From the IMG/VR virus record IMGVR_UViG_2850808358_000004: a stretch of DNA of 33,562 bases. The stretch is one strand, 5' to 3'. Both the position numbers and the translations under genes were made by a program. The notes beneath the pieces are model-generated. The model was not told the DNA's origin, searched no databases, and saw only the letters and a list, made by a program, of their open reading frames with translations. This document shows, in pieces, positions 1 through 33,562 of the stretch. Position 1 is the first letter of the stretch. Each line of letters begins with the position of its first letter. This DNA is from a virus (taxonomy: Duplodnaviria > Heunggongvirae > Uroviricota > Caudoviricetes).

Positions 1-57
1 GGTATCCGTTCTGCTGAAGTGTCATGGCGTTGATTTTACGGTGACTCTTCGACAGTG

Positions 58-83
58 AAAAGAAAAAAGGCCGCAGAGCGGCC
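58..83 (-). terminator. Rho-independent terminator-like hairpin (GGCCGC-AGA-GCGGCC at 69-83) followed on the minus strand by a T-rich run (complement of the A-run at 58-68)
   Basis: Perfect 6-bp inverted repeat with 3-nt loop directly read in sequence; T-tract lies 3' on the minus strand, immediately downstream of the leftward gene ending at 193. Confidence 0.45.
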
Positions 84-192
84 ATAATCACAACCCAAAA
101 CCAATAAGTTACATAATTATCAAAGAGTTACAGACACACAAAAACACAGCCAACCACAACAAATAACATAGATGTGGTCAATTTGTGGATCA

Positions 193-630
193 TCATCCAA
201 CAAATTTAGCAACAAATACAGCAACCGCCGCCGTGAAAATGGTTGTGCATACTGGCACAATAATGCCACTCCAACGCCACTTCGTATTATCATCAACCTT
301 GTCAAACCGCCGATTCATCTCATCCATAATCTTGTCAAAGCGTTTATCCATCGCTTCGGTAAGCTCACCCTTCAGGCTGTTAATGTCTGATTTGAGCTGC
401 TCTTTCAGGTGAGCTGTATCAGATTTAAGCTCACCTTTCAGATTCGCAATATCGCATTCAAGAGCACCTTTCAGATGTGCTATGTCTGCTTTGAGTTCAC
501 CTTTCACCTCACCAACATCGGCTTTAGTTGAGAGGTTTGTAGTGCGTTCAGCAAGCGTCGCAAGGTCGTTTCTTGTTAGCGATAAATCACCTTCGAGCCG
601 CTCAATTCGCCTTTCAAGTTTATCTGACAT
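193..630 (-). CDS. Coiled-coil protein with four to five 11-residue repeats and a C-terminal transmembrane helix (architecture resembles phage XhlA/DUF1640-type membrane-anchored coiled-coil proteins)
   Basis: ORF track 193..747; likely true start is the ATG at 630 (MSDKLERR...), preceded by GGAGG 5 nt upstream; hydrophobic C-terminus IIVPVCTTIFTAAVAVFVAKFV; repeat units ELKADIAHLKG / ALECDIANLKG / ELKSDTAHLKE / QLKSDINSLKG. Confidence 0.55.
   Translation of the reverse strand: MSDKLERRIERLEGDLSLTRNDLATLAERTTNLSTKADVGEVKGELKADIAHLKGALECDIANLKGELKSDTAHLKEQLKSDINSLKGELTEAMDKRFDKIMDEMNRRFDKVDDNTKWRWSGIIVPVCTTIFTAAVAVFVAKFVG
361..522. repeat. Tandem 33-bp repeats (about 5 copies) encoding the hendecad coiled-coil repeats of the 193..630 gene
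   Basis: Units read directly: tttgagctgctctttcaggtgagctgtatcaga / tttaagctcacctttcagattcgcaatatcgca / ttcaagagcacctttcagatgtgctatgtctgc / tttgagttcacctttcacctcaccaacatcggc, with a degenerate copy upstream. Confidence 0.7.
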
Positions 631-730
631 TCCGCCTCCACTACTGCCGCCATCGCCACCATGATAAAGCACATCACGCTCAGAATGCGACACACTACCT
701 GCTGAATTACCGAAAAGATTTCTTGCTACA

Positions 731-1231
731 TTACCCATTATCACCATCCTGCGCTTTGTCTTTCTCCAACCACTTCAGCACCGCAGACGTACGATAAAGG
801 CTCAGGTAACCACAATTCAGGCAATGCAGCGTGTAATAAGTTTTGCGCATATCAGGTATGCTCTTAACATCACCCAAAAAAGTATAAGATACATAATGCT
901 TTATGTTCTCTTTAATTAACTCACTCTGCTCCTCCAGGGGTAGGTTGTTAAAATTTTCTGGTTTCTTATTTTTATCCCAGCAAAGATCCATACTTTCAGG
1001 AACAGATAATCGCGACGATCCACATGAAGGGCAGACACTGGAGACCCCCTTCTCAGACAAGAAACGGAAGAAGATTTCTGGCGTAATCTCCATCAGCCGC
1101 TCTTTATGTTTTTTGACACGACTCATCGACTTCTTATTGATTTCATCAGCTTCTTCTTTGCATTTATCTTCTATATATTTCGATAGTAAATAGTCATATA
1201 ACTCTTTTTTTGTAGGTTTTTTTATTTCCAT
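731..1231 (-). CDS. Hypothetical protein with two CxxC pairs (CPSC ... CLNC; possible zinc ribbon), markedly AT-rich relative to neighbours
   Basis: 166-aa ORF, K/E-rich, start ATG 2 nt from the integrase stop; same strand as int and the coiled-coil gene; no recognisable catalytic motif. Confidence 0.5.
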   Translation of the reverse strand: MEIKKPTKKELYDYLLSKYIEDKCKEEADEINKKSMSRVKKHKERLMEITPEIFFRFLSEKGVSSVCPSCGSSRLSVPESMDLCWDKNKKPENFNNLPLEEQSELIKENIKHYVSYTFLGDVKSIPDMRKTYYTLHCLNCGYLSLYRTSAVLKWLEKDKAQDGDNG

Positions 1232-1233
1232 AG

Positions 1234-2210
1234 TTACATTCCTCCCAAGGGATTAAACCTCACCGCATCCTGCAAGTAATCCGGCGCAAGATGGGCATAA
1301 ATCATCGTTGTCTGAATCTTTGCGTGCCCCAGAATTTTCTGGAGCGTCAGAATATTGCCGCCGTTCATCATGAAATGACTGGCGAAGGTGTGGCGCAGCG
1401 CATGAACAGCCTGGCCGTCAGGAATATCAGGTGCGACCGTTTTGATAACATCACGAACCAGTGGATAATCCAGTGTTGGAAACACCAGCTTTCCGCCCCG
1501 TTTTTTGATCTTCTCAAACAGGCTTTCAGAGATAGGAACGGTACGGTTTTTACTGTTCTTTGTTTTTGAAAACGTGATTCGGCAATGAAGAACGCGACGC
1601 TGCTCCAGTGCCTCTACCTCGCCCATCGCGCCCCGGTCGACAGAAGGATTTCGACAGCCAGCCGTTCATCGGGATTTTCAGCCAGTGCATCCAGCAACTG
1701 AACACATTCAGACTTACTCAGATATCCCATTTCGCGCTCGTTAACCTTCATTCCTTTAAGGCCTTGAACGGGGTTATCGTTAAGAAAATGGCCGGATGAG
1801 ATGAGTGCGGTAAACATCGCGCTTAACGCCCCAATCTCTCGATTTATGGTGCTGGGTTGTATCCCCTGCTCTATCCTGTACACACGCAGCTCGGTGAGCA
1901 TCGTTGTATTAAGTTTATGCACGCACGGGTCATCCATTGCCTCACTCAAGCGCAGCAATTTAAGGTGCGTGTTATGCCCTGACCTCATTAACTGGCCGTG
2001 GTATTTCCACCACAAGTCAATAAGCACTGACAGCGGACGGCGATCAATGGAGTTTCCTTTCCACTCATTGTTATGCTGTTGCGCCAGCACCCACCGCTCA
2101 TATAAAACTGCATCCGATTTCGTTTTAAATTTTTTGCGAATGCGTTTGCCTTTACGCCCCTCAGGGCGCATGTCAAGAAGATACCCTCCCGGAATTGATT
2201 TTATGCTCAT
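1234..2210 (-). CDS. int: Tyrosine integrase (P2/186-type), interrupted by a single-base frameshift near 1615-1630 (possible pseudogene or sequencing indel)
   Basis: Two ORF-track pieces (1614..2210 N-terminal; 1234..1626 C-terminal) that together give about 325 aa; C-terminal piece carries HALRHTFASHFMMNGGNILTLQKILGH...MIYAHL typical of the tyrosine recombinase catalytic domain; frames join at ...STGARW / GEVEALEQ in a G-run. Confidence 0.85.
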
Positions 2211-2258
2211 TCGTGAAACCCCGGCGTTACAAGACCACCATGCCCCAGCGTTCCATGA

Positions 2259-2570
2259 TTAGCCGGGCTGTGTGCCAGTCTTGCGGGGGCTTTGTGAACG
2301 AGATGTGACATCGTACCCATCAGGGGAGAGAGCCGGGCTGATCTGCCCCGCAGCCTCATTTGTTTTTCCTGTCATAAGCCACATTGTGTACTTTTCGAAA
2401 TCTTTAGAATTAATTACGCGATCGACAACGCTTAAACCAACCTCTCTTTTGCCACTCTCATAATTCTTTATGGTTCCGAGATTTATCCCGGTAACATCGG
2501 CAAACTCAACTTGAGTTAACCCTTCACTCTTCCGTATCTCTTTCAGTTTTTTTTCATACCCACTTGACAT
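2259..2570 (-). CDS. Immunity repressor, P2 C-type (small HTH repressor)
   Basis: 103 aa; LTQVEFADVTGINLGTIKNYESGKR HTH; divergent from the early operon and adjacent to int, the position and size of the P2 C repressor; GGAGA upstream of ATG. Confidence 0.7.
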   Translation of the reverse strand: MSSGYEKKLKEIRKSEGLTQVEFADVTGINLGTIKNYESGKREVGLSVVDRVINSKDFEKYTMWLMTGKTNEAAGQISPALSPDGYDVTSRSQSPRKTGTQPG

Positions 2571-2662
2571 GGCAGTCTCCAGACGACTAAATTAATATCA
2601 AAAGTAGTCTACCGACGACTTTTTGGTAACAAATAACCACAGATAGAACAGGTTATCACATC
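2571..2662. promoter_or_regulatory. Divergent repressor/early promoter-operator (immunity switch) region
   Basis: 92-bp AT-rich gap between divergent C-type repressor and cox-like genes; direct repeats CAGACGACTAAA and CCGACGACTTTT about 34 bp apart resemble direct-repeat operators; exact promoters not determined. Confidence 0.45.
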
Positions 2663-2941
2663 ATGGCAGAGGTCTTGAATACATACGAACAGGAAGACAT
2701 TGAGCGTTTAGCGGCGTTCTACCCATACCGCGATGAGCATGGATTACCAATACTTGAAGAAAGCCTGAAAGATTACGCAAAGCGTACCAACCAAGCTGTT
2801 AACACAGTGAAAAGACAGGCTGACAGAGGTTCGATTCCCCTCACACCTGGTAAAAAGAACTCAAGACGCACAGTAAATCTCTTCGCAATTTTCCTGAAAA
2901 CAATCAGGAGCGCAGAGAAATACGTGCAGATGACAAAATAA
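2663..2941 (+). CDS. cox: Cox/Apl-like excisionase and early-operon regulator
   Basis: 92 aa, first gene of the rightward operon opposite the repressor; segment YAKRTNQAVNTVKRQADRGSIP is HTH-like, as in P2 Cox. Confidence 0.5.
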   Translation: MAEVLNTYEQEDIERLAAFYPYRDEHGLPILEESLKDYAKRTNQAVNTVKRQADRGSIPLTPGKKNSRRTVNLFAIFLKTIRSAEKYVQMTK

Positions 2942-2955
2942 CGAGGTGTCATTTT

Positions 2956-3294
2956 ATGCTGAAGCAACGCCGTAATTTTCGCACCGAAACGGAACGCCAA
3001 GCTAACCGTTTCGCTACCAGCGCATCACGCAGCAACATCCGCTACAGCCTGAGCGAGACGCACGCAACGCCAGATGGCCATACAGTAAAACAAATTGGCG
3101 AGCATACCTGGATGATTGAGAAAGCTGGAATAGTGGTCCACAAATACCCGCGCAATCCGTTTACCGGAAACCGCATTTTTGCTCTGAGCTGCGGCGACAA
3201 TCAGTTCGGGCAGGATTTCACGTTGTACGAAGCGCTACGCACAGTTGATCGCCTTCTTTACGGAGAAAATTTTATTAAACAGGCTGAGTTATAA
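2956..3294 (+). CDS. Hypothetical early protein
   Basis: 112-aa ORF with GAGGTG RBS, in early operon. Confidence 0.5.
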   Translation: MLKQRRNFRTETERQANRFATSASRSNIRYSLSETHATPDGHTVKQIGEHTWMIEKAGIVVHKYPRNPFTGNRIFALSCGDNQFGQDFTLYEALRTVDRLLYGENFIKQAEL

Positions 3295-3335
3295 CAGCGG
3301 GTTTATCACCGGTTATTTTTAACGAGGACTCCGTT

Positions 3336-3578
3336 ATGAGAAAACACACAGCAGAACAGGTAAACGAATTTCTGCAGGGATATTACTTCGATAACGAAAT
3401 TAATCCCCGCGCCAGAAAAACACACTTCGAAGTAATGAAGTGCGGAATATTCAGCGTCCGCAACACCCTGTTTTGTTCAAAAGATACGGGAGCCAGCGAG
3501 GACCTTAAAGAACTTAACCGGATGGCGAAACAATTAACGGATGGCATGGTTCCCGAACCCGCAATAATTACGGAGTAA
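3336..3578 (+). CDS. Hypothetical early protein
   Basis: 80-aa ORF with GAGGA RBS. Confidence 0.5.
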   Translation: MRKHTAEQVNEFLQGYYFDNEINPRARKTHFEVMKCGIFSVRNTLFCSKDTGASEDLKELNRMAKQLTDGMVPEPAIITE

Positions 3579-3583
3579 TCACG

Positions 3584-3769
3584 ATGAATTTCAGTTATTC
3601 ATTCAGTGTACCGGAGTCGTTATTTGTTATCACACTGATTGCAGCCGCAATGTTTTTTGCCATCTGCATACTGACACTTATTGATACATGGCGGGAAATA
3701 CGCGACAGACGTCGCCAGAAAAAAAACGGGATGCATACAACGCATTCATTCAGCACAAAGAAGACGTAG
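3584..3769 (+). CDS. Small membrane protein (single TM helix)
   Basis: 61 aa; hydrophobic stretch LFVITLIAAAMFFAICILTLI followed by basic tail RDRRRQKK; GGAGT RBS. Confidence 0.4.
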   Translation: MNFSYSFSVPESLFVITLIAAAMFFAICILTLIDTWREIRDRRRQKKNGMHTTHSFSTKKT

Positions 3770-3865
3770 AGCGTAAAGCACGCCGCCTCTTTAGTTAATT
3801 AACCGGTTTCGTTAATACACCGCTCACGCGGCGGGATTCGCACAATCTGAATAAGGGAAATAAAA

Positions 3866-4288
3866 ATGATTAATCCGACACTCACCCTCAAAGATAAAGC
3901 CCTTGCGGGCGCAATGTTTTTACGCAACTACGCCGCAATGATGGCTGACACTGACAACCCGATGATGGTGCTGTCAGTGGAGCCTCACCTTATCGCCGCA
4001 GACGCAATTGAACAGGTGGTACAGGAAAACACCTGTCTGAGAAATCAGCTTGCCACCCTTCAGACAGCAGCTGACCCGGCAAAGGAAAGTGCTGAACACA
4101 CCTGCCACACCACATTCATCAAAGGGACCCGCGTATGTCTGAAAAACAGTCCGCAGCAACGCGGAACGGTCGTTGACACCCGCACCAGTAGCCCCGCCAT
4201 TGACCGGGTTTTCGTCCGTTTCGATTCCCCCTTCGAGGAAGACCGCTGGGTAAAGACCAGAAACCTGGAAATAACCCCCGACAAATGA
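3866..4288 (+). CDS. Hypothetical early protein
   Basis: 140-aa ORF with AAGGGA RBS. Confidence 0.5.
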   Translation: MINPTLTLKDKALAGAMFLRNYAAMMADTDNPMMVLSVEPHLIAADAIEQVVQENTCLRNQLATLQTAADPAKESAEHTCHTTFIKGTRVCLKNSPQQRGTVVDTRTSSPAIDRVFVRFDSPFEEDRWVKTRNLEITPDK

Positions 4289-4461
4289 AGCTGATTATCC
4301 CTGCGCGACACCGCAAAAACCGGATGAAGCCAGGGGGAAAGCCGGAGCGGGCAGCAAGGGCGGCATACCGTCGCCTGCTGAAGGGGGACCGGTCACACGT
4401 GCGACGGCTGGAGCGGGTACCGCCCGCGTCATCAACGTCATGTACCGTTACCGGCTGTTAA
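4285..4461 (+). CDS. Small arginine-rich protein (58 aa), below the ORF-track size cut-off
   Basis: ATG at 4285 overlaps the upstream stop (ATGA); translation MKLIIPARHRKNRMKPGGKPERAARAAYRRLLKGDRSHVRRLERVPPASSTSCTVTGC read by hand; coding status uncertain. Confidence 0.3.
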   Translation: MKLIIPARHRKNRMKPGGKPERAARAAYRRLLKGDRSHVRRLERVPPASSTSCTVTGC

Positions 4462-4525
4462 GTCTGGACGAAGGCCGGACATGGGTACTGCTTAACCATA
4501 ACGAATACGTGAAGAGGATAAGACG

Positions 4526-5055
4526 ATGTTACAGATGAAATTTAAGCCCTGCTTTATTGACGCATTCCGCAACGGACGCAAGACCACATCCCTTCGCCCG
4601 ACGGGGTTTGATTGCTACCAGGCGGGCCAGGAGTCAGCAGAATATTTTCATGAAGACACCCTGCCCCGCAACATCGTTCTTCCCGATTACAGCGCCGGCG
4701 GTACCCTGGTTTTTGAGGAGGGAACCACATTTACCCGCGCATCAGACTTTGCCGGACTCCTGAAAAGACAGCCCTACCGGCAGTATGACAACATTCATCT
4801 GGTCACAGAAAACAAGAACGGCGAAACCGTGCCGTTCGCCGTGGCCTTCATTGCCGATATCGGTGTAATACAGGGCCGCCAGATAACCGATGAAGCGGCC
4901 GTCAGGGACGGCTTTAACCCTGAAAACCATCCCGCGACGAACTCTTTGCATTCATGCGGGACACCTGCCACATAGAAAACCCCAAAAACGAAACCTACTG
5001 GCGGTACACCTTCACCCACATCGTGATGTTGTCGCAGTGGAGGGCTGACGCATGA
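4526..5055 (+). CDS. ASCH-domain (PUA-like) protein, interrupted by a frameshift near 4930-4945
   Basis: ORF 4526..4975 ends ...DEAAVRDGFNPENHP then the C-terminal part (ELFAFMRDTCHIENPKNETYWRYTFTHIVMLSQWRADA) continues in another frame to the stop at 5053-5055; AGAGGA RBS. Confidence 0.5.
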
Positions 5056-5291
5056 AACCCGCCATTATCTGCATTCTGTGCGAGAGCACTGTCACCGGCG
5101 ACCATTACCGCATCAGGGAACGCCACATCAACCCTGACCGTTCGCTGCTGGACAACATCACCGGCCCGGATGATGAACGCGTGATCTGCCTGAACGACGG
5201 CTCGCAGTTACGCGTGCGCAATATCCGGCGCGAAATCACGCTCGAACCCACCCCATTCACACGCGGGAAAAAACCGGAGAGTGACGCATGA
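5052..5291 (+). CDS. Hypothetical early protein
   Basis: 79 aa, ATGA start-stop overlap with the ASCH gene and with dam. Confidence 0.45.
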   Translation: MKPAIICILCESTVTGDHYRIRERHINPDRSLLDNITGPDDERVICLNDGSQLRVRNIRREITLEPTPFTRGKKPESDA

Positions 5292-6250
5292 AAGGTATTC
5301 TGAACCAGCGCTCACCGCTCAAATGGGCGGGCGGCAAATTCAGTATCATGCCGCAGCTGCGCGAATATTTACCCAAAGCCGCCTGCCTGATCGAACCCTT
5401 CGTGGGCGGTGGCTCTGTCTTCATGAATACGGATTACGACCATTACGTATTGTGTGACAGCAACCCCGCGCTGATTAATTTCTACCAGCAACTGACGACC
5501 AACACCATGGAATTAATGGATCGTGCATGGTCACTCTTTAAGGATGGTGGCACACCGGAAGCCTACAAACGCCATCGCGGGGCATTTAACACCATCGCGC
5601 TGGCCACCGACAGATTACGCGGCGAATCCCTGGAATGGGCAGCGCTGTTTCTGTACCTGAACCGCTATTGCTTTAACGGCCTGCACCGCACCAACCAAAA
5701 AGGCGAATTCAATGTGCCATTCGGCAAACACCGCACACCTTATTTCCCCGATCAGGAAATGCGCCTGTTTGCTGATAAAGCCCGCGAGACACGAACCCGC
5801 TTTATTCACGCGGATTTCCGTACAGCCTTCACAATGCCGGCTGAGATCCGCCGTTTTTCTTCAGTGCACGGCGGTATCGCCATTTACTGCGATCCGCCCT
5901 ACCTGCCGCCGGACGGTAAAGAGGCATTCACTCACTACAACGGCCGGGCATTCACCCGTAAAGACCACCGTGACCTTGCGGCGCTCATGATGAACGCCTG
6001 GCAGCGTTACGGTATCCGCCCGGTGGTCTCCAACAGTGACACCACCGAAACCCGGCAAATCTATTCCTCGTTTGAGCTGCACACCCTGAGCGTTCGCCGC
6101 TCTGTTGCTGCCAGCAGCAGCGCACGCCAGCAGGCAAAAGAGGTAATTGGTGTTTATCCGCCAGCCCATAAAAGCCAGCTCCGGGACGTCAATGTGGGCT
6201 GGCCGTCTCCCCTTCACGCTCCACACCCCACCACGGAGATCATGCAATGA
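5288..6250 (+). CDS. dam: DNA adenine methyltransferase (Dam family N6-adenine MTase)
   Basis: N-terminal KWAGGK SAM-binding motif and DPPY catalytic motif read in translation; 320 aa. Confidence 0.9.
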   Translation: MKGILNQRSPLKWAGGKFSIMPQLREYLPKAACLIEPFVGGGSVFMNTDYDHYVLCDSNPALINFYQQLTTNTMELMDRAWSLFKDGGTPEAYKRHRGAFNTIALATDRLRGESLEWAALFLYLNRYCFNGLHRTNQKGEFNVPFGKHRTPYFPDQEMRLFADKARETRTRFIHADFRTAFTMPAEIRRFSSVHGGIAIYCDPPYLPPDGKEAFTHYNGRAFTRKDHRDLAALMMNAWQRYGIRPVVSNSDTTETRQIYSSFELHTLSVRRSVAASSSARQQAKEVIGVYPPAHKSQLRDVNVGWPSPLHAPHPTTEIMQ

Positions 6251-6558
6251 CCGTTATCTATATCGCCGGCCCCATGACGGGAAAGCCTGATTTCAACCGC
6301 ACCGCCTTCACCATGACAGCGACCCGCCTGAGGATGCAGGGCCATACCGTACTCAACCCCGCAACACTCCCTGACGGGCTGAGATACAGGGACTACATGC
6401 TTATCGGGAGCGCCATGCTGCACTGTGCCGATGTGATTTACCTGCTGGATGGCTGGGAGGACTCGCCGGGGGCAAAAGAGGAACACGCCACCGCCCTGAA
6501 ACTGAATCTGATCATCTCCACACCAGAAAGCCGTAAGGAGGCCAAATCATGTTTCTGA
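6247..6558 (+). CDS. DUF4406-type protein (nucleoside 2-deoxyribosyltransferase-like fold)
   Basis: 103 aa; N-terminal VIYIAGPMTG and DGWEDSPGAKEE motifs typical of this family; ATGA overlap with dam. Confidence 0.6.
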   Translation: MTVIYIAGPMTGKPDFNRTAFTMTATRLRMQGHTVLNPATLPDGLRYRDYMLIGSAMLHCADVIYLLDGWEDSPGAKEEHATALKLNLIISTPESRKEAKSCF

Positions 6559-7102
6559 AACCAATGGGGGACCAGGTAAAGCACCGAAGCACGTCAGTGC
6601 ATGGACACAACAGGAAGACGAACTGCTTATCTCGCTTTATCAGGATCACAGCACATGGCAAATGGCTGAACGACTTCAGCGAACCCGCAGCGCAGTGATG
6701 CACCGGATTCTTTTTTTACGTAATCGCGGGTTGATTGGTCGCAAGAAAAAAGCACCGCTGAGTGCAGAAGCCATCGCCTTTCTCATCAAAAACCGTCACG
6801 CAAAAACCGCACGGGAACTGGCCCGGAAGGCGGGATGCAGCGAGTGCACCGTGAGGTACACACTGCATAAACGGGGTTACAGCCTTAAGAAATGCGGCGA
6901 GAGCCACCATTGCACCAGATACAGCGATCGTCTGGCTGAGCTGGTTACGGAGCTACGCGACAGACGCAACATGACGTTCTGCATAATCGCGAAACACATC
7001 AACATCACGATGCAAATGCACATCAGCGATGATACGGCGTTTCACCTCTACAACCGCCGGACCGCCGCCGACGCCCTGTTGTACGAACTGCTGCCGAACT
7101 GA
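6549..7102 (+). CDS. HTH DNA-binding protein, N-terminus likely displaced by a frameshift in the G5 run at 6566-6570
   Basis: ORF track gives 6662..7102; upstream the same frame stays open and protein-like (SAWTQQEDELLISLYQDHSTWQ) but has no start; ATG 6549 has a near-consensus AAGGAGG RBS but is in a different frame; HTH-like segment TARELARKAGCSECTVRYTLHKRGYS. Confidence 0.45.
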
Positions 7103-7423
7103 GTGATCATCATGCACACACAAAAAAAACCGCTTGCCATGTCGCAATCAGTCAGGTTACATTTCCGCTGCACCTCATAAAACGGGTGCCGGGTTTCGCA
7201 GCCCGCTGACAAACATAGCGCACAACCGCGCCAGCGGTTTTTTTGTGCGTACTGTATCGCCACATCTTTTTCGCACACGAATTATGGTGGGGCGTACGGG
7301 GCCGACTTCGGTCGGGCCGGGTTCTATGTTTGCCGGTACTGCGAACCTCGTACGTCTCGCCACCCACAGTTTCGCAGCTCTGGATGGTGAGTTTTCAAAA
7401 CTTACACACATAGAGGCCACATC

Positions 7424-7654
7424 ATGGCAAACCGCAAACAACAGCGCGCATACGCTGCGCGTCGTCACATCCGGACTGAAATCAACCGCAGACTTTTCCG
7501 CGCATCACGCGTCGCGCAAATCATGCACATCAATATGCTGCATGAACGCAGCCACGCGCTGTCAGACAGCTACTGCGCCGCTGTATTCAGCTATCTGGCG
7601 GATGATCTGCACGAGCTTCAACAGCTCATCCAGCAGCAAAACAAACTCCATTAA
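7424..7654 (+). CDS. Hypothetical small basic protein
   Basis: 76 aa, K/R/Q-rich, AGAGG RBS; preferred over the overlapping 198-aa ORF 7134..7730, whose composition looks non-coding. Confidence 0.4.
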   Translation: MANRKQQRAYAARRHIRTEINRRLFRASRVAQIMHINMLHERSHALSDSYCAAVFSYLADDLHELQQLIQQQNKLH

Positions 7655-7726
7655 TTCCTGTTCCGGGCCTTTCCTGCACCTTGCGGCGGGAGGCCTTCGC
7701 ACATCTTTAACAAAGCGAGGTGCAGC

Positions 7727-8116
7727 ATGATTGACCGTCATGACTTCGTAAAATGGGTGCGCACACAGGACACCCGTCTGGCTCCAAAACTTCAGGCAAT
7801 GTTTGATTTCTATCTCCGTGCCCGCGCCAGCCAGGCTCGCACCACAAAACCAGAGAACGCAGGCCCCCTTTATTTCATCGTGGACGACTGTTACCGCGTG
7901 GACTTCACACCACACGGTCTGGCCCTGTACACCCTGACACCACACGGCGACTCCCTGCTGGCGTATTACAACTCCCCTGCCTCCGTGTTTGCAGCAATGC
8001 TGGCGCATCGCACCGCTGGCGGGTGTGCCTCGCTGAGTGAATACACCACTGAGTTTAACCGTCTTTCTGCCCTCTTCTCGCAGGAATGGCAACGCGTGAC
8101 AGGGTGTCAACCATGA
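7727..8116 (+). CDS. Hypothetical protein immediately upstream of the replication gene
   Basis: 129 aa, GAGGTG RBS, stop overlaps the gpA start. Confidence 0.5.
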   Translation: MIDRHDFVKWVRTQDTRLAPKLQAMFDFYLRARASQARTTKPENAGPLYFIVDDCYRVDFTPHGLALYTLTPHGDSLLAYYNSPASVFAAMLAHRTAGGCASLSEYTTEFNRLSALFSQEWQRVTGCQP

Positions 8117-10605
8117 GTGAATTTACCTGGGACTGGAACGAACCACGGCAGGCCATTGACCCAGCCACATTTGCGAAGTATCAGCCTACGCCTGAAACCC
8201 CGTTGCAACAGGCCATACGCTACTACCAGGAAGCAGATCTGAAAGCACAGGAAGTCAGGGAGGCGGAAGAAGAAGCCTTTTTTGTGCAGTCAGACATGGG
8301 TAAAAAACTCATGGTCGCCCTCGATGAGGACGAACGGCGCGAGAAGGTAACACAAAGCATCATCAGCAAGCGCCAGGCAACAGAACAAGACCCGGTGGCC
8401 CGTGCATTTGTCACACTAAAGGCGCTACCTGTTTATCTGCGTGAACCTCTGAGCCGCCGCCTCTCTTTTTTACGTAAGAAGCAGGAATCTGACCGCCAGA
8501 AAGGCAAAAAGAGTCGACCATCAGAGGGCTACGCGCGCGGAACCCTGCGCAAAATATTCGAACGACTGGACCGCACCGACAGCCGCTGGCTGACACCGGG
8601 TTATCGCGCCCTTGCCGGACGCGAACGCCTGGACGATTTGCTGTACCTGCCGCAGCTTAACAAGCACCAGATACAGACGCTGGGCACCATGACGGCGGCA
8701 ATGTTCAGCAGCTCCTTTGAAACACTCTGTGATGGTTTCGGTGCCAGAGATGGCGAGCTGACCATGGAGGTGGCACTGAAGGCGTATCAGATGCTGGCCC
8801 GCATGGCGCTACACCTGCACGCCATGCCTCCACATTATGACGCGCTGACAACAGACAAAGACCGCAAGAACGAACCGGACACGGAACTGCTGCCGGGCGC
8901 AATCCTTCGCCTGACCTGTGCGGACTGGTGGAAACGCAAACTGTGGCTGTTACGTTGCGAGTGGAGAGAAGAACAACTCCGCGCCGCCTGTCTGGTTTCC
9001 AGAAAAACATCGCCCTATCTGAGCCAGGACGCGTTAAGTGAGTTTCGCGCACAGCGCGAGAAAACACGCGATTTCCTGAAAAGTTTCATGCTGGAAAATG
9101 AAGACGGGTTCACGATTGATCTCGAGACAGTGTATTACGCGGGAGTAAGTAACCCGGTTCACCGTAAGGCAGAAATGATGGCCACCATGAAAGGGGCGGA
9201 ACTTATAGCCGAATCCCGTGGCGACAAAGCGGTGTTTCTGACTGTCACCTGCCCGTCAAAATACCACGCAACAACGGAGAACGGTCATCCGAACCCCAAA
9301 TGGAACGGGGCTACCATGCGCGATTCCAGTGATTATCTGGTTAACACTTTTTTTAAAGCCGTTCGTAACAGACTGGACCGCAAGGGCCTGCGCTGGTATG
9401 GCATCCGCACGGTGGAGCCTCACCATGACGGCACGGTGCACTGGCATATGATGGTCTTTGCACATCCTGAAGAAATCGACAGCATCGTGACCATCGCCCG
9501 CGATATTGCCATTCGTGAAGACCGCCACGAGCTGGGCGATGACATAACTCCGCGCTTTAAGGCGGAGTACGTCGACGGTTCGAAAGGTACGCCGACCAGC
9601 TATATCGCCACCTACATCGGAAAGAACCTGGACAGCCACGCCGTGGATGGCATTGACCCGAAAACAGGCAAACCGCGCATCGACGACGAATCAGGAAAGA
9701 CGATGGCAGAAAGCGTGGAACGCGCCATCGGCTGGGCGCGCCTTCACCGGGTCCGCCAGTTCCAGTTCTTTGGCATCCCCTCCCGTCAGGTATGGCGTGA
9801 ACTGCGCCGCCTTGCCAGCCAGATGGCACGCAACCCGGAAGGCCCGCAACGGCTGAAGGATGACGCAATGGATGCGGTTCTTGCTGCCGCTGATGCCGGG
9901 TGTTTTGCCACCTACATAGAGAAACAGGGCGGCGTACTTGTTCCACGTAAGGACTACCTGATTCGCACCGCCTACGACCTCGCAGATGAGCTGAACGATT
10001 ACGGCGAACAGAGCGTACAGATTTACGGGATCTGGTCGCCACTCATCGGGGAATCCTCCCGTGTGTGCACGCATCCGGACAACTGGAAGCTGGTAAGACG
10101 TAAACCGGAAGCGGAAGACAGCGCCCGCGAAAATGGTTTTGACCTTCAGGGCGGCCCTGCCGCCCCTTGGACTCGTGGCAATAACTGTCCCGGTGACGAA
10201 AAAACAGCCGGAACCGGCACAGAAAACAGGCAGCGTGGGTCGCGGCTGACGCTTCCGGAAAGCGGCCTGGCGCACTGGTTGCAGACGTTAACCCGTCACG
10301 AGCGGAAACAGCTCATCAGACAGCTTAAAAATCAGCCGCCCACCACGGATACCGGACAAAATAACACCAGACCAGCATCAGACACCCCTGTCAGGGTGGA
10401 GGTTGTCGTGCCTGTCGACACCACGACCATCGCACAAATCACCCGCGAACTCGACGCGCTGGGTGTGCAGCTGCCTGACGCAGCCATTATTTCCGTGAGT
10501 AACGGTGCCCGCGTTCGCCCGGGCGACGGGCGTATCGCGTACTGGAGCGCCACAACCCGCCGTATCGTCATCACACAGGAGTCGTCAGCGGAGGTAAGAT
10601 CATGA
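8113..10605 (+). CDS. Replication initiation endonuclease, P2 gpA family (rolling-circle HUH initiator)
   Basis: HUH-type motif HHDGTVHWHMMVF and paired tyrosines in TSYIATYIGKN; start taken at ATG 8113 (ATGA overlap with upstream stop) rather than 8086 from the ORF track. Confidence 0.9.
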   Translation: MSEFTWDWNEPRQAIDPATFAKYQPTPETPLQQAIRYYQEADLKAQEVREAEEEAFFVQSDMGKKLMVALDEDERREKVTQSIISKRQATEQDPVARAFVTLKALPVYLREPLSRRLSFLRKKQESDRQKGKKSRPSEGYARGTLRKIFERLDRTDSRWLTPGYRALAGRERLDDLLYLPQLNKHQIQTLGTMTAAMFSSSFETLCDGFGARDGELTMEVALKAYQMLARMALHLHAMPPHYDALTTDKDRKNEPDTELLPGAILRLTCADWWKRKLWLLRCEWREEQLRAACLVSRKTSPYLSQDALSEFRAQREKTRDFLKSFMLENEDGFTIDLETVYYAGVSNPVHRKAEMMATMKGAELIAESRGDKAVFLTVTCPSKYHATTENGHPNPKWNGATMRDSSDYLVNTFFKAVRNRLDRKGLRWYGIRTVEPHHDGTVHWHMMVFAHPEEIDSIVTIARDIAIREDRHELGDDITPRFKAEYVDGSKGTPTSYIATYIGKNLDSHAVDGIDPKTGKPRIDDESGKTMAESVERAIGWARLHRVRQFQFFGIPSRQVWRELRRLASQMARNPEGPQRLKDDAMDAVLAAADAGCFATYIEKQGGVLVPRKDYLIRTAYDLADELNDYGEQSVQIYGIWSPLIGESSRVCTHPDNWKLVRRKPEAEDSARENGFDLQGGPAAPWTRGNNCPGDEKTAGTGTENRQRGSRLTLPESGLAHWLQTLTRHERKQLIRQLKNQPPTTDTGQNNTRPASDTPVRVEVVVPVDTTTIAQITRELDALGVQLPDAAIISVSNGARVRPGDGRIAYWSATTRRIVITQESSAEVRS

Positions 10606-11033
10606 CGCGATTTCACTGCACCATGCAGCGTCAGCAGTTCGACGCCGTTATGCGCCAGCGCACGCCAGCCATGACACTGAGAGGCGTAGCCACAAGACCA
10701 CAGCCCGGGGACGAACTGGAAATCACGGTGGCCAGCCCCGATCGCACCACCACAACCACCATCACCGACATACTTAACAGGCGACCGGGCAGTGAATATC
10801 AGAGCTGGACCATTGCCGTTCGCCCACGCCGTTCGCCGGAAGAACCGGAGCCGCTCACCCCGGCCGGAAAAATCATGCAGAAGTACCACGAAGAGCAGGC
10901 CCGCAAACACAATGTCGCGCTGGCCAGAACACTGACTGCCGTCAATCGCAAGGCCGCACTGGCGCGAAGGGTCTTTTCATCGCAGCACCCTTCATTCGCC
11001 AGACCGGCACAACACAGGAGAGATCCACAATGA
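10602..11033 (+). CDS. Hypothetical protein
   Basis: 143 aa, ATGA overlap with gpA stop. Confidence 0.45.
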   Translation: MTRFHCTMQRQQFDAVMRQRTPAMTLRGVATRPQPGDELEITVASPDRTTTTTITDILNRRPGSEYQSWTIAVRPRRSPEEPEPLTPAGKIMQKYHEEQARKHNVALARTLTAVNRKAALARRVFSSQHPSFARPAQHRRDPQ

Positions 11034-11278
11034 GAGAGCAATTACCAGACACCGTGCCAGTACAGGAAATCAAAGAAAATATCAGGCAACAACTTCACGG
11101 ATTTTATATTACTTATGATTTGTGGCTGAAAAACGGAGCAAATCCAGACGGAATATTTTCGCGAAACTGTGGTTTATGCGCCAGCCTCTGGGATTATCTC
11201 GAATTAACGGGTGCTGATAAAGAAGCCGCACTGGAGCTATTGCACATTGATTTCAGAAATGCCGGGCGAACCGCATAG
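11030..11278 (+). CDS. Hypothetical protein, AT-rich (possible moron)
   Basis: 82 aa, ATGA overlap with upstream gene; lower GC than flanks. Confidence 0.4.
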   Translation: MREQLPDTVPVQEIKENIRQQLHGFYITYDLWLKNGANPDGIFSRNCGLCASLWDYLELTGADKEAALELLHIDFRNAGRTA

Positions 11279-11333
11279 CGGTGAGTCTGTCAGGGCGAGG
11301 AAGCGGAAGATCCACCGCCCCACAGAATGGCAC

Positions 11334-11597
11334 TTACGCGCCATCACTGAGCAGAATATCCAGTGCCATTTGCCTTTCGTCTGGTTTAAGGCGCTGGAGC
11401 AATGCTTTAACGACACCATCAGTTTGCAGGTCACTGGGTGAAATCACGCGAAGATCGGAAAGATTGAGCGAAAAACGCATATTACAGTCAGAATTAGTGC
11501 AGGTGCAATAAACTACCGCCAGCGTTTTTGCGTCATCCTGCCATGCAGTTTTGCGTATAGCCGCCCGGCAGTGACACGCCGGACATTCAATTTTCAT
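11334..11597 (-). CDS. ogr: Ogr/Delta-family zinc-finger late-gene transcription activator
   Basis: MKIECPAC...(26 aa)...CTNSDCNMRF matches the Ogr/Delta CxxC-Xn-CxxxxC zinc-finger pattern; start taken at Met5 of ORF 11334..11609. Confidence 0.6.
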   Translation of the reverse strand: MKIECPACHCRAAIRKTAWQDDAKTLAVVYCTCTNSDCNMRFSLNLSDLRVISPSDLQTDGVVKALLQRLKPDERQMALDILLSDGA

Positions 11598-11659
11598 CAC
11601 ACCCGCCATAACCCCCCCACAATCTGACCGGTTGCAGGGGTAATATAGTCTTTTTCGGG

Positions 11660-12714
11660 TTATTTTTCATCAGCCAGCGCAGACACCACATTTTCCACAT
11701 CTTCCAGCGTAAAATTAAGGTGTAACGACGGGGGGATTTCGGGATCGCTGTTCACAGCCTGCATGAATTTACGGCAGACAGGTGTCACTTCATCCCGTCC
11801 ATAGGTTGTCCTTGCCTTATCGGGATCGCCAAGTCCGCTCGCATTTTGCGGGATAATACCGGCAAGACCAGCCGGAAAGCGGTGCGCCGTAAGAACATCC
11901 TGAGCGCTGATATTCTTCACATTTGAAAACTCATCTTTTTGCTGAATATCCCCAACCGGAATAATTTTAATCCCGTCCGGTTGCCCTTTTGGGATACTGA
12001 TAAACATGTTACGGAAATTCCCAAGCCCGTTACCGCTCTCTATTTTTTTACGTATAGCTTCTTCAGCCTCAACAGACATATTCGGGTCGGACGCGTACAT
12101 GATGAACCCCATATGCGCACCGTTGTGATAGTAGCGACGTCTGAAAATGGTCGCCTCACTGTTCAGTAACGCTGAATGAATACCACCGATATAATCAGGC
12201 AGTCCATAAATCTGCTGTCGCGGATCATGCATACGTAAAAACACAACATCAGACGGCGAATAGACCAGCGGCTCGCCCTCCTGTAACACGATAAAATCAA
12301 GTTGCTTGCTGCGACGCAGATACAAAGACGGTAATGGTGCCAGCGCCACCACCCGTCCCCACCCGTTACGGACCTTCAGAATGGCCACATCACCAAACAG
12401 CAGGTAGTCAAAGACAGCCATTTCCATCTGATCGGTCGTCAGTCCACCCCCCTGGTAGCTGGCACACACCATATTTTTGCGTGCATACAGTACGCCGCCA
12501 TGCTGGGCGTTAAGGTTCGGCAACTGCGCGAGCGCAAGTCTGTCTATTGGTAGTGTCCAGTAGTTGTAGCTACCGTTATACCAGACGTTGATGTATTCCG
12601 TGCCGGTAGTCAGTATCGGTTCCGGCTCCCAAAAGTGATAATATTGCCGCGTCCGGGAGTAAAATTTTCTGTCTGTGCCCGTTTACGCAGGCGTGCGCTT
12701 TTACGTTTACTCAT
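11660..12714 (-). CDS. Portal protein (P2 gpQ family), frameshift near 12620-12630
   Basis: ORF 11660..12523 contains QQIYGLPDY...LNSEATIFRRRYYHNGAHMGFIMY as in P2 gpQ; N-terminus MSKRKSARLRKRAQTENF from ATG 12714 is in a different frame and terminates; joining frames at a T4/G3 run restores ...IITFGEPEPILTTGTEYINVWYNG... Confidence 0.85.
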
Positions 12715-14533
12715 GCAGCCTTCCCGAATGCCCACACCGAGGGGCGGTCATATTCATAGTCGAGCGGTTCATTACAGACCGCGTGCGATATGGCAAAAAA
12801 TACGTCCGCGTGACCGGTCGTTTCGCTGCGTTCGGCGGCGAACGTCATTGCATTCTGACTGGCAGTCATTACACGGCGGATGGCCATAAATGCCAGCGGG
12901 ATATCGGCACGTTCTTTTGTCACCTCATCAACCGCATCTTTCACCCACTGGATACGTCGCCGCTCAATGAGGTCAATCATCTTAAGCACCAGTTTATTTT
13001 TATTATCAACACTGTAGTTAATCCCCATCACCTCACGCGGTGCGGAGCGTACCAGTTGATCATAAACACCCCGGCCAATACCCGTGATATCCACCCCGAT
13101 ATGCGTAAACCGGTAGCGTTTCATTAATTCTTCAATCTGCTTAACCTGCCAGGTGAAGTTAAGCCCCACCCACTGGTAGACAGCCAGCACGCGAAATTTT
13201 TCTTCAGGCTCAACAGGCGGGGCCACAATAACAAATGTTGAGTTATCACCCGTTCGTGACGGATCAAAACCACCCCACACCTCACGATTACCAAAAGGCC
13301 GTAATGCGGAGGGGTCGAAGTCCTGCCAGATGCCGAACTCAACCTCACATTTTTCAAGGTCTGAGAATTTAAATACTGTGTCGCGGGAGTCAGTGAACTC
13401 ACACATGTACAGCATGGCAAACGCCGTGGCGCTGTAGCGGTTACGCAGCTTCTCAATGTTAACTCTGGCACTGAGTCCCTTAGCGCACGCATCCTCCATT
13501 GTGATGACATAGCGCCAGATCCCGTCAGGGCAGACCTGTCCACCTTTACGCAATTCCTTGCTGGTCGGGAACTCCGCCGCCTTACGTTTCGGATCGTCGC
13601 CCTTCCATTCATCCCCTGTCCACAGCCTGTAAGCCTGGTGCGTTTTAGCGCTGGGGTTGAAAAATAGGTAATACGGAATTCGTCATGCGTCGCCATCGCT
13701 GACGCCACTTCATGCAGGCGGGCAAATTTCGGTATCCAGAAGACCTCATCCCCGTACAGGTCGCCACTGTAGGACTGCGCCGTATTGGGATTGGTCGCCA
13801 GAAAACGCAGTATCGCACCATTGCTGAGGCGAATCGGGTTGCCTTTAAGCTCGACACCAAAGAATTGCTGCGCAATACTGAGAATATAGAAACGGAAAAC
13901 TTCCGCCTGGGGTTTACTGGCGGAAAAGAATATCTGATTCTTGCCCGTGAGAACGGCCTTTTCAAACCCTTCCCATGCAAAATAGTAGGTAAATCCTTCC
14001 TGTCGCCCTTTCAGAATGAAGCGGAACAGTTCGTCGCCGTGCTCACGCACATATTGCTGATATTCAAACAGATGACCATTCGCTTTTTCATCAAATATTT
14101 CTTTTGTCAGTCCGCCGACATCATTTTTACGTAGTCGCTTCCTTTTTTTACCACCTTCGTCATTCCCTTCTTCACTGCTACCCTGTCGGCCATCATTGAC
14201 CACCACGCCGGTATTGACCATCGCCCGGATCTCTTCCATCCGTTCAGCATGTTTGTTCTTCTGCGCCATCAGCCTGACGTGCTGGAATATCAGGAAGCGC
14301 AGCTCTTCAAGCTCAAGCTCGCTTTTACCATCCTTGCAGGTCAGTCGTTCCACTCGCCGGGCGACAGCCACTTCCACCGACTCGGCTGGTAACATTTCAT
14401 TCCATTGCCCCCGGACAGCCCAGTTATAAACGGTACGCACAGGAAGCCCCAGCGTGGCCGCTATCTCTTTTGGTGTACTGAATTTCAGATACAGGGCGCG
14501 GGCAGCGTCCCTGACTTCTTCGGTATATTTCAT
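12711..14533 (-). CDS. Terminase large (ATPase) subunit, P2 gpP family, frameshift near 13570-13600
   Basis: Two overlapping ORF-track pieces in different frames (13124..14728 N-terminal, 12711..13553 C-terminal); start assigned to MKYTEEV at 14533; joined length about 606 aa; frames meet at ...ITYFSTPA / KTHQAYRLWTGDEW in T/C/A homopolymer runs. Confidence 0.85.
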
Positions 14534-14690
14534 TCGCCCATCATAAAGAGCAATAACACTCTGAAATATCGTTAAATTTTGGCATTTTTCGCACATAAAA
14601 TCATATACGAAAAGCCCGGATTCAGAACGAATGAAACCCGCGAAAACAGCCGCAATAATACCGCCAGATACATCAAAAAGCGGTAATGAA

Positions 14691-15803
14691 ATGGCAAAGC
14701 AGAAATACACCACTGACTGGATATGCATAGCAACCGAAGGCTACGCCATCGACGGTCGCCCCATTACCCGCGAAATGATCCAGCAGGCCGCTGACAACTA
14801 CAGCACCGCCAGATACACAGCGATGATCTGGCCTAATCACCCCGTATACAGTCTTCAGGAGCGAGAATTTACCCCCAATCTGGGGCTTGTTTCCGAGCTG
14901 GCGGCTAAAGAAGACGCCGGAAGACTGCGCCTTATGGCGAAGCTGGAGCCTAACCAGGCGCTGGTTAACCTTAACGATCGCGGCCAGAAGCTCTTTACCT
15001 CGTGCGAGTTCTGGGAGAACTATGCCAACACCGGGCAAACCTATCTGTACGGGCTGGCAGCAACCGACAGTCCGGCAAGTCTGGGAACCCAGCGCATGGA
15101 AATCAAATCAGTGGAAAACAACACACAGGGCTCACGTCCGCAGTATGCCGCCGCTGGAAATATTGAAATGTTCAGTCTTGGGCGTCTGACGCTGGTCGCT
15201 GACACCCCAACAAACCATCATGAGGATAAATCCATGACTAAAGAACAGGCGAACCAGTTGCTAGCCCAGATTGTCACTCTGACGGCAAAAATTGACGCGC
15301 AGGCGAACACGCAACCACAGGCACAGCAACCCGCACCGGCGCAGCCCACGGCATCCGCAACAGCAGACACACAGCCAGTAACCGGGGATTTCAGCGCTCA
15401 CGCTAATCACGTTGCGGAGCTGAGTGAAAAGCTTTCCGTTGCCACTGACACACTGGCCATCAACCCGAAAGACGACACGGCACGCCAGAACTACACCACC
15501 GCCGTGACGGAGCTACAGACCGCACTTAACACCTTTACGGTGCAGCCACAGGATGCTGAAACCGCAAAACTCCAGGCACGTATCGCCGCCCGTAATGGCG
15601 GACAACAGCCAGCGCCAGCCGCAGCGCAGAATTTCAGTACCCGGAAGACGGAAAAAGATGATGAGGCCGACGCCGCCACACTGACAACGCTTACCAGTGC
15701 AATCGAAAATCTGAGCCAGCGTTTTTCGGTCATTGAAAGCCAGCGCACACCGACGCCGGGCGCAGCCCCCGGCGGACAACCCGCGCAGTTTGAGCCGCTG
15801 TAA
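14691..15803 (+). CDS. Capsid scaffolding protein (P2 gpO family) with expanded Q/A/P-rich linker
   Basis: MAKQKYTTDWICIATEGYAIDGRPI... and FWENYANTGQTYLYGLAATDSPASLGT match the gpO N-terminal domain; start taken at Met21 of the ORF-track entry. Confidence 0.8.
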   Translation: MAKQKYTTDWICIATEGYAIDGRPITREMIQQAADNYSTARYTAMIWPNHPVYSLQEREFTPNLGLVSELAAKEDAGRLRLMAKLEPNQALVNLNDRGQKLFTSCEFWENYANTGQTYLYGLAATDSPASLGTQRMEIKSVENNTQGSRPQYAAAGNIEMFSLGRLTLVADTPTNHHEDKSMTKEQANQLLAQIVTLTAKIDAQANTQPQAQQPAPAQPTASATADTQPVTGDFSAHANHVAELSEKLSVATDTLAINPKDDTARQNYTTAVTELQTALNTFTVQPQDAETAKLQARIAARNGGQQPAPAAAQNFSTRKTEKDDEADAATLTTLTSAIENLSQRFSVIESQRTPTPGAAPGGQPAQFEPL

Positions 15804-15850
15804 GCGGTCGTTGAGAAAAACAGACAAAAGGACCAACCGGAGAAAAACCA

Positions 15851-16900
15851 ATGGCCGCACAGATGTTATCACCACAGGCGCAAAAGTTTTTGCGTAATTA
15901 CGCCATTTCGATGGCAAAAGCCAATGGCGTATTTACAGCACAACAGTTTTTTTACCATCAGCCCACCACGTGAAACCCTGCTACGCGATGCCCTGATTGA
16001 GAATGCCGACCCGTTCATGGGCAAGATCACCGTCATGCTGGTCGAACAGCTTGTCGGCCAGGTAGTCAGTACCGGAATTCCGGGCTGTATACCGGGCGCA
16101 AGAAAGACGGACGCTTCAATAAAGCGCTGGGGAGTGAAGGCAACGAGTACAAGCTTTACGAAGTGGATTCCGGTTCATTCCTGGACTACACCACCCTGAC
16201 CAACTGGGCAAACGCAGGCACCGAAAACGAGTTCTATAACCGTCTTCAGGCGTTCTTTTACAAGTCAGTCACCAACGACCTGTTACGCGTGGCACTGAAC
16301 GGTACGCATGCCGCAGATGAAACCAATCCTGATACCTGCCCGAACGGGGAAGATATTCACCCGGGATGGCATCAGATTGTTAAAGCGCGCACACCAAAAC
16401 AGATCATTACTGACAAGGTCGTATTGAACCGTACAGGAACCGGGGCTGATTTTACGTCTGTTGATGCTATTGCCGCCGATGTAATTAATACCTGCATTCC
16501 ACCCGAATTCCGTCAACACCCGGATCTGGTTGTACTGGTATCACAGAACATTATCGCAGCAGATACGGTCAGTATGCTGAACCGCATCGACCGCCCGACA
16601 GAAAAAGTCGCCGCCCAGCTTATCAACCGTGAGATCGCCGGACGCAAGTCATTCAGTCCGCCATTTATGCCGGATAACCGCCTGGTTGTCACCACGCTCT
16701 GGAATCTGCATATGTACTTCCAGCGCGGAACACAGCAACGCCGTGCTGAATGGATTGATGACCGCAAACGCTTCGAAAACAACTGGCTGCGTATGCAGGG
16801 TTGCGCCGTGGAATATGACGCACTCTACGGTTCATTTGACAACATTGAACTGGCGGGACTGCCATCACCTGAACATGCGAAACCAAACCAGGTAGCATAA
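15851..16900 (+). CDS. Major capsid protein (P2 gpN family), interrupted by two frameshifts (about 15945-15951 and 16080-16090)
   Basis: Three consecutive frames: 15851 (MAAQMLSPQAQKFLRNYAISMAKANGVFTAQQFF), 15924..16199 and 16163..16900 (DPDLVVLVSQNIIAADTVSMLN...YFQRGTQQRRAEWIDDRKRFEN like gpN); shifts fall in a T7 run and a GGG run. Confidence 0.85.
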
Positions 16901-16911
16901 CGGTCTGACGT

Positions 16912-17580
16912 ATGCAGACTCCGGCGCAAAAGTTCAGAGCCAGACTGGCCGCGCAGCAGGCGATGGAACGCCACGAGGCACTGACCGTACGCGACAGTCT
17001 TCATCTGCAACTGGCGCAACTGGAAATCGACTGCAGGGCTGTGAGCAGTTGCGCCACCAACGCCGATCGTGTGGCATTCAAGCGTGAATCCCTGCTGCCG
17101 CGCTGGATGCCGACGATTGAGGCGTGGCTGCAAAGCGGCGAGGAGTACAAATACATCCCGTTTACCTGGTGCATCGTCTGGCTGTTTGATACCGGCGAAA
17201 TGGACAAAGCCCTGGAATGGGCCGATATCGCCATCGGGCAGAATCAACCCATGCCACCACGCTTTGACCGTGATTTGCCAACGTTCGTTGCCGATGAGGT
17301 CATGCAGTGGGCACAGATTCAGTTTGATAAAGGCCTTTCCGTCGAGCCCTATTTCAGCCGCGTGATGAGCCATATCGAAAAAGACTGGACACTGCACGAA
17401 GAGATAGTTGCCAGATGGTACAAATTCGCCGGTCTTAACCTGTTACGGGACAGCGATGGCAAACCGACAACCCCGGCCGCCATTTACGACGTGGCGAAAC
17501 TACGTAGCGCCGATGAGTGGATGGCCCGTGCGCACAGCACCACCCCAAAGCAGGTGTTCGCGCCATACGAAACAAAATAG
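16912..17580 (+). CDS. Terminase small (endonuclease) subunit, P2 gpM family
   Basis: 222 aa, position between capsid and head completion genes as in P2 ONML; assignment by synteny and size. Confidence 0.65.
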   Translation: MQTPAQKFRARLAAQQAMERHEALTVRDSLHLQLAQLEIDCRAVSSCATNADRVAFKRESLLPRWMPTIEAWLQSGEEYKYIPFTWCIVWLFDTGEMDKALEWADIAIGQNQPMPPRFDRDLPTFVADEVMQWAQIQFDKGLSVEPYFSRVMSHIEKDWTLHEEIVARWYKFAGLNLLRDSDGKPTTPAAIYDVAKLRSADEWMARAHSTTPKQVFAPYETK

Positions 17581-17716
17581 CCGCCCGTCTGCGCGCATTA
17601 CGGGCGGTATAACGAAAGCCCCACGGCTTCAGGCGGGCACGGTGAGGATGACACGCACAAGCGTCAGTCATGCCGCAGAACCGTTCGCCCGACCTGACCT
17701 ACACAGAGAATCAGTC

Positions 17717-18187
17717 ATGAACCTGAAACCAGGCTACAGCACAGACCAGAACACAGACACTGCTACAGGCATGCTTAAAAATGATGGCTTCTGGCCGGAT
17801 CTGGTCATGGCTGATTTTCGCAGAAGCCGAACTATCCCACTGGATATCCCTGCATCACTGGCAGAACAGGCGTTATTGTCTGCCGTCTTTGAGGTGAACA
17901 CCGCACTGACCGGTGTGAAATCCCGCTACGTAGTGCAGGGAATAGCGCAGGCGGCGGACGTGGAAGGCCCGCAACTTAACGGCGAAAGCGCCCTTTGCGC
18001 ACAGTACAAAAAAGCGGTCTTTGCCCGCGCCAAAGCCGATCTTCTCGGTGAGTTTACGGCGGTGAACACCCGCCACGCCGACAGCAATATCGACAGTAAT
18101 GACACCCGCGAAACCCTGCTTGCTGAAGCGGCCTTTGTGCTGCGTGCTATCCAGGGCGCAGGCCGTGTGGGAGTGTACATCTTATGA
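17717..18187 (+). CDS. Head completion/stabilisation protein (P2 gpL family)
   Basis: Start at ATG 17717 (MNLKPGY...), 156 aa; ORF-track entry 17408..18187 is extended upstream only because no stop intervenes. Confidence 0.65.
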   Translation: MNLKPGYSTDQNTDTATGMLKNDGFWPDLVMADFRRSRTIPLDIPASLAEQALLSAVFEVNTALTGVKSRYVVQGIAQAADVEGPQLNGESALCAQYKKAVFARAKADLLGEFTAVNTRHADSNIDSNDTRETLLAEAAFVLRAIQGAGRVGVYIL

Positions 18188-18663
18188 GCCAGTTCGACAG
18201 CCTTTATGCATATCTGCGGCAGGTGTTTGACATTTCCGTGTTTGACAATACCGGCTTTGATTCGTGGATGAGTGATATTCGTCTTTTGCCCGCAGAGAAA
18301 GACATGGGGCTTGGACAGATAAGAATGGGTATTCGCCAGTACAACGCCGTGTTCGACTGGCAGCGCTGGCCATGGCGTCAGGTTGACCCTGATTTGCTGT
18401 TATGCGCCCTGCTTGTCTGGCGGGACGAACAGGCTAATGACTACTACAGCCAGCTTGAGCTTGATGCGCCGGATGTCAACATCGAACCCACGGACGACAA
18501 CATTGCAGAAGTGACTGTCAGTATGCCGCTCGCTGACCCCATCATTCTGATCCCGGACGAGGCCGGTTTTATCATGATGGGCGGCATCCGTTACCGGCTG
18601 GATAAGCCAGAGATCTGGGTGGCAGAAAATATCACTGTATCCACCATCAGGGCAGGGAAATAA
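18184..18663 (+). CDS. Putative head-tail connector or tail completion protein
   Basis: 159 aa, ATGA overlap with gpL stop; acidic; assignment by position only. Confidence 0.4.
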   Translation: MSQFDSLYAYLRQVFDISVFDNTGFDSWMSDIRLLPAEKDMGLGQIRMGIRQYNAVFDWQRWPWRQVDPDLLLCALLVWRDEQANDYYSQLELDAPDVNIEPTDDNIAEVTVSMPLADPIILIPDEAGFIMMGGIRYRLDKPEIWVAENITVSTIRAGK

Positions 18664-18666
18664 ACA

Positions 18667-19395
18667 ATGGACATCTCCCTGCACGGCGAACTTAACCGGA
18701 CACAGCTTAAGCAGCTGCAGACAATGCTGGCCAACGGTGAGCTCCCCCCGGCAAAACAACAGCGTCTGCTGCAGCGTATCGCAAAACGCGGCGTTATTCC
18801 GGCCGCAAAGCGCCATGTTCGCGAACAAAAGAATGTTGATGGCAGCAGTTTTGCAGAACGCCGCTATGGCAACAGACCGCTGCTGAAGGGGCTCCCTAAA
18901 TTTCTGAAAGTGCACGACATGCCATCAGCGAAATCGGTGCGTATATACGCAGCAGGCAGGAGCTATCGCCAGCCCCACAACCACAGGGAAATCAGCGTGG
19001 GTGCAGTGGGATATATCCAGAGCCATGGCGTTACGTTCACAGTGAACGCATCGCAGCTGAAAACCGACGCGATGGAAAAAGCCAGCAAGGAACCCTGCTC
19101 CCGCCGTCAGGCGATAAAGCTGCGCAAGCTGGGCTATACGGTGAGCGGCAAAAAAAGGGGGACGCGCCGCAAACCATCAACGGCAGATATCCGGACGTCG
19201 CTCACGAAAGGGCAGGCAGGCGTGATTATCCGCAGCATGGAAGGCATACCATCCAAAAGCTGCTGGACGATAACCATCCCACCCCGTCAGTTCCTTGGTG
19301 TCAGTAACGAGGAATTTGCACGGATACTGTCCCGCCAGTTGCAGGGCATCAATTATGGCTGGCAGACAAAGCCGCAGGACATTAAGAGGAAATAA
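18667..19395 (+). CDS. Putative virion morphogenesis / tail completion protein
   Basis: 242 aa, basic; located between head completion and sheath-like genes. Confidence 0.4.
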   Translation: MDISLHGELNRTQLKQLQTMLANGELPPAKQQRLLQRIAKRGVIPAAKRHVREQKNVDGSSFAERRYGNRPLLKGLPKFLKVHDMPSAKSVRIYAAGRSYRQPHNHREISVGAVGYIQSHGVTFTVNASQLKTDAMEKASKEPCSRRQAIKLRKLGYTVSGKKRGTRRKPSTADIRTSLTKGQAGVIIRSMEGIPSKSCWTITIPPRQFLGVSNEEFARILSRQLQGINYGWQTKPQDIKRK

Positions 19396-19398
19396 CCC

Positions 19399-20523
19399 AT
19401 GACGTTTCCACAGGTCACAATTAATCAGCTCAACACCCACAGCGGAAGCAAGCGTGGGATCGCCTGCACCCTGCTGATGGTGGGCGAGCATACAAAAGCC
19501 ATTCTCCCGACACCGGTTACAGCACAAACCGATCTTGACTCGCTGTTAGGAACAAAGGATTCATTGTTACGCAGTAACGTGCAGGCGTTTCTGGATAATG
19601 CCGGACAAAATGCCATGATCTGGCTGGCAACCGTGCAGACACCCCAGCCTTCTGGTCAGACCCGAACGTGGGCTGATGTGGTTATGGATGCACAGGCCAC
19701 CCTCTCGGTGGAAGGCGTTGTCGTTGTTCGCGCTAACGCCTCAGGTAACGATATCGACAAAGCGCAGCAACTGCGCAGCGAACTCAATAACACCTTCCAG
19801 CGCTGGACATGGTTTATCCTGGCTGTTCGCGGCTGCGGAACAGGCGAGAAGTGGTCAGAATACGTCACCGTCATGACCGGACTACAGAAAGGCATTGCCG
19901 CTTACGCGGTGCAGCTTACCCCGATGCTGTTCGGCAATGAACCGGGGATACTGGCCGGTCGCCTTTGCAATCCATCAGTGACGATTGCTGATTCCCCCGC
20001 CCGTGTTGCAACCGGCGCACTGGTCAATATGGGCCGCAACGATAAACCGCAGGACAGCGACAAGCGCGAACTGGACATTGCCACCATCAGGGCCCTGAAC
20101 AGGGCGCGTTTCAGCGTACCAACGTGGTATCCCGACTACGAAGGTTACTACTGGGCCGACGGCGTCACGCTCGATGTGGACGGTGGCGATTATCAGGCTA
20201 TCGAATATCTGCGCGTTGCCGATGAAATGGCCCGTCAGGTGCGTTTGCTGGCTATCCCAAAAATCGCCAATCGCTCACTGAACTCCACCCCGGCAAGTGT
20301 GGCCGCGCACCAACAGCTTTTCGCGAAGCCCATGCGCGACGGCGCAAAGAGCCTGAAAATCAACGGCACGGTATTCCCTGGCCTTTGCATGTCACCGCAC
20401 GACGGCGACGTAAAAATCTCATGGCCGGAAAAAGACAAAGTGCAGATTGCGATCGTGGTTCGCCCGTATAACTGCCCGAAAGAAATCACCATCAGCATCA
20501 TGCTGGACGAAAGCGGAGAGTAA
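19399..20523 (+). CDS. Putative tail sheath protein
   Basis: 374 aa, immediately followed by a 153-aa tube-sized gene and upstream of chaperone/tape measure; assignment by size and order, not by recognised motif. Confidence 0.45.
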   Translation: MTFPQVTINQLNTHSGSKRGIACTLLMVGEHTKAILPTPVTAQTDLDSLLGTKDSLLRSNVQAFLDNAGQNAMIWLATVQTPQPSGQTRTWADVVMDAQATLSVEGVVVVRANASGNDIDKAQQLRSELNNTFQRWTWFILAVRGCGTGEKWSEYVTVMTGLQKGIAAYAVQLTPMLFGNEPGILAGRLCNPSVTIADSPARVATGALVNMGRNDKPQDSDKRELDIATIRALNRARFSVPTWYPDYEGYYWADGVTLDVDGGDYQAIEYLRVADEMARQVRLLAIPKIANRSLNSTPASVAAHQQLFAKPMRDGAKSLKINGTVFPGLCMSPHDGDVKISWPEKDKVQIAIVVRPYNCPKEITISIMLDESGE

Positions 20524-20526
20524 CCC

Positions 20527-20988
20527 ATGAACACCGAACGCATCAGTGGTATGAGCTTTGACACGTCATTTAATGGCCGCATCGTTCACGTAAAAACCGC
20601 CACCCTTGATATTACCGACAACACCAAAGCCATTCAGGAGCGCGGTGTACCTGATGGCTGGGTACGCGGCGACGTGGAAGCCGGCGGTGAAATTGAACTG
20701 GATACCGTTAACTTCCAGCTTCTTGGTGAAGCCGCGCGTGAAGCAGGGAGCTGGCGCGACATCGAAGAAGCCGACTTTCTCTTCTTTGCCCGTGCAGCAA
20801 AGACAGAACTCAGGGTGGAAGCCTTTGGTTGCAAACTGCTGATCAGTAACCTGCTGAATATCGACAGCAAGGGCGGTGACAACATAAGCCATAAAATCAA
20901 ATTTATGGTGACTTCGCCGGAGTTCGTCAAAATTGACGGTGTTCCGGTTCTCAGCGCCACCGATGTTCGGGACATCATGAACCAATAG
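20527..20988 (+). CDS. Putative tail tube protein
   Basis: 153 aa, follows sheath-like gene; by synteny. Confidence 0.4.
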   Translation: MNTERISGMSFDTSFNGRIVHVKTATLDITDNTKAIQERGVPDGWVRGDVEAGGEIELDTVNFQLLGEAAREAGSWRDIEEADFLFFARAAKTELRVEAFGCKLLISNLLNIDSKGGDNISHKIKFMVTSPEFVKIDGVPVLSATDVRDIMNQ

Positions 20989-20996
20989 GAAAGACA

Positions 20997-21335
20997 ATGC
21001 AAAGCACCCCCCACAACTGGAGCGACTGGCTGGCGATAATCAAAGACTGGTTACGTGGTGATATCCCTCTTGACAGTCTGCTGATGACTGCCGTCATTGC
21101 AGCACTCAGAGTGTTTTACACAGGCCGCAGCTGGCGTCGTCTTTTGCTTGAGGTGCCGTTGTGTTGCCTGCTGGCCGTGGCGGCATTCACCCTCATTAAG
21201 CCGGTCCCCGTCGCATGGCTGACCGAAGACTGGCGCGTCGGTATCGGTGCCGCAATTGGCCTTATTGGTGTTGAACATATCCGGGCACTGGGTGTGTTCA
21301 TCACAAAGAAATTTGCAGGGAAAAGTGACGAATGA
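20997..21335 (+). CDS. Holin (three predicted TM segments)
   Basis: 112 aa with hydrophobic segments LLMTAVIAALRVFYTG, LLLEVPLCCLLAVAAFTLI, VGIGAAIGLIGV and charged C-terminus; directly upstream of the lysozyme. Confidence 0.6.
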   Translation: MQSTPHNWSDWLAIIKDWLRGDIPLDSLLMTAVIAALRVFYTGRSWRRLLLEVPLCCLLAVAAFTLIKPVPVAWLTEDWRVGIGAAIGLIGVEHIRALGVFITKKFAGKSDE

Positions 21336-21775
21336 AAATTTCAGACAACGGGCTGGCCGCACTTAAACGCGAAGAAAACTGCAAACTGACCGCTTACCCC
21401 GATCCGCGCGGCGTATGGACCATTGGTACAGGTCACACAGGAAAGGTTGATGGTGTCGCAGTTCACAAAGGCATGACCATCACCCAGGACACCGCCGACA
21501 GACTGCTACGCGACGATCTGTCATGGGTGGAGCACTGCATCGCTGAACGGGTAACAGTTCCGCTGAACCAGAGTCAGTATGACGCGTTGTGTAGCCTGAT
21601 TTTCAATATCGGCGCTGACGCTTTTATCGGTTCCACCGTTCGCCGTCAGTTAAACGCCGGCAACTACACCGCCGCCGCTGATGCTTTCCTGAAATGGAGC
21701 CGCGCAGGCAGTAACCCGACAATTCTGGCCCCGCGTCGCGGACGTGAGCGGGCAATGTTTCTGGGACAGAGGTAA
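21332..21775 (+). CDS. Endolysin, GH24 phage lysozyme (muramidase)
   Basis: Catalytic-triad-like E ... D ... T spacing in KREENCKLTAYPDPRGVWTIGTGHTG; 147 aa. Confidence 0.85.
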   Translation: MKISDNGLAALKREENCKLTAYPDPRGVWTIGTGHTGKVDGVAVHKGMTITQDTADRLLRDDLSWVEHCIAERVTVPLNQSQYDALCSLIFNIGADAFIGSTVRRQLNAGNYTAAADAFLKWSRAGSNPTILAPRRGRERAMFLGQR

Positions 21776-21781
21776 GGCCAC

Positions 21782-22246
21782 ATGAAACGCGCAACACTCG
21801 CCTTTATCGTCTTCATGGTCGTCGCCGTGGCCGTGCTCGGCTTCACAGCTGACTACTGGCACAACCGCTTCACCAGGGCAGAAAAAGCCCGCCAGAAAGC
21901 CGTAAATCTTGCCGACACCCGACAGCAGACCATTGACGACATGACACTGCGTCAGCGCCAGAACGCCGCGCTTGATGCGAAATACACAAAGGAGCTCGCC
22001 AATGCAAAAGCTGAATCCGAAAAGTTACGCGCCGATCTTGCTTCTGGCCGTCGCCGGTTGCAGCTCCACGCCGTCTGTATGCCCGCCGCCACGCGTGATA
22101 CCACCGCCACCGGCTCAACTGATGCAACCGCCGCCCGACTTACTCCGGACGCTGAACGGGATTATCAGCATCTCAGAGCCGAAGCGAAAGCCGTCGTTGC
22201 ACAAGTGAACGGCCTGCAACAGTACATTACTGAACAATGTCATTAA
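21782..22246 (+). CDS. i-spanin (Rz-like)
   Basis: N-terminal TM anchor LAFIVFMVVAVAVLGF followed by charged coiled-coil region; contains the embedded Rz1 frame. Confidence 0.65.
   Translation: MKRATLAFIVFMVVAVAVLGFTADYWHNRFTRAEKARQKAVNLADTRQQTIDDMTLRQRQNAALDAKYTKELANAKAESEKLRADLASGRRRLQLHAVCMPAATRDTTATGSTDATAARLTPDAERDYQHLRAEAKAVVAQVNGLQQYITEQCH
22002..22208 (+). CDS. o-spanin (Rz1-like lipoprotein) embedded in the +1 frame of the i-spanin gene
   Basis: MQKLNPKSYAPILLLAVAGCSS lipobox signal peptide, proline-rich mature part; AAGGAG RBS 7 nt upstream of ATG 22002. Confidence 0.6.
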   Translation: MQKLNPKSYAPILLLAVAGCSSTPSVCPPPRVIPPPPAQLMQPPPDLLRTLNGIISISEPKRKPSLHK

Positions 22247-22276
22247 AAAATGGCACCACTCACCGGGGAAAATAGC

Positions 22277-22549
22277 ATGAAAGACGAAAATACCACCATC
22301 ATCACCCTGACCGTCGCAGGCGAGGACATTCGCTTCGCCCCGACCGAAGCTGTCTACAACAAGTTCGTGAATGAAATAACGATGGATAACAAGGTGGCGC
22401 CAGCCAAAAACTACCTGATGCGCTGTGTACACCCGGAAGACAAAGAGAAACTGGAGAAGCTCATTCACCGCCCGGGAGCAGCCCTTCAGATGGCAGCAAA
22501 ACTCAATGAAGATTTTGCCGTCAATCTGGATATCACCGTAAAAAAATAA
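22277..22549 (+). CDS. Tail assembly chaperone (P2 gpE / lambda gpG analogue); a -1 frameshift product would extend to 22737
   Basis: Small acidic protein directly upstream of the tape measure gene; ends at an A7 run; alternative start ATG 22250 in the ORF track. Confidence 0.55.
   Translation: MKDENTTIITLTVAGEDIRFAPTEAVYNKFVNEITMDNKVAPAKNYLMRCVHPEDKEKLEKLIHRPGAALQMAAKLNEDFAVNLDITVKK
22540..22546 (+). other. Candidate programmed -1 ribosomal frameshift slippery heptamer A_AAA_AAA
   Basis: Seven consecutive A at the last two codons of the chaperone; the -1 frame stays open for 63 codons (KKIKAALSGIERNGYAQYLVLRRHWLPDGEDTPEDIAAAVWLDNRYFENMSIAVNNGIARAFKGG) and stops at TAA 22735-22737, overlapping the tape measure ATG. 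Confidence 0.5.
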
Positions 22550-22736
22550 AGGCGGCACTGTCCGGCATTGAGCGCAACGGCTACGCGCAATATCTGGTAT
22601 TACGCCGCCACTGGCTACCGGATGGCGAGGACACACCGGAAGACATTGCCGCTGCGGTCTGGCTGGACAACCGTTATTTCGAAAACATGAGTATTGCCGT
22701 CAATAACGGCATTGCGAGAGCATTTAAAGGTGGGTA

Positions 22737-24818
22737 ATGGCTGCTGAACTTGATTTTACGCTAAGTCTGGTTGATAAGCTGACGAGACCCTTAAAACAGG
22801 CGCAATCGGCTGTGACCGGATTTGCTGACAAGGCAACAGCCGACTTTAAACGTCTCGGTTTTGGTGTGGCCGGGTTATGGGGGGCTGCTCAGGGAATAAA
22901 AGGACTGGTCAACCCCGCCCGCGACATGGAAGCCGCGCTGGCCGAAGTCAGCTCGCTGGATGTGGCAAATAAAACACTCGATCAGCTGCGTAAAACTTCA
23001 CAGACGTTTGCCATTAACTACGGCGAAAGCGCCAGCAATTTCGTCCGCAGCGCCTACGATATCCAGTCCGCCATCGCAGGACTTCAGGGTGACGAACTGC
23101 CAAAATTTACTGAAGCATCCGCCATTCTCGCCAAAGCCACCAAATCAGACACGGCCACCATTACTAACTATATGGGCACCATGTACGGTGTTTTTAAAAA
23201 TACCGCAGAGAAGATGGGGCGCACGCAGTGGGTTGAACAAATTGCCGGGCAGACCGCAACCGCCGTTCAGGTGTTCAAAACTACCGGTAATGAAATGTCT
23301 GCTGCCTTTACTGCGCTGGGTGCCAACGCGCAGGCAATGAAGGTATCTGCCGCTGAACAGTTCGCCGTACTGGGACAGCTCCAGTCCACCATGTCAGGCA
23401 GCGAGGCGGGAACCAAATATAAATCATTCCTGGCGGGGATTGGGAATGCGCAAAAAGTGCTGGGGCTGAACTTTACCAACCGGGACGGCAGTGCCAGAAG
23501 CATTACCGGTATCATCGACCTGATTAAAGGAAAGTTTGGCGATCTGTCAAAAGTGGCAGATGCAGACCTGCTGAAAAAAGCCTTTGGCAGCGATGAAGCG
23601 GTGTCCATGATTAAACTACTGGCCGGAGATGTTGACGGGCTGAAACGGAACATCAATACATTAGGTAACATCAAAGGCATGGATAAAGCCATCGAAATGG
23701 CGAAAAAGATGGTTGACCCGTGGGATCAGGTTAATTCTTTACTGGAGCAGGTTCGCGTCAGCATTGGTCTGCGGCTCGATCCCGTCTTTGCCCCGTTCCT
23801 GCAAAAAATCATCACCGGCGGGAAAGCCTTCATGAAATGGCTGGATACGTTCCCCAATATTGCCCGCTGGCTGGGATATATCACTGCAATGACCCTCGCC
23901 TTTGCCGCAGCAGGGGCGCTTGCCAGTATCACGATGGGGGCCTTCGGCTTTATCATGACCGGGCTCAGCGGAATTGCTGGCGTGCTGAAAGGCGCATGGA
24001 AAGGACTAATCTTCACCCTGGATTTATTACGCCCCTCCCTGCTTTCAACCCGTCTTGGCCTGATGGGGCTATGGATTCAGGAAAAAGCCGTCTGGGTGTG
24101 GTCAAAGCTGGTCGCTCTTTGGGCAGGGATCTGTAAAGCAGCGATCGTAGCCTGGAACGTAGTGTTACGTGCGGGCGCGGTTGCAATGCGCCTGTGGGGC
24201 GTGGCGACGGCATTCGCAGGCGGTGCGCTTCAACTCCTGATAAGTCCCATAACCCTGATTATTCTCGCCATTGCCGCACTTGCCGTAGGGATCTGTCTGG
24301 CTATCAAATACTGGGACAGTATTAAAGCCGCCATCATGGACACGGAAGCTTTCAGTGCCCTGCTAAAAGTCATTAACGCTGTGGTGGGCTGGTTTGATGA
24401 TGCATGGAACAGCATTAAAGCCGGATGGGACAATCTGACGAACTGGTTTAAAAATTTCTCGCTGGCCGACACATTCGGCAATATCACAGCTGGAATTGGC
24501 AAGCTCTTTGACGGCATATGGGATTCCATTAAGAGCGCCTTTACCGGGACATGGAACTGGATAGCAGAGAAGCTCAACAAAATCCCCGGTGTCAATATCA
24601 GCACCGCACAACAGACCGTCGCACCGACACCCGCCCCGGAGCTTATCACTGGCAACCGTAGCGCCGCCATCCAGGGCGGGCCGGTAAGTCACCAGATAAG
24701 CAACAACCGGGGCGACAAAGTCACCAATAACAACGTTAAGCAGGATATCACACTGCACGTTGACACCCTGGCGACACCGGGACAACTGGCGGAATACAGC
24801 GAACTGGCAGCGGGGTGA
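22737..24818 (+). CDS. Tail tape measure protein
   Basis: 693 aa; alpha-helical N-terminal half and hydrophobic/Gly-Ala-Trp-rich C-terminal segments typical of tape measure proteins; preceded by chaperone with frameshift site. Confidence 0.85.
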   Translation: MAAELDFTLSLVDKLTRPLKQAQSAVTGFADKATADFKRLGFGVAGLWGAAQGIKGLVNPARDMEAALAEVSSLDVANKTLDQLRKTSQTFAINYGESASNFVRSAYDIQSAIAGLQGDELPKFTEASAILAKATKSDTATITNYMGTMYGVFKNTAEKMGRTQWVEQIAGQTATAVQVFKTTGNEMSAAFTALGANAQAMKVSAAEQFAVLGQLQSTMSGSEAGTKYKSFLAGIGNAQKVLGLNFTNRDGSARSITGIIDLIKGKFGDLSKVADADLLKKAFGSDEAVSMIKLLAGDVDGLKRNINTLGNIKGMDKAIEMAKKMVDPWDQVNSLLEQVRVSIGLRLDPVFAPFLQKIITGGKAFMKWLDTFPNIARWLGYITAMTLAFAAAGALASITMGAFGFIMTGLSGIAGVLKGAWKGLIFTLDLLRPSLLSTRLGLMGLWIQEKAVWVWSKLVALWAGICKAAIVAWNVVLRAGAVAMRLWGVATAFAGGALQLLISPITLIILAIAALAVGICLAIKYWDSIKAAIMDTEAFSALLKVINAVVGWFDDAWNSIKAGWDNLTNWFKNFSLADTFGNITAGIGKLFDGIWDSIKSAFTGTWNWIAEKLNKIPGVNISTAQQTVAPTPAPELITGNRSAAIQGGPVSHQISNNRGDKVTNNNVKQDITLHVDTLATPGQLAEYSELAAG

Positions 24819-24821
24819 CAA

Positions 24822-25160
24822 ATGAGTACGAAATCACTTTATATCGACCTGCTCATTACTGACGGCGATCTTACGTTCAACTCCGCCAGTGAGCCGGTCT
24901 TGTGTGACAACCGCCAGAGTATTGCTCAGGACATGATTCACGCCCTGATTGAAAGTGGTCTGCCCTGTCGTCTGATTGCGGAGAACAGCCCCACACTCAG
25001 GGCCGACCTGTTCACGCAAATGGTGATACTCCTGGAGGAGGATGAACGCCTCATTCCCGGCTCCGTATTTATTGACGAAGAGCAACGCGGCCAGCTCCTT
25101 GTTACCGCCGATACCTACGATTTTGGTCAGTTAAGCCAGGGGATGCGCTATGCAGAATAA
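24822..25160 (+). CDS. Putative small baseplate protein (W/gp25-like position)
   Basis: 112 aa acidic protein directly upstream of the baseplate J-like gene. Confidence 0.4.
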   Translation: MSTKSLYIDLLITDGDLTFNSASEPVLCDNRQSIAQDMIHALIESGLPCRLIAENSPTLRADLFTQMVILLEEDERLIPGSVFIDEEQRGQLLVTADTYDFGQLSQGMRYAE

Positions 25161-26328
25161 TATCGACTTCAAAAACATACTGCGCGAAAGCGGAATGCCG
25201 GTTGATGAACAGACCGTACGTGACACCCTGCAACAGGTGGCAGATGATGAAAAACTCATCACCAATACGTCGCGCATGTCGCCATTCTGGCGGCTGATTC
25301 AGTTGCTGGTTATCACGCCGTATGTGTGGATTGTTGACACACTGGCTGACAATGTACTGCATAATCTGTTTCTGATGACTGCCAGAGGGCCGTTCGTTGA
25401 CCTGTTCGCTGCCGCCCTCAAGCTTACCCGCAAGGAAGCCACGCGTGCGATCGGTAAAATCATTTTTACCAAAAACAACCAGAATGACAGTGTGACCGTA
25501 CCGGCTGGCACACTGATTCAGACGGAGCGTATTAACGGTGTGATTTATTCCATGGCGACCCGCGAGCAGGTAATTATCCCCGCAGGCACGCAAAGCACCC
25601 TTATTGATGTGATCGCCACCGACAGCGGTACGGCATTCAATCTGGCACCAGGCTATTACCAGATACTCCCCAAAGCGATTAACGGAATTGCGTCTGTACG
25701 TAACGGTGATAACTGGCTGACCATACCGGGCGCAAACCGCGAAAGTGACGACGAACTGAAAGATCGTTGCCGTAACCAGTTTAACCTTGCCGGCAGTTAT
25801 CACACTGACGCAGTTTACCGCAGCCTGATAGCTGCACAGGCCGGACTGACCATCGATCGCATCTTCTTTTTACATGACGCCCCGCGAGGACCTGGTACAA
25901 CTAATGCCTACCTGCTGCTGGATACCGGGGTTATTTCGCAACCCTGGGTTGACAGCGTGAATGATTACATCATGGCACAGGGACATCACGGCCACGGCGA
26001 TGATATGCGTTGTTTTGCCATGCCGGAAACCCGCCACGATCTGGCGGTTACGGTGTATGTTGAAAACCTTTCCAATATCAGCAAAAACGATATCGACGCT
26101 CTGAAATCAGGCACTGAAAACCTGATTCGTTGTGCATTCCGTGAAAACAGTAACTACGACGTAACCCGCACATGGCCATACAGTCGCTTTTCATTCTCGC
26201 AACTGGGACGCGAACTGCATGACACCTTTCCTCTGGTGGGATCCGTGACGTTTTCCCTTGAGGATATCATCAGCGATCTGAACGTACCCCGCCTGAACAC
26301 ACTGACAGTTGAGGTGAAGAATGCCTGA
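25150..26328 (+). CDS. Baseplate J-like protein (P2 gpJ / Mu gp47 family)
   Basis: 392 aa, position between small baseplate protein and I-like/tail fiber genes; family assignment from overall sequence character. Confidence 0.7.
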   Translation: MQNNIDFKNILRESGMPVDEQTVRDTLQQVADDEKLITNTSRMSPFWRLIQLLVITPYVWIVDTLADNVLHNLFLMTARGPFVDLFAAALKLTRKEATRAIGKIIFTKNNQNDSVTVPAGTLIQTERINGVIYSMATREQVIIPAGTQSTLIDVIATDSGTAFNLAPGYYQILPKAINGIASVRNGDNWLTIPGANRESDDELKDRCRNQFNLAGSYHTDAVYRSLIAAQAGLTIDRIFFLHDAPRGPGTTNAYLLLDTGVISQPWVDSVNDYIMAQGHHGHGDDMRCFAMPETRHDLAVTVYVENLSNISKNDIDALKSGTENLIRCAFRENSNYDVTRTWPYSRFSFSQLGRELHDTFPLVGSVTFSLEDIISDLNVPRLNTLTVEVKNA

Positions 26329-26893
26329 TAAATCACCGGACATTAAGTTGCCGTCATGGCTGAATCGCGGCGATGTGCTCCGCCTGAAAAACACCTTTAT
26401 CCGTTTCTGGGGAAAGGTGCACGACTGGGTAACATGGCCACTGAGCCAGACCGACCCACTGACATGTGCGGAATCCATTCTGAACCTGACAGCCTGGCAA
26501 TATGATATAGCCCGTTTTGACGGCGAACCGCTCACGCTGTACAGAAAGCGTGTCAAATATGCCTTTATCAACGCACAGGACGCGGGCAGCGTGGCGGGAT
26601 TCAGGGCAATTTTTGAACGACTGGGGATCGGTTATGTGGAGATTCAGGAGCGCCAGCCAGGCACAGACTGGGATGTTGTTCTTTTGCGCCTGACAGACAA
26701 CCAGATCTCAGAAAATACAACATTACTCAATCAGATAATTCGCCAGTACGGTCGCACCTGCCGCCGTTACCATCTTCAGATAATCACATCCACGGATTGT
26801 GTTATCGGACACGGATACTGGCATGGCAGCTATCACTATTTTTATGCACCGGAGATGAAAAATGACCCAGAGCGCTATCACTTCAGCATTTGA
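26321..26893 (+). CDS. Putative baseplate/tail protein (P2 gpI-equivalent position)
   Basis: 190 aa between J-like and tail fiber genes. Confidence 0.5.
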   Translation: MPDKSPDIKLPSWLNRGDVLRLKNTFIRFWGKVHDWVTWPLSQTDPLTCAESILNLTAWQYDIARFDGEPLTLYRKRVKYAFINAQDAGSVAGFRAIFERLGIGYVEIQERQPGTDWDVVLLRLTDNQISENTTLLNQIIRQYGRTCRRYHLQIITSTDCVIGHGYWHGSYHYFYAPEMKNDPERYHFSI

Positions 26894-28868
26894 GCGCCTG
26901 AAAGCGCAGGAAGCCGCAGGCGGCAACCGTATCATCATTGATCAGTTTGTATTTGCAAATATCCCGGATCTGAACATTGCCGACACGCCGTCTGAAAACG
27001 AACCATTGCCCCCCGATGCACAGATAGTTCACCGCCAGAACGTTGATCGCAACGGAATGGTAAATGAGAACACCGTCGCCTACTCCGTTACCCTGCCGGA
27101 GTCCACGGGTGATTTTACTTTTAACTGGCTGGGTCTGGTAAGCAGCACCACAAATACACTTTGTATGGTGGTATATCTTCACCCTCAGAAAAAAATAAAA
27201 ACCGCAGACGGCAAACAGGGTAATACCCTGATTTATTCTGAAATTATGGAATACGCCGGAGCCAGCGCCGCAACCGGCATCACCACGCCAGTAAGCACCT
27301 GGCAGATTGATTTTACGGCACGGCTTCACGGCATGGACGAGGCCACCCGCAAAGCGGCGCTGGATATCTACGGGCCTGGCCTGTTCTTTAATAACGCCTT
27401 TAAACTCACCGCTCAGGCTACCGGGCAGGCGACCTTCGCGCCGGGTATTGCCTATCTGCGCGGATTACGTGTGGAGCTGGATGAACAAGGCACACTGACA
27501 TACGCCACCGGAATTTCACAAACTGTTTATGTTGACGCGGCATTAACCGGTACCCTGACCGGGGAAAATAAAGCCATATTCAGCCTGACGAGTCAGAAAA
27601 CAGCCGACTATACCGACAGTTCAGGATTTGCCCATTATGTCGAACCCATCGCCACAATATCAGACAGTGGCGAGATCACCGATATACGAAAAACCCGCAA
27701 ACCATTAAATGACCGCCTTGATGGCGAATACCTGACCCGTAACGGGAACCTGAAAGAAATTGCTGACAAAGGTGAACAGGCCCAGTCTGATGCCAGAAAG
27801 CATATGGGCCTCGGCGACAGCGCCACCCTTAATGTTGGCACCGCGCAGGACACTGTAGCCGCAGGTGACGACATCCGCATCACAGGAGCGCTGCAAAAAA
27901 ATCAGAACGGAGCAGATATTCCCGATAAACCGCTGTTTATCCAGAACGTTGGTTTACAGGAAACGGTAAACAAGGCTGATAACGCTGTCCAAAAGACAGG
28001 CGATACCTTGTCCGGTGGACTGACTTTTGAAAACGACTCAATCCTCGCCTGGATTCGGAATACTGACTGGGCGAAGATTGGATTTAAAAATGATTCGGAT
28101 GCAGACACCGATTCCTACATGTGGTTTGAAACGGCGGATAACGGTAATGAATATTTCAAATGGAGACACCGCCTCGCTGGCGGCCGGGTTAAAGACCTGA
28201 TGAATCTCAAATGGGATACACTAAATATTCTGGTTAATGCCGTCATTAATGGTTGTCTTGGAATTGGTACGACGAATGCGTTAGGTGGAAGTTCAATCGT
28301 TTTAGGAGATAACGATACCGGGTTTAAACAAAATGGCGATGGTCTGCTTGATGTTTATGCGAATGGACAGCATGTATTTCGTTTTCAGAATGGCGTGGCT
28401 ATTGCTTTTAAGAATATTCAGGCCGGAACTGCCAGAAAATTCACGTTATCCAGCGCCAACAACTCCACGAAAAATGCAGCGTTTTGTTTGTGGGGTAATC
28501 CATCCAGGCCTGTTGTTGCAGAGCTTGGTGATGATTCAGGCTGGCATTTTTTCAGCCAGAGGAATACAGATAACAGCATCACGTTCGCCGTAAACGGACA
28601 GGTAATTCCGTTAAATTACGGAAACTTCGATGCCCGCTATAAACATCGAACTGAGGGGGTACAGGATGTGCGGTATGGCCATGAAATGTATTACAACCCT
28701 GGCAGCAACACCGTTTCATGGACGTTTCGCTCACCTTCGGGACACGGGCTGTCAGGGATATCGATATCGGATACCGGCCGTAACTCAGCGGATAACGTCA
28801 ACGGTGTGTATTACCGACCGCTGCAAAAACTGATTAATGGCACCTGGTATAACGTAGCGAGTATTTAA
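26862..28868 (+). CDS. Tail fiber protein (P2 gpH-like, with conserved C-terminal receptor-binding region)
   Basis: 668 aa; C-terminal half ([30 protein letters not shown]...[11 protein letters not shown]) resembles the conserved distal tail-fiber region of coliphages; followed by a fiber assembly gene. Confidence 0.85.
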
Positions 28869-28869
28869 T

Positions 28870-29397
28870 ATGATGCACTTAAAGAACATAAAAGCGGGTA
28901 ACGCTAAAACGCCGGAACAGTATGAGTTAACAAAGAAGCACAGAGTCATCTGGCTTTACGCTGAAGACGGGAAAAACTGGTATGAGGAAGTGAAGAACTT
29001 TCAGCCAGATACAATAAAGATTGTTTACGACGAAAATAATATTATTGTTGCCATTACCAAAGATACCTCAACGCTTAATCCTGAAGGTTTCAGCGTTGTC
29101 GAAGTTCCTGATATTACCGCCAACCGACGTGCTGATGACTCCGGGAAGTGGATGTTTAAGGACGGAGCTGTGGTTAAGCGGATTTATACGGCAGGCGAGC
29201 AGCAACAACAGGCCGAATCACAAAAGGCCGCGTTACTTTCCGAAGCTGAATCAGTCATCCAGCCGCTGGAACGCGCTGTCAGGCTGAATATGGCAACAGA
29301 CGAGGAACGCACACGACTGGAAGCATGGGAACGCTACAGTGTTCTGGTCAGCCGTGTGGACACTGCAAAACCTGAATGGCCACAAAAGCCCGGGTGA
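28870..29397 (+). CDS. Tail fiber assembly chaperone (Tfa / P2 gpG family)
   Basis: 175 aa; [22 protein letters not shown] ... [28 protein letters not shown]... matches Tfa-family proteins. Confidence 0.85.
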
Positions 29398-29401
29398 AAA
29401 C

Positions 29402-29424
29402 CAAGGCCCGAACGCCAGGCCTTT
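29402..29424 (+). terminator. Putative intrinsic terminator after the tail fiber operon
   Basis: Hairpin AAGGCC-(9 nt loop)-GGCCTT followed by TT; weak T-tract. Confidence 0.35.
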
Positions 29425-29533
29425 TGCGAATACACCGGCATGCCAGAGTGGAAACAAATTGCGACGCACCAGTCCGTGCACATTTCTGACCGGGCAGCTA
29501 TTCCAGAAAACAGCAGACAAGAGAGGTACAGAT

Positions 29534-30277
29534 ATGTGGTTTCCGGCAAAACTGATGCTTCCGACAGGTAATATCACCCCCATAACATGTTCAGCTATGG
29601 CCGTACATCCGTGGGATGTTGAAGCGGGGCACATTACGCCAGACGGTGCGTATTTAAGCCCCGTCAACGCAATAAACCACCTTAACAGCAAACTCCCGGG
29701 CCTGACCGAAAACAGCGATATCGCCATCATAATGGTAACAGGCAGCAATAATAACGATTTTATTCGTCAACTGTCAGCACTGGCAGACACACTCCCTTTA
29801 CCCACTCTGACGCAGACGCTAAGACGCGCAAGAACACAGCTCACCCAGGCAATCACCAGAATGCAAATCCCGGCGACACCACAGAACGGACTACCCGCTC
29901 CGCAACCACTTATTGCCAGCACACTACAGAACAGCATCAGTAACCACACCGCGCTTAACGCTATGAAGGCCGAAGGGCTGAACTCTGTCGACTCACTGAA
30001 AAACGCGTTATCCGGTTTTCAGGCACAACGTCAACGGTTGCAGCAACAGATAATCGCTGAACTGGCAGGAGCAGGCGATAAAGTGGCAAAAGCATTTGCG
30101 TTCGTGCACACCGGCGACGCCGTTTTAGCCCGCCGGGAAATGATGAAAAATATTCCGCACCCCACAGCTTCACTGACATATGCACACCTGTTCGCAGGCG
30201 ATCTTTCCGGGATGCTGAACTGGATAACGAAGGCAGAAAATGAGCCAGAACACGACAACGCCACTGCTGGCCCTTAA
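29534..30277 (+). CDS. Hypothetical protein, first gene of the final tail operon (function unknown)
   Basis: Start at ATG 29534 with GAGAGG RBS (ORF-track entry 29339 begins inside the Tfa gene); 247 aa; no recognisable motif. Confidence 0.45.
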   Translation: MWFPAKLMLPTGNITPITCSAMAVHPWDVEAGHITPDGAYLSPVNAINHLNSKLPGLTENSDIAIIMVTGSNNNDFIRQLSALADTLPLPTLTQTLRRARTQLTQAITRMQIPATPQNGLPAPQPLIASTLQNSISNHTALNAMKAEGLNSVDSLKNALSGFQAQRQRLQQQIIAELAGAGDKVAKAFAFVHTGDAVLARREMMKNIPHPTASLTYAHLFAGDLSGMLNWITKAENEPEHDNATAGP

Positions 30278-30806
30278 TGGTCAGATAATCCCGCTAAAAC
30301 GCTTAAGTGTCAGCGTGAAGCTGACCATCAAAGACAAAGACGCTTCCGGAAAATCCTCATCAACAGCGACTTCAGAACAGGGTGTAAAAGCCAAGGAGCT
30401 GCAGATTTCCGGACTGATTCCGTTCACCCAGCCGGAAGCACTCACACGCTTATTTCGTCTGGCTGAAGCCAGAGCCGCTAACGGTGCACAACAGGTTTAC
30501 CGCATCGCCAACATGGATGCCAAAGCGGTCAATATGAAGCAAGGGATTTTTTCCGGTGCCGTGGGCGCAACTCCTGAAACAGGCCTGATGGCATGGAAAG
30601 TTGACTTCACTCTGAAAGAAAAACTCAGCAGTGCCGAAAAGGCGACAGGACGCGGCCCGGCTGGCAGCCAGAGTGCTGAACAGCACGCACAGGCCGTCAA
30701 ATCAGGTGGCAAAGGCGAAAAAAACGAAGAGCATGGCTGGTTCTGGAAAATGTCAGACAAACTCAATAACTGGATAGGCCCGGCAGGCAATGAAACCAAT
30801 TCGTGA
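30240..30806 (+). CDS. Hypothetical tail-associated protein
   Basis: 188 aa; overlaps the upstream gene by 38 nt and the downstream hub gene by 17 nt. Confidence 0.45.
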   Translation: MSQNTTTPLLALNGQIIPLKRLSVSVKLTIKDKDASGKSSSTATSEQGVKAKELQISGLIPFTQPEALTRLFRLAEARAANGAQQVYRIANMDAKAVNMKQGIFSGAVGATPETGLMAWKVDFTLKEKLSSAEKATGRGPAGSQSAEQHAQAVKSGGKGEKNEEHGWFWKMSDKLNNWIGPAGNETNS

Positions 30807-32478
30807 TCTCTGCATTAACGGCAGGCGTTATCCTGTCGTGGAAGAAAACATCATGTTGCGTCTCAACGGCGCGGGAACCGGCTTTATCACCATTAACGCC
30901 GCCGACAATACTCCCCCGCTACGCGGCAAACCCGTAGAGCTGTCCATCGGTTACAATGATCAGCCTGTAAAGTGGTTTTCGGGATATGTGGAAAGTGACA
31001 GTTGTACAGGCAGAGGGCTGCACAAGCTGATGGTGCGCGAAGCTGCTGCTATTCTGCAATACCCGCTCAACATCTCCATGCAGCATCCGACGCTGAAACA
31101 GGTCGCAGGACACATTGAAGGCAATACAGGTTTACGCATACAACTCCCGAAGGCAGGCTACACCACCACTCCGGTCCCTCATCTGACCCACAATGGCAAC
31201 GGTTATCAGCTGATGGCCATGCTTGGCCGCATATTCAGTATCCCGGATTACGTCTGGTATCCGTCGGTTGACGGCATCATCTACGCCGGAAGCTTTGCTG
31301 ACTGCCGTTTTGCAAAACGCCCTGCCAGATTGCCGGTCGATATCACCAGAGGTGATCACGGAGCAAATGGCTGGACAATACAGACGATTCCCATGATGCG
31401 CCCCGGCGTGGTCATGAACGATCACCGTATAAATCAGGTACAGCTACAGGGCGACAGCATGATCATTAGCTGGAGTGATGGCCGTCAGTCGCCAGTACAA
31501 CGCCAGATCGAAACCCTTTACCCCGAGATAGGCAACAAAACCCACCTTCCACGCATGGGACGCGTGATCTCACCAACTGAAAACACAACCCAGGGGGATT
31601 TGCATGATGAATTTCGCCCACGCTACGCCGTCAATGTGCAGTTGCTCGACGAGAACGGCACCCCCGATAAGAACACACCGGTATATAACGCCGTCCCCGT
31701 TCCTGTGCCAATGGCCGGCAATGAATCCGGGATATTCCAGTACCCGCCCCCAGGAACCATAGTTACACTGGCCCACGTTGACGGCAGGCCGGATAAACCC
31801 ATCATCACCGGCACTCACGCCAGCGGCCAGAGTCTGCCGGGAATAAAGCCCGGCGAACAACTACAACAGCAACGCGCAGAGGTATTCCAGCGTGTGCATA
31901 CAGATGGCACATGGCAGCGTGAAACCGATCAGGTTATTCGTGAGAAATCCACCGACCGCATCATCCAGAACACAACGGAAACGCGCACCAGTACCACTCG
32001 TAATATTACCGTAAAGGCCAACAACACCATAACGGTGCTCGGCACTCATAAGCTGATGAGCGGCCACATACAGCACATCGCAGACGGTGACTATGCCGTA
32101 GCCGCCACGAAGAAACTGATAAAGCACGCCGACAGCGCTGAACTCGACGTTACTCACCAGTGGCAAACCAGCACAGAAAGCACCACCCACAATGTGGCGA
32201 AAACGCTGGAAGAAAAGATTGGCCGGATTAAAAAATCCGTCGCTGGCCAGATGCAACAGATCATCGCCCCGCAGGTCTGGTTTGGCAGCAATACCATCAA
32301 CACACTTAACCTCATGCTGGATCTTTGCGACACCGTTCAGCAACTGGCGCAGCTCACCGCACAACACACTCATACCAACAACGGGTCGTCACAGCCCACC
32401 AACAGCGGCAGCATAGACACGGTGGCATCAATGGCAGGCAACCTGAAAGCGAAGTACAGTACCGTGATTAAGCAGTAA
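30790..32478 (+). CDS. Putative baseplate hub plus central spike fusion (gpD-like N-terminus, gpV-like OB-fold region; VgrG-like architecture)
   Basis: 562 aa; internal region NAVPVPVPMAGNESGIFQYPPPGTIVTLAHVDGRPDKPIITG resembles baseplate spike (gpV) OB-fold segments; last large gene of the tail cluster. Confidence 0.45.
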   Translation: MKPIRDLCINGRRYPVVEENIMLRLNGAGTGFITINAADNTPPLRGKPVELSIGYNDQPVKWFSGYVESDSCTGRGLHKLMVREAAAILQYPLNISMQHPTLKQVAGHIEGNTGLRIQLPKAGYTTTPVPHLTHNGNGYQLMAMLGRIFSIPDYVWYPSVDGIIYAGSFADCRFAKRPARLPVDITRGDHGANGWTIQTIPMMRPGVVMNDHRINQVQLQGDSMIISWSDGRQSPVQRQIETLYPEIGNKTHLPRMGRVISPTENTTQGDLHDEFRPRYAVNVQLLDENGTPDKNTPVYNAVPVPVPMAGNESGIFQYPPPGTIVTLAHVDGRPDKPIITGTHASGQSLPGIKPGEQLQQQRAEVFQRVHTDGTWQRETDQVIREKSTDRIIQNTTETRTSTTRNITVKANNTITVLGTHKLMSGHIQHIADGDYAVAATKKLIKHADSAELDVTHQWQTSTESTTHNVAKTLEEKIGRIKKSVAGQMQQIIAPQVWFGSNTINTLNLMLDLCDTVQQLAQLTAQHTHTNNGSSQPTNSGSIDTVASMAGNLKAKYSTVIKQ

Positions 32479-33418
32479 GTTTACAGATGAGAAGAGGTGC
32501 ACAGGCAGCCCGGTTTACCACTCAAGAATCATGCCACAAAATACAGACAAATAAGCCTTTCGTGAAATTATTCATATATCAATAAATTTCATTCATCGAA
32601 CCAGACGAAAGCCCGTCGCGACGGGCATTCCCCAGAAAAACACCCCCCACCAGACGCGCTGTATCGCATTCTGCGACATGCTTTAAGCAAATAAACGCGC
32701 GAGTCCCCCTGAATTCAGCTCGTAACGCCTGAAAGCGTACACGCACGCTACGTGGATATTTCACGGCATGATGAGCCCAACACACGGCACGGGCGCAAGC
32801 CCCCCGCGCTTGCACTCTTTACGATAAAAATTTTTTGCCAAATAAATTTGCGCAAAACGACACTCCAGATCGCGCCAGCACTGGCGCTTTACAAAAAAGC
32901 CATCTGGCACAAAGTGTCAAAGATTGCCAGGCTTTGCCAGATTAACGTTAAAAAAGGATCTGACAGAAAAATTAACCATATGAAAAACAAAACTATTTTT
33001 TGCTTTCGTCATTTTAAAGGATCTGAATGCCGCCAAAGTGCCACGCACAGGAACCACTTAACGCAATGAAATAAAAGGTAAAAACAAAACATTGGACAAG
33101 GATCGTTTTGGCGCAGCGTTACACAGTTTCACTGTGTAACTATTTTCAGGCGCAAGCAAAAACCGCTCACGAAAGCAGCGACAAAAGCGGCAAAATTTTA
33201 ACTTTCGCGGAGAACCGAACGGGTGACGTGAAACTTTACGTAGCAGAGAAGCGGGAAATCAGTAGAATAATCGCGGGTGCCTTTCGGCTGACGGCTGGAA
33301 GGTTAACCTGAAGGCCGGATGTGGAAAGGCCCCGGAAAACATTTTTGTTTAACCGAGGCCCTAACCGTCTAACCAGCAATTGATAGGTTAGCGCCTCTCC
33401 ACTCAGGAGGCAAGCGCC

Positions 33419-33562
33419 ATGTCGCAAAAATCGCTAATCGCCATCACCACACTGTGCGTGACGGCAATCCTCATCATCTGGATGTTGCAGGGTTCGCTCT
33501 GCGAGATACGGATGAGTTTCTGGGGAGCGGAGTTTGCGGCGTTCTTACAATGTAGACAGTAA
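33419..33562 (+). CDS. Hok/Gef-family type I toxin (small membrane peptide)
   Basis: 47 aa MSQKSLIAITTLCVTAILIIWMLQGSLCEIRMSFWGAEFAAFLQCRQ: N-terminal TM helix followed by the family-typical SLCEIR ... EFAAFL segment, closest in pattern to HokA; AGGAGG RBS 8 nt upstream. Confidence 0.7.
   Translation: MSQKSLIAITTLCVTAILIIWMLQGSLCEIRMSFWGAEFAAFLQCRQ

What the first reader, a model, noticed from the sequence alone, without database searches (positions are those of the whole stretch)
193..1231. Integrase-adjacent two-gene cargo cassette: AT-rich zinc-ribbon protein plus repeat-containing membrane-anchored coiled-coil protein
In P2-like prophages int normally sits right at the attachment site. 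Here two co-oriented genes lie beyond the int stop (first only 2 nt away) and end at a terminator. The 166-aa protein is strongly AT-rich with two CxxC pairs; the 145-aa protein is a coiled coil of 11-residue repeats ending in a TM helix. Neither is a recognisable phage core gene. The composition and position suggest horizontally acquired cargo, possibly a small exclusion or membrane-acting effector pair. This is my top candidate for an undescribed accessory system.
Basis: partly seen in the sequence, partly recalled or inferred. Interest (0 to 1): 0.6.

Follow-up and report, generated by a model that had tools for sequence, protein, structure and literature searches.

The report
Conserved prophage zinc-ribbon/membrane-stalk gene pair
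Two tightly coupled small genes with no characterised relatives sit between the integrase and the attachment site of a P2-like E. coli prophage; they form a conserved, mobile module (a cytoplasmic zinc-ribbon protein plus a membrane-anchored coiled-coil stalk) that is probably made in lysogens and is a reasonable but untested candidate for a phage-exclusion or defence system.

Summary
On the minus strand, a 166-aa protein with two CxxC pairs (731-1231) starts 2 nt after the integrase stop. A coiled-coil, C-terminal-TM protein (193-738) follows, and the unit ends at a hairpin+T terminator (83-59). Three corrections apply. The second gene is most likely 181 aa, with an 8-nt ATGGGTAA start/stop overlap, not 145 aa. 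The terminator is the host ihfA terminator in the att core. The integrase carries a frameshift.

Both genes lie inside the prophage: identity to empty sites ends at base 83. The pair recurs as a pair in all 16 contexts examined, down to about 25% identity: beside int, between the repressor and int, beside ogr without int, inside a tail-gene cluster, and at other prophage edges.

The stalk protein has the DUF1640/CCDC90 neck (beta-layer LSTKAD) and hendecad stalk, whose copy number varies in 11-aa steps. Among E. coli prophages at this site, the zinc-ribbon gene plus the first ~30 codons of the stalk gene are swapped as one block between near-identical flanks.

No family of known function, PADLOC model, solved structure or viral structure model matches either protein. 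The function is unknown. My best guess, at modest confidence, is a lysogen-expressed membrane-tethered sensor/effector pair acting against other phages.

The parts
59..83 (-). Intrinsic terminator that ends the cassette. It is the host ihfA terminator and the host-side end of attL.
   Evidence: Hairpin with 6 GC pairs plus a T run. Sampled empty-site E. coli genomes match the window only through base 83, and in an empty site this hairpin lies just downstream of ihfA.
84..192 (.). Phage-side arm of attL: AT-rich non-coding DNA between the att core and the stop of the stalk gene.
   Evidence: GC 0.33. It is conserved at 88-97% among prophages at this site that carry different cargo, e.g. H27 matches bases 1-193.
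193..738 (-). Stalk gene, 181 aa. Layout: variable N-terminal peptide (1-25), Gly/Asp/Ser-rich tract (26-36), helix 37-68, beta-layer neck LSTKAD (69-74), hendecad coiled-coil stalk (75-146), C-terminal TM anchor (about 157-179).
   Evidence: ORF. The AF2 monomer is disordered at 1-36, with helices 37-68, 72-146 and 150-180 and a break at 69-71. hhalign against PF07798-bearing DUF1640 proteins gives probability 99.5% over residues 69-134. The TM segment is from the hydropathy scan. The 8-nt ATGGGTAA overlap with the upstream stop is read from the sequence.
628..630 (-). Conserved internal Met codon (M37). This is the RefSeq start of the 145-aa form and a possible second translation start.
   Evidence: A Met or GTG follows the Gly-rich tract in all 12 lineages; 10 of the 11 that have such a tract carry GGAGG 1-13 nt before it, usually 4 or 7. 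A synonymous-codon shuffle does not show selection beyond what the Gly codons give.
402..506 (-). 33-nt tandem repeat that encodes the 11-residue (hendecad) stalk units.
   Evidence: TRF: period 33, 3.2 copies. Homologues differ in length by multiples of 11 aa: 192/181/170/159/148 for long forms and 145/134/123/112 for short-form annotations.
650..1250 (-). Swapped allelic block: the zinc-ribbon gene plus the first ~30 codons of the stalk gene.
   Evidence: Sliding identity to prophages at the same site: the flanks (int 3' end from about 1266 upward, stalk body from about 640 downward) are 97-100% identical. The block is 45-88% identical in L010 and essentially unalignable in L003.
731..1231 (-). 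Zinc-ribbon gene, 166 aa: an N-terminal long helix followed by a C4 zinc-ribbon core.
   Evidence: ORF. C67, C70, C137, C140, G141 and W154 are invariant across 54 family members. AF2 mean pLDDT is 82, with beta-strands flanking both CxxC motifs. It matches phrog_4293, a family of unknown function, at E=1e-22.
1234..2210 (-). P2-type tyrosine integrase, frameshifted here. It is the upstream gene of the same transcription unit.
   Evidence: Pfam Int_N and Phage_integrase on two ORFs. There is a 1-nt deletion relative to the intact 325-aa int of NC_013353.
2259..2570 (-). C-type HTH repressor, the first gene of the presumed lysogenic C-int-cargo operon.
   Evidence: HTH_3 and phrog_147 transcriptional regulator. 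The scan found no promoter-like site oriented to drive the cassette between here and the cargo: none on the minus strand upstream of the two genes.

Best explanation
The cassette is a self-contained two-gene accessory module (a 'moron') carried by P2-like and other temperate myoviruses of Enterobacterales.

Gene 1 encodes a soluble C4 zinc-ribbon protein. Gene 2 is translationally coupled to it and encodes a tail-anchored inner-membrane protein. Its cytoplasmic part is a DUF1640-type beta-layer neck plus a hendecad coiled-coil stalk, probably trimeric. This is preceded by a flexible Gly-rich linker and a short variable N-terminal peptide.

In this prophage the pair is read through from the lysogenic C-int transcript and stops at the ihfA terminator in attL, so it should be made in lysogens.

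I infer that the zinc-ribbon protein docks on the N-terminal peptide of the stalk protein, because the two are exchanged together as one allelic block. That would give a membrane-tethered complex in which the zinc-ribbon plus peptide is the specificity (sensing) part and the stalk plus TM is the constant membrane part.

The most likely role is in phage-phage conflict, either superinfection exclusion or abortive-infection-type defence of the lysogen. This is analogous in layout to lambda rexA/rexB in the cI operon.

Shown here: the anatomy, strict co-occurrence of the two genes, mobility between contexts, the allelic block swap, and the position in the lysogenic operon.

Inferred only: expression in lysogens, physical interaction, trimerisation, and any anti-phage activity.
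For: 1. Strict pairing. Every zinc-ribbon family member whose context I read has the stalk gene immediately downstream, either overlapping by 1-8 nt (ATGxxTAA, ATGA or TAATG) or separated by 0-1 nt. This covers E. coli, Salmonella, Providencia and Klebsiella loci and unnamed distant lineages. Zinc-ribbon identity falls to about 25%.

2. Mobility. The pair lies between int and attL at the btuC site. It also lies between the C repressor and int (L042); beside ogr with no int; inside a tail/baseplate cluster with a terminator-like hairpin just downstream of the pair (L034); at prophage edges next to raiA or a U32 peptidase gene; and next to hinT.

3. Lysogenic operon. The genes are tightly packed: C, then a 48-nt gap, int, a 2-nt gap, the zinc-ribbon gene, and an 8-nt overlap with the stalk gene. 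The scan found no promoter-like site oriented to drive the cassette between the repressor gene and the cargo: none on the minus strand upstream of the two genes. That P2 C and int are co-transcribed from Pc is textbook knowledge of P2 and was not tested here.

4. Block swap. The zinc-ribbon gene and the N-terminal ~30 codons of the stalk gene differ between prophages whose flanks are 97-100% identical. Comparing the window with L010, 8 nonsynonymous and 2 synonymous codon differences fall in the first 36 codons, against 6 and 5 in the remaining codons of the gene.

5. Stalk protein anatomy. The beta-layer motif matches the one described for DUF1640 in PMC4786415.

6. The slot is a cargo slot with either/or occupancy. 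The int-att interval of P2 is reported as a minor defence hotspot holding 3% of P2 systems (PMC13586616).

7. Low GC: 0.387 and 0.454 against 0.523 for the window.

Against: The interaction between the zinc-ribbon protein and the N-terminal peptide rests only on co-inheritance. A recombination breakpoint in the repetitive Gly-coding tract would give the same pattern without any contact.

Cargo in phage hotspots is not always defensive. The alternative occupant of this slot, a 131-aa ORF, is equally uncharacterised.

Expression in lysogens is inferred from gene layout only.
Confidence: 0.4

Rival explanations
1. The pair is a toxin-antitoxin-like or addiction module. The tail-anchored protein would be a membrane-damaging toxin and the upstream zinc-ribbon protein its neutraliser, stabilising the prophage (and possibly also aborting infections).
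For: The layout is two small, translationally coupled genes, with the soluble product upstream and the membrane protein downstream. There is a weak PHROG holin-family hit to the C-terminal part (phrog_689, E=0.006). The pair sits at the edge of a mobile element.
Against: No toxin or antitoxin family matches either protein. In L033 an IS element has removed the first CxxC half of the zinc-ribbon gene while the stalk gene stays intact. That argues the stalk protein alone is not lethal, although the insertion may also silence it. A single TM helix behind a stalk of more than 100 residues is unlike known small membrane toxins such as the Hok-type ORF at the other end of this window.
Confidence: 0.15
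2. The pair is a lysogenic-conversion factor that changes host physiology rather than phage sensitivity. For example, it could be a membrane scaffold like mitochondrial MCUR1/CCDC90B, or a stress or ribosome-tethering protein like the tail-anchored ElaB/YqjD/YgaM proteins, with the zinc-ribbon protein as its client or regulator.
For: The neck and stalk are homologous to DUF1640/CCDC90 proteins (PMC4786415). That MCUR1 acts as a scaffold factor is stated in the abstract of PMC7519068. The tail-anchored topology with a cytoplasmic coiled coil resembles ElaB/YqjD, a comparison drawn from my own knowledge.
Against: The head region does not align to DUF1640 heads: the hhalign match starts at residue 69. 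Pfam PF07798 scores 21.9 bits, below its 33.5-bit cut-off. The rapid allelic turnover of the zinc-ribbon/peptide block and the restriction to prophage cargo slots fit conflict systems better than housekeeping scaffolds.
Confidence: 0.2
3. The pair is an accessory of the phage's own life cycle: a lysis-timing factor of the XhlA type (a coiled-coil membrane protein acting with holins), or a regulator of integration/excision coupled to int.
For: The pair is tightly coupled to int here (2-nt gap). Its architecture is reminiscent of XhlA of PBSX, a resemblance recalled from my own knowledge. One relative sits among late tail genes (L034).
Against: The pair occurs without an adjacent int. It sits away from any lysis cassette, inside the repressor-int unit, sometimes between C and int. 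About half of the otherwise near-identical prophages at this site lack it and carry a different gene, so it is dispensable for the phage cycle. No Pfam XhlA or holin hit appears at E up to 1.
Confidence: 0.1
4. The pair is neutral hitch-hiking DNA or decaying ORFs with no current function.
For: The integrase next to it is frameshifted in this window, so this copy of the prophage may be decaying. No function can be assigned.
Against: Both ORFs are intact in all 16 contexts but one (the IS-disrupted L033). Four Cys, one Gly and one Trp are invariant across 54 sequences at about 25% mean identity. Gene order, coupling and partner architecture are conserved across several Enterobacterales genera.
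Confidence: 0.05

Closest known systems
DUF1640 / CCDC90 family (Pfam PF07798; MCUR1, CCDC90B and prokaryotic homologues)
   Same: Both have the beta-layer neck motif [aliphatic]-[AS]-T-K-x-[DE] at the start of the stalk (LSTKAD here), a coiled-coil stalk built from LKGELKxDIAx hendecads, and a single C-terminal TM anchor. hhalign to PF07798-bearing proteins gives probability 99.5% over 66 columns. The motif is described in PMC4786415.
   Different: The region N-terminal to the neck does not align with DUF1640 heads. Here it is a 32-residue helix preceded by a Gly-rich linker and a variable peptide. Pfam's own cut-off is not reached (21.9 against 33.5 bits). This protein also has an obligate zinc-ribbon partner gene, which I did not find described for DUF1640 proteins in the papers searched.
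Lambda rexA-rexB (exclusion genes in the repressor operon)
   Same: Both are two-gene cargo transcribed with the repressor in lysogens, with one soluble and one membrane protein. The module is dispensable for the phage. This comparison of layout rests on my own knowledge of lambda.
   Different: I recall no relationship between the Rex proteins and these two families and did not test one; searches with the pair found no described family or solved structure. RexB is a polytopic membrane protein, not a tail-anchored coiled coil. No exclusion phenotype is known for this pair.
Accessory and defence hotspots of P2-like phages (old/tin, Z/fun, and the minor int-att hotspot)
   Same: The pair sits between int and the att site, inside the element boundaries, with content that varies between close relatives. 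PMC13586616 reports this interval as holding 3% of P2 defence systems.
   Different: The genes here match no catalogued defence system. Membership in the hotspot is positional, not functional.
Glo of Vibrio phage K139 (a P2-family phage)
   Same: Glo is an accessory gene of a P2-family phage reported to take part in phage exclusion (PMC8537503 and PMC4870250, both citing Nesper et al. 1999). From memory, it lies in the control region near int.
   Different: Glo is a single periplasmic protein, not a pair of a zinc-ribbon protein and a tail-anchored protein. No sequence relationship was tested or is expected.
PHROG families phrog_4293 and phrog_9415
   Same: The two proteins match these viral protein families (E=1e-22 and 2e-13), so both were already catalogued among phage proteins.
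   Different: Both families are labelled 'unknown function', and the entries scanned here carry no function.

Membership tests
DUF1640 / CCDC90 (PF07798) | Score at or above the Pfam gathering cut-off for PF07798 | tested here: not met
   21.9 bits, E=1.8e-4, against a cut-off of 33.5 bits. Some close homologues do carry a precomputed PF07798 hit, and RefSeq names the protein 'DUF1640 domain-containing' or 'CCDC90 family'.
DUF1640 / CCDC90 (PF07798) | Beta-layer neck motif [aliphatic]-A-T-K-[polar]-[DE] at the start of the C-terminal stalk (PMC4786415) | tested here: met
   L69-S-T-K-A-D74 in the window protein. The motif is FATKSD, SATKED or LSTKTD in most lineages and looser (YAKKED, YAKSED, YASKGD) in L013, L034 and L040. 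The AF2 helix breaks exactly at residues 69-71.
DUF1640 / CCDC90 (PF07798) | Coiled-coil stalk homologous to that of family members | tested here: met
   hhalign of A5 against A6 (PF07798-bearing proteins): probability 99.5%, E=3.5e-22, 66 columns, 47% identity. Caveat: the A6 sequences were recruited by similarity to this protein.
DUF1640 / CCDC90 (PF07798) | Single C-terminal transmembrane anchor | tested here: met
   Hydropathy maximum of 2.43 over residues 159-177, preceded by K-W-R-W, with only four residues after the segment. AF2 places a helix at 150-180.
DUF1640 / CCDC90 (PF07798) | N-terminal head domain of the family | tested here: not met
   The profile-profile alignment starts at residue 69, so residues 1-68 find no counterpart. 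Residues 1-36 are predicted disordered.
DUF1640 / CCDC90 (PF07798) | Trimeric assembly | not testable with these tools
   Only monomer prediction was available.
C4 zinc ribbon | Two CxxC knuckles, each on a beta-hairpin, conserved across the family | tested here: met
   C67, C70, C137 and C140 are invariant in 54 sequences. Predicted strands lie at 79-83, 131-137 and 143-147 around the motifs, with mean pLDDT 82. Metal binding itself is not testable here. No named zinc-ribbon Pfam family reaches its cut-off; the best is Zn_ribbon_13 at 16.4 against 23 bits.
Catalogued anti-phage defence systems (PADLOC-DB v2.0) | Significant match of either protein to a defence-system model | tested here: not met
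   The zinc-ribbon protein has only DUF3800_VII at E=0.0066. The stalk protein has only coiled-coil-region hits to LmuB, LeoBC and ZorA at E of 1e-4 to 1e-3. Systems described after 2023 could not be checked.
P2-like int-att cargo hotspot (PMC13586616) | [quoted passage not shown] | tested here: met
   The host match ends at base 83. Of 299 E. coli genomes with this int type, 39 plus 86 carry variants of the pair and 158 carry an unrelated 131-aa gene.
Holin / XhlA-type lysis proteins | Family match and location in a lysis cassette | tested here: not met
   No Pfam holin or XhlA hit at E up to 1. There is only phrog_689 at E=0.0063 with no stretch passing on its own. The pair is located in the repressor-int unit.
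Type II toxin-antitoxin modules | Recognisable toxin or antitoxin domain, plus lethality of the toxin alone | tested here: inconclusive
   No domain match. The layout of two coupled genes fits. L033 keeps the stalk gene beside an IS-disrupted zinc-ribbon gene, which weakly argues against lethality. Toxicity is not testable here.

The most novel reading that the evidence does not exclude
The pair is a previously undescribed two-component prophage immunity system. A trimeric DUF1640-type stalk anchored in the inner membrane presents, on flexible Gly-rich linkers, short peptides that hold an exchangeable zinc-ribbon sensor. Swapping the sensor-plus-peptide block retargets the system. Stalk length, set by hendecad copy number, and possibly a second, peptide-less isoform made from the conserved internal Met, tune its activity. 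This would also give the first function for a prokaryotic DUF1640/CCDC90-type protein.
Probability: 0.25. Interest if true: 0.7.

Novelty: new member of a known kind. Interest (0 to 1): 0.45.

Why it matters
Cargo slots in temperate phages are a productive source of new anti-phage systems. PMC13586616 reports that 6 of 8 randomly chosen unknown-function loci in P4 hotspots protected against phages.

This pair is a clean, compact candidate of about 1.05 kb. It is present in roughly 2% of complete E. coli genomes, including O157, O145, O103 and O26 STEC strains. It shows an unusually clear signature of modular allele exchange, and its membrane-stalk protein belongs to a family (DUF1640/CCDC90, which includes human MCUR1) for which I found no established prokaryotic function.

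The work also exposes annotation errors that hide the module. RefSeq omits the short-type zinc-ribbon ORF in the two genomes checked and starts the stalk gene at an internal Met.

If the pair turns out to have no phage phenotype, it is simply one more uncharacterised moron.

Tried and rejected
- AF2 of a fused zinc-ribbon-linker-stalk chain with a paired alignment of 10 lineages, to test docking.
- Foldseek against AFDB50. The library was not available.
- The search for related loci with the diverse alignments A2 and A3. No stretch was conserved enough. A1 found only close relatives.
- Foldseek against BFVD gave only generic zinc-finger/TFIIS-like hits, none at E<=0.001.
- PDB sequence search found nothing below E=0.25.
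- tblastn of the zinc-ribbon protein found nothing in INPHARED phages or in PLSDB plasmids.
- Test for a selected internal Shine-Dalgarno site before M37. GGAGG is present in 10 of the 11 lineages that have a Gly-rich tract before the conserved Met. However, synonymous-codon shuffles reach the same anti-SD pairing energy in 9-53% of trials per lineage. My Fisher combination of those fractions gives p of about 0.2, so the dual-start idea remains a possibility, not a finding.
- The ZorA/LmuB hits in PADLOC and the apolipoprotein/Mer2 hits in Pfam were rejected as coiled-coil composition matches.
- The 'host genes outside the prophage' reading was rejected by comparison with empty sites.
- Literature searches for DUF1640 plus phage, CCDC90 plus anti-phage, tail-anchored plus prophage plus exclusion, and the RefSeq accessions found no description of the pair.
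Full report
**What is in the sequence**

On the minus strand the left end of the window reads as follows:
- C-type HTH repressor (2259-2570).
- A P2-type tyrosine integrase (1234-2210).
- A 166-aa ORF (731-1231).
- An ORF ending at 193.
- 109 bp of AT-rich non-coding DNA.
- A GC hairpin with a T run at 83-59.

The 166-aa protein has CPSC at 67-70 and CLNC at 137-140. Its ATG is 2 nt after the int stop, with GGAGGA inside the last int codons. The last ORF carries five 11-residue units (residues 75-129), encoded by a 33-nt tandem repeat at 402-506. It ends in a strongly hydrophobic helix at residues 159-177. GC is 0.387 and 0.454 for the two genes, against 0.523 for the window.

**Prophage boundary**

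All 5,426 complete E. coli genomes match the left end of the window, and in sampled genomes without an insertion the match covers bases 1-83. In an empty site those bases lie between btuC and ihfA, and the hairpin is the ihfA terminator. The prophage therefore starts at or just before base 84, and both genes are inside it. The 'terminator' of the cassette is the attL copy of a host terminator.

**Gene model of the second gene**

RefSeq starts it at the Met at 630, giving 145 aa named 'DUF1640 domain-containing' or 'CCDC90 family'. The frame is open upstream to an ATG at 738 whose first 8 nt (ATGGGTAA) overlap the stop of the zinc-ribbon gene.

The same arrangement holds in every relative I read. 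The start overlaps the upstream stop (ATGxxTAA, ATGA or TAATG) or lies within a nucleotide of it. It is followed by 24-44 codons that end in a Gly/Asp-rich tract and a conserved Met.

The chance that such a stretch stays open is 0.04-0.22 per lineage, and at least eight of the N-terminal sequences are unrelated to one another. I therefore take 193-738 (181 aa) as the full product.

The conserved Met after the Gly tract is preceded by GGAGG in 10 of the 11 lineages that have a Gly-rich tract, 1-13 nt upstream and most often 4 or 7. It may be a second start. However, synonymous shuffling shows that Gly codons alone give comparable Shine-Dalgarno pairing. This remains open.

**The pair is a module**

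The zinc-ribbon family is small. It has 90 cluster representatives at E<=0.001 among 1.84 billion proteins, all 57-180 aa long. C67, C70, C137, C140, G141 and W154 are invariant across 54 aligned members.

I read the genomic context of 16 members spanning the family. All have a downstream, coupled gene with the same architecture: short variable peptide, Gly-rich tract, a helix of the LEKRVERLE type, a [LFY][AS][TK]K-x-[DE] motif (looser in three distant lineages), a coiled coil and a C-terminal TM.

In two RefSeq genomes the 'missing' partner is simply unannotated. It is a 137-aa ORF with a TTG start.

The contexts differ:
- Between int and attL at the btuC site in E. coli and Salmonella, and beside int in Citrobacter and Klebsiella.
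- Between the repressor and int (L042).
- Next to ogr with no int, in Providencia.
- Inside a tail/baseplate cluster with a terminator-like hairpin just downstream of the pair (L034).
- At prophage edges beside raiA, a U32 peptidase gene or hinT.

This is the behaviour of a moron.

**Allelic structure**

Among E. coli prophages at the btuC site, the int 3' end and the stalk-gene body plus att arm are 97-100% identical. The block from about 1250 to about 650 is replaced. This block is the zinc-ribbon gene plus the first ~30 codons of the stalk gene, up to the Gly tract. It is 45-88% identical in L010 and unalignable in L003. Comparing the window with L010, the first 36 codons carry 8 nonsynonymous and 2 synonymous codon differences, against 6 and 5 in the remaining codons of the gene.

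The zinc-ribbon protein and the N-terminal peptide of its partner are thus inherited as a unit. I read this as a sign that they contact each other, but a breakpoint in the repetitive Gly-coding tract is an alternative explanation.

The stalk also varies in length by whole hendecads (192/181/170/159/148 aa).

**Prevalence**

299 of 5,426 complete E. coli genomes carry this int type. Of these, 39 have this stalk type, 23 of them with this zinc-ribbon allele. Another 86 have a more divergent variant of the pair. A further 158 have an unrelated 131-aa ORF in the same slot.

The zinc-ribbon protein finds nothing in the isolated-phage (INPHARED) or PLSDB plasmid records by tblastn. One Klebsiella record in the phage collection carries a short-type variant of the pair, found through the stalk gene.

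**What the proteins look like**

The stalk protein is predicted disordered at 1-36 and helical at 37-68. The helix breaks at 69-71, exactly at LSTKAD. It is helical again at 72-146 and 150-180. The motif [aliphatic]-A-T-K-[polar]-[DE] at the start of the stalk is the beta-layer signature reported for DUF1640 membrane proteins (PMC4786415).

A profile-profile comparison with PF07798-bearing proteins gives 99.5% probability from that motif through the stalk. The region before it does not align, and Pfam's cut-off is not reached (21.9 against 33.5 bits).

The positive residues before the TM and the near absence of residues after it indicate a tail-anchored protein with its bulk in the cytoplasm (the topology is an inference).

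**Likely expression**

The genes are packed as C, a 48-nt gap, int, a 2-nt gap, the zinc-ribbon gene, and an 8-nt overlap with the stalk gene. The scan found no promoter-like site oriented to drive the cassette between the repressor gene and the cargo: none on the minus strand upstream of the two genes. In P2, C and int are transcribed together from Pc in lysogens; this is established knowledge of P2 and was not tested here. In one relative the pair sits between C and int. The pair should therefore be made in lysogens.

**Function**

Nothing here demonstrates a function. The most economical model is a lysogen-expressed, membrane-tethered two-protein complex acting in phage-phage conflict. It fits the following features:
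- Position in a recognised, if minor, P2 defence hotspot (PMC13586616).
- Either/or occupancy of the slot.
- Low GC and mobility between phages.
- Fast turnover of one sub-module next to a constant membrane sub-module.
- The precedent of exclusion genes riding in repressor operons. Lambda rexAB is from my own knowledge; K139 glo is cited in PMC8537503.

I put this at about 0.4. The rivals are a TA-like module (0.15), a host-physiology scaffold like other DUF1640 or tail-anchored proteins (0.2), a phage life-cycle accessory (0.1) and junk (0.05). That the two genes form one conserved, co-functioning accessory module is much more secure, at about 0.9.

**Novelty and verdict**

The proteins were already catalogued as unknown PHROGs. 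RefSeq labels the stalk protein by its DUF, and the slot is a known cargo site. The following are not described in anything I could search: the obligate pairing, the corrected gene models, the swapped zinc-ribbon/peptide block, and the hendecad length polymorphism.

I rate it a new member of a known kind (phage accessory cassette, candidate defence). It is moderately interesting and cheap to test.

Noticed in passing
window 1234-2210 (-), around 1622-1626: The integrase is split into two overlapping ORFs (198 aa and 130 aa) by a 1-nt deletion in a G run (GGG here, GGGG in NC_013353, whose int is an intact 325 aa). Either the prophage can no longer excise, or this is a homopolymer sequencing error.
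   Followed up: partly
window 33419-33562 (+): A 47-aa Hok/Gef-family toxin ORF (PF01848, 29.3 bits against a cut-off of 22) lies at the very right end of the window. Rfam reported no Sok-type RNA at gathering threshold.
   Followed up: partly
window 7170-7244 and 7280-7367 (+): Rfam hits above gathering score to isrK (69 bits) and to C4 antisense RNA of the P1/P7 immunity type (81.8 bits). They lie at the start of an Ash-like ORF (7134-7730) within the early region of this P2-like prophage.
   Followed up: no
L003 4724-5137 and L002 4736-5149 (NZ_CP135706, NZ_CP038389): RefSeq leaves a ~480-bp 'gap' between int and the stalk gene. It holds an intact 137-aa short-type zinc-ribbon ORF with a TTG start. 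RefSeq also starts the stalk gene at the internal Met in every RefSeq record examined.
   Followed up: yes
L048 2082-2477 and L005 3190-3585 (same int-attL slot in other E. coli): 158 complete E. coli genomes, including O104:H4 and O111 strains, carry an unrelated 131-aa ORF (WP_000416308/WP_000416304) in place of the pair. It has no Pfam-independent lead: no PADLOC or NCBIfam hit.
   Followed up: partly
L040 5056-6840; L041 4886-6075; L042 5687-6766: In more distant P2/186-like prophages further cargo lies at the att-side end of the same operon: beyond the pair in L040 and L041 (a 594-aa orphan protein; a 160-aa membrane protein plus a 210-aa protein with a weak PADLOC PDC-S64 hit, E=1.5e-4), and beyond int in L042 (a PIN_12 protein).
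   Followed up: partly
L033 4747-6375: In one relative an IS (a 307-aa transposase ORF) has cut off the N-terminal half of the zinc-ribbon gene, while the downstream stalk gene remains intact.
   Followed up: no
window 198-225: A 12-nt tandem repeat (CAACAAATACAG, 2.3 copies) lies at the 3' end of the stalk gene, in the TM-coding part. It is probably incidental.
   Followed up: no

Follow-up and report, generated by a model that had tools for sequence, protein, structure and literature searches.

Do the interrupted genes of this prophage record mutations in the phage, or mistakes in its sequence? The window, by which we mean the entire stretch of 33,562 nucleotides that was analyzed, is a P2-like prophage taken from NCBI record CP026877.1 (assembly GCA_002950035.1). 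Seven of its genes change frame, at eight single-base indels in homopolymers: the integrase, a 176-amino-acid hypothetical protein, a DNA-binding gene, the portal, the large terminase, the capsid (twice), and the small terminase gpM. From sequence comparisons, we put the probability at about 93% that these frameshifts arose as errors in the consensus of the deposited assembly and are not mutations of the phage.

The element itself is most likely a P2-like prophage in intact form, inserted between btuC and ihfA. The attL core at 59-83 is a 25-bp direct repeat (AAAGAAAAAAGGCCGCAGAGCGGCC), and a Logan contig from SRR6049580 and one further alignment both begin there. The second copy of the repeat (attR) lies 262 nt past the end of the window, ahead of ihfA, so neither attachment site has been lost. 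The gene set is complete. As in other P2-like temperate phages (Peduoviridae), the gene order begins with the integrase, the repressor, the gpA replication endonuclease, and ogr; the portal and the large terminase lie on the opposite strand; and the scaffold, a P2-family capsid, and the small terminase are followed by tail, lysis, and baseplate genes. The assignment to this family rests on the capsid, scaffold, terminases, opposite-strand portal, gpA, ogr, integrase, and att repeats, with Pfam matches to PF05125, PF05944, PF03237/PF17289, PF04860, and PF00589; the gene tables also list Phage_GPA and Phage_GPO_N. The early region is closest to phage P88 / Xuanwuvirus, but among the matches listed, phage records cover at most 21% of positions 1000-17500. 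The best matches listed for those positions are prophages in genomes of EIEC/E. coli and S. boydii.

We located each indel exactly by nucleotide alignment to near-identical relatives, and we give each change as the expected run followed by the run in the window. The integrase (1234-2210, minus strand; 325 amino acids when repaired) is split at a CCC run at 1622-1624 where relatives have CCCC. By tblastn, amino acids 1-197 are in frame -3 and amino acids 196-325 are in frame -2. The repaired protein is identical to WP_032334408.1 and has the Pfam domains Int_N and Phage_integrase. The 176-amino-acid hypothetical protein (4526-5055, plus strand) changes frame at a CCC run at 4931-4933 (CCCC in relatives), so that tblastn finds amino acids 1-136 and 137-176 separately; repaired, it is WP_119181836.1. 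The gene for the DNA-binding protein (184 amino acids; 6549-7102, plus strand) shifts at codon 6, in a GGGGG run at 6566-6570 that is G6 in relatives, and tblastn places amino acids 7-184 in a different frame from its ATG at 6549.

The other four genes are involved in head formation or packaging. In the portal gene (351 amino acids; 11660-12714, minus strand), the CCC run at 12628-12630 is CCCC in relatives, and amino acids 28-351 are in a separate frame from the N terminus (tblastn). The large terminase (607 amino acids; 12711-14533, minus strand) is shifted at GGGG at 13653-13656, which is G5 in relatives; its halves match amino acids 1-297 and 278-607 (tblastn), and once repaired it is WP_119181277.1 of S. 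boydii. The P2-family major capsid protein (349 amino acids; 15851-16900, plus strand) has both a T7 run at 15947-15953 that is T6 in relatives and a GGG run at 16082-16084 that is G4, and tblastn covers it from end to end only if about 45 codons are read in a shifted frame. Finally, gpM (233 amino acids; 16912-17612, plus strand) is shifted near its 3' end, at a CCCC run at 17543-17546 (C5 in relatives), which swaps out the last 21 amino acids.

Three more of the eleven indels in the window are non-coding: C5 to C4 at 2243-2246, between the integrase and repressor genes; A7 to A8 at 7122-7129, 20 nt 3' of the DNA-binding gene; and C5 to C4 at 32630-32633, between a 562-amino-acid gene and hok. 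A twelfth indel (C7 to C6), also non-coding, lies about 190 nt past the end of the window, so that four of the 12 are in non-coding spacers and the indels fall irrespective of coding status. Within the window, one base is missing from each of nine G/C runs, and two A/T runs each have one base too many.

The first-pass annotation of this DNA, which covered 1234-16900, had reported seven single-base frameshifts in which both halves stayed protein-like, with both insertions and deletions at homopolymers. This was confirmed, with some corrections: both halves of each gene that it named match a single reference protein by tblastn, and the shifts that it placed near 1626 (integrase), 4935, 6566-6570, 12625 (portal), and 15948 and 16085 (capsid) correspond to the sites given above. 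The shift in the large terminase is real but had been placed near 13580, which is not the true site, and the eighth coding indel was missed; gpM lies just outside the range. Two of the labels fared less well. The gene near 4935 had been called ASCH, but our Pfam search found no family for the repaired 176-amino-acid protein; and the gene at 6566-6570 had been called HTH, for which we found only a sub-threshold match to HTH_11.

If the frameshifts are errors, then other copies of the same prophage should be whole. We compared the window with copies from four other samples: the S. boydii draft GCA_003572525.1 and the Logan assemblies DRR015988, SRR6049580, and ERR586867. Three of these (GCA_003572525.1 with four contigs, and DRR015988 and SRR6049580 with two each; the contigs are typical of short-read assembly) carry the prophage at the same btuC/ihfA site and show zero substitutions across about 39 kb, that is, about 27 kb of the window (1-7319, 9040-24532, and 29236-33562) and about 12 kb of host flank (3.2 kb and 8.6 kb). 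The mismatches at 29232 and 29235 are within the first 20 bases of one draft contig. These contigs differ from the window by homopolymer indels only, and the genes at those sites are intact. All 12 of the differences are gains or losses of one base in mononucleotide runs of 4-7. Intact run lengths were also found, at the sites covered, in the complete genomes of E. coli CFSAN029787, FDAARGOS_943, and O145 RM9872 and in Logan ERR586867. Because assemblies of the same prophage are identical except for run lengths, and all of their genes are whole, we consider the indels to be errors rather than mutations. The first-pass annotation had preferred assembly errors over pseudogenization and had suggested a comparison to related prophages; the three zero-substitution copies with intact runs uphold that preference. 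Its statement that there is no other decay also holds, as these copies reveal no substitution, IS insertion, deletion, or nonsense mutation. The short-read assemblies that we used as comparators may be from sister isolates and not from the same culture as the source strain, which leaves a small probability of a very recent, strain-specific change.

The protein comparisons agree with this. Restoring one base per site yields seven proteins, each with an exact full-length match to a protein that is known elsewhere. In the order integrase, 176-amino-acid protein, DNA-binding protein, portal, large terminase, capsid, and gpM, they are found on 2, 3, 63, 183, 3, 189, and 28 contigs. We also searched for ten of the fragment proteins in a collection of 15 billion proteins. 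Four of the 10 were present, each on the source contig only, and six were absent from the collection, probably because the gene callers had picked other start codons. A scan for the T run of the capsid gene matched three contigs in IMG/VR, all three with T6, and had no match among GTDB species-representative genomes.

Could the isolate truly carry these frameshifts, for instance after decades of storage or passage, so that this is a cryptic prophage that lost function only recently? In favor of this, pseudogenes abound in Shigella genomes, the half of the prophage with the integrase, early, and head genes holds the cluster of indels while 11.8 kb of host flank has none, and the comparators may be other isolates. 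Like the cryptic prophages of E. coli and Shigella, this element has prophage genes that are interrupted by frameshifts and sits in a Shigella/EIEC-type host genome. However, true cryptic prophages also have substitutions, deletions, IS insertions, and lesions that are common to related strains, and the window prophage has none of these: identical or near-identical copies elsewhere are intact, the full gene set is present, and both att repeats remain. Eleven indels in the window with zero substitutions do not fit real decay. In E. coli mutation-accumulation experiments, the ratio of indels to substitutions is roughly 1:10, and 12 indels to zero substitutions over about 39 kb is far from any natural ratio. 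Genuine inactivation also does not account for one gene (the capsid) being struck twice; for changes that are confined to homopolymers with a bias like that of a sequencing platform (G/C runs shortened, A/T runs lengthened); for truncated products that, where found in the collection, are on the source contig alone; or for the three of 11 indels in non-coding spacers, as would be given by errors that are blind to coding. We therefore consider recent pseudogenization to be very unlikely.

The distribution of the indels is uneven: ten lie within 1.6-17.5 kb, and the 15-kb module of head-completion, tail, lysis, and baseplate/fibre genes (17717-32478, plus strand) has none. Nearly all of the proteins of this module are 100% identical to their counterparts in E. 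coli CFSAN029787. In 1-17.7 kb, 10 of the 113 susceptible runs were affected, whereas the 71 in the tail module were all untouched (p = 0.007, Fisher's test), so the errors are not proportional to the number of susceptible runs along the prophage. There is no indel in the 11.8 kb of host flank (3.2 kb and 8.6 kb), but the prophage was not significantly enriched relative to the host flanks (p = 0.70, from a count made before the position of attR was known). The clustering is not expected from an error process that is uniform across the genome, and it points instead to a local dip in quality.

The clustering might also be read as a real and non-random burst of -1/+1 slippage in about 16 kb of a single prophage, by local error-prone repair or by selection for domestication. 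If so, the integrase, the portal, both terminase subunits, and the capsid would have been lost while the tail module stayed pristine, as in an early step towards a tailocin. We consider such a burst to be even less probable than simple pseudogenization. The selective form of the argument, in which head, packaging, and integration functions are lost and tail and lysis functions are kept (or local error-prone repair removes one base from G/C runs), has in its favor that every coding frameshift is in an integrase, early, portal, terminase, or capsid gene and that the tail, lysis, and baseplate module is clean despite its 71 susceptible runs. But every point against recent pseudogenization holds here as well; the scaffold and gpA genes are unaffected; the change in gpM touches just its last 21 amino acids; the tail module is flanked by non-coding indels (at 7122, at 32630, and past the end of the window); and at least three other assemblies contain identical prophages in which all head genes are intact. 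We reject decay of the tailocin type because some of the indels are in non-coding spacers and because the head genes of identical prophages are whole elsewhere, and we give this selective version less credence than the burst in general.

The explanation that we find hardest to credit is that the window is correct and the other assemblies are wrong, or that the sites are programmed frameshifts or phase-variable tracts. Nothing specific speaks for it, beyond the fact that mononucleotide runs are a substrate for slippage and all of the sites are such runs. Independent assemblies, among them three complete E. coli genomes, one NCBI draft, and three Logan runs, are consistent with one another and encode full-length, family-typical proteins, and the homopolymers concerned are just 3-8 nt long. 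At the eight coding sites there is no slippery heptamer that is conserved in that state in homologues, which encode all seven of the proteins in a single frame. The only conserved two-frame layout, and the only plausible site of programmed frameshifting, is in the tail chaperone (A7 at 22540-22546), which is unaffected.

As to how consensus errors of this kind would arise, the pattern of indels matches the known miscalling of homopolymers in long-read consensus sequences. CP026877.1 presumably comes from a series of historical Shigella genomes that were sequenced with PacBio only. The long-read consensus would have miscounted short mononucleotide runs: G/C runs of 4-7 would have been under-called by one base, ten times if we include the site past the end of the window, and two A/T runs of 6-7 would have been over-called by one base. 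Within a gene, such a miscount would shift the frame and lead gene callers to report two fragments.

There is a close precedent in Clostridium autoethanogenum DSM 10061: PacBio RS II called homopolymers of 4-8 nt too short, and a single genome thereby acquired about 240 false deletions and 142 falsely annotated frameshifts (PMC4687164). As in our case, single-base deletions at homopolymers of about 4-8 nt, with no accompanying substitutions, produced falsely split genes that were exposed by comparison to short reads. There, the same strain was resequenced and Sanger sequencing was used, whereas we compared independent assemblies of an identical prophage, and two of our events are insertions in A/T runs. 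Errors are also locally denser here, at about 1 per 3 kb versus about 1 per 18 kb in that genome (PMC4687164). More broadly, long-read errors are mostly homopolymer indels, and genes are fragmented by them (PMC12007338). The same paper, on Kastor, describes how homopolymer indels create apparent pseudogenes that can be recognized from the alignment of both fragments to a single reference protein, as is the case here; it deals mainly with nanopore data, in which deletions in A/T homopolymers prevail, while here it is G/C runs that are shortened (PMC12007338).

This is an ordinary artefact, and its significance is practical, not biological. Anyone who draws ORF calls, counts of pseudogenes, or a "defective prophage" label from this record would be misled for at least seven genes, and tools that assess prophage completeness would rate as degraded a P2-like phage that is apparently intact and may be inducible. 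The same density of errors may extend to other regions of CP026877.1 and perhaps to its sister assemblies, which is relevant to studies of pseudogenes and genome reduction in Shigella that use such records as references. The approach used here needs no reads: repair one base, look for an exact full-length match to a protein from elsewhere, and check comparators with zero substitutions.

One of the shortened runs does occur elsewhere. The C4 to C3 change at 4931 is also in the draft genome of S. flexneri 1485-80, which has the same 149-amino-acid truncation. We considered whether this is evidence of a real allele and concluded that it does not: S. flexneri 1485-80 is of a different lineage (97.5% identity) and has split genes of its own, and therefore has no bearing on the lineage of the window. 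Its state at 4931 may reflect either an error that recurs or a true polymorphism of that lineage.

The window is a P2-like prophage, according to the ORF map and similarity searches. An exact-protein match places it in CP026877.1, a chromosome of 5,129,092 bp (assembly GCA_002950035.1), where it is inserted with btuC on one side and ihfA on the other. A 25-bp direct repeat, AAAGAAAAAAGGCCGCAGAGCGGCC, delimits the prophage between these two genes. The first copy is at 59-83, and the second is 262 nt past the end of the window (13035-13059 of L012, a stretch that includes attR), so the window's right edge just misses attR. The repeat has a terminator-like hairpin inside it. The gene order begins with the integrase (1234-2210, minus strand) and the repressor, followed by a set of small early genes together with a Dam-type methylase and the replication endonuclease gpA (8113-10605). 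Then come ogr; the portal and large terminase (both on the minus strand); the scaffold, P2-family capsid, and small terminase; a 15-kb module with head-completion, tail, lysis, and baseplate/fibre genes; and a hok gene. This hok/gef-family toxin gene (33419-33559) lies at the prophage's right end, internal to the att repeats, and the ~500 nt around it show the greatest divergence from the enteroinvasive E. coli strain CFSAN029787. Overall, the element is an ordinary P2-like phage, with a resemblance to phage P88 (Xuanwuvirus) in the early region and 99.6-99.7% identity to the prophage of CFSAN029787 in the late region.

The first-pass annotation had described several core genes as switching frame once or more, with both halves protein-like and with single-base breaks mostly at homopolymers. 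We searched with tblastn, using proteins of the annotated relatives E. coli CFSAN029787, FDAARGOS_943, and O145 RM9872, and every one of these genes lies in two frames with both parts matching one protein. Nucleotide alignments to the relatives map all of the breaks to mononucleotide runs. The description holds. The breaks (with the run length in near-identical relatives and then in the window) are in the integrase at 1622 (C4 to C3), a 176-aa hypothetical protein at 4931 (C4 to C3), a DNA-binding gene at 6566 (G6 to G5), the portal at 12628 (C4 to C3), the large terminase at 13653 (G5 to G4), and the capsid at 15947 (T6 to T7) and 16082 (G4 to G3). The large terminase break had been placed near 13580, which is 75 nt away, and Pfam does not support the earlier “ASCH” label for the 176-aa gene. 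All seven listed sites stand, but one more had been overlooked: gpM, the small terminase, is shifted at 17543 (C5 to C4), which brings the coding frameshifts to eight. Non-coding homopolymers have three more indels (2243, 7122, and 32630), and a twelfth is immediately beyond the window. The 12 events show a directional bias: ten G/C runs became shorter and two A/T runs became longer. Four of the 12 are in spacers, so the events disregard coding status.

We compared ten of the fragment proteins, by exact sequence, with ~15 billion proteins. Four were found, each on the source contig alone. If one base is put back in each run before translation, then each of the seven repaired proteins matches an existing protein in the collection exactly and from end to end (on 2, 3, 63, 183, 3, 189, and 28 contigs). 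Three are rare alleles, namely those of the integrase, the large terminase, and the 176-aa protein, with names from Shigella boydii or Shigella genomosp. SF-2015.

Contigs that carry these rare repaired alleles were chosen for the comparison with closely related prophages that the first-pass annotation had proposed as a check. The S. boydii draft GCA_003572525.1 and the Logan assemblies DRR015988 and SRR6049580 share this prophage and its btuC/ihfA insertion site, with intact runs and with every gene whole in all of them. There are no substitutions across 1-7319, 9040-24532, and 29236-33562, nor in the host flank (3.2 kb on the left and 8.6 kb on the right). The sole differences are 1-bp homopolymer indels, eleven of them within the window and one outside it. 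Furthermore, the capsid T-run is T6 in all three IMG/VR contigs that have the site, and never T7.

The best-supported reading (probability of roughly 0.93) is that the prophage is intact and that its frameshifts arose as artefacts in the deposited consensus. Source-only fragments, exact repaired matches, and intact identical prophages all bear out the original preference for assembly indel errors over pseudogenisation. In E. coli mutation-accumulation work, substitutions usually exceed indels several-fold; 12 indels with no substitutions over ~39 kb are unlike natural sequence divergence. The CP0268xx records probably belong to a set of historical Shigella genomes sequenced with PacBio only (Kim et al. 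2018, cited in PMC8767346). The indel pattern matches documented long-read consensus behaviour. For example, in C. autoethanogenum, PacBio RS II under-called homopolymers of 4-8 nt; the ~240 deletions and 142 frameshift annotations that resulted were false, and they were later corrected with Illumina and Sanger data (PMC4687164). In long-read assemblies generally, homopolymer indels are the dominant error, and they fragment genes (PMC12007338).

The indels are clustered. Counting runs of the kinds that were hit (G/C runs of at least 4 and A/T runs of at least 6), 10 of 113 susceptible runs were hit in 1-17.7 kb, versus 0 of 71 in the tail module (p = 0.007, Fisher exact test, post hoc). No susceptible run was hit in the ~12 kb of host flank, and the prophage did not differ significantly from the host (p = 0.70, with the runs counted before the position of attR was known). 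Clustering is the one point in favour of a genuine recent inactivation of the prophage, which we consider improbable, and likewise of a selective loss of head functions or localised mutagenesis, which is more improbable still. Against both, substitutions are wholly absent, spacers were also hit, and identical prophages exist with their genes intact. If the frameshifts are consensus artefacts, the clustering could be explained by lower coverage or consensus quality over a stretch about as long as one long read, or else by a join of two contigs.

The flagged frameshifts belong with the homopolymer artefacts that are well known from long-read data. They pass neither the tests that define a cryptic prophage nor those that define programmed frameshifting, so they are not a real biological feature. 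They are a caution for users of this record and a worked example of recognising such errors without reads. One other frameshift in the window is likely genuine, and likely the only one that is. The tail assembly chaperone ORF (22277-22737) has the 3' end ...GTA AAA AAA TAA, and the -1 frame is open across 22510-22737 and encodes the part that is annotated elsewhere as DUF6890. Judging from the sequence, the programmed -1 frameshift that is usual in tail chaperones probably occurs here at the A7 run at 22540-22546, which is free of assembly indels.

Across the tail module (17678-32475), we saw four isolated substitutions relative to CFSAN029787 and nine more clustered in the tail-fibre gene (28208-28486). 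Divergence from that strain is ~0.3% in the head region and ~4% in the early region; such unequal divergence is typical of a recombination mosaic. CFSAN029787, the closest E. coli relative, also carries an insert, made up of an IS600 copy and a pair of HTH/PIN genes, that separates the 82-aa gene from ogr (L001, a stretch of that genome, 11383-14577); the counterpart in the window (~11270-11330) is without it. In a related prophage (95-97.5% identity) from an older draft of S. flexneri 1485-80 (AMGB01000002.1), the 176-aa gene is cut to 149 aa by the same C4 to C3 change, and this prophage has its own split gpA, three-piece large terminase, and split DNA-binding gene; this is probably a further assembly with homopolymer errors. 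Finally, a prophage in PSSR01000003.1 (GCA_002968245.1) that shares the left arm and has an identical integrase adjoins yhbY-ftsJ-ftsH, not btuC. Its junction, near 12,050-12,150 (AAAAGGCCGCAGAGCGGCC), reflects either another attachment site whose hairpin core is similar or a rearrangement of the chromosome through the prophage.

Follow-up and report, generated by a model that had tools for sequence, protein, structure and literature searches.

What occupies the 321 nt (positions 7103-7423) that interrupt an otherwise tightly packed early operon of a P2-family phage? The question arises in a stretch of 33,562 nt, referred to here as the window and meaning the whole of the DNA analysed. The original prediction had described the interval as structured and non-coding, without a convincing ORF, and had proposed that it could be a small RNA, an attenuator of downstream genes including gpA, or a cis element for replication or packaging. 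The gap itself is upheld, since one ORF stops directly before it and the next credible one starts directly after it (Table 1). We consider it probable that the gap holds an RNA immunity cassette of the P4/P1 type, situated in the early operon of a P88-like (P2-family) phage. The region is therefore real but not new in kind, as modules of this type are already known, and what stood as an unexplained structured gap can now be described as a defined regulatory module.

Results

Table 1. Features of the cassette and its neighbours, in coordinates of the window.
Feature	Position	Strand	Remarks
Upstream 146-aa ORF	stop at 7102
Left arm of long-range repeat	7112-7133	+	holds ATG 7112 and the A8 run (7122-7129)
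Remnant of eta-like/Ash frame	7134-7730	+	+1 phase relative to the 76-aa ORF; ends in ATGA (7727-7730)
Predicted sigma-70-like promoter	7134-7163	+	TTGCCA (7134-7139), 18-nt spacer, TACATT (7158-7163)
IsrK-type leader RNA	7170-7244	+	isrK match; equivalent of P4 seqA leader and P1 a1/b1 element
Leader hairpin 1	7170-7189	+
Leader hairpin 2	7190-7205	+	loop carries a1 (7195-7201)
b1	7210-7218	+	within the leader
Intrinsic terminator of the leader	7224-7239, with U7 at 7238-7244	+	terminator scan
Right arm of long-range repeat	7234-7250	+	3' half of the terminator stem, U-tract and GUGCGU
C4/CI-type antisense RNA	7280-7367	+	Rfam match, fold, compensatory changes
First inner hairpin of C4	7302-7315	+	CCGAC-UUCG-GUCGG
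b'	7323-7332	+	loop of the second C4 hairpin, UCUAUGUUUG
a'	7339-7345	+	single-stranded junction of C4, CUGCGAA
Downstream target region	7371-7416	+	equivalent of P4 seqC and P1 a2/b2
a2	7371-7377	+
b2	7405-7414	+	overlaps the Shine-Dalgarno sequence of the 76-aa ORF
Shine-Dalgarno sequence	7412-7416	+	AGAGG, 7 nt before ATG 7424
76-aa ORF	7424-7654	+	next credible ORF after the gap; P4 epsilon (derepression) family; predicted first cassette-controlled gene
ORF129	7727-8116	+	129 aa, phrog_3237; overlaps the gpA start by 31 nt
gpA replication endonuclease	8086-10605	+	PF05840, 426 bits

Genomic context

Sequence comparison places the phage of the window among the P88-like members of the P2 family, in the genus Xuanwuvirus. 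Its cassette region shares 85-93% identity with those of P88, P884B11, Shae_phiSM and others, and this similarity starts at about 7111, right after the upstream gene, which itself varies between phages. Among these relatives, P88 came from mitomycin C induction, and phiSM is spontaneously released. The region is matched in 1398 of 5426 complete E. coli genomes, among which no copy exceeds 92.7% identity over all 801 nt queried, and the literature that we searched yielded no description of the cassette in P88-like phages. A tRNA/tmRNA scan of the window, gap included, returned no match, and inspection by eye revealed no convincing LexA box near the cassette.

Two adjacent RNA families

A scan of the whole 33.5-kb window with Rfam at curated thresholds gave only two matches, which are adjacent to each other and both lie inside the gap. 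The first is to isrK (RF01394) at 7170-7244, with 69 bits against a gathering cutoff of 50 and model positions 1-77 of 77 covered; the second is to the C4 antisense RNA (RF01695) at 7280-7367, with 81.8 bits against a cutoff of 45 and positions 1-87 of 87 covered. Both matches are full length and stand 19-37 bits over threshold. The proposals of a small RNA and of an attenuator acting on genes that include gpA pointed in the right direction, in that two curated families, isrK and C4, are present and their prototypes are antisense regulators.

In the C4 RNA, a 17-bp closing stem surrounds two hairpins, and the minimum free energy fold agrees with the Rfam consensus. The CCGAC-TTCG-GTCGG hairpin that had been noticed within a larger stem is found inside this 17-bp stem and is the first inner hairpin of C4. 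Likewise, the ACCGC-GCCA-GCGGT hairpin that had been called terminator-like lies at 7225-7238, is followed by T7 at 7238-7244, is flagged by the terminator scan and is the isrK terminator. RNA folding and covariation across homologous prophages had been put forward as ways to check the region, and both bear the structures out. The predicted folds, which take the form of isrK and C4, beat dinucleotide shuffles with z about -3 (0-2 of 200 shuffles being as good), and compensatory changes are present in 15 of the 27 pairs of the C4 stems across 21 sequences. The a and b sites described below co-vary as well. In the spacer between the leader and C4, positions 7254-7263 hold GTATCGCCAC, which nearly repeats GTCTCGCCAC (7354-7363) from the closing stem of C4, where it forms the 3' strand; the spacer copy could pair alternatively with the C4 5' strand in the precursor.

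A sigma-70-like site directly precedes the leader. It matches at 9 of 12 positions, is the sole such site between 6400 and 8200, and has a predicted transcription start near 7170, coincident with position 1 of the isrK model. Its hexamers hold their position in 18 of 18 diverse cassettes with differing spacer sequences, and the predicted promoter at 7134-7163 is the positional equivalent of P4 PLE and of Gifsy-1 PisrK. We assigned the leader to isrK because the c4-a1b1 covariance model (RF03163) scored 22.9 bits on the window, below its gathering cutoff of 46.7; although classed in this way, the leader carries predicted functional equivalents of a1 and b1.

The P88 reference record (L001) annotates a hypothetical protein, SF19_gp13, at 5033-5221 on the minus strand, opposite the isrK and C4 RNAs. 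This is probably a spurious gene call.

Recognition sites that change together

Both recognition segments of the C4 RNA have complements on either side of it. Segment a' (7339-7345) is exactly complementary to 7195-7201 (a1) and 7371-7377 (a2), and segment b' (7323-7332) is exactly complementary to 7210-7218 (b1) and to 7408-7414 (in b2). No further paired a...b targets were found elsewhere in the 33.5-kb window. A pattern scan of viral contigs then supplied 120 P88-like loci, and the analysis covered a total of 116 loci of sufficient length. Their 6 a-alleles and 13 b-alleles occur in 21 combinations, and the three sets of sites change together in relatives whose sequences otherwise agree at about 90%. 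The rearranged L130 is the sole combination that departs from the following pairing: a' with a1 and a2 over 7-8 nt, b' with b1 over 9 nt, and b' with b2 over 6-12 nt when G-U pairs are allowed. The same concerted pattern is seen in lambdoid, N15, P1 and P4 cassettes.

Such three-way co-variation is strong evidence, at the level of sequence, that the a and b RNA-RNA contacts are functional. It further indicates that antisense specificity is under diversifying selection, as in the heteroimmunity of P1 and P7, for which Citron and Schuster (1990) reportedly provided the precedent. A matrix of duplex energies places cognate and non-cognate pairs only about 9 kcal/mol apart because the conserved flanks contribute, and the table of exactly complementary alleles is the better evidence.

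Among the P88-like loci (L019, L002, L036 and L049 are examples), the a and b alleles assort independently of each other. The a-allele UUCGCAG, for example, is found with at least 8 b-alleles, which points to recombination between the two specificity determinants. Recognition alleles that recombine freely within one lineage amount to a natural collection of orthogonal antisense/target pairs.

The genes downstream

The 76-aa product of the first ORF after the target region falls into PF25738 ("Derepression") with 31.2 bits against a gathering cutoff of 27. P4 epsilon, the prototype of that family, itself scores 170 bits, and BLASTP of the 76-aa protein against it gives 30% identity over 66 aa (E 2e-8). 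By these matches the protein is a member of the P4 epsilon family, with a putative role in derepression. The C repressor gene of the phage lies at 2259-2570 of the window, on the minus strand. An NCBIfam search with three neighbouring proteins returned nothing useful, and ORF129 shows no similarity to P4 orf151. It is likely that gpA is the last gene that the cassette places under its control by polarity.

An overlapping frame and an extra A

A second frame, in the +1 phase of the 76-aa gene, extends without a stop from about -320 to +304 in the window, P88, Entero_P88(23) and Shae_phiSM. In about 105 of 114 relatives its ATG at -311 opens an ORF of 205 aa, with a stop at +304 in the form of ATGA. 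When 44 distinct alleles of the gene for the 76-aa protein are compared, no stop interrupts the +1 phase and 1-5 stops occur in the +2 phase, and codon-order shuffles of the gene are free of stops only 6-18% of the time; these figures indicate that the +1 frame is kept open. Its terminal ATGA (7727-7730) overlaps the start of ORF129, and this overlap, together with that between ORF129 and gpA, suggests a chain of translational coupling that would lead into gpA.

The window departs from its relatives within this frame. It carries a run of eight A residues (A8, 7122-7129), whereas the run is A7 in 122 of 122 relatives, and A7 is also found in an E. coli prophage whose upstream junction is identical. 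Through A8 the ATG at 7112 is out of frame and reads a 25-aa ORF that ends at 7180. The A8 allele had 0 matches among GTDB species representatives, and a looser pattern recovered a single contig. The extra A is either a true frameshift defect in the escape route considered below or a homopolymer sequencing error. As a unique one-base change it should disable the read-through frame, and it could mark either a prophage impaired in replication or an error of sequencing.

The absence of a convincing ORF, as originally described, thus holds for the window, where it arises because the A-run is 1 nt longer, but not for the 122 relatives, in which an ATG-started frame of 205 aa spans the region. The label "non-coding" is apt for the two RNA families and incomplete in that a conserved Ash-family frame, broken here by the extra A, overlaps the cassette. 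The original prediction had also named a conserved gene restored by correcting an indel as a finding that would speak against it. The 205-aa frame obtained with A7 is literally such a gene, but the RNA reading stands because covariation at the RNA level is strong. Swaps of alleles rewrite the encoded peptide and keep the RNA pairing, so that RNA and frame coexist, as they do in P4.

Phage_ASH (PF10554) scores 25.8 bits on the window frame at 7134-7730, below its gathering cutoff of 26, and 26.0 bits, exactly at the cutoff, on the intact relative L002. In P4, eta starts upstream of the internal promoter and spans the cassette, and its translation frees transcripts from the upstream promoter from immunity (PMC10111431). 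The window departs from this layout, as A8 puts the ATG at 7112, upstream of the internal promoter, out of frame. Phage_ASH also matches the old "cI ORF" of P4 and over-long lambdoid "antirepressor" ORFs.

PF10554 matches translated isrK-C4 DNA (7134-7730 in the window; 8168-8584 on the minus strand in P4, L017; 1646-2797 in L004) and not P4 epsilon. A survey of P4-like satellites took this family as an "epsilon/Ash" marker (PMC8628076), and PGAP labels the region a partial "ash family protein" pseudogene. The present assignments correct such annotation, in which hypothetical genes or partial "ash family" pseudogenes are placed over the two RNAs.

A long-range inverted repeat

The inverted repeat that had been reported across the region is present. 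Its left arm, CACACAAAAAAAACCGC, is at 7117-7133 as claimed, and its right arm, GCGGTTTTTTTGTGCG, spans 7234-7249, which is shifted rightward by 3 nt from the 7231-7246 originally given. A repeat finder lists the pair of arms as I1/I3/I6. In the A7 relatives the complement between the arms is a perfect 15 nt, compared with 5-8 nt in 14 other cassette families (400 nt upstream). We conclude that the long-range repeat is real and, from this comparison, specific to the P88-like lineage. Relative to the promoter, the A-run of the left arm occupies about -48 to -41, which is the position of an UP element.

Discussion

Proposed mechanism

The Rfam profiles of C4 and isrK are known to detect the CI RNA and seqA of P4 (PMC10111431). 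In the P4 and P1 prototypes of the C4/CI RNAs, antisense pairing blocks translation and causes premature termination of the operon (PMC3632133, PMC10111431). For the present locus we infer by homology the promoter activity, the termination, the processing by RNase P, the dependence on Rho, and the repression of the 76-aa ORF and gpA. On the model of P4, P1 and N15, the early promoter would be off in a lysogen and the internal promoter at 7134-7163 would be active. Most transcripts would end at the terminator of the leader, and RNA that reads through would be processed, with RNase P cutting the 5' end, to yield a stable C4-like RNA. This RNA would pair with a2 and b2 of later transcripts and so block the entry of ribosomes at the epsilon-like ORF. 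The RNA that follows the target is C-rich and G-poor (C/G 1.3-1.8); left untranslated, such C-rich RNA would be terminated by Rho, which would keep the epsilon-like protein, ORF129 and gpA silent. The leader, through a1 and b1, could aid termination, as proposed for P4 seqA, or titrate C4, as IsrK does in Gifsy-1.

In lytic growth, transcripts from the upstream early promoter would escape this control, with ribosomes translating the eta-like frame through the cassette and coupling into ORF129 at the ATGA. Sequestration of the terminator by the 5' arm peculiar to this lineage (7112-7133) may also contribute. In the window itself, A8 would remove the eta-like start, and the escape route would then be impaired unless the extra A is a sequencing error.

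Alternative readings

The leader could act in either direction at this locus. In Gifsy-1, a homologous leader RNA activates downstream translation instead of repressing it (PMC4825925), and by analogy a short IsrK-like RNA terminated at 7244 could act in trans on the read-through transcript here. It would pair with a' and b', open a silent structure and switch on an ORF at AUG 7284, the equivalent of orf45, so that the cassette would be an ON switch for induction and not an immunity device. The above-threshold match to isrK agrees with this, as does the finding that helix b-I mapped in Gifsy-1 corresponds to the pairing of a1/b1 with a'/b' (PMC4825925), a complementarity that is also present here. 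Furthermore, AUG 7284, at the 5' end of C4, belongs to the long open frame that leads up to the start of ORF129. However, the C4/CI homologue is a repressor in P4, P1 and N15 (PMC3632133, PMC10111431), and the concerted conservation of a2 and b2 where ribosomes would bind the 76-aa ORF fits repression of that ORF. We therefore regard an activator of the Gifsy-1 type as a possible but rather unlikely account of the locus. The two views are compatible, as the leader could serve as a decoy for C4.

The immunity cassette could be extended by a role for the long-range repeat (7112-7133 with 7234-7250) as a promoter-selective antiterminator. Only transcripts from the early promoter would carry the left arm, which would capture the 3' half of the terminator and so allow read-through. 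In the modelled 5'-extended RNA, the long-range helix reaches -49.1 kcal/mol, compared with -42.9 when the terminator is forced, and the pair probability of the terminator is 0, compared with about 1 in the transcript from 7170. With A7 the helix is perfect and reaches -51.4 kcal/mol, and the 15-nt complement, long beside that of the other families, also favours such a role. Several observations argue against it. The two arms show no variation among the relatives recovered and hence provide no covariation; the left arm competes at a kinetic disadvantage with the adjacent 5' arm of the terminator; it belongs to the initial codons of the eta-like ORF and would be covered there by ribosomes; and its A-run is well placed to be a promoter UP element instead. 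In addition, the arm is absent from the P4, P1, N15 and lambdoid cassettes. On balance this extension of the main model is doubtful, and we propose it only tentatively.

It is very improbable that the region is simply an Ash/eta-family gene with a frameshift in its A-run and that the RNA structures are incidental. The relatives do carry the ATG-started frame, from which the window differs by one A, and the Phage_ASH scores of 25.8-26.0 bits and the PGAP label are in keeping with a gene. Full-length covariance matches so far above threshold, with compensatory changes in the stems, would nevertheless be left unexplained, and the concerted replacement of a and b sites rewrites amino acids, which shows RNA pairing and not protein to be what is conserved. 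In P4, moreover, the overlapping frame exerts its effect by being translated, side by side with the RNA (PMC10111431). Lastly, a cis element for replication or packaging can be dismissed almost entirely, since its sole support is the position just upstream of gpA, iteron-like or tandem repeats are absent, the direct repeats that do occur are the a and b target sites, and the two RNA families explain all the features.

Relation to known systems

The pair of isrK and C4 is found in P4 (over the leader and cI), in N15 cA and in many lambdoid and Stx phages, and P1 has C4 together with c4-a1b1; the P4 leader scores 60.8 bits on isrK and the upstream element of P1 scores 55.5 bits on c4-a1b1. Of the known systems, the immunity region of P4 is the closest; it consists of the PLE promoter, the seqA leader, the CI RNA (seqB), seqC and kil/eta, and epsilon and alpha lie further on. 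The resemblance to P4 extends to the order of the two Rfam families, the placement of a promoter (predicted in the window) directly before the leader, the complementary sites that flank the antisense RNA, the overlapping eta/Ash long frame that starts upstream of the internal promoter, and the epsilon-family gene followed by a replication gene downstream. The differences are that the host of the cassette here is a full P2-type, helper-like phage and not a satellite, that the spacer from leader to C4 is 35 nt and not 107 nt as in P4, and that the target is followed first by the epsilon homologue, in the place where P4 has kil. Here the long frame and the epsilon-like ORF are in different phases, whereas eta and kil are nested in one frame in P4, and in the window the long frame is in addition frameshifted. 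The replication protein is gpA here and the alpha primase in P4.

With the immI region of P1 and P7, the locus shares the C4 family, the two recognition segments a' and b', the duplicated sets of targets, a b2 that covers the place where ribosomes bind the first small ORF, and specificity alleles that vary among relatives. The upstream element of P1, however, belongs to c4-a1b1 (55.5 bits, against 22.9 for the window on that model), where the window has isrK instead, and the controlled gene is of the epsilon family here and Icd/Ant in P1. The IsrK-STnc1160/orf45-anrP locus of Gifsy-1 is similar in its isrK family membership and, as far as predicted for the window, in its short terminated RNA with read-through, its downstream stable RNA complementary to IsrK and its downstream antirepressor-type gene (PMC4825925). 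There, experiments demonstrated activation of translation in trans by the short RNA, and the downstream gene is AnrP, where the P88-like operon has the epsilon-like gene and gpA.

Cassettes of lambdoid and Stx phages and of N15 cA are about 70% identical to the present one at the nucleotide level. In lambdoid and Stx phages the pair again lies in the early operon, between regulatory genes on one side and an antirepressor (Rha/Ant) with the replication gene O on the other, and GenBank record LC710661 already annotates isrK and C4 side by side. These cassettes differ in that their long frame shares its phase with the Rha/Ant antirepressor and in that they are without the 5' arm of the P88 lineage.

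A P4-type cassette and an epsilon homologue directly before gpA in a P2-type phage link parts of satellite and helper. It is conceivable, though we would not call it probable, that P88-like helper-type phages carry an entire P4-style left-operon module composed of the RNA cassette, the eta-like frame, the epsilon-family protein and the replication gene. In such a module the C4-like RNA would gate a self- or rival-directed antirepressor together with gpA, the 5' arm would act as a promoter-selective antiterminator, and the combinatorial a and b alleles (6 x 13) would define many mutually heteroimmune RNA specificities inside a single phage lineage. If this is true, it bears on how P4 and its helpers exchanged parts.

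Two further observations concern the annotated relatives. Genes called "antirepressor/Rha" in lambdoid and Stx phages are long ORFs that start before the cassette and traverse it (L004, 1646-2797; L005, 1641-2792; L009, 1273-2295), and the long ORF of L004 is in phase with a short antirepressor start just after b2, a nested layout like that of eta and kil in P4. In the Yersinia phage vB_YpM_44 (L012), a match to the ryfA family (134.6 bits) occupies 149-447 on the minus strand, about 1 kb upstream of isrK-C4.

Follow-up and report, generated by a model that had tools for sequence, protein, structure and literature searches.

An Escherichia coli prophage with the late gene layout of HP1-type Peduoviridae and exchange seen as breaks in identity

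The window analyzed here, the whole stretch of 33,562 nucleotides of viral DNA in IMG/VR record IMGVR_UViG_2850808358_000004, is very probably an Escherichia coli prophage of the HP1 subgroup of Peduoviridae, with the canonical HP1-type late layout and with exchange visible only as breaks in identity. The prophage lies in an E. coli-like chromosome with btuC and ihfA on either side, and the same region is carried at 100% identity by 6 of 5426 complete E. coli genomes, indicating that it is not an artifact. By this count the lineage is rare in E. coli; it also occurs in Shigella, and in Salmonella enterica it is common. The original prediction took the gene order at 18184-22246 to reflect P2-type head and replication modules joined to a tail module of non-P2 order with an embedded lysis cassette, and from this suggested recombination between phage lineages. 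The features of the window are as follows.

1234-2210, minus strand: integrase (PF00589, PF24624)
2259-2570, minus strand: HTH immunity-repressor-like gene (PF01381)
8086-10605, plus strand: GpA-type replication endonuclease (PF05840, E 9e-128), P88-like to about 10195
10195-11266: early/late recombination zone; P88-like similarity ends at 10195-10224 and HP1-type late-block similarity starts at 11266
11334-11609, minus strand: Ogr/Delta-like late activator (PF04606; RefSeq annotation in locus L001)
11660-12714, minus strand: gpQ-like portal (62-69% amino acid identity to ESSI2/YenM324/SI7, 35% to P2), frameshifted in the window at 12627
12711-14533, minus strand: gpP-like large terminase, frameshifted in the window at 13652
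14691-15803, plus strand: gpO-like capsid scaffold
15851-16900, plus strand: gpN-like major capsid protein, with +1 and -1 homopolymer indels at 15947 and 16081
16912-17612, plus strand: gpM-like small terminase (PF05944), with an indel at 17542
17717-18187, plus strand: gpL-like head completion protein (PF05926)
18184-18663, plus strand: gpR-like tail terminator (PF06891, E 3.7e-13; phrog_65; hhalign to the P2 R profile, P 91.6)
18667-19395, plus strand: gpS-like tail completion protein (phrog_26, E 9e-19; weak match to PF05069; hhalign to the P2 S profile, P 96.7)
19331-19398: head/neck versus tail recombination joint; high identity to B-type Salmonella prophages starts at about 19372
19399-20523, plus strand: probable tail sheath, DUF2586, HP1 orf23 family (PF10758, E 1e-113; phrog_907 'tail sheath', E 6e-125)
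20527-20988, plus strand: tail tube, HP1 orf24 family (PF10772 Phage_HP1_Orf24, E 2e-54)
20997-21335, plus strand: holin, lambda S family (PF05106, phrog_126)
21332-21775, plus strand: endolysin, P22 gp19-type lysozyme (PF00959; 65-66% amino acid identity to P22/ES18 gp19)
21782-22246, plus strand: Rz i-spanin (PF03245, phrog_13)
22002-22208, plus strand: Rz1 o-spanin lipoprotein, embedded in Rz in the +1 frame (PF06085; lipobox LLAVAG↓C; proline-rich mature part)
22250-22737, plus strand: tail assembly chaperone (PF10963; open reading frame to 22549)
22737-24818, plus strand: tape measure (PF10145)
24822-26893, plus strand: baseplate genes DUF2590, Baseplate_J and gpI-like (Tail_P2_I)
26862-29397, plus strand: tail fiber and fiber assembly protein
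29597-32478, plus strand: orf33-like gene, HP1_ORF34 baseplate protein (PF25759) and hub/spike (HP1 orf35 family)

All genes named at 18184-22246 are in place, on the plus strand and tightly packed, and Pfam and PHROGs confirmed every gene of the proposed tail order, from connector-like genes through sheath, tube, holin/lysozyme/Rz-Rz1, chaperone, tape measure, baseplate and fiber to a final operon. The head genes also stand in P2 order as proposed, with portal and large terminase leftward and scaffold, capsid, small terminase and gpL rightward, and this order matches orf15-20 of HP1. The contrast drawn with P2 was likewise right, since in P2 X and the lysis genes (Y, K, lysA/B/C) separate L from R-S, and FI/FII come after H-G. 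The late order of the P2 subgroup (Peduovirus/Eganvirus/Xuanwuvirus), as compared across P2, 186, phiCTX, PHL101 and P88 (X and lysis between L and R-S; V-W-J-I-H-G before FI-FII-E-T-U-D), is absent from the window. There, gpL is followed directly by the R-like, S-like, DUF2586 sheath and PF10772 tube genes, a feature of the HP1 subgroup, and the rest of the late region, beyond the lysis genes, runs chaperone, tape measure, DUF2590, Baseplate_J, I-like, fiber, fiber chaperone, orf33, HP1_ORF34 and hub. What did not survive comparison is the reading of this order as a sign of recombination in this phage. The order is identical, gene for gene, in HP1 (Hpunavirus, Peduoviridae; NC_001697) and in members of three further genera recognized by ICTV, Evevirus (ESSI2_ev239), Tresduoquattuorvirus (vB_YenM_324) and Irrigatiovirus (SI7); described genera with exactly this layout therefore exist. 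Moreover, it recurs in four Enterobacterales prophages, Ewingella and Acerihabitans among them, and in six Salmonella prophages. In HP1 the shared order extends from the ogr-equivalent/portal orf15 to the hub orf35, by way of R-like, S-like, sheath (orf23), tube (orf24), hol-lys-spanin, chaperone (orf26), tape measure (orf27), baseplate (orf28-30), fiber with its chaperone, and orf33-35. The late layout was very probably inherited from an HP1-like ancestor and not made by recombination in this phage.

That a P2-type head and replication backbone recently took up a foreign (e.g., Mu-like) tail with an embedded lysis cassette, giving a novel hybrid, is very improbable. Such a hybrid would account for a head gene order that is that of P2, for a replication region close at the nucleotide level to that of a P2-order phage, and for the failure of most tail proteins to find a BLAST match in P2. 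However, HP1 and at least three other genera combine head and tail in the same way, and their head proteins are closer to those of the window than are those of P2. The early/late joint falls upstream of both ogr and portal and does not separate head from tail. Along the tail block, gene order matches that of HP1-type phages, and similarity to Mu-type phages (SfMu, D108) was seen only in the fiber C-terminus and fiber chaperone.

Sequence comparisons likewise favor inheritance of an HP1-type late block. By pairwise identity, the structural proteins of the window are nearer to HP1-subgroup than to P2-subgroup members. Against classified HP1-type genera, head proteins share 44-69% of their amino acids and tail proteins 34-62%, with no head/tail break in identity, so the label 'P2-type' holds for the order of the head genes but not for their sequences, which are only 25-39% identical to those of P2. 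Two families in the window are named by Pfam after HP1 (PF10772 Phage_HP1_Orf24 and PF25759 HP1_ORF34), and HP1 shares both, along with PF10758. HP1 differs in its host, in an amino acid identity of only 25-58%, and in a distant early region (Rep 31%). The nearest classified relatives are Irrigatiovirus SI7, Evevirus ESSI2_ev239/ESSI-2 and Tresduoquattuorvirus vB_YenM_324, with amino acid identities of 62-69% for the portal, 56-63% for the large terminase, 49-53% for the sheath and 58-62% for baseplate J; they have no nucleotide-level similarity to the window and their early regions differ. A megablast search of 50,697 phage records found no genome-wide nucleotide similarity to a classified phage, its matches being confined to the fiber/chaperone, the hok end and parts of the early region. 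ICTV delimits genera at approximately 70% genome-wide nucleotide identity. The best sheath match among phages is 53% identical at the amino acid level, and because no sequenced phage isolate exceeds 54% sheath identity, the lineage is probably an unclassified genus of the known HP1-type kind. A contig scan with the single sheath protein recovered four loci and no more, all of them 53-54% identical; it was the protein database that yielded the close relatives in Salmonella and Shigella.

It has been reported that in HP1-like viruses the six capsid genes follow the P2 order and most tail genes are unlike those of P2 (PMC2771037), and that the HP1 and P2 subgroups differ far more in tail than in head (PMC10612066). 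The window repeats this pattern. The sheath and tube of P2 are of the PF04984/PF04985 type, different families from those of the window, which are 50% (sheath, to orf23) and 52% (tube) identical to those of HP1. Assignment of the DUF2586 protein as sheath rests on the name of phrog_907, on the RefSeq naming of HP1 orf23, on synteny, and on a published HHpred result that supports the HP1-type assignment (PMC10612066). When sheath and tube were compared with PDB chains by sequence and by profile, neither had a significant match. An AF2 model of the sheath, for which only homologs 86-100% identical were available as input, reached a pLDDT of only 38, too low for use; that of the tube reached 78, with contractile-tail tube proteins among its best PDB matches. 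Neither protein could be linked to its P2 counterpart, the sheath to FI by BLAST or shallow hhalign, or the tube to FII by BLAST or hhalign. The hub (562 aa; phrog_2258, E 5e-196) gave weak OB-fold matches in PDB to VgrG, Pvc8 and Afp8 (E 0.1-0.35).

How the HP1-type order itself arose is a separate matter. The ancestor of either the HP1 or the P2 subgroup may have swapped its tail for an anciently diverged paralogous contractile-tail module, in which case the mosaic would be about as old as the subgroup and shared by all of its members; we regard this as a real possibility that falls slightly short of even. The same scenario has been proposed from the same disparity (PMC10612066), and it would explain how head proteins can remain 25-39% identical to those of P2 while sheath, tube, W-like, orf33/34 and hub proteins are undetectable by BLAST or shallow hhalign. 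However, R, S, tape measure and I are still recognizably homologous to those of P2 (hhalign P 75-99.5), and Baseplate_J and the fiber N-terminus belong to Pfam families shared with P2, so faster divergence plus internal rearrangement could have given the same picture. These four proteins are the only ones linked by hhalign between HP1-type and P2-type profiles; sheath, tube, chaperone, DUF2590, J, orf33/34 and hub gave no link, in profiles of 5-7 sequences each that are too shallow to separate homology from replacement. In relatives, the gpS-like proteins carry PF05069.

The lysis cassette (20997-22246) sits between tube and chaperone, with gaps of 8 nt to the tube gene upstream and 3 nt to the chaperone gene downstream, and the same slot is used in HP1, ESSI2_ev239, YenM324, SI7 and prophages L009-12 and L016-21. 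Three unrelated cassettes fill this slot in different genera: HP1 has a PF16080 holin and a spanin unrelated to that of the window, and SI7, ESSI2 and YenM324 have a PF04550 holin with a Peptidase_M15_4 endolysin. The cassette is a non-orthologous replacement in a conserved slot, which in this lineage is filled by a lambdoid S / gp19 / Rz-Rz1 cassette. With lambdoid phages (P22, ES18, lambda) it shares the PF05106 holin, the PF00959 lysozyme and an Rz with fully embedded Rz1; it differs in lying inside a myovirus tail operon, whereas the lambdoid cassette lies downstream of the lambdoid Q/late promoter, and only part of Rz shows similarity in DNA, at about 67%. Since there is almost no intergenic space on either side, the lysis genes would be transcribed late together with the tail genes and would act as an ordinary system of holin, endolysin and spanins. 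Scans of the window for sigma-70 promoters and terminators were at chance level, P2-type Ogr sites (TGT-N12-ACA) numbered 9 against 8.7 expected, with none in the expected intergenic regions, and no motif was found to be shared by the divergent P/O promoter region with the gap that precedes the orf33-like gene. As these scans identified no late promoters or terminators, operon structure is read from gene spacing only. Directly downstream, the chaperone gene has a slippery site (A AAA AAA, 22540-22546) followed by a 63-codon extension in the -1 frame that ends on the tape-measure start codon, features that suggest -1 frameshifting.

The replication module, also called 'P2-type', does resemble the P2 subgroup: it is 87-92% identical in nucleotides to that of P2-order P88 (Xuanwuvirus), and it is joined to an HP1-type late block. 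The replication endonuclease is 78% identical to that of P88 in amino acids and 91% in nucleotides, and only 30-37% identical in amino acids to those of P2, HP1 and SI7, and the hok end is 85% identical to that of P88. In contrast, P88 head proteins are only 26-34% identical to those of the window. A P2-order prophage at btuC-ihfA shows the same pattern, with a close early region, and the int/immunity block (1-3310) is 94% identical to it in nucleotides by blastn. From 11266, similarity passes to Salmonella and E. coli HP1-type late blocks. P88 and P2 (Peduovirus) share with the window the P2-style head order and the GpA, Ogr, R, S, J, I and fiber N-terminus families, and differ in late order, in sheath and tube families and in the divergence of the head. 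The window thus combines a P88/Xuanwuvirus-like integration, immunity and replication region with an HP1-type late block, the two being joined at 10.2-11.3 kb.

This chimera could in principle be an artifact of assembly or prophage extraction in which neighboring or collapsed prophages were joined, given that P88-like prophages occupy the same btuC-ihfA site and that the many homopolymer indels in the window suggest low-quality sequence. We consider this most improbable, as CFSAN029787 and five other independent complete genomes carry the same rep-to-late junction, where identity is 95.7% over 2992-11270 and 99.6% from 11266 onward; further, there is a single set of late genes, and both ends (int and hok) are P88-like. 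At the joint, CFSAN029787 carries IS600 and an HTH/PIN pair. Frameshifts affect int, the portal and capsid genes and both terminase subunits of the window copy, which would be defective if these frameshifts are real. At 1621, a homopolymer difference of 1 base (CCC versus CCCC) splits the integrase into two open reading frames, 1234-1626 and 1614-2210; in E. coli E300082 the gene is intact at 978 nt.

Mosaicism, as originally suggested, is thus real, as identity breaks against close relatives; it does not lie in gene order, and its joints are elsewhere than proposed. A second joint lies at about 19372, inside the interval first flagged; the high identity that starts there takes in the final ~24 nt of the S-like gene and the ribosome-binding site of the sheath gene. 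Prophages of S. enterica share the gene order and lambdoid lysis cassette of the window, with a Rep only 33-34% identical to its own and different fiber C-termini. In A-type relatives (L019/L020; L019 is GCA_015908425 AAXSRZ010000002), the match is continuous from 11266 to 27964 at 85-87% nucleotide identity, and in L019-21 a further gene, of 117 aa, separates lysozyme from Rz and the tape measure is diverged. In L016 (GCA_027238865 DALPMM010000007), by contrast, window positions 19331-27873 are 86% identical in nucleotides, whereas head/neck proteins are only 32-48% identical in amino acids. In such Salmonella prophages (L016-18), a tail and lysis block 84-93% identical in amino acids is combined with a different HP1-type head/neck, and both partners at the joint are HP1-type. 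R and S are only 34% identical between the two versions, versus 89-93% for sheath and tube. The ogr-to-S and sheath-to-hub blocks reassort among enterobacterial HP1-type prophages. We propose tentatively, at somewhat less than even confidence, that ogr-head-gpL-R-S does so as a unit against sheath-to-hub, with the joint exactly at the S/sheath boundary. Also swapped are the central part of the tape measure and, together with the fiber chaperone, the C-terminal half of the fiber. The tape measure is exchanged from about 22858 to 24014 relative to A-type Salmonella relatives (55-59% amino acid identity to L019/L020 versus 89% to L016), and the fiber is P2/Mu/P1-like from about 27930, its C-half and chaperone being 65% and 88% identical in amino acids to P2 H and G. 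Gene content, collinearity, identity profiles and joint positions are observed directly, whereas co-transcription, when and in which direction each exchange took place, and prophage viability are inferences.

Little here will surprise a phage genomicist, and the value of the analysis is mainly corrective. Because Peduoviridae has two long-established late-gene layouts, departure from P2 gene order should not be taken as hybrid origin. The mapped joints (10.2-11.3 kb and ~19372) provide material for studying module exchange in temperate myophages, cassette replacement in a fixed lysis slot and the divergence tolerated at the tail-completion/sheath interface. If the proposed reassortment is true, divergent R and S would work with nearly the same sheath and tube, and, were the recombinants viable, the unit of exchange would not be 'head versus tail', as assembly pathways suggest. 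In E. coli and Salmonella, the two subgroups of Peduoviridae would then recombine as a single gene pool, which would contradict the view that this family reassorts little.

The window holds a complete prophage cut-out: its left end follows the start codon of btuC directly, and its right end is the stop codon of a hok/gef gene. The insertion site, btuC-ihfA, is also taken by a P88-like prophage in E. coli E300082. Gene content was established through ORF calling combined with Pfam and PHROGs; the late genes from the gpR-like gene onward form a single long rightward run.

Gene content of the prophage (assignments from Pfam and PHROGs; window positions)
left part, leftward: integrase and HTH repressor
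rightward: early operon with DUF4761, Dam-type methylase, DUF4406, Ash-like protein and GpA-type replication endonuclease
leftward: ogr, portal, large terminase
rightward: scaffold, capsid, small terminase, gpL
18184-18663, rightward: gpR-like
18667-19395, rightward: gpS-like
19399-20523, rightward: sheath, DUF2586
20527-20988, rightward: tube, PF10772
20997-21335, rightward: lambda-S holin
21332-21775, rightward: lysozyme, PF00959
21782-22246, rightward: Rz
22002-22208, rightward: Rz1, embedded in Rz
after Rz, rightward: PF10963 chaperone, tape measure, DUF2590, Baseplate_J, Tail_P2_I-like protein
then, rightward: fibre, fibre assembly protein, orf33-like gene, HP1_ORF34, 562-aa hub

Two minus-strand genes (193-1231) lie on the btuC side of the integrase. 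One encodes a coiled-coil protein (DUF1640 in the annotation of relatives) and the other a protein of 166 aa; the pair is kept in P88-like prophages of E. coli, O157:H7 among them, and may represent cargo. A query with positions 1-18183 matched all 5426 complete E. coli genomes, a result attributed to the short btuC-proximal chromosomal stretch (window 1 to ~190), within which a terminator-like hairpin is located; the prophage itself is present in only a handful. Single-base homopolymer indels relative to E. coli CFSAN029787 and E300082 split int (1621), portal (12627), large terminase (13652), capsid (15947 and 16081, 134 nt apart) and small terminase (17542), and another is found at 32629. 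By their pattern these look like sequencing error, with real decay of the prophage as a possible second explanation. Comparisons of head proteins used the intact genes of the CFSAN029787 copy, which is 99.6% identical and lies at about 79.9-115.4 kb of NZ_CP011416.

The late-gene order of the original prediction, running from the gpR-like gene through the hub with the lysis genes placed mid-tail, was borne out by the ORF, Pfam and PHROGs calls, as was its contrast with P2, whose X and lysis genes are placed between L and R-S and whose FI/FII come after H-G. This order had been taken as the sign of a hybrid, a reading that did not hold, as described genera with exactly that order exist. A tblastn search with the sheath recovered 76 phage records, every one below 60% identity; at the top are Escherichia/Cronobacter ESSI-2-like phages, Yersinia vB_YenM_324, Haemophilus HP1/HP2, Salmonella SI7/SW3, Pasteurella F108, Aeromonas phiO18P and a large number of Vibrio phages. 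The annotated records compared for order, namely HP1 (Hpunavirus), ESSI2_ev239 (Evevirus), vB_YenM_324 (Tresduoquattuorvirus) and SI7 (Irrigatiovirus), agree exactly with the window over the whole stretch between portal and hub, and all of them have the lysis cassette between tube and chaperone. Four Enterobacterales prophages from species-representative genomes and six Salmonella prophages are collinear too, and two Pfam families present in the window carry the names of HP1 ORFs. The literature already sets "HP1-like viruses" apart from "P2-like viruses", the former having six capsid genes in P2 order and remaining structural genes largely dissimilar to those of P2 (PMC2771037). The supposedly mosaic architecture is thus ordinary, because it is the standard layout of the HP1 subgroup, one of two branches of Peduoviridae with different late-gene layouts. 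The prophage is a new member of this subgroup, probably at genus level, given that the best sheath identity among phage records is at most 54% and that nucleotide similarity to such records is confined to exchanged cassettes.

Support for individual tail and lysis proteins differs in kind. The tube AlphaFold2 model (pLDDT 78, pTM 0.71; alignment of 26 sequences) found its best PDB matches mostly among contractile-system tube proteins (diffocin CD1364; phages 812, phiCD508, A-1(L), Pam3 and XM1; AFP, PVC and Hcp1). The sheath model reached a pLDDT of 38 because its input held only near-identical homologues, and a sequence search of the PDB with the sheath found no link. Identification of the DUF2586 protein as the putative sheath rests on phrog_907 (E 6e-125), the name that RefSeq gives to HP1 orf23, the location of the gene immediately before that of the tube, and an HHpred result reported previously (PMC10612066). 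The lysozyme is 65-66% identical to gp19 of P22/ES18, and Rz1 carries the lipobox LLAVAG|C, its mature part being rich in proline.

Genuine modular exchanges, fairly typical ones, are nevertheless present, so that the mosaic interpretation survives in part, but at other coordinates and not through gene order. One joint separates early from late genes. Segments 2977-3310, 7123-7713 and 8434-10195 are 87-92% identical in nucleotide sequence to phage P88 (Xuanwuvirus), whose late genes are in P2-type layout, and RepA is 78% identical to that of P88 at the amino acid level. The P88-like prophage at the same chromosomal site is 94% identical over 1-3310 and 89% over 7111-10224. The hok end (33263-33562) is P88-like as well. 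Together, the early/replication region (2977-10224) and the hok end show 85-94% nucleotide identity to P88 and to P88-like btuC-ihfA prophages, all with late genes in P2-type order. Similarity to all HP1-type relatives starts at 11266. The replication module is therefore P2-subgroup-like, as originally proposed, by its nucleotide identity to the P2-order phage P88, but the mosaic joint divides early from late genes and is not apparent from order. In CFSAN029787, an IS600 and an HTH/PIN-domain gene pair, both missing from the window, are inserted exactly at this joint (window ~11266-11270; L001, the CFSAN029787 prophage copy, 9819-13013). In P88 and the E300082 prophage (L008 17267-26295, L022 25416-34433), the orientation of the sheath-tube-E-T-U block is opposite to that in P2, and the block adjoins both a DNA invertase and a fibre cassette that is duplicated.

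A second joint lies between head/neck and tail. E. coli and Shigella have sheath copies at 99-100% identity, and Salmonella enterica has a large family of them at 86-91%. Salmonella prophages of one type (A) match the window at 85-87% nucleotide identity without a break from 11266 to 27964, whereas in those of the other (B) an 86% match is restricted to 19331-27873. From the sheath onward, B-type proteins are 84-93% identical to those of the window; for ogr, portal, terminases, scaffold, capsid, gpL, R and S the figure is 32-48%, so that R and S go with the head genes and not the tail genes. The alignment places the sharp switch in identity at ~19372, within the final ~24 nt of the S-like gene and the ribosome-binding site of the sheath. 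The B-type head is HP1-type too, its large terminase and capsid being 50-55% and 46-53% identical to those of enterobacterial HP1-type genera, as compared with 39% and 28% for P2. This head-to-tail joint falls inside the interval first flagged (18184-22246), yet it divides two HP1-type lineages.

Exchange has also occurred inside a single gene. The whole tape measure is 89% identical to the B-type protein and 55-59% to the A-type, with the divergence from A-type in the N-terminal/middle part (22858-24014). Just upstream, the chaperone gene ends in GTA AAA AAA TAA, with a slippery heptamer (A AAA AAA) at 22540-22546, after which the -1 frame continues for 63 codons to 22737 and stops on the tape-measure ATG (TAATG). 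The layout is the conserved one for the chaperone, analogous to E/E' of P2, and a programmed frameshift is probable; the RefSeq annotation at 22540-22737 is a short "DUF6890" ORF only. The C-terminal half of the fibre and the fibre chaperone (~27930-29411) are 80-91% identical in nucleotide sequence to those of P2 (H/G), Mu/D108 (S/U), P1 and P88, and form a familiar host-range cassette; the window contains no invertase or inverted alternative fibre cassette. The orf33-like gene is preceded by a 200-nt gap, which is consistent with a separate terminal operon, and a search of this gap for a promoter motif found none.

The lysis genes occupy a position that is fixed across HP1-type genera and varies in content. 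HP1 combines a PF16080 holin and a PF00959 lysozyme with an unrelated spanin; in ESSI2, SI7 and Ewingella prophages, a PF04550 holin is paired with an M15 peptidase; the lysozyme of an Acerihabitans prophage is a different one again; and the window lineage carries a lambdoid S / gp19 / Rz-Rz1 set. The holin and lysozyme are 86-91% identical at the amino acid level to those of both Salmonella types. Being common to both, the lambdoid cassette is older than the A/B exchange and than the spread across E. coli and Salmonella. A-type prophages have an extra 117-aa gene between lysozyme and Rz (L019 13118-13471; L020/L021 13121-13474), which had no match in Pfam and is missing from the window (site 21762-21775) and from B-type relatives. 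Intergenic gaps of 3-8 nt, or overlaps, and the lack of a convincing plus-strand terminator within the flagged region suggest that the lysis genes would be transcribed within the Ogr-dependent late tail transcript, where they would serve as an ordinary holin-endolysin-spanin system.

The idea of a P2-type head joined to a foreign tail found no support, as identity to classified HP1-type genera shows no discontinuity between head and tail. Relative to SI7, ESSI2 and YenM324, head proteins are 44-69% and tail proteins 34-62% identical; relative to HP1, the ranges are 25-51% and 26-58%. Head proteins are 25-39% identical to those of P2 and 26-34% to those of P88; tail matches comprised a gpI fragment and the fibre and fibre chaperone in P2, where other tail proteins had no match, and the tape measure (29%), fibre and fibre chaperone in P88. 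Over most of the history of the lineage, head and tail have stayed together. A shallow profile-profile comparison linked R, S, the tape measure and I to P2 counterparts (P 75-99.5) but not the sheath, tube, DUF2590, J, orf33/34 or hub, in agreement with the published pattern that the subgroups differ much more in tail than in head. This disparity has been read as ancient replacement by a paralogous tail module (Hardies et al., PMC10612066); faster divergence with rearrangement is the other candidate origin, and the data are compatible with both. Under either origin, the event belongs at the root of the subgroup and not in this phage.

What the first reader, a model, noticed from the sequence alone, without database searches (positions are those of the whole stretch)
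22277..22737. Candidate programmed -1 ribosomal frameshift (A7 slippery site) giving an extended tail chaperone that ends at the tape measure start
The chaperone ORF ends in A_AAA_AAA immediately before its stop. The -1 frame stays open for 63 codons and terminates at a TAA overlapping the tape measure ATG. This is the conserved chaperone frameshift arrangement of tailed phages, but in this indel-prone sequence it must be distinguished from an assembly error.
Basis: partly seen in the sequence, partly recalled or inferred. Interest (0 to 1): 0.45.

Follow-up and report, generated by a model that had tools for sequence, protein, structure and literature searches.

The report
Tail chaperone frameshift site, HP1-like prophage
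This is an ordinary example of the ribosome-slipping trick that tailed phages use to make a short and a long tail-assembly chaperone from one gene; it sits in an E. coli prophage where public annotation misses it.

Summary
The chaperone ORF (22277..22549) ends GTA AAA AAA TAA. The -1 frame reads 63 further codons and stops at a TAA (22735-37) that overlaps the tape-measure ATG (22737).

The A7 run is real, although this window does carry homopolymer indel errors elsewhere. Six complete E. coli genomes are 100% identical across 22200-22800, and eight more distant Salmonella, Klebsiella and Edwardsiella relatives also have A7.

The 0-frame part is Pfam Phage_TAC_10 (4.5e-31). The -1 part is Pfam DUF6890 (6e-24).

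In 269 distinct related loci, including HP1, K139, phiO18P, ESSI-2, ACA1 and phi3, the second part lies in the -1 frame in all but one broken locus. An A_AAA_AAN heptamer in 0-frame register sits at the same place in 262 of them. The extension shows coding-type third-position variation from its first codon and has no conserved start codon.

Best explanation: a programmed -1 ribosomal frameshift that yields a 153-aa G-T-type fusion. I found no supported downstream stimulatory structure in this clade; the adjacent stop codon may help. A minor contribution from transcriptional slippage at A7 cannot be excluded.

This is a known kind of feature. The instance is unannotated: PGAP calls a spurious 30-aa "DUF6890 family protein" instead. 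Interest is low.

The parts
22277..22549 (+). Tail assembly chaperone gene (the 'G'-type product, 90 aa). An alternative upstream ATG lies at 22250.
   Evidence: ORF. Pfam PF10963 Phage_TAC_10, E 4.5e-31. PGAP annotates 22277..22549 as a putative phage tail assembly chaperone.
22540..22546 (+). Slippery heptamer A_AAA_AAA in 0-frame register (GT-A AAA AAA).
   Evidence: Sequence. The same position holds A_AAA_AAA, A_AAA_AAC or A_AAA_AAG in 262 of 269 distinct related loci. The first A is supplied by GTA, CTA, GCA or ATA codons, with GTA in 253 loci.
22547..22549 (+). 0-frame stop codon TAA directly 3' of the heptamer. Possible 'shifty stop' contribution.
   Evidence: The stop is adjacent to the heptamer in all 25 A7 loci of this type and all 129 A_AAA_AAC loci. 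Its role in slippage is inferred, not shown.
22546..22737 (+). -1 frame extension ('T'-type domain, 63 codons plus TAA). Read only after the shift.
   Evidence: Translation. Pfam PF21830 DUF6890, E 6e-24. phrog_7050, 4.9e-24. Codon-position entropy 32/22/75.5, and 9.6/8.4/22 for the first 18 codons. No conserved start codon.
22645..22737 (+). PGAP's 30-aa 'DUF6890 family protein'. This is most likely a truncated miscall of the extension, not a separate gene.
   Evidence: Annotation. Conservation extends 33 codons upstream of this ATG to the heptamer. The Met is replaced in many relatives, e.g. ENTRI, EYHRI, EYTGI.
22737..24818 (+). Tape measure protein gene. Its ATG overlaps the TAA of the extension.
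   Evidence: ORF. Pfam PF10145 PhageMin_Tail, 1.7e-28.
22585..22605 (+). Weak candidate hairpin (GCGCAAUA-N5-UAUUACGC) lying 38 nt 3' of the heptamer. Probably not a stimulator.
   Evidence: RNAalifold on 12 A7-clade sequences. 91.7% of cells paired, 2 covarying pairs, 16-48 of 500 shuffles reach the observed values. The window itself has a C.A mismatch in the stem. It lies too far downstream for a classical stimulator.
22551..22609 (+). Long-range GGCGGC (22551-56) : GCCGCC (22604-09) pairing seen in the single-sequence fold. Not supported.
   Evidence: MFE fold z-score -0.87. No covariation and only 73.6% paired across the clade.

Best explanation
Most ribosomes translating the chaperone mRNA terminate at TAA 22547-49 and release the 90-aa chaperone. 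A minority slip back one base on A_AAA_AAA (22540-46). This can happen in two ways: the two tRNA-Lys in the P and A sites re-pair on AAA/AAA, or the P-site tRNA-Lys slips while the stop codon waits in the A site. Either way the next codon read is AUA (22546-48), and 63 further codons are translated to TAA 22735-37.

The result is a 153-aa fusion, ...DITVKK-IKAALSG...FKGG, consisting of a Phage_TAC_10 domain followed by a DUF6890 domain. By analogy with lambda G/GT and P2 E/E+E', both products act as tail assembly chaperones around the tape measure protein, in a fixed ratio, and neither ends up in the virion.

Shown here: the sequence anatomy, the reality of A7, the homology of both halves, and family-wide conservation of frame, heptamer and position.

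Inferred: that slippage is ribosomal, its efficiency, and the function of the two products.
For: Anatomy.

A7 is genuine. Six complete E. coli genomes are 100% identical over 22200-22800. Identical IMG/VR contigs carry it. Salmonella, Klebsiella oxytoca and Edwardsiella tarda relatives, some from Illumina-run (Logan) assemblies, all read GTA AAA AAA TAA/TAG.

Both halves are recognised families: PF10963 at 4.5e-31 and PF21830 at 6e-24.

Gene context is sheath, tube, lysis cassette, chaperone, tape measure and baseplate, the same as in HP1.

In 94 distinct close loci the heptamer|stop combination is AAAAAAC|stop in 86, AAAAAAA|TAA in 7 and AAAGAAA|TAA in 1. In 70 loci the -1 frame opens only 10 nt before the 0-frame stop, which pins the shift to the heptamer.

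In 269 distinct loci across Peduoviridae of the HP1 group, 262 have A_AAA_AAN and 3 have G_GGA_AAA in register. All but one broken locus have the T part in the -1 frame.

A tblastn of the fused protein against 50,697 phage records found 76 records. Each matched as two pieces covering at least 90% of the query.

Third-position variation dominates in the -1 frame from the first codon after the heptamer.

The codon supplying the first A is GTA in 253 loci. Where the amino acid differs it is CTA, GCA or ATA. This is selection on the nucleotide.

No start codon is conserved in the -1 frame.

A_AAA_AAA gives measurable -1 frameshifting in E. coli: 0.41% alone and 24.8% with the IS3 pseudoknot. The IS600 A_AAA_AAA site is listed as a proven case (PMC4066793 Tables S3 and S4).

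A homologue, Pseudoalteromonas phage ACA1, is deposited with a joined CDS described as a 'projected programmed frameshift analogous to that in phage P2'.
Against: There is no experimental evidence for the fusion protein in this prophage or, as far as I could find, in any member of this protein family.

No supported stimulatory RNA structure lies at the canonical 5-9 nt spacing in the A7 clade, and no upstream SD-like element was seen by reading. The unstimulated efficiency measured for this heptamer is only about 0.4%, well below the roughly 3% (30:1) of lambda G/GT (PMC5009743).

The product of ribosomal slippage is identical to the product of inserting one A into the transcript, so sequence alone cannot separate the two mechanisms.
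Confidence: 0.85

Rival explanations
1. Transcriptional slippage. RNA polymerase occasionally adds one A while copying the A7 run, and the resulting A8 mRNA encodes the same G-T fusion by standard translation.
For: The product would be identical (reasoning). A7 and T7 runs are under-represented in all frames of E. coli genes, which Sharma et al. attribute partly to transcriptional slippage (PMC4066793). The A7 clade lacks a supported RNA stimulator.
Against: 203 of 269 related loci have only six A's (A6C or A6G) at the same site. From general knowledge, slippage by E. coli RNA polymerase becomes substantial only at runs of about 9 or more. The A7 heptamer responds about 60-fold to a downstream pseudoknot in reporters (0.41% to 24.8%), which is a ribosomal property. 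The ESSI-2-like sister clade keeps a hairpin 8 nt 3' of the heptamer, the hallmark of ribosomal -1 frameshifting.
Confidence: 0.08
2. Assembly or sequencing error. The true run is A8 (one fused ORF) or A6, and the overlap is an artefact of an indel-prone assembly.
For: The window does carry homopolymer +/-1 errors relative to a complete genome. They break the portal, terminase, capsid and gpM genes, and one A-run at 7122 is A8 against A7 in the reference.
Against: 22200-22800 is 100% identical to six complete genomes. All 25 distinct loci of this type have exactly A7 plus a stop, and 129 more have A6C plus a stop. No homologue has a simple in-frame fusion at this site.
Confidence: 0.01
3. Two independent genes. 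The DUF6890 ORF is translated from its own start, as PGAP annotates it (a 30-aa product from ATG 22645).
For: PGAP and other pipelines call separate small ORFs of 30-59 aa with differing starts.
Against: Protein-level conservation and third-position variation begin at the heptamer, 33 codons upstream of that ATG. 113 of 264 loci have no ATG, GTG or TTG from the opening of the -1 frame to 18 codons past the heptamer, and where one is present its position varies. The Met at 22645 is not conserved. The starts called for the DUF6890 proteins differ from record to record.
Confidence: 0.04
4. Decayed prophage. The arrangement is a relic with no current function in this strain.
For: Some relatives are clearly degraded: L027 has a broken G, P0038 from Shigella boydii is degenerate, and P0007 carries an internal deletion.
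Against: In the reference genome all structural genes of this prophage are intact. The site is identical in six genomes. The apparent breaks in the window are homopolymer errors.
Confidence: 0.02

Closest known systems
Tail chaperone frameshift of HP1-group Peduoviridae (Haemophilus HP1 orf26, Vibrio K139 orf30, Aeromonas phiO18P, Cronobacter ESSI-2 / Evevirus, Pseudoalteromonas ACA1 gp36/gp36a)
   Same: Both halves are homologous: tblastn finds two pieces in two frames, covering at least 90% of the fused query, in 76 phage records. The -1 frame relation is the same, the heptamer sits at the same position after V/L-K, the extension ends at the tape-measure start, and the lysis cassette lies between the tube and chaperone genes. 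ACA1 is deposited with a joined 'projected programmed frameshift' CDS.
   Different: The last base of the heptamer and the stop position vary. HP1, K139, phiO18P, YenM324 and ESSI-2 use A_AAA_AAC plus an adjacent stop. phi3 uses A_AAA_AAG, and ACA1 uses A_AAA_AAA, each with the stop 7 codons later. The window uses A_AAA_AAA plus an adjacent stop. ESSI-2-like phages have a conserved hairpin 8 nt downstream that the window lacks.
Phage P2 gpE / gpE+E' (Christie et al. 2002, PMID 12426340; cited from memory and from the ACA1 record, as the paper is not held)
   Same: A contractile-tailed peduovirus in which the chaperone gene lies directly upstream of the tape measure gene and a -1 frameshift near the 3' end extends the product to the start of the tape measure gene. 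It works the same way.
   Different: No sequence-family match was found: the Pfam scan returned only Phage_TAC_10, DUF6848 and DUF6890. From memory, P2 uses a T-rich heptamer (T_TTT_TTG), and its tube gene is directly adjacent with no lysis cassette in between.
Phage lambda G / G-T (Levin et al. 1993; Xu et al. 2004, 2013, 2014, as summarised in PMC5009743)
   Same: A low-level -1 frameshift near the end of the chaperone gene gives a fusion whose extra domain is encoded between the chaperone and tape measure genes. The ratio matters for tail assembly, neither product is in the virion, and the arrangement is conserved despite low sequence similarity.
   Different: Lambda is a siphovirus. From memory, its heptamer is G_GGA_AAG. 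There is no sequence homology. Here the 0-frame stop abuts the heptamer.
IS600 / IS1 transposase frameshift sites in E. coli
   Same: They use the same heptamers: A_AAA_AAA in IS600 and A_AAA_AAC in IS1. Both are listed as proven -1 frameshift sites in E. coli (PMC4066793 Table S4).
   Different: The proteins and their purpose are unrelated (the transposase-to-regulator ratio). IS600 is reported to have a stimulatory stem-loop, and none is supported here.

Membership tests
G/GT-type programmed -1 frameshift of tailed-phage tail assembly chaperones (Xu, Hendrix and Duda 2004) | Two overlapping ORFs lie between the major tail/tube gene and the tape measure gene, immediately upstream of the tape measure gene. 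| tested here: met
   Order: sheath 19399-20523, tube 20527-20988, holin/endolysin/Rz 20997-22246, chaperone 22277-22549, extension to 22737, tape measure 22737-24818. A lysis cassette is interposed after the tube gene, as in HP1.
G/GT-type programmed -1 frameshift of tailed-phage tail assembly chaperones (Xu, Hendrix and Duda 2004) | The second ORF is in the -1 frame relative to the first and has no start codon of its own. | tested here: met
   The -1 relation holds in 106 of 108 loci, with the other two examined: L007 is -1 but has a variant motif, and L027 is broken. It also holds in all but one of 269 distinct loci. No conserved ATG, GTG or TTG was found.
G/GT-type programmed -1 frameshift of tailed-phage tail assembly chaperones (Xu, Hendrix and Duda 2004) | A slippery X_XXY_YYZ heptamer lies in 0-frame register inside the overlap. 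| tested here: met
   A_AAA_AAA at 22540-46. It is conserved as A_AAA_AAN in 262 of 269 loci.
G/GT-type programmed -1 frameshift of tailed-phage tail assembly chaperones (Xu, Hendrix and Duda 2004) | The extension is under protein-coding selection and is conserved in homologues. | tested here: met
   Pfam DUF6890 at 6e-24. Codon-position entropy 32/22/75.5. Alignments.
G/GT-type programmed -1 frameshift of tailed-phage tail assembly chaperones (Xu, Hendrix and Duda 2004) | A frameshift fusion protein is made at a low fixed ratio and is required for tail assembly. | not testable with these tools
   This needs a western blot or mass spectrometry, plus genetics.
Pfam PF10963 Phage_TAC_10 | Score above the curated gathering threshold (25.7 bits). 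| tested here: met
   107.3 bits, E 4.5e-31, profile positions 1-82 of 82.
Pfam PF21830 DUF6890 | Score above the curated gathering threshold (23.6 bits). | tested here: met
   84 bits, E 6e-24, profile positions 1-44 of 44, on the -1 frame translation.
P2 gpE / E+E' sequence family | Detectable sequence similarity to the P2 E or E' protein families. | tested here: not met
   The Pfam scan at E up to 0.1 returned only Phage_TAC_10, DUF6848 and DUF6890. The site works like P2 E/E+E' but is not a sequence-level member.
-1 frameshift sites with a 3' stimulatory RNA structure | A stable hairpin or pseudoknot starts about 5-9 nt 3' of the heptamer and is supported by conservation or covariation. 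| tested here: not met
   In the window clade the fold z-score is -0.87, the long-range stem shows no covariation, and the only semi-conserved hairpin lies 38 nt downstream. The feature is met in the ESSI-2-like sister clade.
Programmed transcriptional slippage sites | A long homopolymer (about 9 or more A/T, from general knowledge) is conserved as a run irrespective of codon register. | tested here: not met
   The run is A7 here and A6 in 203 of 269 relatives.

The most novel reading that the evidence does not exclude
The stop codon abutting the heptamer may be a functional part of the signal. It is invariably present with the weak A_AAA_AAC heptamer (129 of 129 loci) and with this A7 type (25 loci). 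It is absent with the strong A_AAA_AAG heptamer (0 of 74 loci, where the stop is 7 codons later). On this reading the HP1-group chaperones would use a termination pause (a 'shifty stop' with P-site or E/P-site slippage) in place of, or alongside, an RNA structure, and the G:GT ratio would become sensitive to release-factor activity. The A7 variant might add a small transcriptional-slippage component. The correlation could equally be plain phylogenetic inertia between clades.
Probability: 0.25. Interest if true: 0.35.

Novelty: new member of a known kind. Interest (0 to 1): 0.2.

Why it matters
The main value is for annotation. RefSeq/PGAP and most phage records split this locus into a chaperone plus a tiny "DUF6890 family protein" or "hypothetical protein" with arbitrary start codons. 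Both Pfam (DUF6890) and PHROGs (phrog_7050) list the second part as of unknown function.

The comparative data here show that DUF6890 is the frameshift-encoded "T" domain of the tail assembly chaperone in HP1-group peduoviruses. It should be annotated as a joined CDS with ribosomal slippage.

The family-wide table of heptamer type against stop position, together with the covarying hairpin in ESSI-2-like phages, gives a small natural series for asking how weak heptamers reach a useful frameshift rate. Nothing here changes the current understanding of recoding.

Tried and rejected
- Megablast of 21700-23300 against the phage collection found nothing. Distant blastn and tblastn were needed.
- RNAalifold on 25 diverse sequences gave no family-wide consensus structure downstream of the heptamer, with 0 predicted pairs.
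- In the single-sequence fold of 22540-22640, the GGCGGC:GCCGCC stem is not better than shuffles (z -0.87) and shows no covariation, so I rejected it as a stimulator.
- The A7-clade hairpin at 22585-22605 has weak support, lies 38 nt downstream and is mismatched in the window. I do not accept it as a stimulator.
- I looked for an upstream SD-like stimulator by eye and saw none. This was not tested formally.
- A PDB sequence search with the fused protein gave no meaningful hit.
- The AlphaFold single-sequence model is confident only for the G domain (pLDDT 75-93 over residues 10-80) and poor for the T domain (below 50), so no conclusion can be drawn about the T fold. The Foldseek PDB search gave one credible hit, 3fgx_A, an uncharacterised Bacillus protein, which I did not pursue.
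- Christie et al. 2002 (PMID 12426340) is not held. Full-text searches for an explicit description of the HP1-group frameshift found none; the only explicit statement is the ACA1 GenBank note.
- I considered whether the A-run or the open -1 frame is statistically unusual by itself. Neither is.
Full report
**Observation.** The + strand ORF 22250/22277..22549 ends ...ATC ACC GTA AAA AAA TAA. The A7 run is 22540-22546 and the stop is 22547-22549. Reading from 22546 in the -1 frame gives 63 sense codons (IKAALSGIERNGYAQYLVLRRHWLPDGEDTPEDIAAAVWLDNRYFENMSIAVNNGIARAFKGG) and then a TAA at 22735-37. That TAA shares its last base with the ATG of the 693-aa ORF 22737..24818. The -1 frame is already open from 22510. 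The description is therefore accurate.

Neither element is remarkable alone. A7/T7 occurs 19 times in the window against 9.2 expected. A -1 frame open for at least 63 codons follows 19 of 51 long + strand open frames in this gene-dense window.

The window was aligned to E. coli CFSAN029787 (NZ_CP011416.1). Over 11266-33561 it is 99.6% identical but differs by single-base homopolymer indels at 12628, 13653, 15947, 16082, 17543 and 32630. One A-run at 7122 is A8 against A7 in the reference. These indels split the portal, large terminase and gpM reading frames and garble part of the capsid gene, all of which are intact in the reference. The window's assembly is therefore error-prone at homopolymers.

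At the site in question, however, 22200-22800 is 100% identical to six complete E. coli genomes and to IMG/VR contigs. Eight more distant relatives, with 61-92% chaperone identity, all read GTA AAA AAA TAA or TAG. They come from Salmonella, Klebsiella oxytoca and Edwardsiella tarda, and some were assembled from public sequencing runs. An assembly error is excluded.

**What the two reading frames encode.** The 0-frame product is Pfam PF10963 Phage_TAC_10 (E 4.5e-31, full-length match). The -1 frame translation is Pfam PF21830 DUF6890 (E 6e-24, full-length match). The next gene is a tape measure protein (PF10145, 1.7e-28). Upstream lie a sheath gene (DUF2586), an HP1 Orf24-type tube gene, a holin, an endolysin and an Rz spanin. 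PHROGs places both halves in families of unknown function (phrog_1214 and phrog_7050).

The prophage has a P2-type head module and an HP1-type tail module. Relatives in the phage collection are classified in Peduoviridae.

**Comparative evidence.** A tblastn of the conceptual fusion against 50,697 phage records found 76 records. Every one matched as two pieces in two frames covering at least 90% of the query. They include HP1, HP2, K139, Kappa, phiO18P, ESSI-2, the Evevirus phages, F108, phi3 and ACA1.

In 108 loci fetched with the chaperone, the DUF6890 part is in the -1 frame in all except L027, whose chaperone is broken. Among 94 distinct sequences the motif before the 0-frame stop is:
- AAAAAAC in 86;
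- AAAAAAA in 7;
- AAAGAAA in 1.

After adding loci found with the HP1, phi3 and ACA1 chaperones there are 269 distinct loci:

| Motif | Position of 0-frame stop | Loci |
|---|---|---|
| A_AAA_AAC | adjacent | 129 |
| A_AAA_AAG | 7 codons later | 74 |
| A_AAA_AAA | 7 codons later | 32 |
| A_AAA_AAA | adjacent (the window's type) | 25 |
| A_AAA_AAA | 12 codons later | 2 |
| G_GGA_AAA | adjacent | 3 |
| A_AAG_AAA | – | 3 |
| broken locus | – | 1 |

Four further observations support a shift at the heptamer:
- In 70 loci the -1 frame opens only 10 nt before the 0-frame stop (AGT AAA AAA C), so the shift can only occur on the heptamer.
- The codon that supplies the first A is GTA in 253 loci. Where the residue differs it is CTA, GCA or ATA, so the nucleotide is kept and not the amino acid.
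- Column entropy of the extension by codon position in the -1 frame is 32/22/75.5. For the first 18 codons after the heptamer it is 9.6/8.4/22. The frame is therefore under coding selection from its first codon.
- No ATG, GTG or TTG is conserved in the -1 frame. 113 of 264 loci have none from the opening of the frame to 18 codons past the heptamer. The small DUF6890 proteins in databases start at different, arbitrary positions.

PGAP's 30-aa protein at 22645..22737 is therefore best read as a truncated miscall.

**Mechanism.** The most likely mechanism is a -1 ribosomal frameshift on A_AAA_AAA, giving a 153-aa fusion. Reporter data for E. coli (Sharma et al. 2014, PMC4066793 Table S3) give these -1 frameshift frequencies:

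| Heptamer | No stimulator | IS911 stimulators | IS3 pseudoknot |
|---|---|---|---|
| AAAAAAA | 0.41% | 0.82% | 24.8% |
| AAAAAAC | 0.16% | 0.19% | 0.74% |
| AAAAAAG | 0.29% | 4.3% | 39% |

The same paper lists IS600 (A_AAA_AAA) and IS1 (A_AAA_AAC) as proven cases. Lambda G:GT is about 30:1, and P2-type phages shift 2- to 3-fold more often (PMC5009743). The bare heptamer would therefore give a rather low ratio unless something stimulates it.

I looked for a stimulator. There is no family-wide structure. In the window the fold of 22540-22640 is not better than shuffles (z -0.87). Its GGCGGC:GCCGCC stem does not covary. The only semi-conserved hairpin of the A7 clade (22585-22605) lies 38 nt downstream and is mismatched in the window.

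The ESSI-2/Evevirus-like clade, which uses the weak A_AAA_AAC heptamer, is different. It keeps an 8-bp hairpin (CGAGUCCR-N15-YGGACUCG) starting 8 nt after the heptamer. One pair covaries (GC 27, AU 17, GU 2), and three other pairs show one-sided changes to G.U. The slid-register controls fall to 7-36% paired against 88% for the proposed structure.

The stop codon abutting the heptamer is the other candidate stimulator. It is always present with A_AAA_AAC and never with A_AAA_AAG. Slow decoding of a stop in the A site is a known promoter of P-site slippage (the 'shifty stops' of Weiss et al. 1987, cited in PMC5009743). This is inference, and the correlation is confounded by phylogeny.

**Rivals.**
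- Transcriptional slippage would give the same protein. It is unlikely to be the main route because most relatives have only six A's at the site, and a sister clade has a ribosome-type stimulator. A minor contribution at A7 cannot be excluded.
- Independent translation of DUF6890 is contradicted by conservation upstream of every candidate start.
- Assembly error is excluded.
- Relic status does not fit the intact prophage in the reference genome.

**Comparison with what is known.** This is the conserved tail-assembly-chaperone frameshift of long-tailed phages, as in lambda G/GT and P2 E/E+E' (PMC5009743). It belongs by sequence to the HP1-group chaperone family (Phage_TAC_10 plus DUF6890). It works like P2 E/E+E', but no sequence-family link to P2 gpE was detected.

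Within its own family the frameshift has been projected at least once. The GenBank record of Pseudoalteromonas phage ACA1 carries a joined CDS with a note citing the P2 precedent. The accompanying paper does not discuss it, and the other records inspected annotate two separate genes or leave the extension unannotated. I found no experimental demonstration for any member.

**Verdict.** This is a new, unannotated member of a well-known kind. The useful by-products are:
- identification of DUF6890/phrog_7050 as the frameshift-encoded domain;
- a family-wide catalogue of heptamer and stop configurations;
- a covarying stimulatory hairpin in the ESSI-2-like clade.

Interest is low (0.2).

Noticed in passing
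window 12628, 13653, 15947, 16082, 17543, 32630, 7122, 4931, 6566: The window has single-base homopolymer indels relative to E. coli CFSAN029787. They split the portal, large terminase and gpM genes and scramble part of the major capsid gene, all intact in the reference. They look like long-read assembly errors in the window's source.
   Followed up: yes
window 21972-22208 (inside Rz 21782-22246): An embedded +1-frame ORF carries a lipoprotein signal (..PILLLAVAGCSS..). This is the typical Rz1 o-spanin nested in the Rz gene. It is not annotated in the RefSeq record.
   Followed up: no
window 22645-22737: PGAP annotates a 30-aa 'DUF6890 family protein' from an internal ATG. Other records-62 aa versions with different starts. 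All appear to be fragments of the frameshift extension.
   Followed up: yes
L002:3201-3231 and 46 other ESSI-2/Evevirus-like loci: A conserved 8-bp hairpin, CGAGUCCR-N15-YGGACUCG, starts 8 nt after A_AAA_AAC. It has a G-C to A-U compensatory pair: an Arg-to-Gln change on the 5' arm is matched by a synonymous AAC-to-AAT change on the 3' arm.
   Followed up: yes
269 distinct related loci (L002-L314): Heptamer type tracks the position of the 0-frame stop. With A_AAA_AAC the stop is always adjacent (129 loci). With A_AAA_AAG it is always 7 codons later (74 loci). A_AAA_AAA occurs in both arrangements (25 adjacent, 32 later). This could be functional (a stop compensating for a weak heptamer) or simply clade structure.
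   Followed up: partly
L007:2740-2749, L235, L237: Three loci have GTA AAG AAA instead of a canonical heptamer. This leaves only the A_AAG tetramer, the best tetramer motif in E. coli according to PMC4066793, at the same position.
   Followed up: no
window 3373-11270 versus L124:1-7900; L124:7901-11262: The early and replication region is only 95.7% identical to the reference prophage. The window also lacks a roughly 3.4-kb insert carrying IS600, an HTH-domain gene and a PIN-domain gene. The early region is mosaic next to a near-identical late region.
   Followed up: no
P0007 (Salmonella Montevideo), P0038 (Shigella boydii), L027: These are degraded copies. One is a 96-aa protein joining the chaperone N-terminus to the DUF6890 C-terminus through an internal deletion. 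The other two are chaperone genes broken by frameshifts.
   Followed up: no
model m59329dc289e1, residues 10-80: The chaperone domain model (two strands plus four helices, pLDDT 75-93) has one credible PDB neighbour, 3fgx_A, an uncharacterised Bacillus stearothermophilus protein (Foldseek probability 1.0, TM 0.60).
   Followed up: no

What the first reader, a model, noticed from the sequence alone, without database searches (positions are those of the whole stretch)
32479..33562. Hok-family type I toxin at the window edge, preceded by about 0.9 kb of AT-rich non-coding DNA
The 47-aa peptide has the Hok/Gef signature, so a hok/sok-type toxin-antitoxin locus is expected, with an antisense Sok RNA and overlapping mok frame in the leader (roughly 33150-33420). 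The long ORF-poor region also likely contains the prophage right boundary. I could not place sok, mok or attR from sequence alone.
Basis: partly seen in the sequence, partly recalled or inferred. Interest (0 to 1): 0.5.

Follow-up and report, generated by a model that had tools for sequence, protein, structure and literature searches.

The report
Prophage-end hok/sok toxin–antitoxin without mok
The last gene of this P2-like prophage is an ordinary Hok-family membrane toxin held in check by an antisense Sok RNA; it lacks the usual mok leader frame, and the prophage's right end lies beyond the window, not in the conserved non-coding DNA upstream.

Summary
Window 33419-33562 (+) encodes a 47-aa Hok/Gef peptide (Pfam 29.3 bits, cut-off 22; PHROG 251, 76 bits). 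About 940 bp without credible genes precede it.

It belongs to a roughly 0.4-kb hok/sok cassette, of which the window holds the first 300 bp (33263-33562):
- hok -10 box at 33263-33268, mRNA start near 33275
- tac at 33275-33288 and ucb at 33315-33330
- antisense Sok at about 33377-33319, with its own promoter (-35 at 33413-33408, -10 at 33390-33385)
- the 3' fbi partner of tac about 60-74 nt past the window end, seen only in relatives; covariation supports the pairing

Two expectations fail:
- There is no canonical mok. Five reference loci have an ATG 57-60 nt upstream of hok. None of 16 modules of this subfamily has one there, and 11, including the window, have no start-initiated frame reaching the hok ribosome-binding site.
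- The right boundary is not in the ORF-poor DNA. The attL core is at 59-83, and its only other copy lies 268 bp past the hok stop in a 99.5%-identical prophage.

The 784-bp spacer (32479-33262) is non-coding yet conserved and unexplained. This cassette type occurs in 1,666 of 5,426 E. coli genomes. Low interest.

The parts
59..83 (.). attL core of the prophage, AAAGAAAAAAGGCCGCAGAGCGGCC (a copy of the greA terminator)
   Evidence: It is 25/25 identical to L012 6412-6436, where K-12 homology resumes. It occurs once in the window, even allowing 3 mismatches.
30790..32478 (+). Last late gene, a 562-aa baseplate/spike protein
   Evidence: PHROG 2258 'baseplate protein', 653 bits. Weak Phage_base_V and VgrG hits.
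32479..33262 (.). Conserved non-coding spacer of unknown function
   Evidence: It is found in 6 of 5,426 E. coli genomes at 98.7% identity. It is 82% identical to L023, with no indel over 32713-33262, while the spike gene is 78.7% identical with third codon positions near 58%. Substitutions fall 44/44/43 over the three phases and are clustered, p<0.0002.
32611..32626 (-). Terminator-like hairpin GCCCGTCGCGACGGGC followed by TTTCGTCT on the - strand
   Evidence: Found by the terminator scan. In L023 the stem is kept and the loop changed. The 120-nt - strand window 32559-32678 containing it folds with z -3.1.
32954..33104 (+). Three same-strand AAGGATC (GATC-containing) repeats at 32954, 33017 and 33098
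   Evidence: These are the only three copies in the 33.5-kb window on either strand. All three are conserved in L023.
33226..33241 (.). Palindrome ACGTGAAACTTTACGT, centred 41.5 bp upstream of the predicted hok mRNA start
   Evidence: It is conserved in L023 and also in L021 and L022, whose spacers are otherwise unalignable. L022 has perfect 9-bp arms.
33263..33268 (+). hok promoter -10 box (TAGAAT), which is also the left edge of the exchangeable hok cassette
   Evidence: It aligns with the -10 boxes of hokC and hokB. Similarity to all other phage and plasmid modules starts here.
33275..33418 (+). hok mRNA leader: tac 33275-33288, ucb 33315-33330, Sok target 33319-33377, anti-SD/SD hairpin 33391-33417, SD GGAGG 33406-33410
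   Evidence: Rfam RF01794 hits 33275-33429 at 48.9 bits, E 1.6e-9. tac/ucb forms standard pairs in 94.7% of sequence-by-pair cells (13 of them compensatory), and 0/500 shuffles reach this. MFE folds of the full-length and truncated RNA show the expected switch.
33319..33372 (+). 17-codon upstream ORF (ATG ... TAA) in the -1 frame; not a canonical mok
   Evidence: It stops 47 nt before the hok ATG. The same ATG opens an 80-codon frame in L007, L010 and L014 but is absent in L021-L023.
33319..33377 (-). Predicted Sok antisense RNA, about 59 nt: a 16-nt variable 5' tail plus a long hairpin and UUUCC
   Evidence: Coordinates were transferred from the annotated K-12 sokB and sokC through the alignment. 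It folds at -23.7 kcal/mol, z -3.1. The hairpin is kept in 11 variants, with 3 pairs changed on both sides.
33385..33413 (-). sok promoter: -35 TTGCCT (33413-33408), 17-bp spacer, -10 TAACCT (33390-33385)
   Evidence: It aligns column for column with the R1-type TTGCGC-17-TATCCT. The -10 is TAACCT in 14 of 16 modules and TATCCT in 2. The consensus scan missed it.
33419..33562 (+). hok toxin gene (47 aa)
   Evidence: Pfam, NCBIfam and PHROG hits. The identical peptide is encoded at the ends of prophages at several integration sites. dN/dS against 15 relatives is 0.1-0.4 wherever sequences differ enough to judge.

Best explanation
[quoted passage not shown] It is the last gene module of a P2-like prophage integrated at the greA terminator.

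Shown in silico:
- A weak promoter (-10 at 33263-33268) would give a hok mRNA starting near 33275.
- The 5' end of that mRNA (tac) pairs with a 3' element (fbi) that begins about 60 nt past the window end, which would lock the full-length RNA.
- In a fold of the RNA lacking its last 40 nt, tac pairs instead with ucb (33315-33330).
- A roughly 59-nt antisense Sok RNA (33377-33319, - strand) with its own promoter is complementary to the leader.

Inferred from the plasmid R1 paradigm:
- The stable hok mRNA outlives the unstable Sok.
- When the prophage is lost, or transcription stops, Hok is made and depolarises the inner membrane. This stabilises the prophage, aborts an infection, or helps lysis.

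Difference from R1: this phage-borne subfamily has no canonical mok. Sok most likely acts directly, by triggering duplex cleavage and by occupying the segment 33355-33366. That segment can otherwise pair with the anti-SD strand and free the hok ribosome-binding site. This step is inferred from folds only.

The 784-bp spacer upstream is conserved non-coding DNA inside the prophage. The attR boundary lies about 270 bp beyond the window.
For: Family and conservation:
- Pfam 29.3 bits against a cut-off of 22; PHROG 251 at 76 bits; both cysteines kept.
- dN/dS is 0.1-0.4 against the diverged relatives (L019 onwards), and all 16 modules are intact.

Leader and RNA structure:
- The leader matches Rfam RF01794 with E 1.6e-9.
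- tac/fbi: 12 pairs, 100% of sequence-by-pair cells form standard pairs, 18 compensatory cells, 0/500 shuffles as good, and slid controls at 29-47%.
- tac/ucb: 94.7% paired with 13 compensatory cells.
- MFE folds reproduce the full-length versus truncated switch.

Sok:
- Placed by alignment to the annotated sokB and sokC. It folds as a 5' tail plus hairpin, z -3.1.
- Its promoter aligns with the R1-type sok promoter.

mok:
- An ATG lies at -57 to -60 in R1-like, hokA, hokB, hokC and a neighbouring Hok type. It is absent in all 16 modules of this subfamily, and 11 of 16 have no start-initiated frame reaching the hok SD.

Boundary:
- The identical Hok peptide is the last phage gene next to serS, greA and flk/DUF4875, and a close variant sits next to leuZ.
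- The att core is at 59-83 and, in L012, 268 bp after the hok stop.
Against: - No expression data exist. The Sok ends and both promoters are placed by homology, and the generic promoter scan found neither.
- The Rfam score is below the gathering threshold (48.9 against 59).
- fbi, the terminator and attR are seen only in relatives (L012 at 99.5%, L001 at 98%), not in the window's own source.
- In R1, mok translation up to the hok SD is mandatory (PMC9841398), so a locus without mok could be translationally silent.
- The direct-Sok mechanism rests on folds. The key helix 33355-33366 with 33386-33398 is conserved but shows no pair with changes on both sides.
Confidence: 0.8

Rival explanations
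1. It is a canonical three-gene hok/mok/sok locus. On this view a Mok-equivalent leader peptide exists: either the 17-codon ORF starting at ATG 33319, or a near-cognate start such as ATT 33379 in the open -1 frame. Its translation would be needed to open the hok ribosome-binding site, and Sok would act by blocking it.
For: - The -1 frame is open from 33373 to 33555, overlapping nearly all of hok.
- ATG 33319 has a GAAGG Shine-Dalgarno-like sequence upstream and lies under the 3' end of the predicted Sok.
- In L007, L010 and L014 this ATG opens an 80-codon frame across hok.
- mok translation is mandatory in R1 (PMC9841398).
Against: - The ATG is 46-50 nt upstream of the canonical mok start position.
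- It is missing in L021-L023.
- Its frame is stopped well before the hok SD in the window and in the L012, P88, L001/L017, L019, L003 and Stx2-phage modules (L003 carries the window's own TAA).
- No start codon is conserved in any frame across the 16 modules.
Confidence: 0.12
2. It is a decaying, non-functional hok relic, like several K-12 chromosomal hok loci. It is carried passively at the prophage end.
For: - No canonical mok is present.
- Relative to the L007-type leader, the window has a stop in the long -1 frame.
- Chromosomal hokA, hokB and hokC did not mediate post-segregational killing in earlier work, as cited in bioRxiv 10.1101/2025.08.07.668861.
- The integrase of this prophage is split into two ORFs.
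Against: - Wherever the hok CDS differs enough from the window's to judge, dN/dS is 0.1-0.4, and all 16 ORFs are intact.
- tac/fbi and tac/ucb are maintained by compensatory changes.
- The Sok hairpin and promoter are kept.
- The identical peptide is present in 148 blocks of the public assembly collection and at several integration sites.
- 42 of 45 diverse Hok peptides tested were toxic (same bioRxiv paper).
Confidence: 0.08
3. The 784-bp spacer is neutral filler, or holds the prophage boundary. Its similarity to L023 would reflect recent recombination rather than function.
For: - P2-like phage genomes are mosaic.
- The hok cassette next to the spacer is clearly exchanged: the spacer is 98.7% identical to L001, but the cassette about 87%.
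- No RNA family, promoter or ORF was found in the spacer.
- The most conserved part has no excess RNA structure.
Against: Against a boundary:
- The att core has no copy in the spacer.
- hok lies inside the prophage at every site seen.

Against neutrality:
- No indel occurs in 550 nt at 15% divergence.
- Substitutions are significantly clustered, with an index of dispersion of 2.04 against 0.79.
- The three AAGGATC repeats and the palindrome centred at -41.5 are conserved, and the palindrome also sits next to unrelated spacers.
Confidence: 0.25

Closest known systems
hok/mok/sok of plasmid R1 (parB), the paradigm type I toxin-antitoxin system
   Same: - A small Hok/Gef membrane toxin.
- A leader of about 145 nt.
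- A 5' tac element paired to a 3' fbi, with an alternative tac/ucb pairing.
- An antisense Sok with a single-stranded 5' tail, a hairpin, and a promoter overlapping the hok translation-initiation region.
   Different: - Hok is 47 aa rather than 52, and belongs to a different subfamily.
- There is no mok ATG at -57, and no start-initiated frame reads into the hok SD.
- The locus sits at a prophage end, not on a plasmid.
- The Rfam sok model scores below its gathering threshold.
Chromosomal hokA/sokA of E. coli (NCBIfam NF007290)
   Same: - It is the best-scoring named family.
- The peptides are 38% identical, sharing the W-M...SLCE...AAFL.C pattern and both cysteines.
- The sok -10 box TAACCT is the same.
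   Different: - The score of 34 bits is far below the equivalog cut-off of 89.
- Intact hokA (O55:H7) has a canonical mok ATG 60 nt upstream and in frame with hokA.
- hokA has a fixed chromosomal site next to cspA.
hokW/sokW of Stx2 prophage Sp5 (Takada et al. 2021, PMC8621323)
   Same: It is a prophage-borne hok/sok locus. sokW was shown to neutralise HokW, and the locus aids phage release after mitomycin C. This is a plausible role here too.
   Different: - HokW is 51 aa, starts MKQQKAM, and has a HokC-like leader (GGGTGCTTGAGGCTATCTGCC), according to the paper's primers.
- The window's type is a separate subfamily. Stx2 phages carry it as a second locus at 83% identity.
- The label 'MokW-like host killing' on PHROG 251 and on RefSeq phage genes is only a family name.
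Unstudied hok genes of P88-like Xuanwuvirus phages (P88 gp52, P88_4B11 gp32) and of E. coli plasmids
   Same: They carry the same cassette at 85-87% identity, from the -10 box to fbi. In the phages it occupies the same position after the tail genes, next to att.
   Different: In those phages ogr or a short gap precedes hok. Here a 784-bp conserved non-coding spacer does. None of these loci has been studied experimentally, as far as the searched literature shows.

Membership tests
Hok/Gef toxin family (Pfam PF01848) | Profile score at or above the curated gathering threshold | tested here: met
   29.3 bits against 22, E 6.5e-7, residues 7-45. PHROG 251 at 76.2 bits over the full length.
Hok/Gef toxin family (Pfam PF01848) | Peptide of about 50 aa with an N-terminal hydrophobic helix and a C-terminal part carrying the conserved cysteine pair 17 residues apart | tested here: met
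   47 aa with a hydrophobic stretch at residues 6-23 and cysteines C28 and C45. It aligns with HokA. The role of the cysteines is from bioRxiv 10.1101/2025.08.07.668861.
Hok/Gef toxin family (Pfam PF01848) | Kills or arrests the cell when expressed | not testable with these tools
   Indirect only: dN/dS of 0.1-0.4 across relatives.
HokA equivalog (NCBIfam NF007290) | Score at or above the equivalog cut-off of 89 bits | tested here: not met
   34.1 bits and 38% identity to K-12 HokA.
[quoted passage not shown] | Antisense Sok gene inside the hok leader, with its own promoter and terminator hairpin | tested here: met
   In silico only. Placed at 33377-33319 (-) by alignment to the annotated sokB and sokC. 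The promoter is TTGCCT-17-TAACCT. The hairpin is conserved, z -3.1. Expression was not tested.
[quoted passage not shown] | Long-range tac/fbi pairing of the mRNA 5' and 3' ends | tested here: met
   12 pairs with 100% of cells paired and 18 compensatory cells, 0/500 shuffles as good. The tac half is in the window. The fbi half is seen only in relatives, about 60-74 nt past the window end.
[quoted passage not shown] | Alternative tac/ucb pairing in the 3'-truncated mRNA | tested here: met
   It is predicted in the MFE fold of the truncated RNA. 94.7% of cells are paired, with 13 compensatory cells.
[quoted passage not shown] | mok reading frame starting about 57 nt upstream of hok and translated through the hok SD | tested here: not met
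   The window has no ATG, GTG or TTG frame reaching the SD, and neither do 10 of the 15 relatives. All five reference loci have the ATG at -57 to -60.
[quoted passage not shown] | Rfam RF01794 (sok / hok leader) gathering score | tested here: inconclusive
   48.9 bits against a gathering score of 59, with E 1.6e-9 and the full model length matched.
[quoted passage not shown] | Stable toxin mRNA, unstable antitoxin RNA, and RNase III cleavage of the duplex | not testable with these tools
   Needs rifampicin chase Northern blots.
hokW/sokW subfamily (Sp5) | HokW-type peptide (51 aa, MKQQKAM...) and HokC-like leader | tested here: not met
   The primer sequences in PMC8621323 differ from the window's MSQKSL... 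peptide and GGGTGCCTTTCGG leader.

The most novel reading that the evidence does not exclude
This widespread phage-borne Hok subfamily (MSQKS... peptides, PHROG 251) may be a mok-independent variant of hok/sok. In this reading, Sok controls the hok ribosome-binding site directly through competing RNA helices. hok transcription may also be regulated rather than constitutive, through the conserved palindrome centred at -41.5. That palindrome lies at the end of a constrained 0.78-kb non-coding element carrying three GATC-containing repeats, in a phage that encodes its own Dam-like methylase. Toxin release would then be tied to the prophage's state, for example induction or loss.
Probability: 0.2. 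Interest if true: 0.55.

Novelty: new member of a known kind. Interest (0 to 1): 0.28.

Why it matters
As found, this matters little. hok loci are known to be enriched in prophages and to form tandem islets (bioRxiv 10.1101/2025.08.07.668861). This cassette type is in about 30% of complete E. coli genomes, and RefSeq already labels it Hok/Gef.

Two points could be useful to specialists:
- A large natural Hok subfamily lacks the Mok leader frame that is mandatory in the R1 paradigm. It is a ready-made test of whether mok coupling is general.
- The cassette behaves as an exchangeable unit, bounded exactly by its -10 box and its fbi element. That explains its spread among P2-like phages, Stx phages and plasmids.

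The conserved non-coding spacer is a small open question about P2-like prophage ends.

Tried and rejected
Boundary and identity:
- attR in the spacer: rejected. The att core is single-copy in the window, at 59-83, and its second copy lies after hok in L012.
- Identity with hokW/sokW: rejected from the paper's primer sequences, despite the 'MokW-like' labels.

Coding or known RNA in the spacer:
- Protein coding: rejected. A 94-118-codon open frame exists in both the window and L023, but substitutions are spread 11/12/8 over codon phases there and 44/44/43 overall, and the start codon is not conserved.
- Known RNA family: none at E<=1.
- Structured RNA: inconclusive. The - strand alifold has a better covariation term than the + strand (-7.7 against +3.1). 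However, only two lineages are available, the - strand is G+U-rich, and the most conserved part has z>=0.

Promoters and binding sites:
- The sigma-70 consensus scan found nothing in 32400-33562.
- Inspection by eye for sigma-54, Ogr (TGT-N12-ACA), CRP, FNR, DnaA and IHF sites gave no convincing conserved match.

Searches for more spacer homologues:
- Genome contigs, both a DNA pattern and the spike protein: none.
- Metagenome contigs, both the spike protein and a DNA pattern: none.
- Viral contigs gave only L017-L023 and L024-L028, which are the same contigs.
- No sequenced phage matches the prophage beyond its tail fibre genes.

Literature:
- A search for 'mok-less' hok loci returned nothing relevant. 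The novelty of that point is therefore unverified.

Full report
**1. The observation**

The window ends with a 47-aa ORF at 33419-33562 (+): MSQKSLIAITTLCVTAILIIWMLQGSLCEIRMSFWGAEFAAFLQCRQ.
- It passes the Pfam HOK_GEF gathering threshold (29.3 against 22 bits).
- It matches PHROG 251 over its full length (76 bits).
- Its best NCBIfam match is HokA, far below that model's cut-off (34 against 89 bits).
- It is 38% identical to K-12 HokA and keeps both cysteines.

Upstream, 940 bp separate it from the stop of a 562-aa baseplate/spike gene (30790-32478; PHROG 2258). These 940 bp contain only short ORFs.

'AT-rich' is only partly right. GC is 46.8% against 52.3% for the window. One stretch (32600-32800) is 57% GC, and a core (32800-33130) is 36-41% GC.

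**2. Extent and spread of the hok cassette**

Similarity to other hok loci begins sharply at 33263 and runs to the window end.
- Identity is 85-91% to P88-like Xuanwuvirus phages, Stx2 phages, plasmids and other prophages.
- In all, 1,666 of 5,426 complete E. coli genomes carry a match.
- The exact peptide is recorded in 148 blocks of the public assembly collection.

The left edge is the hok -10 box (TAGAAT, 33263-33268). The mRNA start, aligned to R1, hokB and hokC, is at 33275 (GGGUGCC). The right edge, seen in relatives, lies just after the fbi element.

The cassette is therefore an exchangeable unit. The spacer next to it is 98.7% identical to E. coli CFSAN029787 (L001), but the cassette is only about 87% identical.

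**3. Leader elements**

The Rfam 'sok' model (RF01794) runs on the hok strand from the mRNA 5' end to the hok AUG. It matches 33275-33429 over its full length with E 1.6e-9, but below its gathering score (48.9 against 59).

I aligned 16 distinct modules of this subfamily from +1 to fbi (alignment A2). Because the window ends at the hok stop, its row was completed with the 3' tail of L012, which is 99.5% identical.

RNAalifold recovers the 5'-3' tac/fbi helix.
- Seven pairs are invariant (GGGUGCC with GGCACCC).
- Four of the five further pairs are changed on both sides in up to 5 of the 16 sequences.
- Across the sequence-by-pair cells, 100% form standard pairs and 18 are compensatory. In control (a), 0 of 500 shuffles reach this. 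Slid controls give 29-47% paired.

The tac half is window 33275-33288. The fbi half (14 nt, ending GGCACCC) lies about 60-74 nt past the window end, at L012 6205-6218.

Single-sequence folds reproduce the classical switch. The full-length RNA pairs tac with fbi. An RNA lacking the last 40 nt pairs tac with ucb (33315-33330).

The tac/ucb helix is also supported by covariation: 94.7% of cells paired, 13 compensatory cells, and 0/500 shuffles as good.

**4. Sok**

I transferred the annotated coordinates of K-12 sokC and sokB through the alignment. This places Sok on the - strand from about 33377 (5' end) to about 33319.

The promoter aligns column for column with the R1-type TTGCGC-17-TATCCT.
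- The -35 box is TTGCCT (33413-33408), overlapping the hok SD GGAGG (33406-33410).
- A 17-bp spacer follows.
- The -10 box is TAACCT (33390-33385), 7-8 nt before the predicted start.
- The -10 is TAACCT in 14 of the 16 modules and TATCCT in the other 2.
- Because the -10 is weak by consensus, the generic scan missed it.

The predicted RNA folds as a 16-nt 5' tail plus a long hairpin followed by UUUCC (-23.7 kcal/mol, z -3.1). The hairpin is kept in 11 variants, and three pairs are changed on both sides. The 5' tail differs between variants, as expected for cognate-specific recognition.

**5. mok**

Five reference loci have an ATG 57-60 nt upstream of the hok ATG that opens a frame through the hok SD. 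They are an R1-like plasmid locus, hokB, hokC, intact hokA from O55:H7, and a different Hok type next door in L023.

At the aligned position the window reads CCCTAACCGTCTAACC, with no ATG.
- None of the 16 modules of this subfamily has a start codon at that aligned position.
- Of the 16 modules, 11 have no ATG, GTG or TTG frame reaching the hok SD. These include the window.
- Three use a non-homologous ATG at -103, one a GTG at -100, and one a GTG at -28.
- In the window the -103 ATG (33319) opens only a 17-codon ORF, stopped by TAA at 33370-33372. The same frame is then open across hok but has no start.

A canonical mok therefore cannot be placed, because it is not there. In R1, mok translation up to the hok SD is mandatory (PMC9841398). 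This subfamily must either bypass that requirement or be poorly translated.

The toxin gene is nonetheless maintained. Wherever the sequences differ enough to judge, dN/dS is 0.1-0.4, and all 16 ORFs are intact.

A possible direct mechanism follows from the folds.
- In the full-length fold the SD sits in a hairpin with the anti-SD strand GCGCCUCUCC (33391-33400).
- In the truncated fold the 5' half of that strand pairs instead with GAGGCCCUAAC (33355-33366). That segment lies inside the Sok target.
- Sok binding would therefore return the anti-SD strand to the SD.

This is inference only. The helix is conserved but shows no pair with changes on both sides.

**6. Prophage boundary**

The window is a P2-like prophage. 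Its content is:
- an integrase at 1234-2210 (-), split into two ORFs
- an HTH repressor at 2259-2570
- a Dam-like methylase at 5288-6250
- a gpA replication protein at 8086-10605
- portal and terminase genes on the - strand
- late genes on the + strand

The identical Hok peptide is the last phage gene next to serS, greA and flk/DUF4875. A close variant sits next to leuZ. Host genes follow 200-350 bp later.

In L012, K-12 homology resumes 271 bp after the hok stop, at the greA terminator. The 25-bp sequence there, AAAGAAAAAAGGCCGCAGAGCGGCC, is identical to window 59-83. It occurs nowhere else in the window, even allowing three mismatches.

So 59-83 is attL. attR is expected about 268 bp beyond the window end. 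The ORF-poor region does not contain the boundary.

**7. The 784-bp spacer (32479-33262)**

The spacer is rare. It occurs in 6 of 5,426 E. coli genomes at 98.7% identity, in a few IMG/VR prophages, and in one diverged relative, L023, at 82%.

Several results argue that it is non-coding.
- RefSeq annotates nothing there.
- Substitutions against L023 fall 44/44/43 over the three phases. In the adjacent spike gene they fall 68/57/234.
- The one long frame shared by both sequences lacks a conserved start.

Several results argue that it is nevertheless constrained.
- It is 82% identical to L023, while third codon positions next door are about 58% identical.
- There is no indel across 550 nt.
- Substitutions are clustered, with an index of dispersion of 2.04 against 0.79 in permutations, p<0.0002.

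Its notable features are:
- a - strand terminator-like hairpin at 32611-32626, whose stem is kept and loop changed in L023
- three same-strand AAGGATC repeats at 32954, 33017 and 33098, the only copies in the whole window and all conserved in L023
- a palindrome, ACGTGAAACTTTACGT (33226-33241), centred 41.5 bp upstream of the predicted hok start, where the -35 is poor

The palindrome also ends the otherwise unrelated spacers of L021 and L022.

The most conserved part has no excess RNA structure on either strand, and no Rfam family matches. I could not assign a function. A cis-acting DNA element seems more likely than a structured RNA. Recent mosaic exchange is not excluded.

**8. Comparison and verdict**

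The locus works like R1 hok/sok and carries its RNA hallmarks: tac/fbi, tac/ucb and an antisense Sok. It fails the mok criterion. It is neither HokA nor HokW, which is 51 aa and HokC-like according to the primers in PMC8621323.

Hok enrichment in prophages and tandem hok islets are already described (bioRxiv 10.1101/2025.08.07.668861). Relatives L022 and L023 show such islets. RefSeq already labels this gene Hok/Gef.

It is a new member of a known kind and of low interest. Two modest open points remain: the missing mok and the conserved spacer.

Noticed in passing
window 59-83: attL core of the prophage, AAAGAAAAAAGGCCGCAGAGCGGCC, a copy of the greA terminator. The window therefore spans attL to the hok stop and misses roughly the last 290 bp of the prophage (to the end of the attR core). 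The 58 bp left of the core do not match the K-12 yhbY-greA spacer.
   Followed up: partly
window 1234-2210 (-): The integrase is split into two overlapping ORFs: 1614-2210 (Pfam Int_N) and 1234-1626 (C-terminal catalytic part, PHROG integrase). This is either a frameshifted pseudogene, which would leave the prophage locked in, or a sequencing error.
   Followed up: no
window 193-1231 (-): Two cargo ORFs lie between attL and the integrase. One is a 184-aa coiled-coil protein with a C-terminal hydrophobic segment (phrog_9415). The other is a 166-aa protein (phrog_4293). Both have unknown function.
   Followed up: no
window 5288-6250 (+): The phage encodes a D12-class (Dam-like) N6-adenine DNA methyltransferase. 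This may be relevant to the conserved GATC-containing repeats in the spacer. GATC is mildly under-represented in the window (93 observed, 128 expected).
   Followed up: partly
L022 5937-7375; L023 5437-6640: Related prophages carry tandem hok islets at the same end. L022 has three modules of this subfamily. L023 has a different Hok type with a canonical mok, then this type, then a truncated third copy. The junctions fall at the -10/+1 sequence and after the terminator.
   Followed up: partly
L001 about 9850-9930 (E. coli CFSAN029787, next to leuZ): A degenerate hok remnant (leader-like TTTGTTTAACAGAGGTCC ... CTATGCGAAATACGG) lies between the intact prophage hok and tRNA-Leu. It suggests an earlier integration at the same site.
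   Followed up: no
window 12000-32478: No sequenced phage in the INPHARED collection matches this prophage at the DNA level, except for the tail fibre and assembly genes (P2 H/G-like, about 83%). It combines P2-type replication and packaging genes with an HP1_ORF34-type baseplate module.
   Followed up: partly
L010 versus L007 (both next to serS): The identical hok cassette and downstream att arm occur behind two different tail modules, P2 gpD + Ogr and HP1_ORF34 + spike. The hok-att segment therefore appears to move as a unit among P2-like phages.
   Followed up: no
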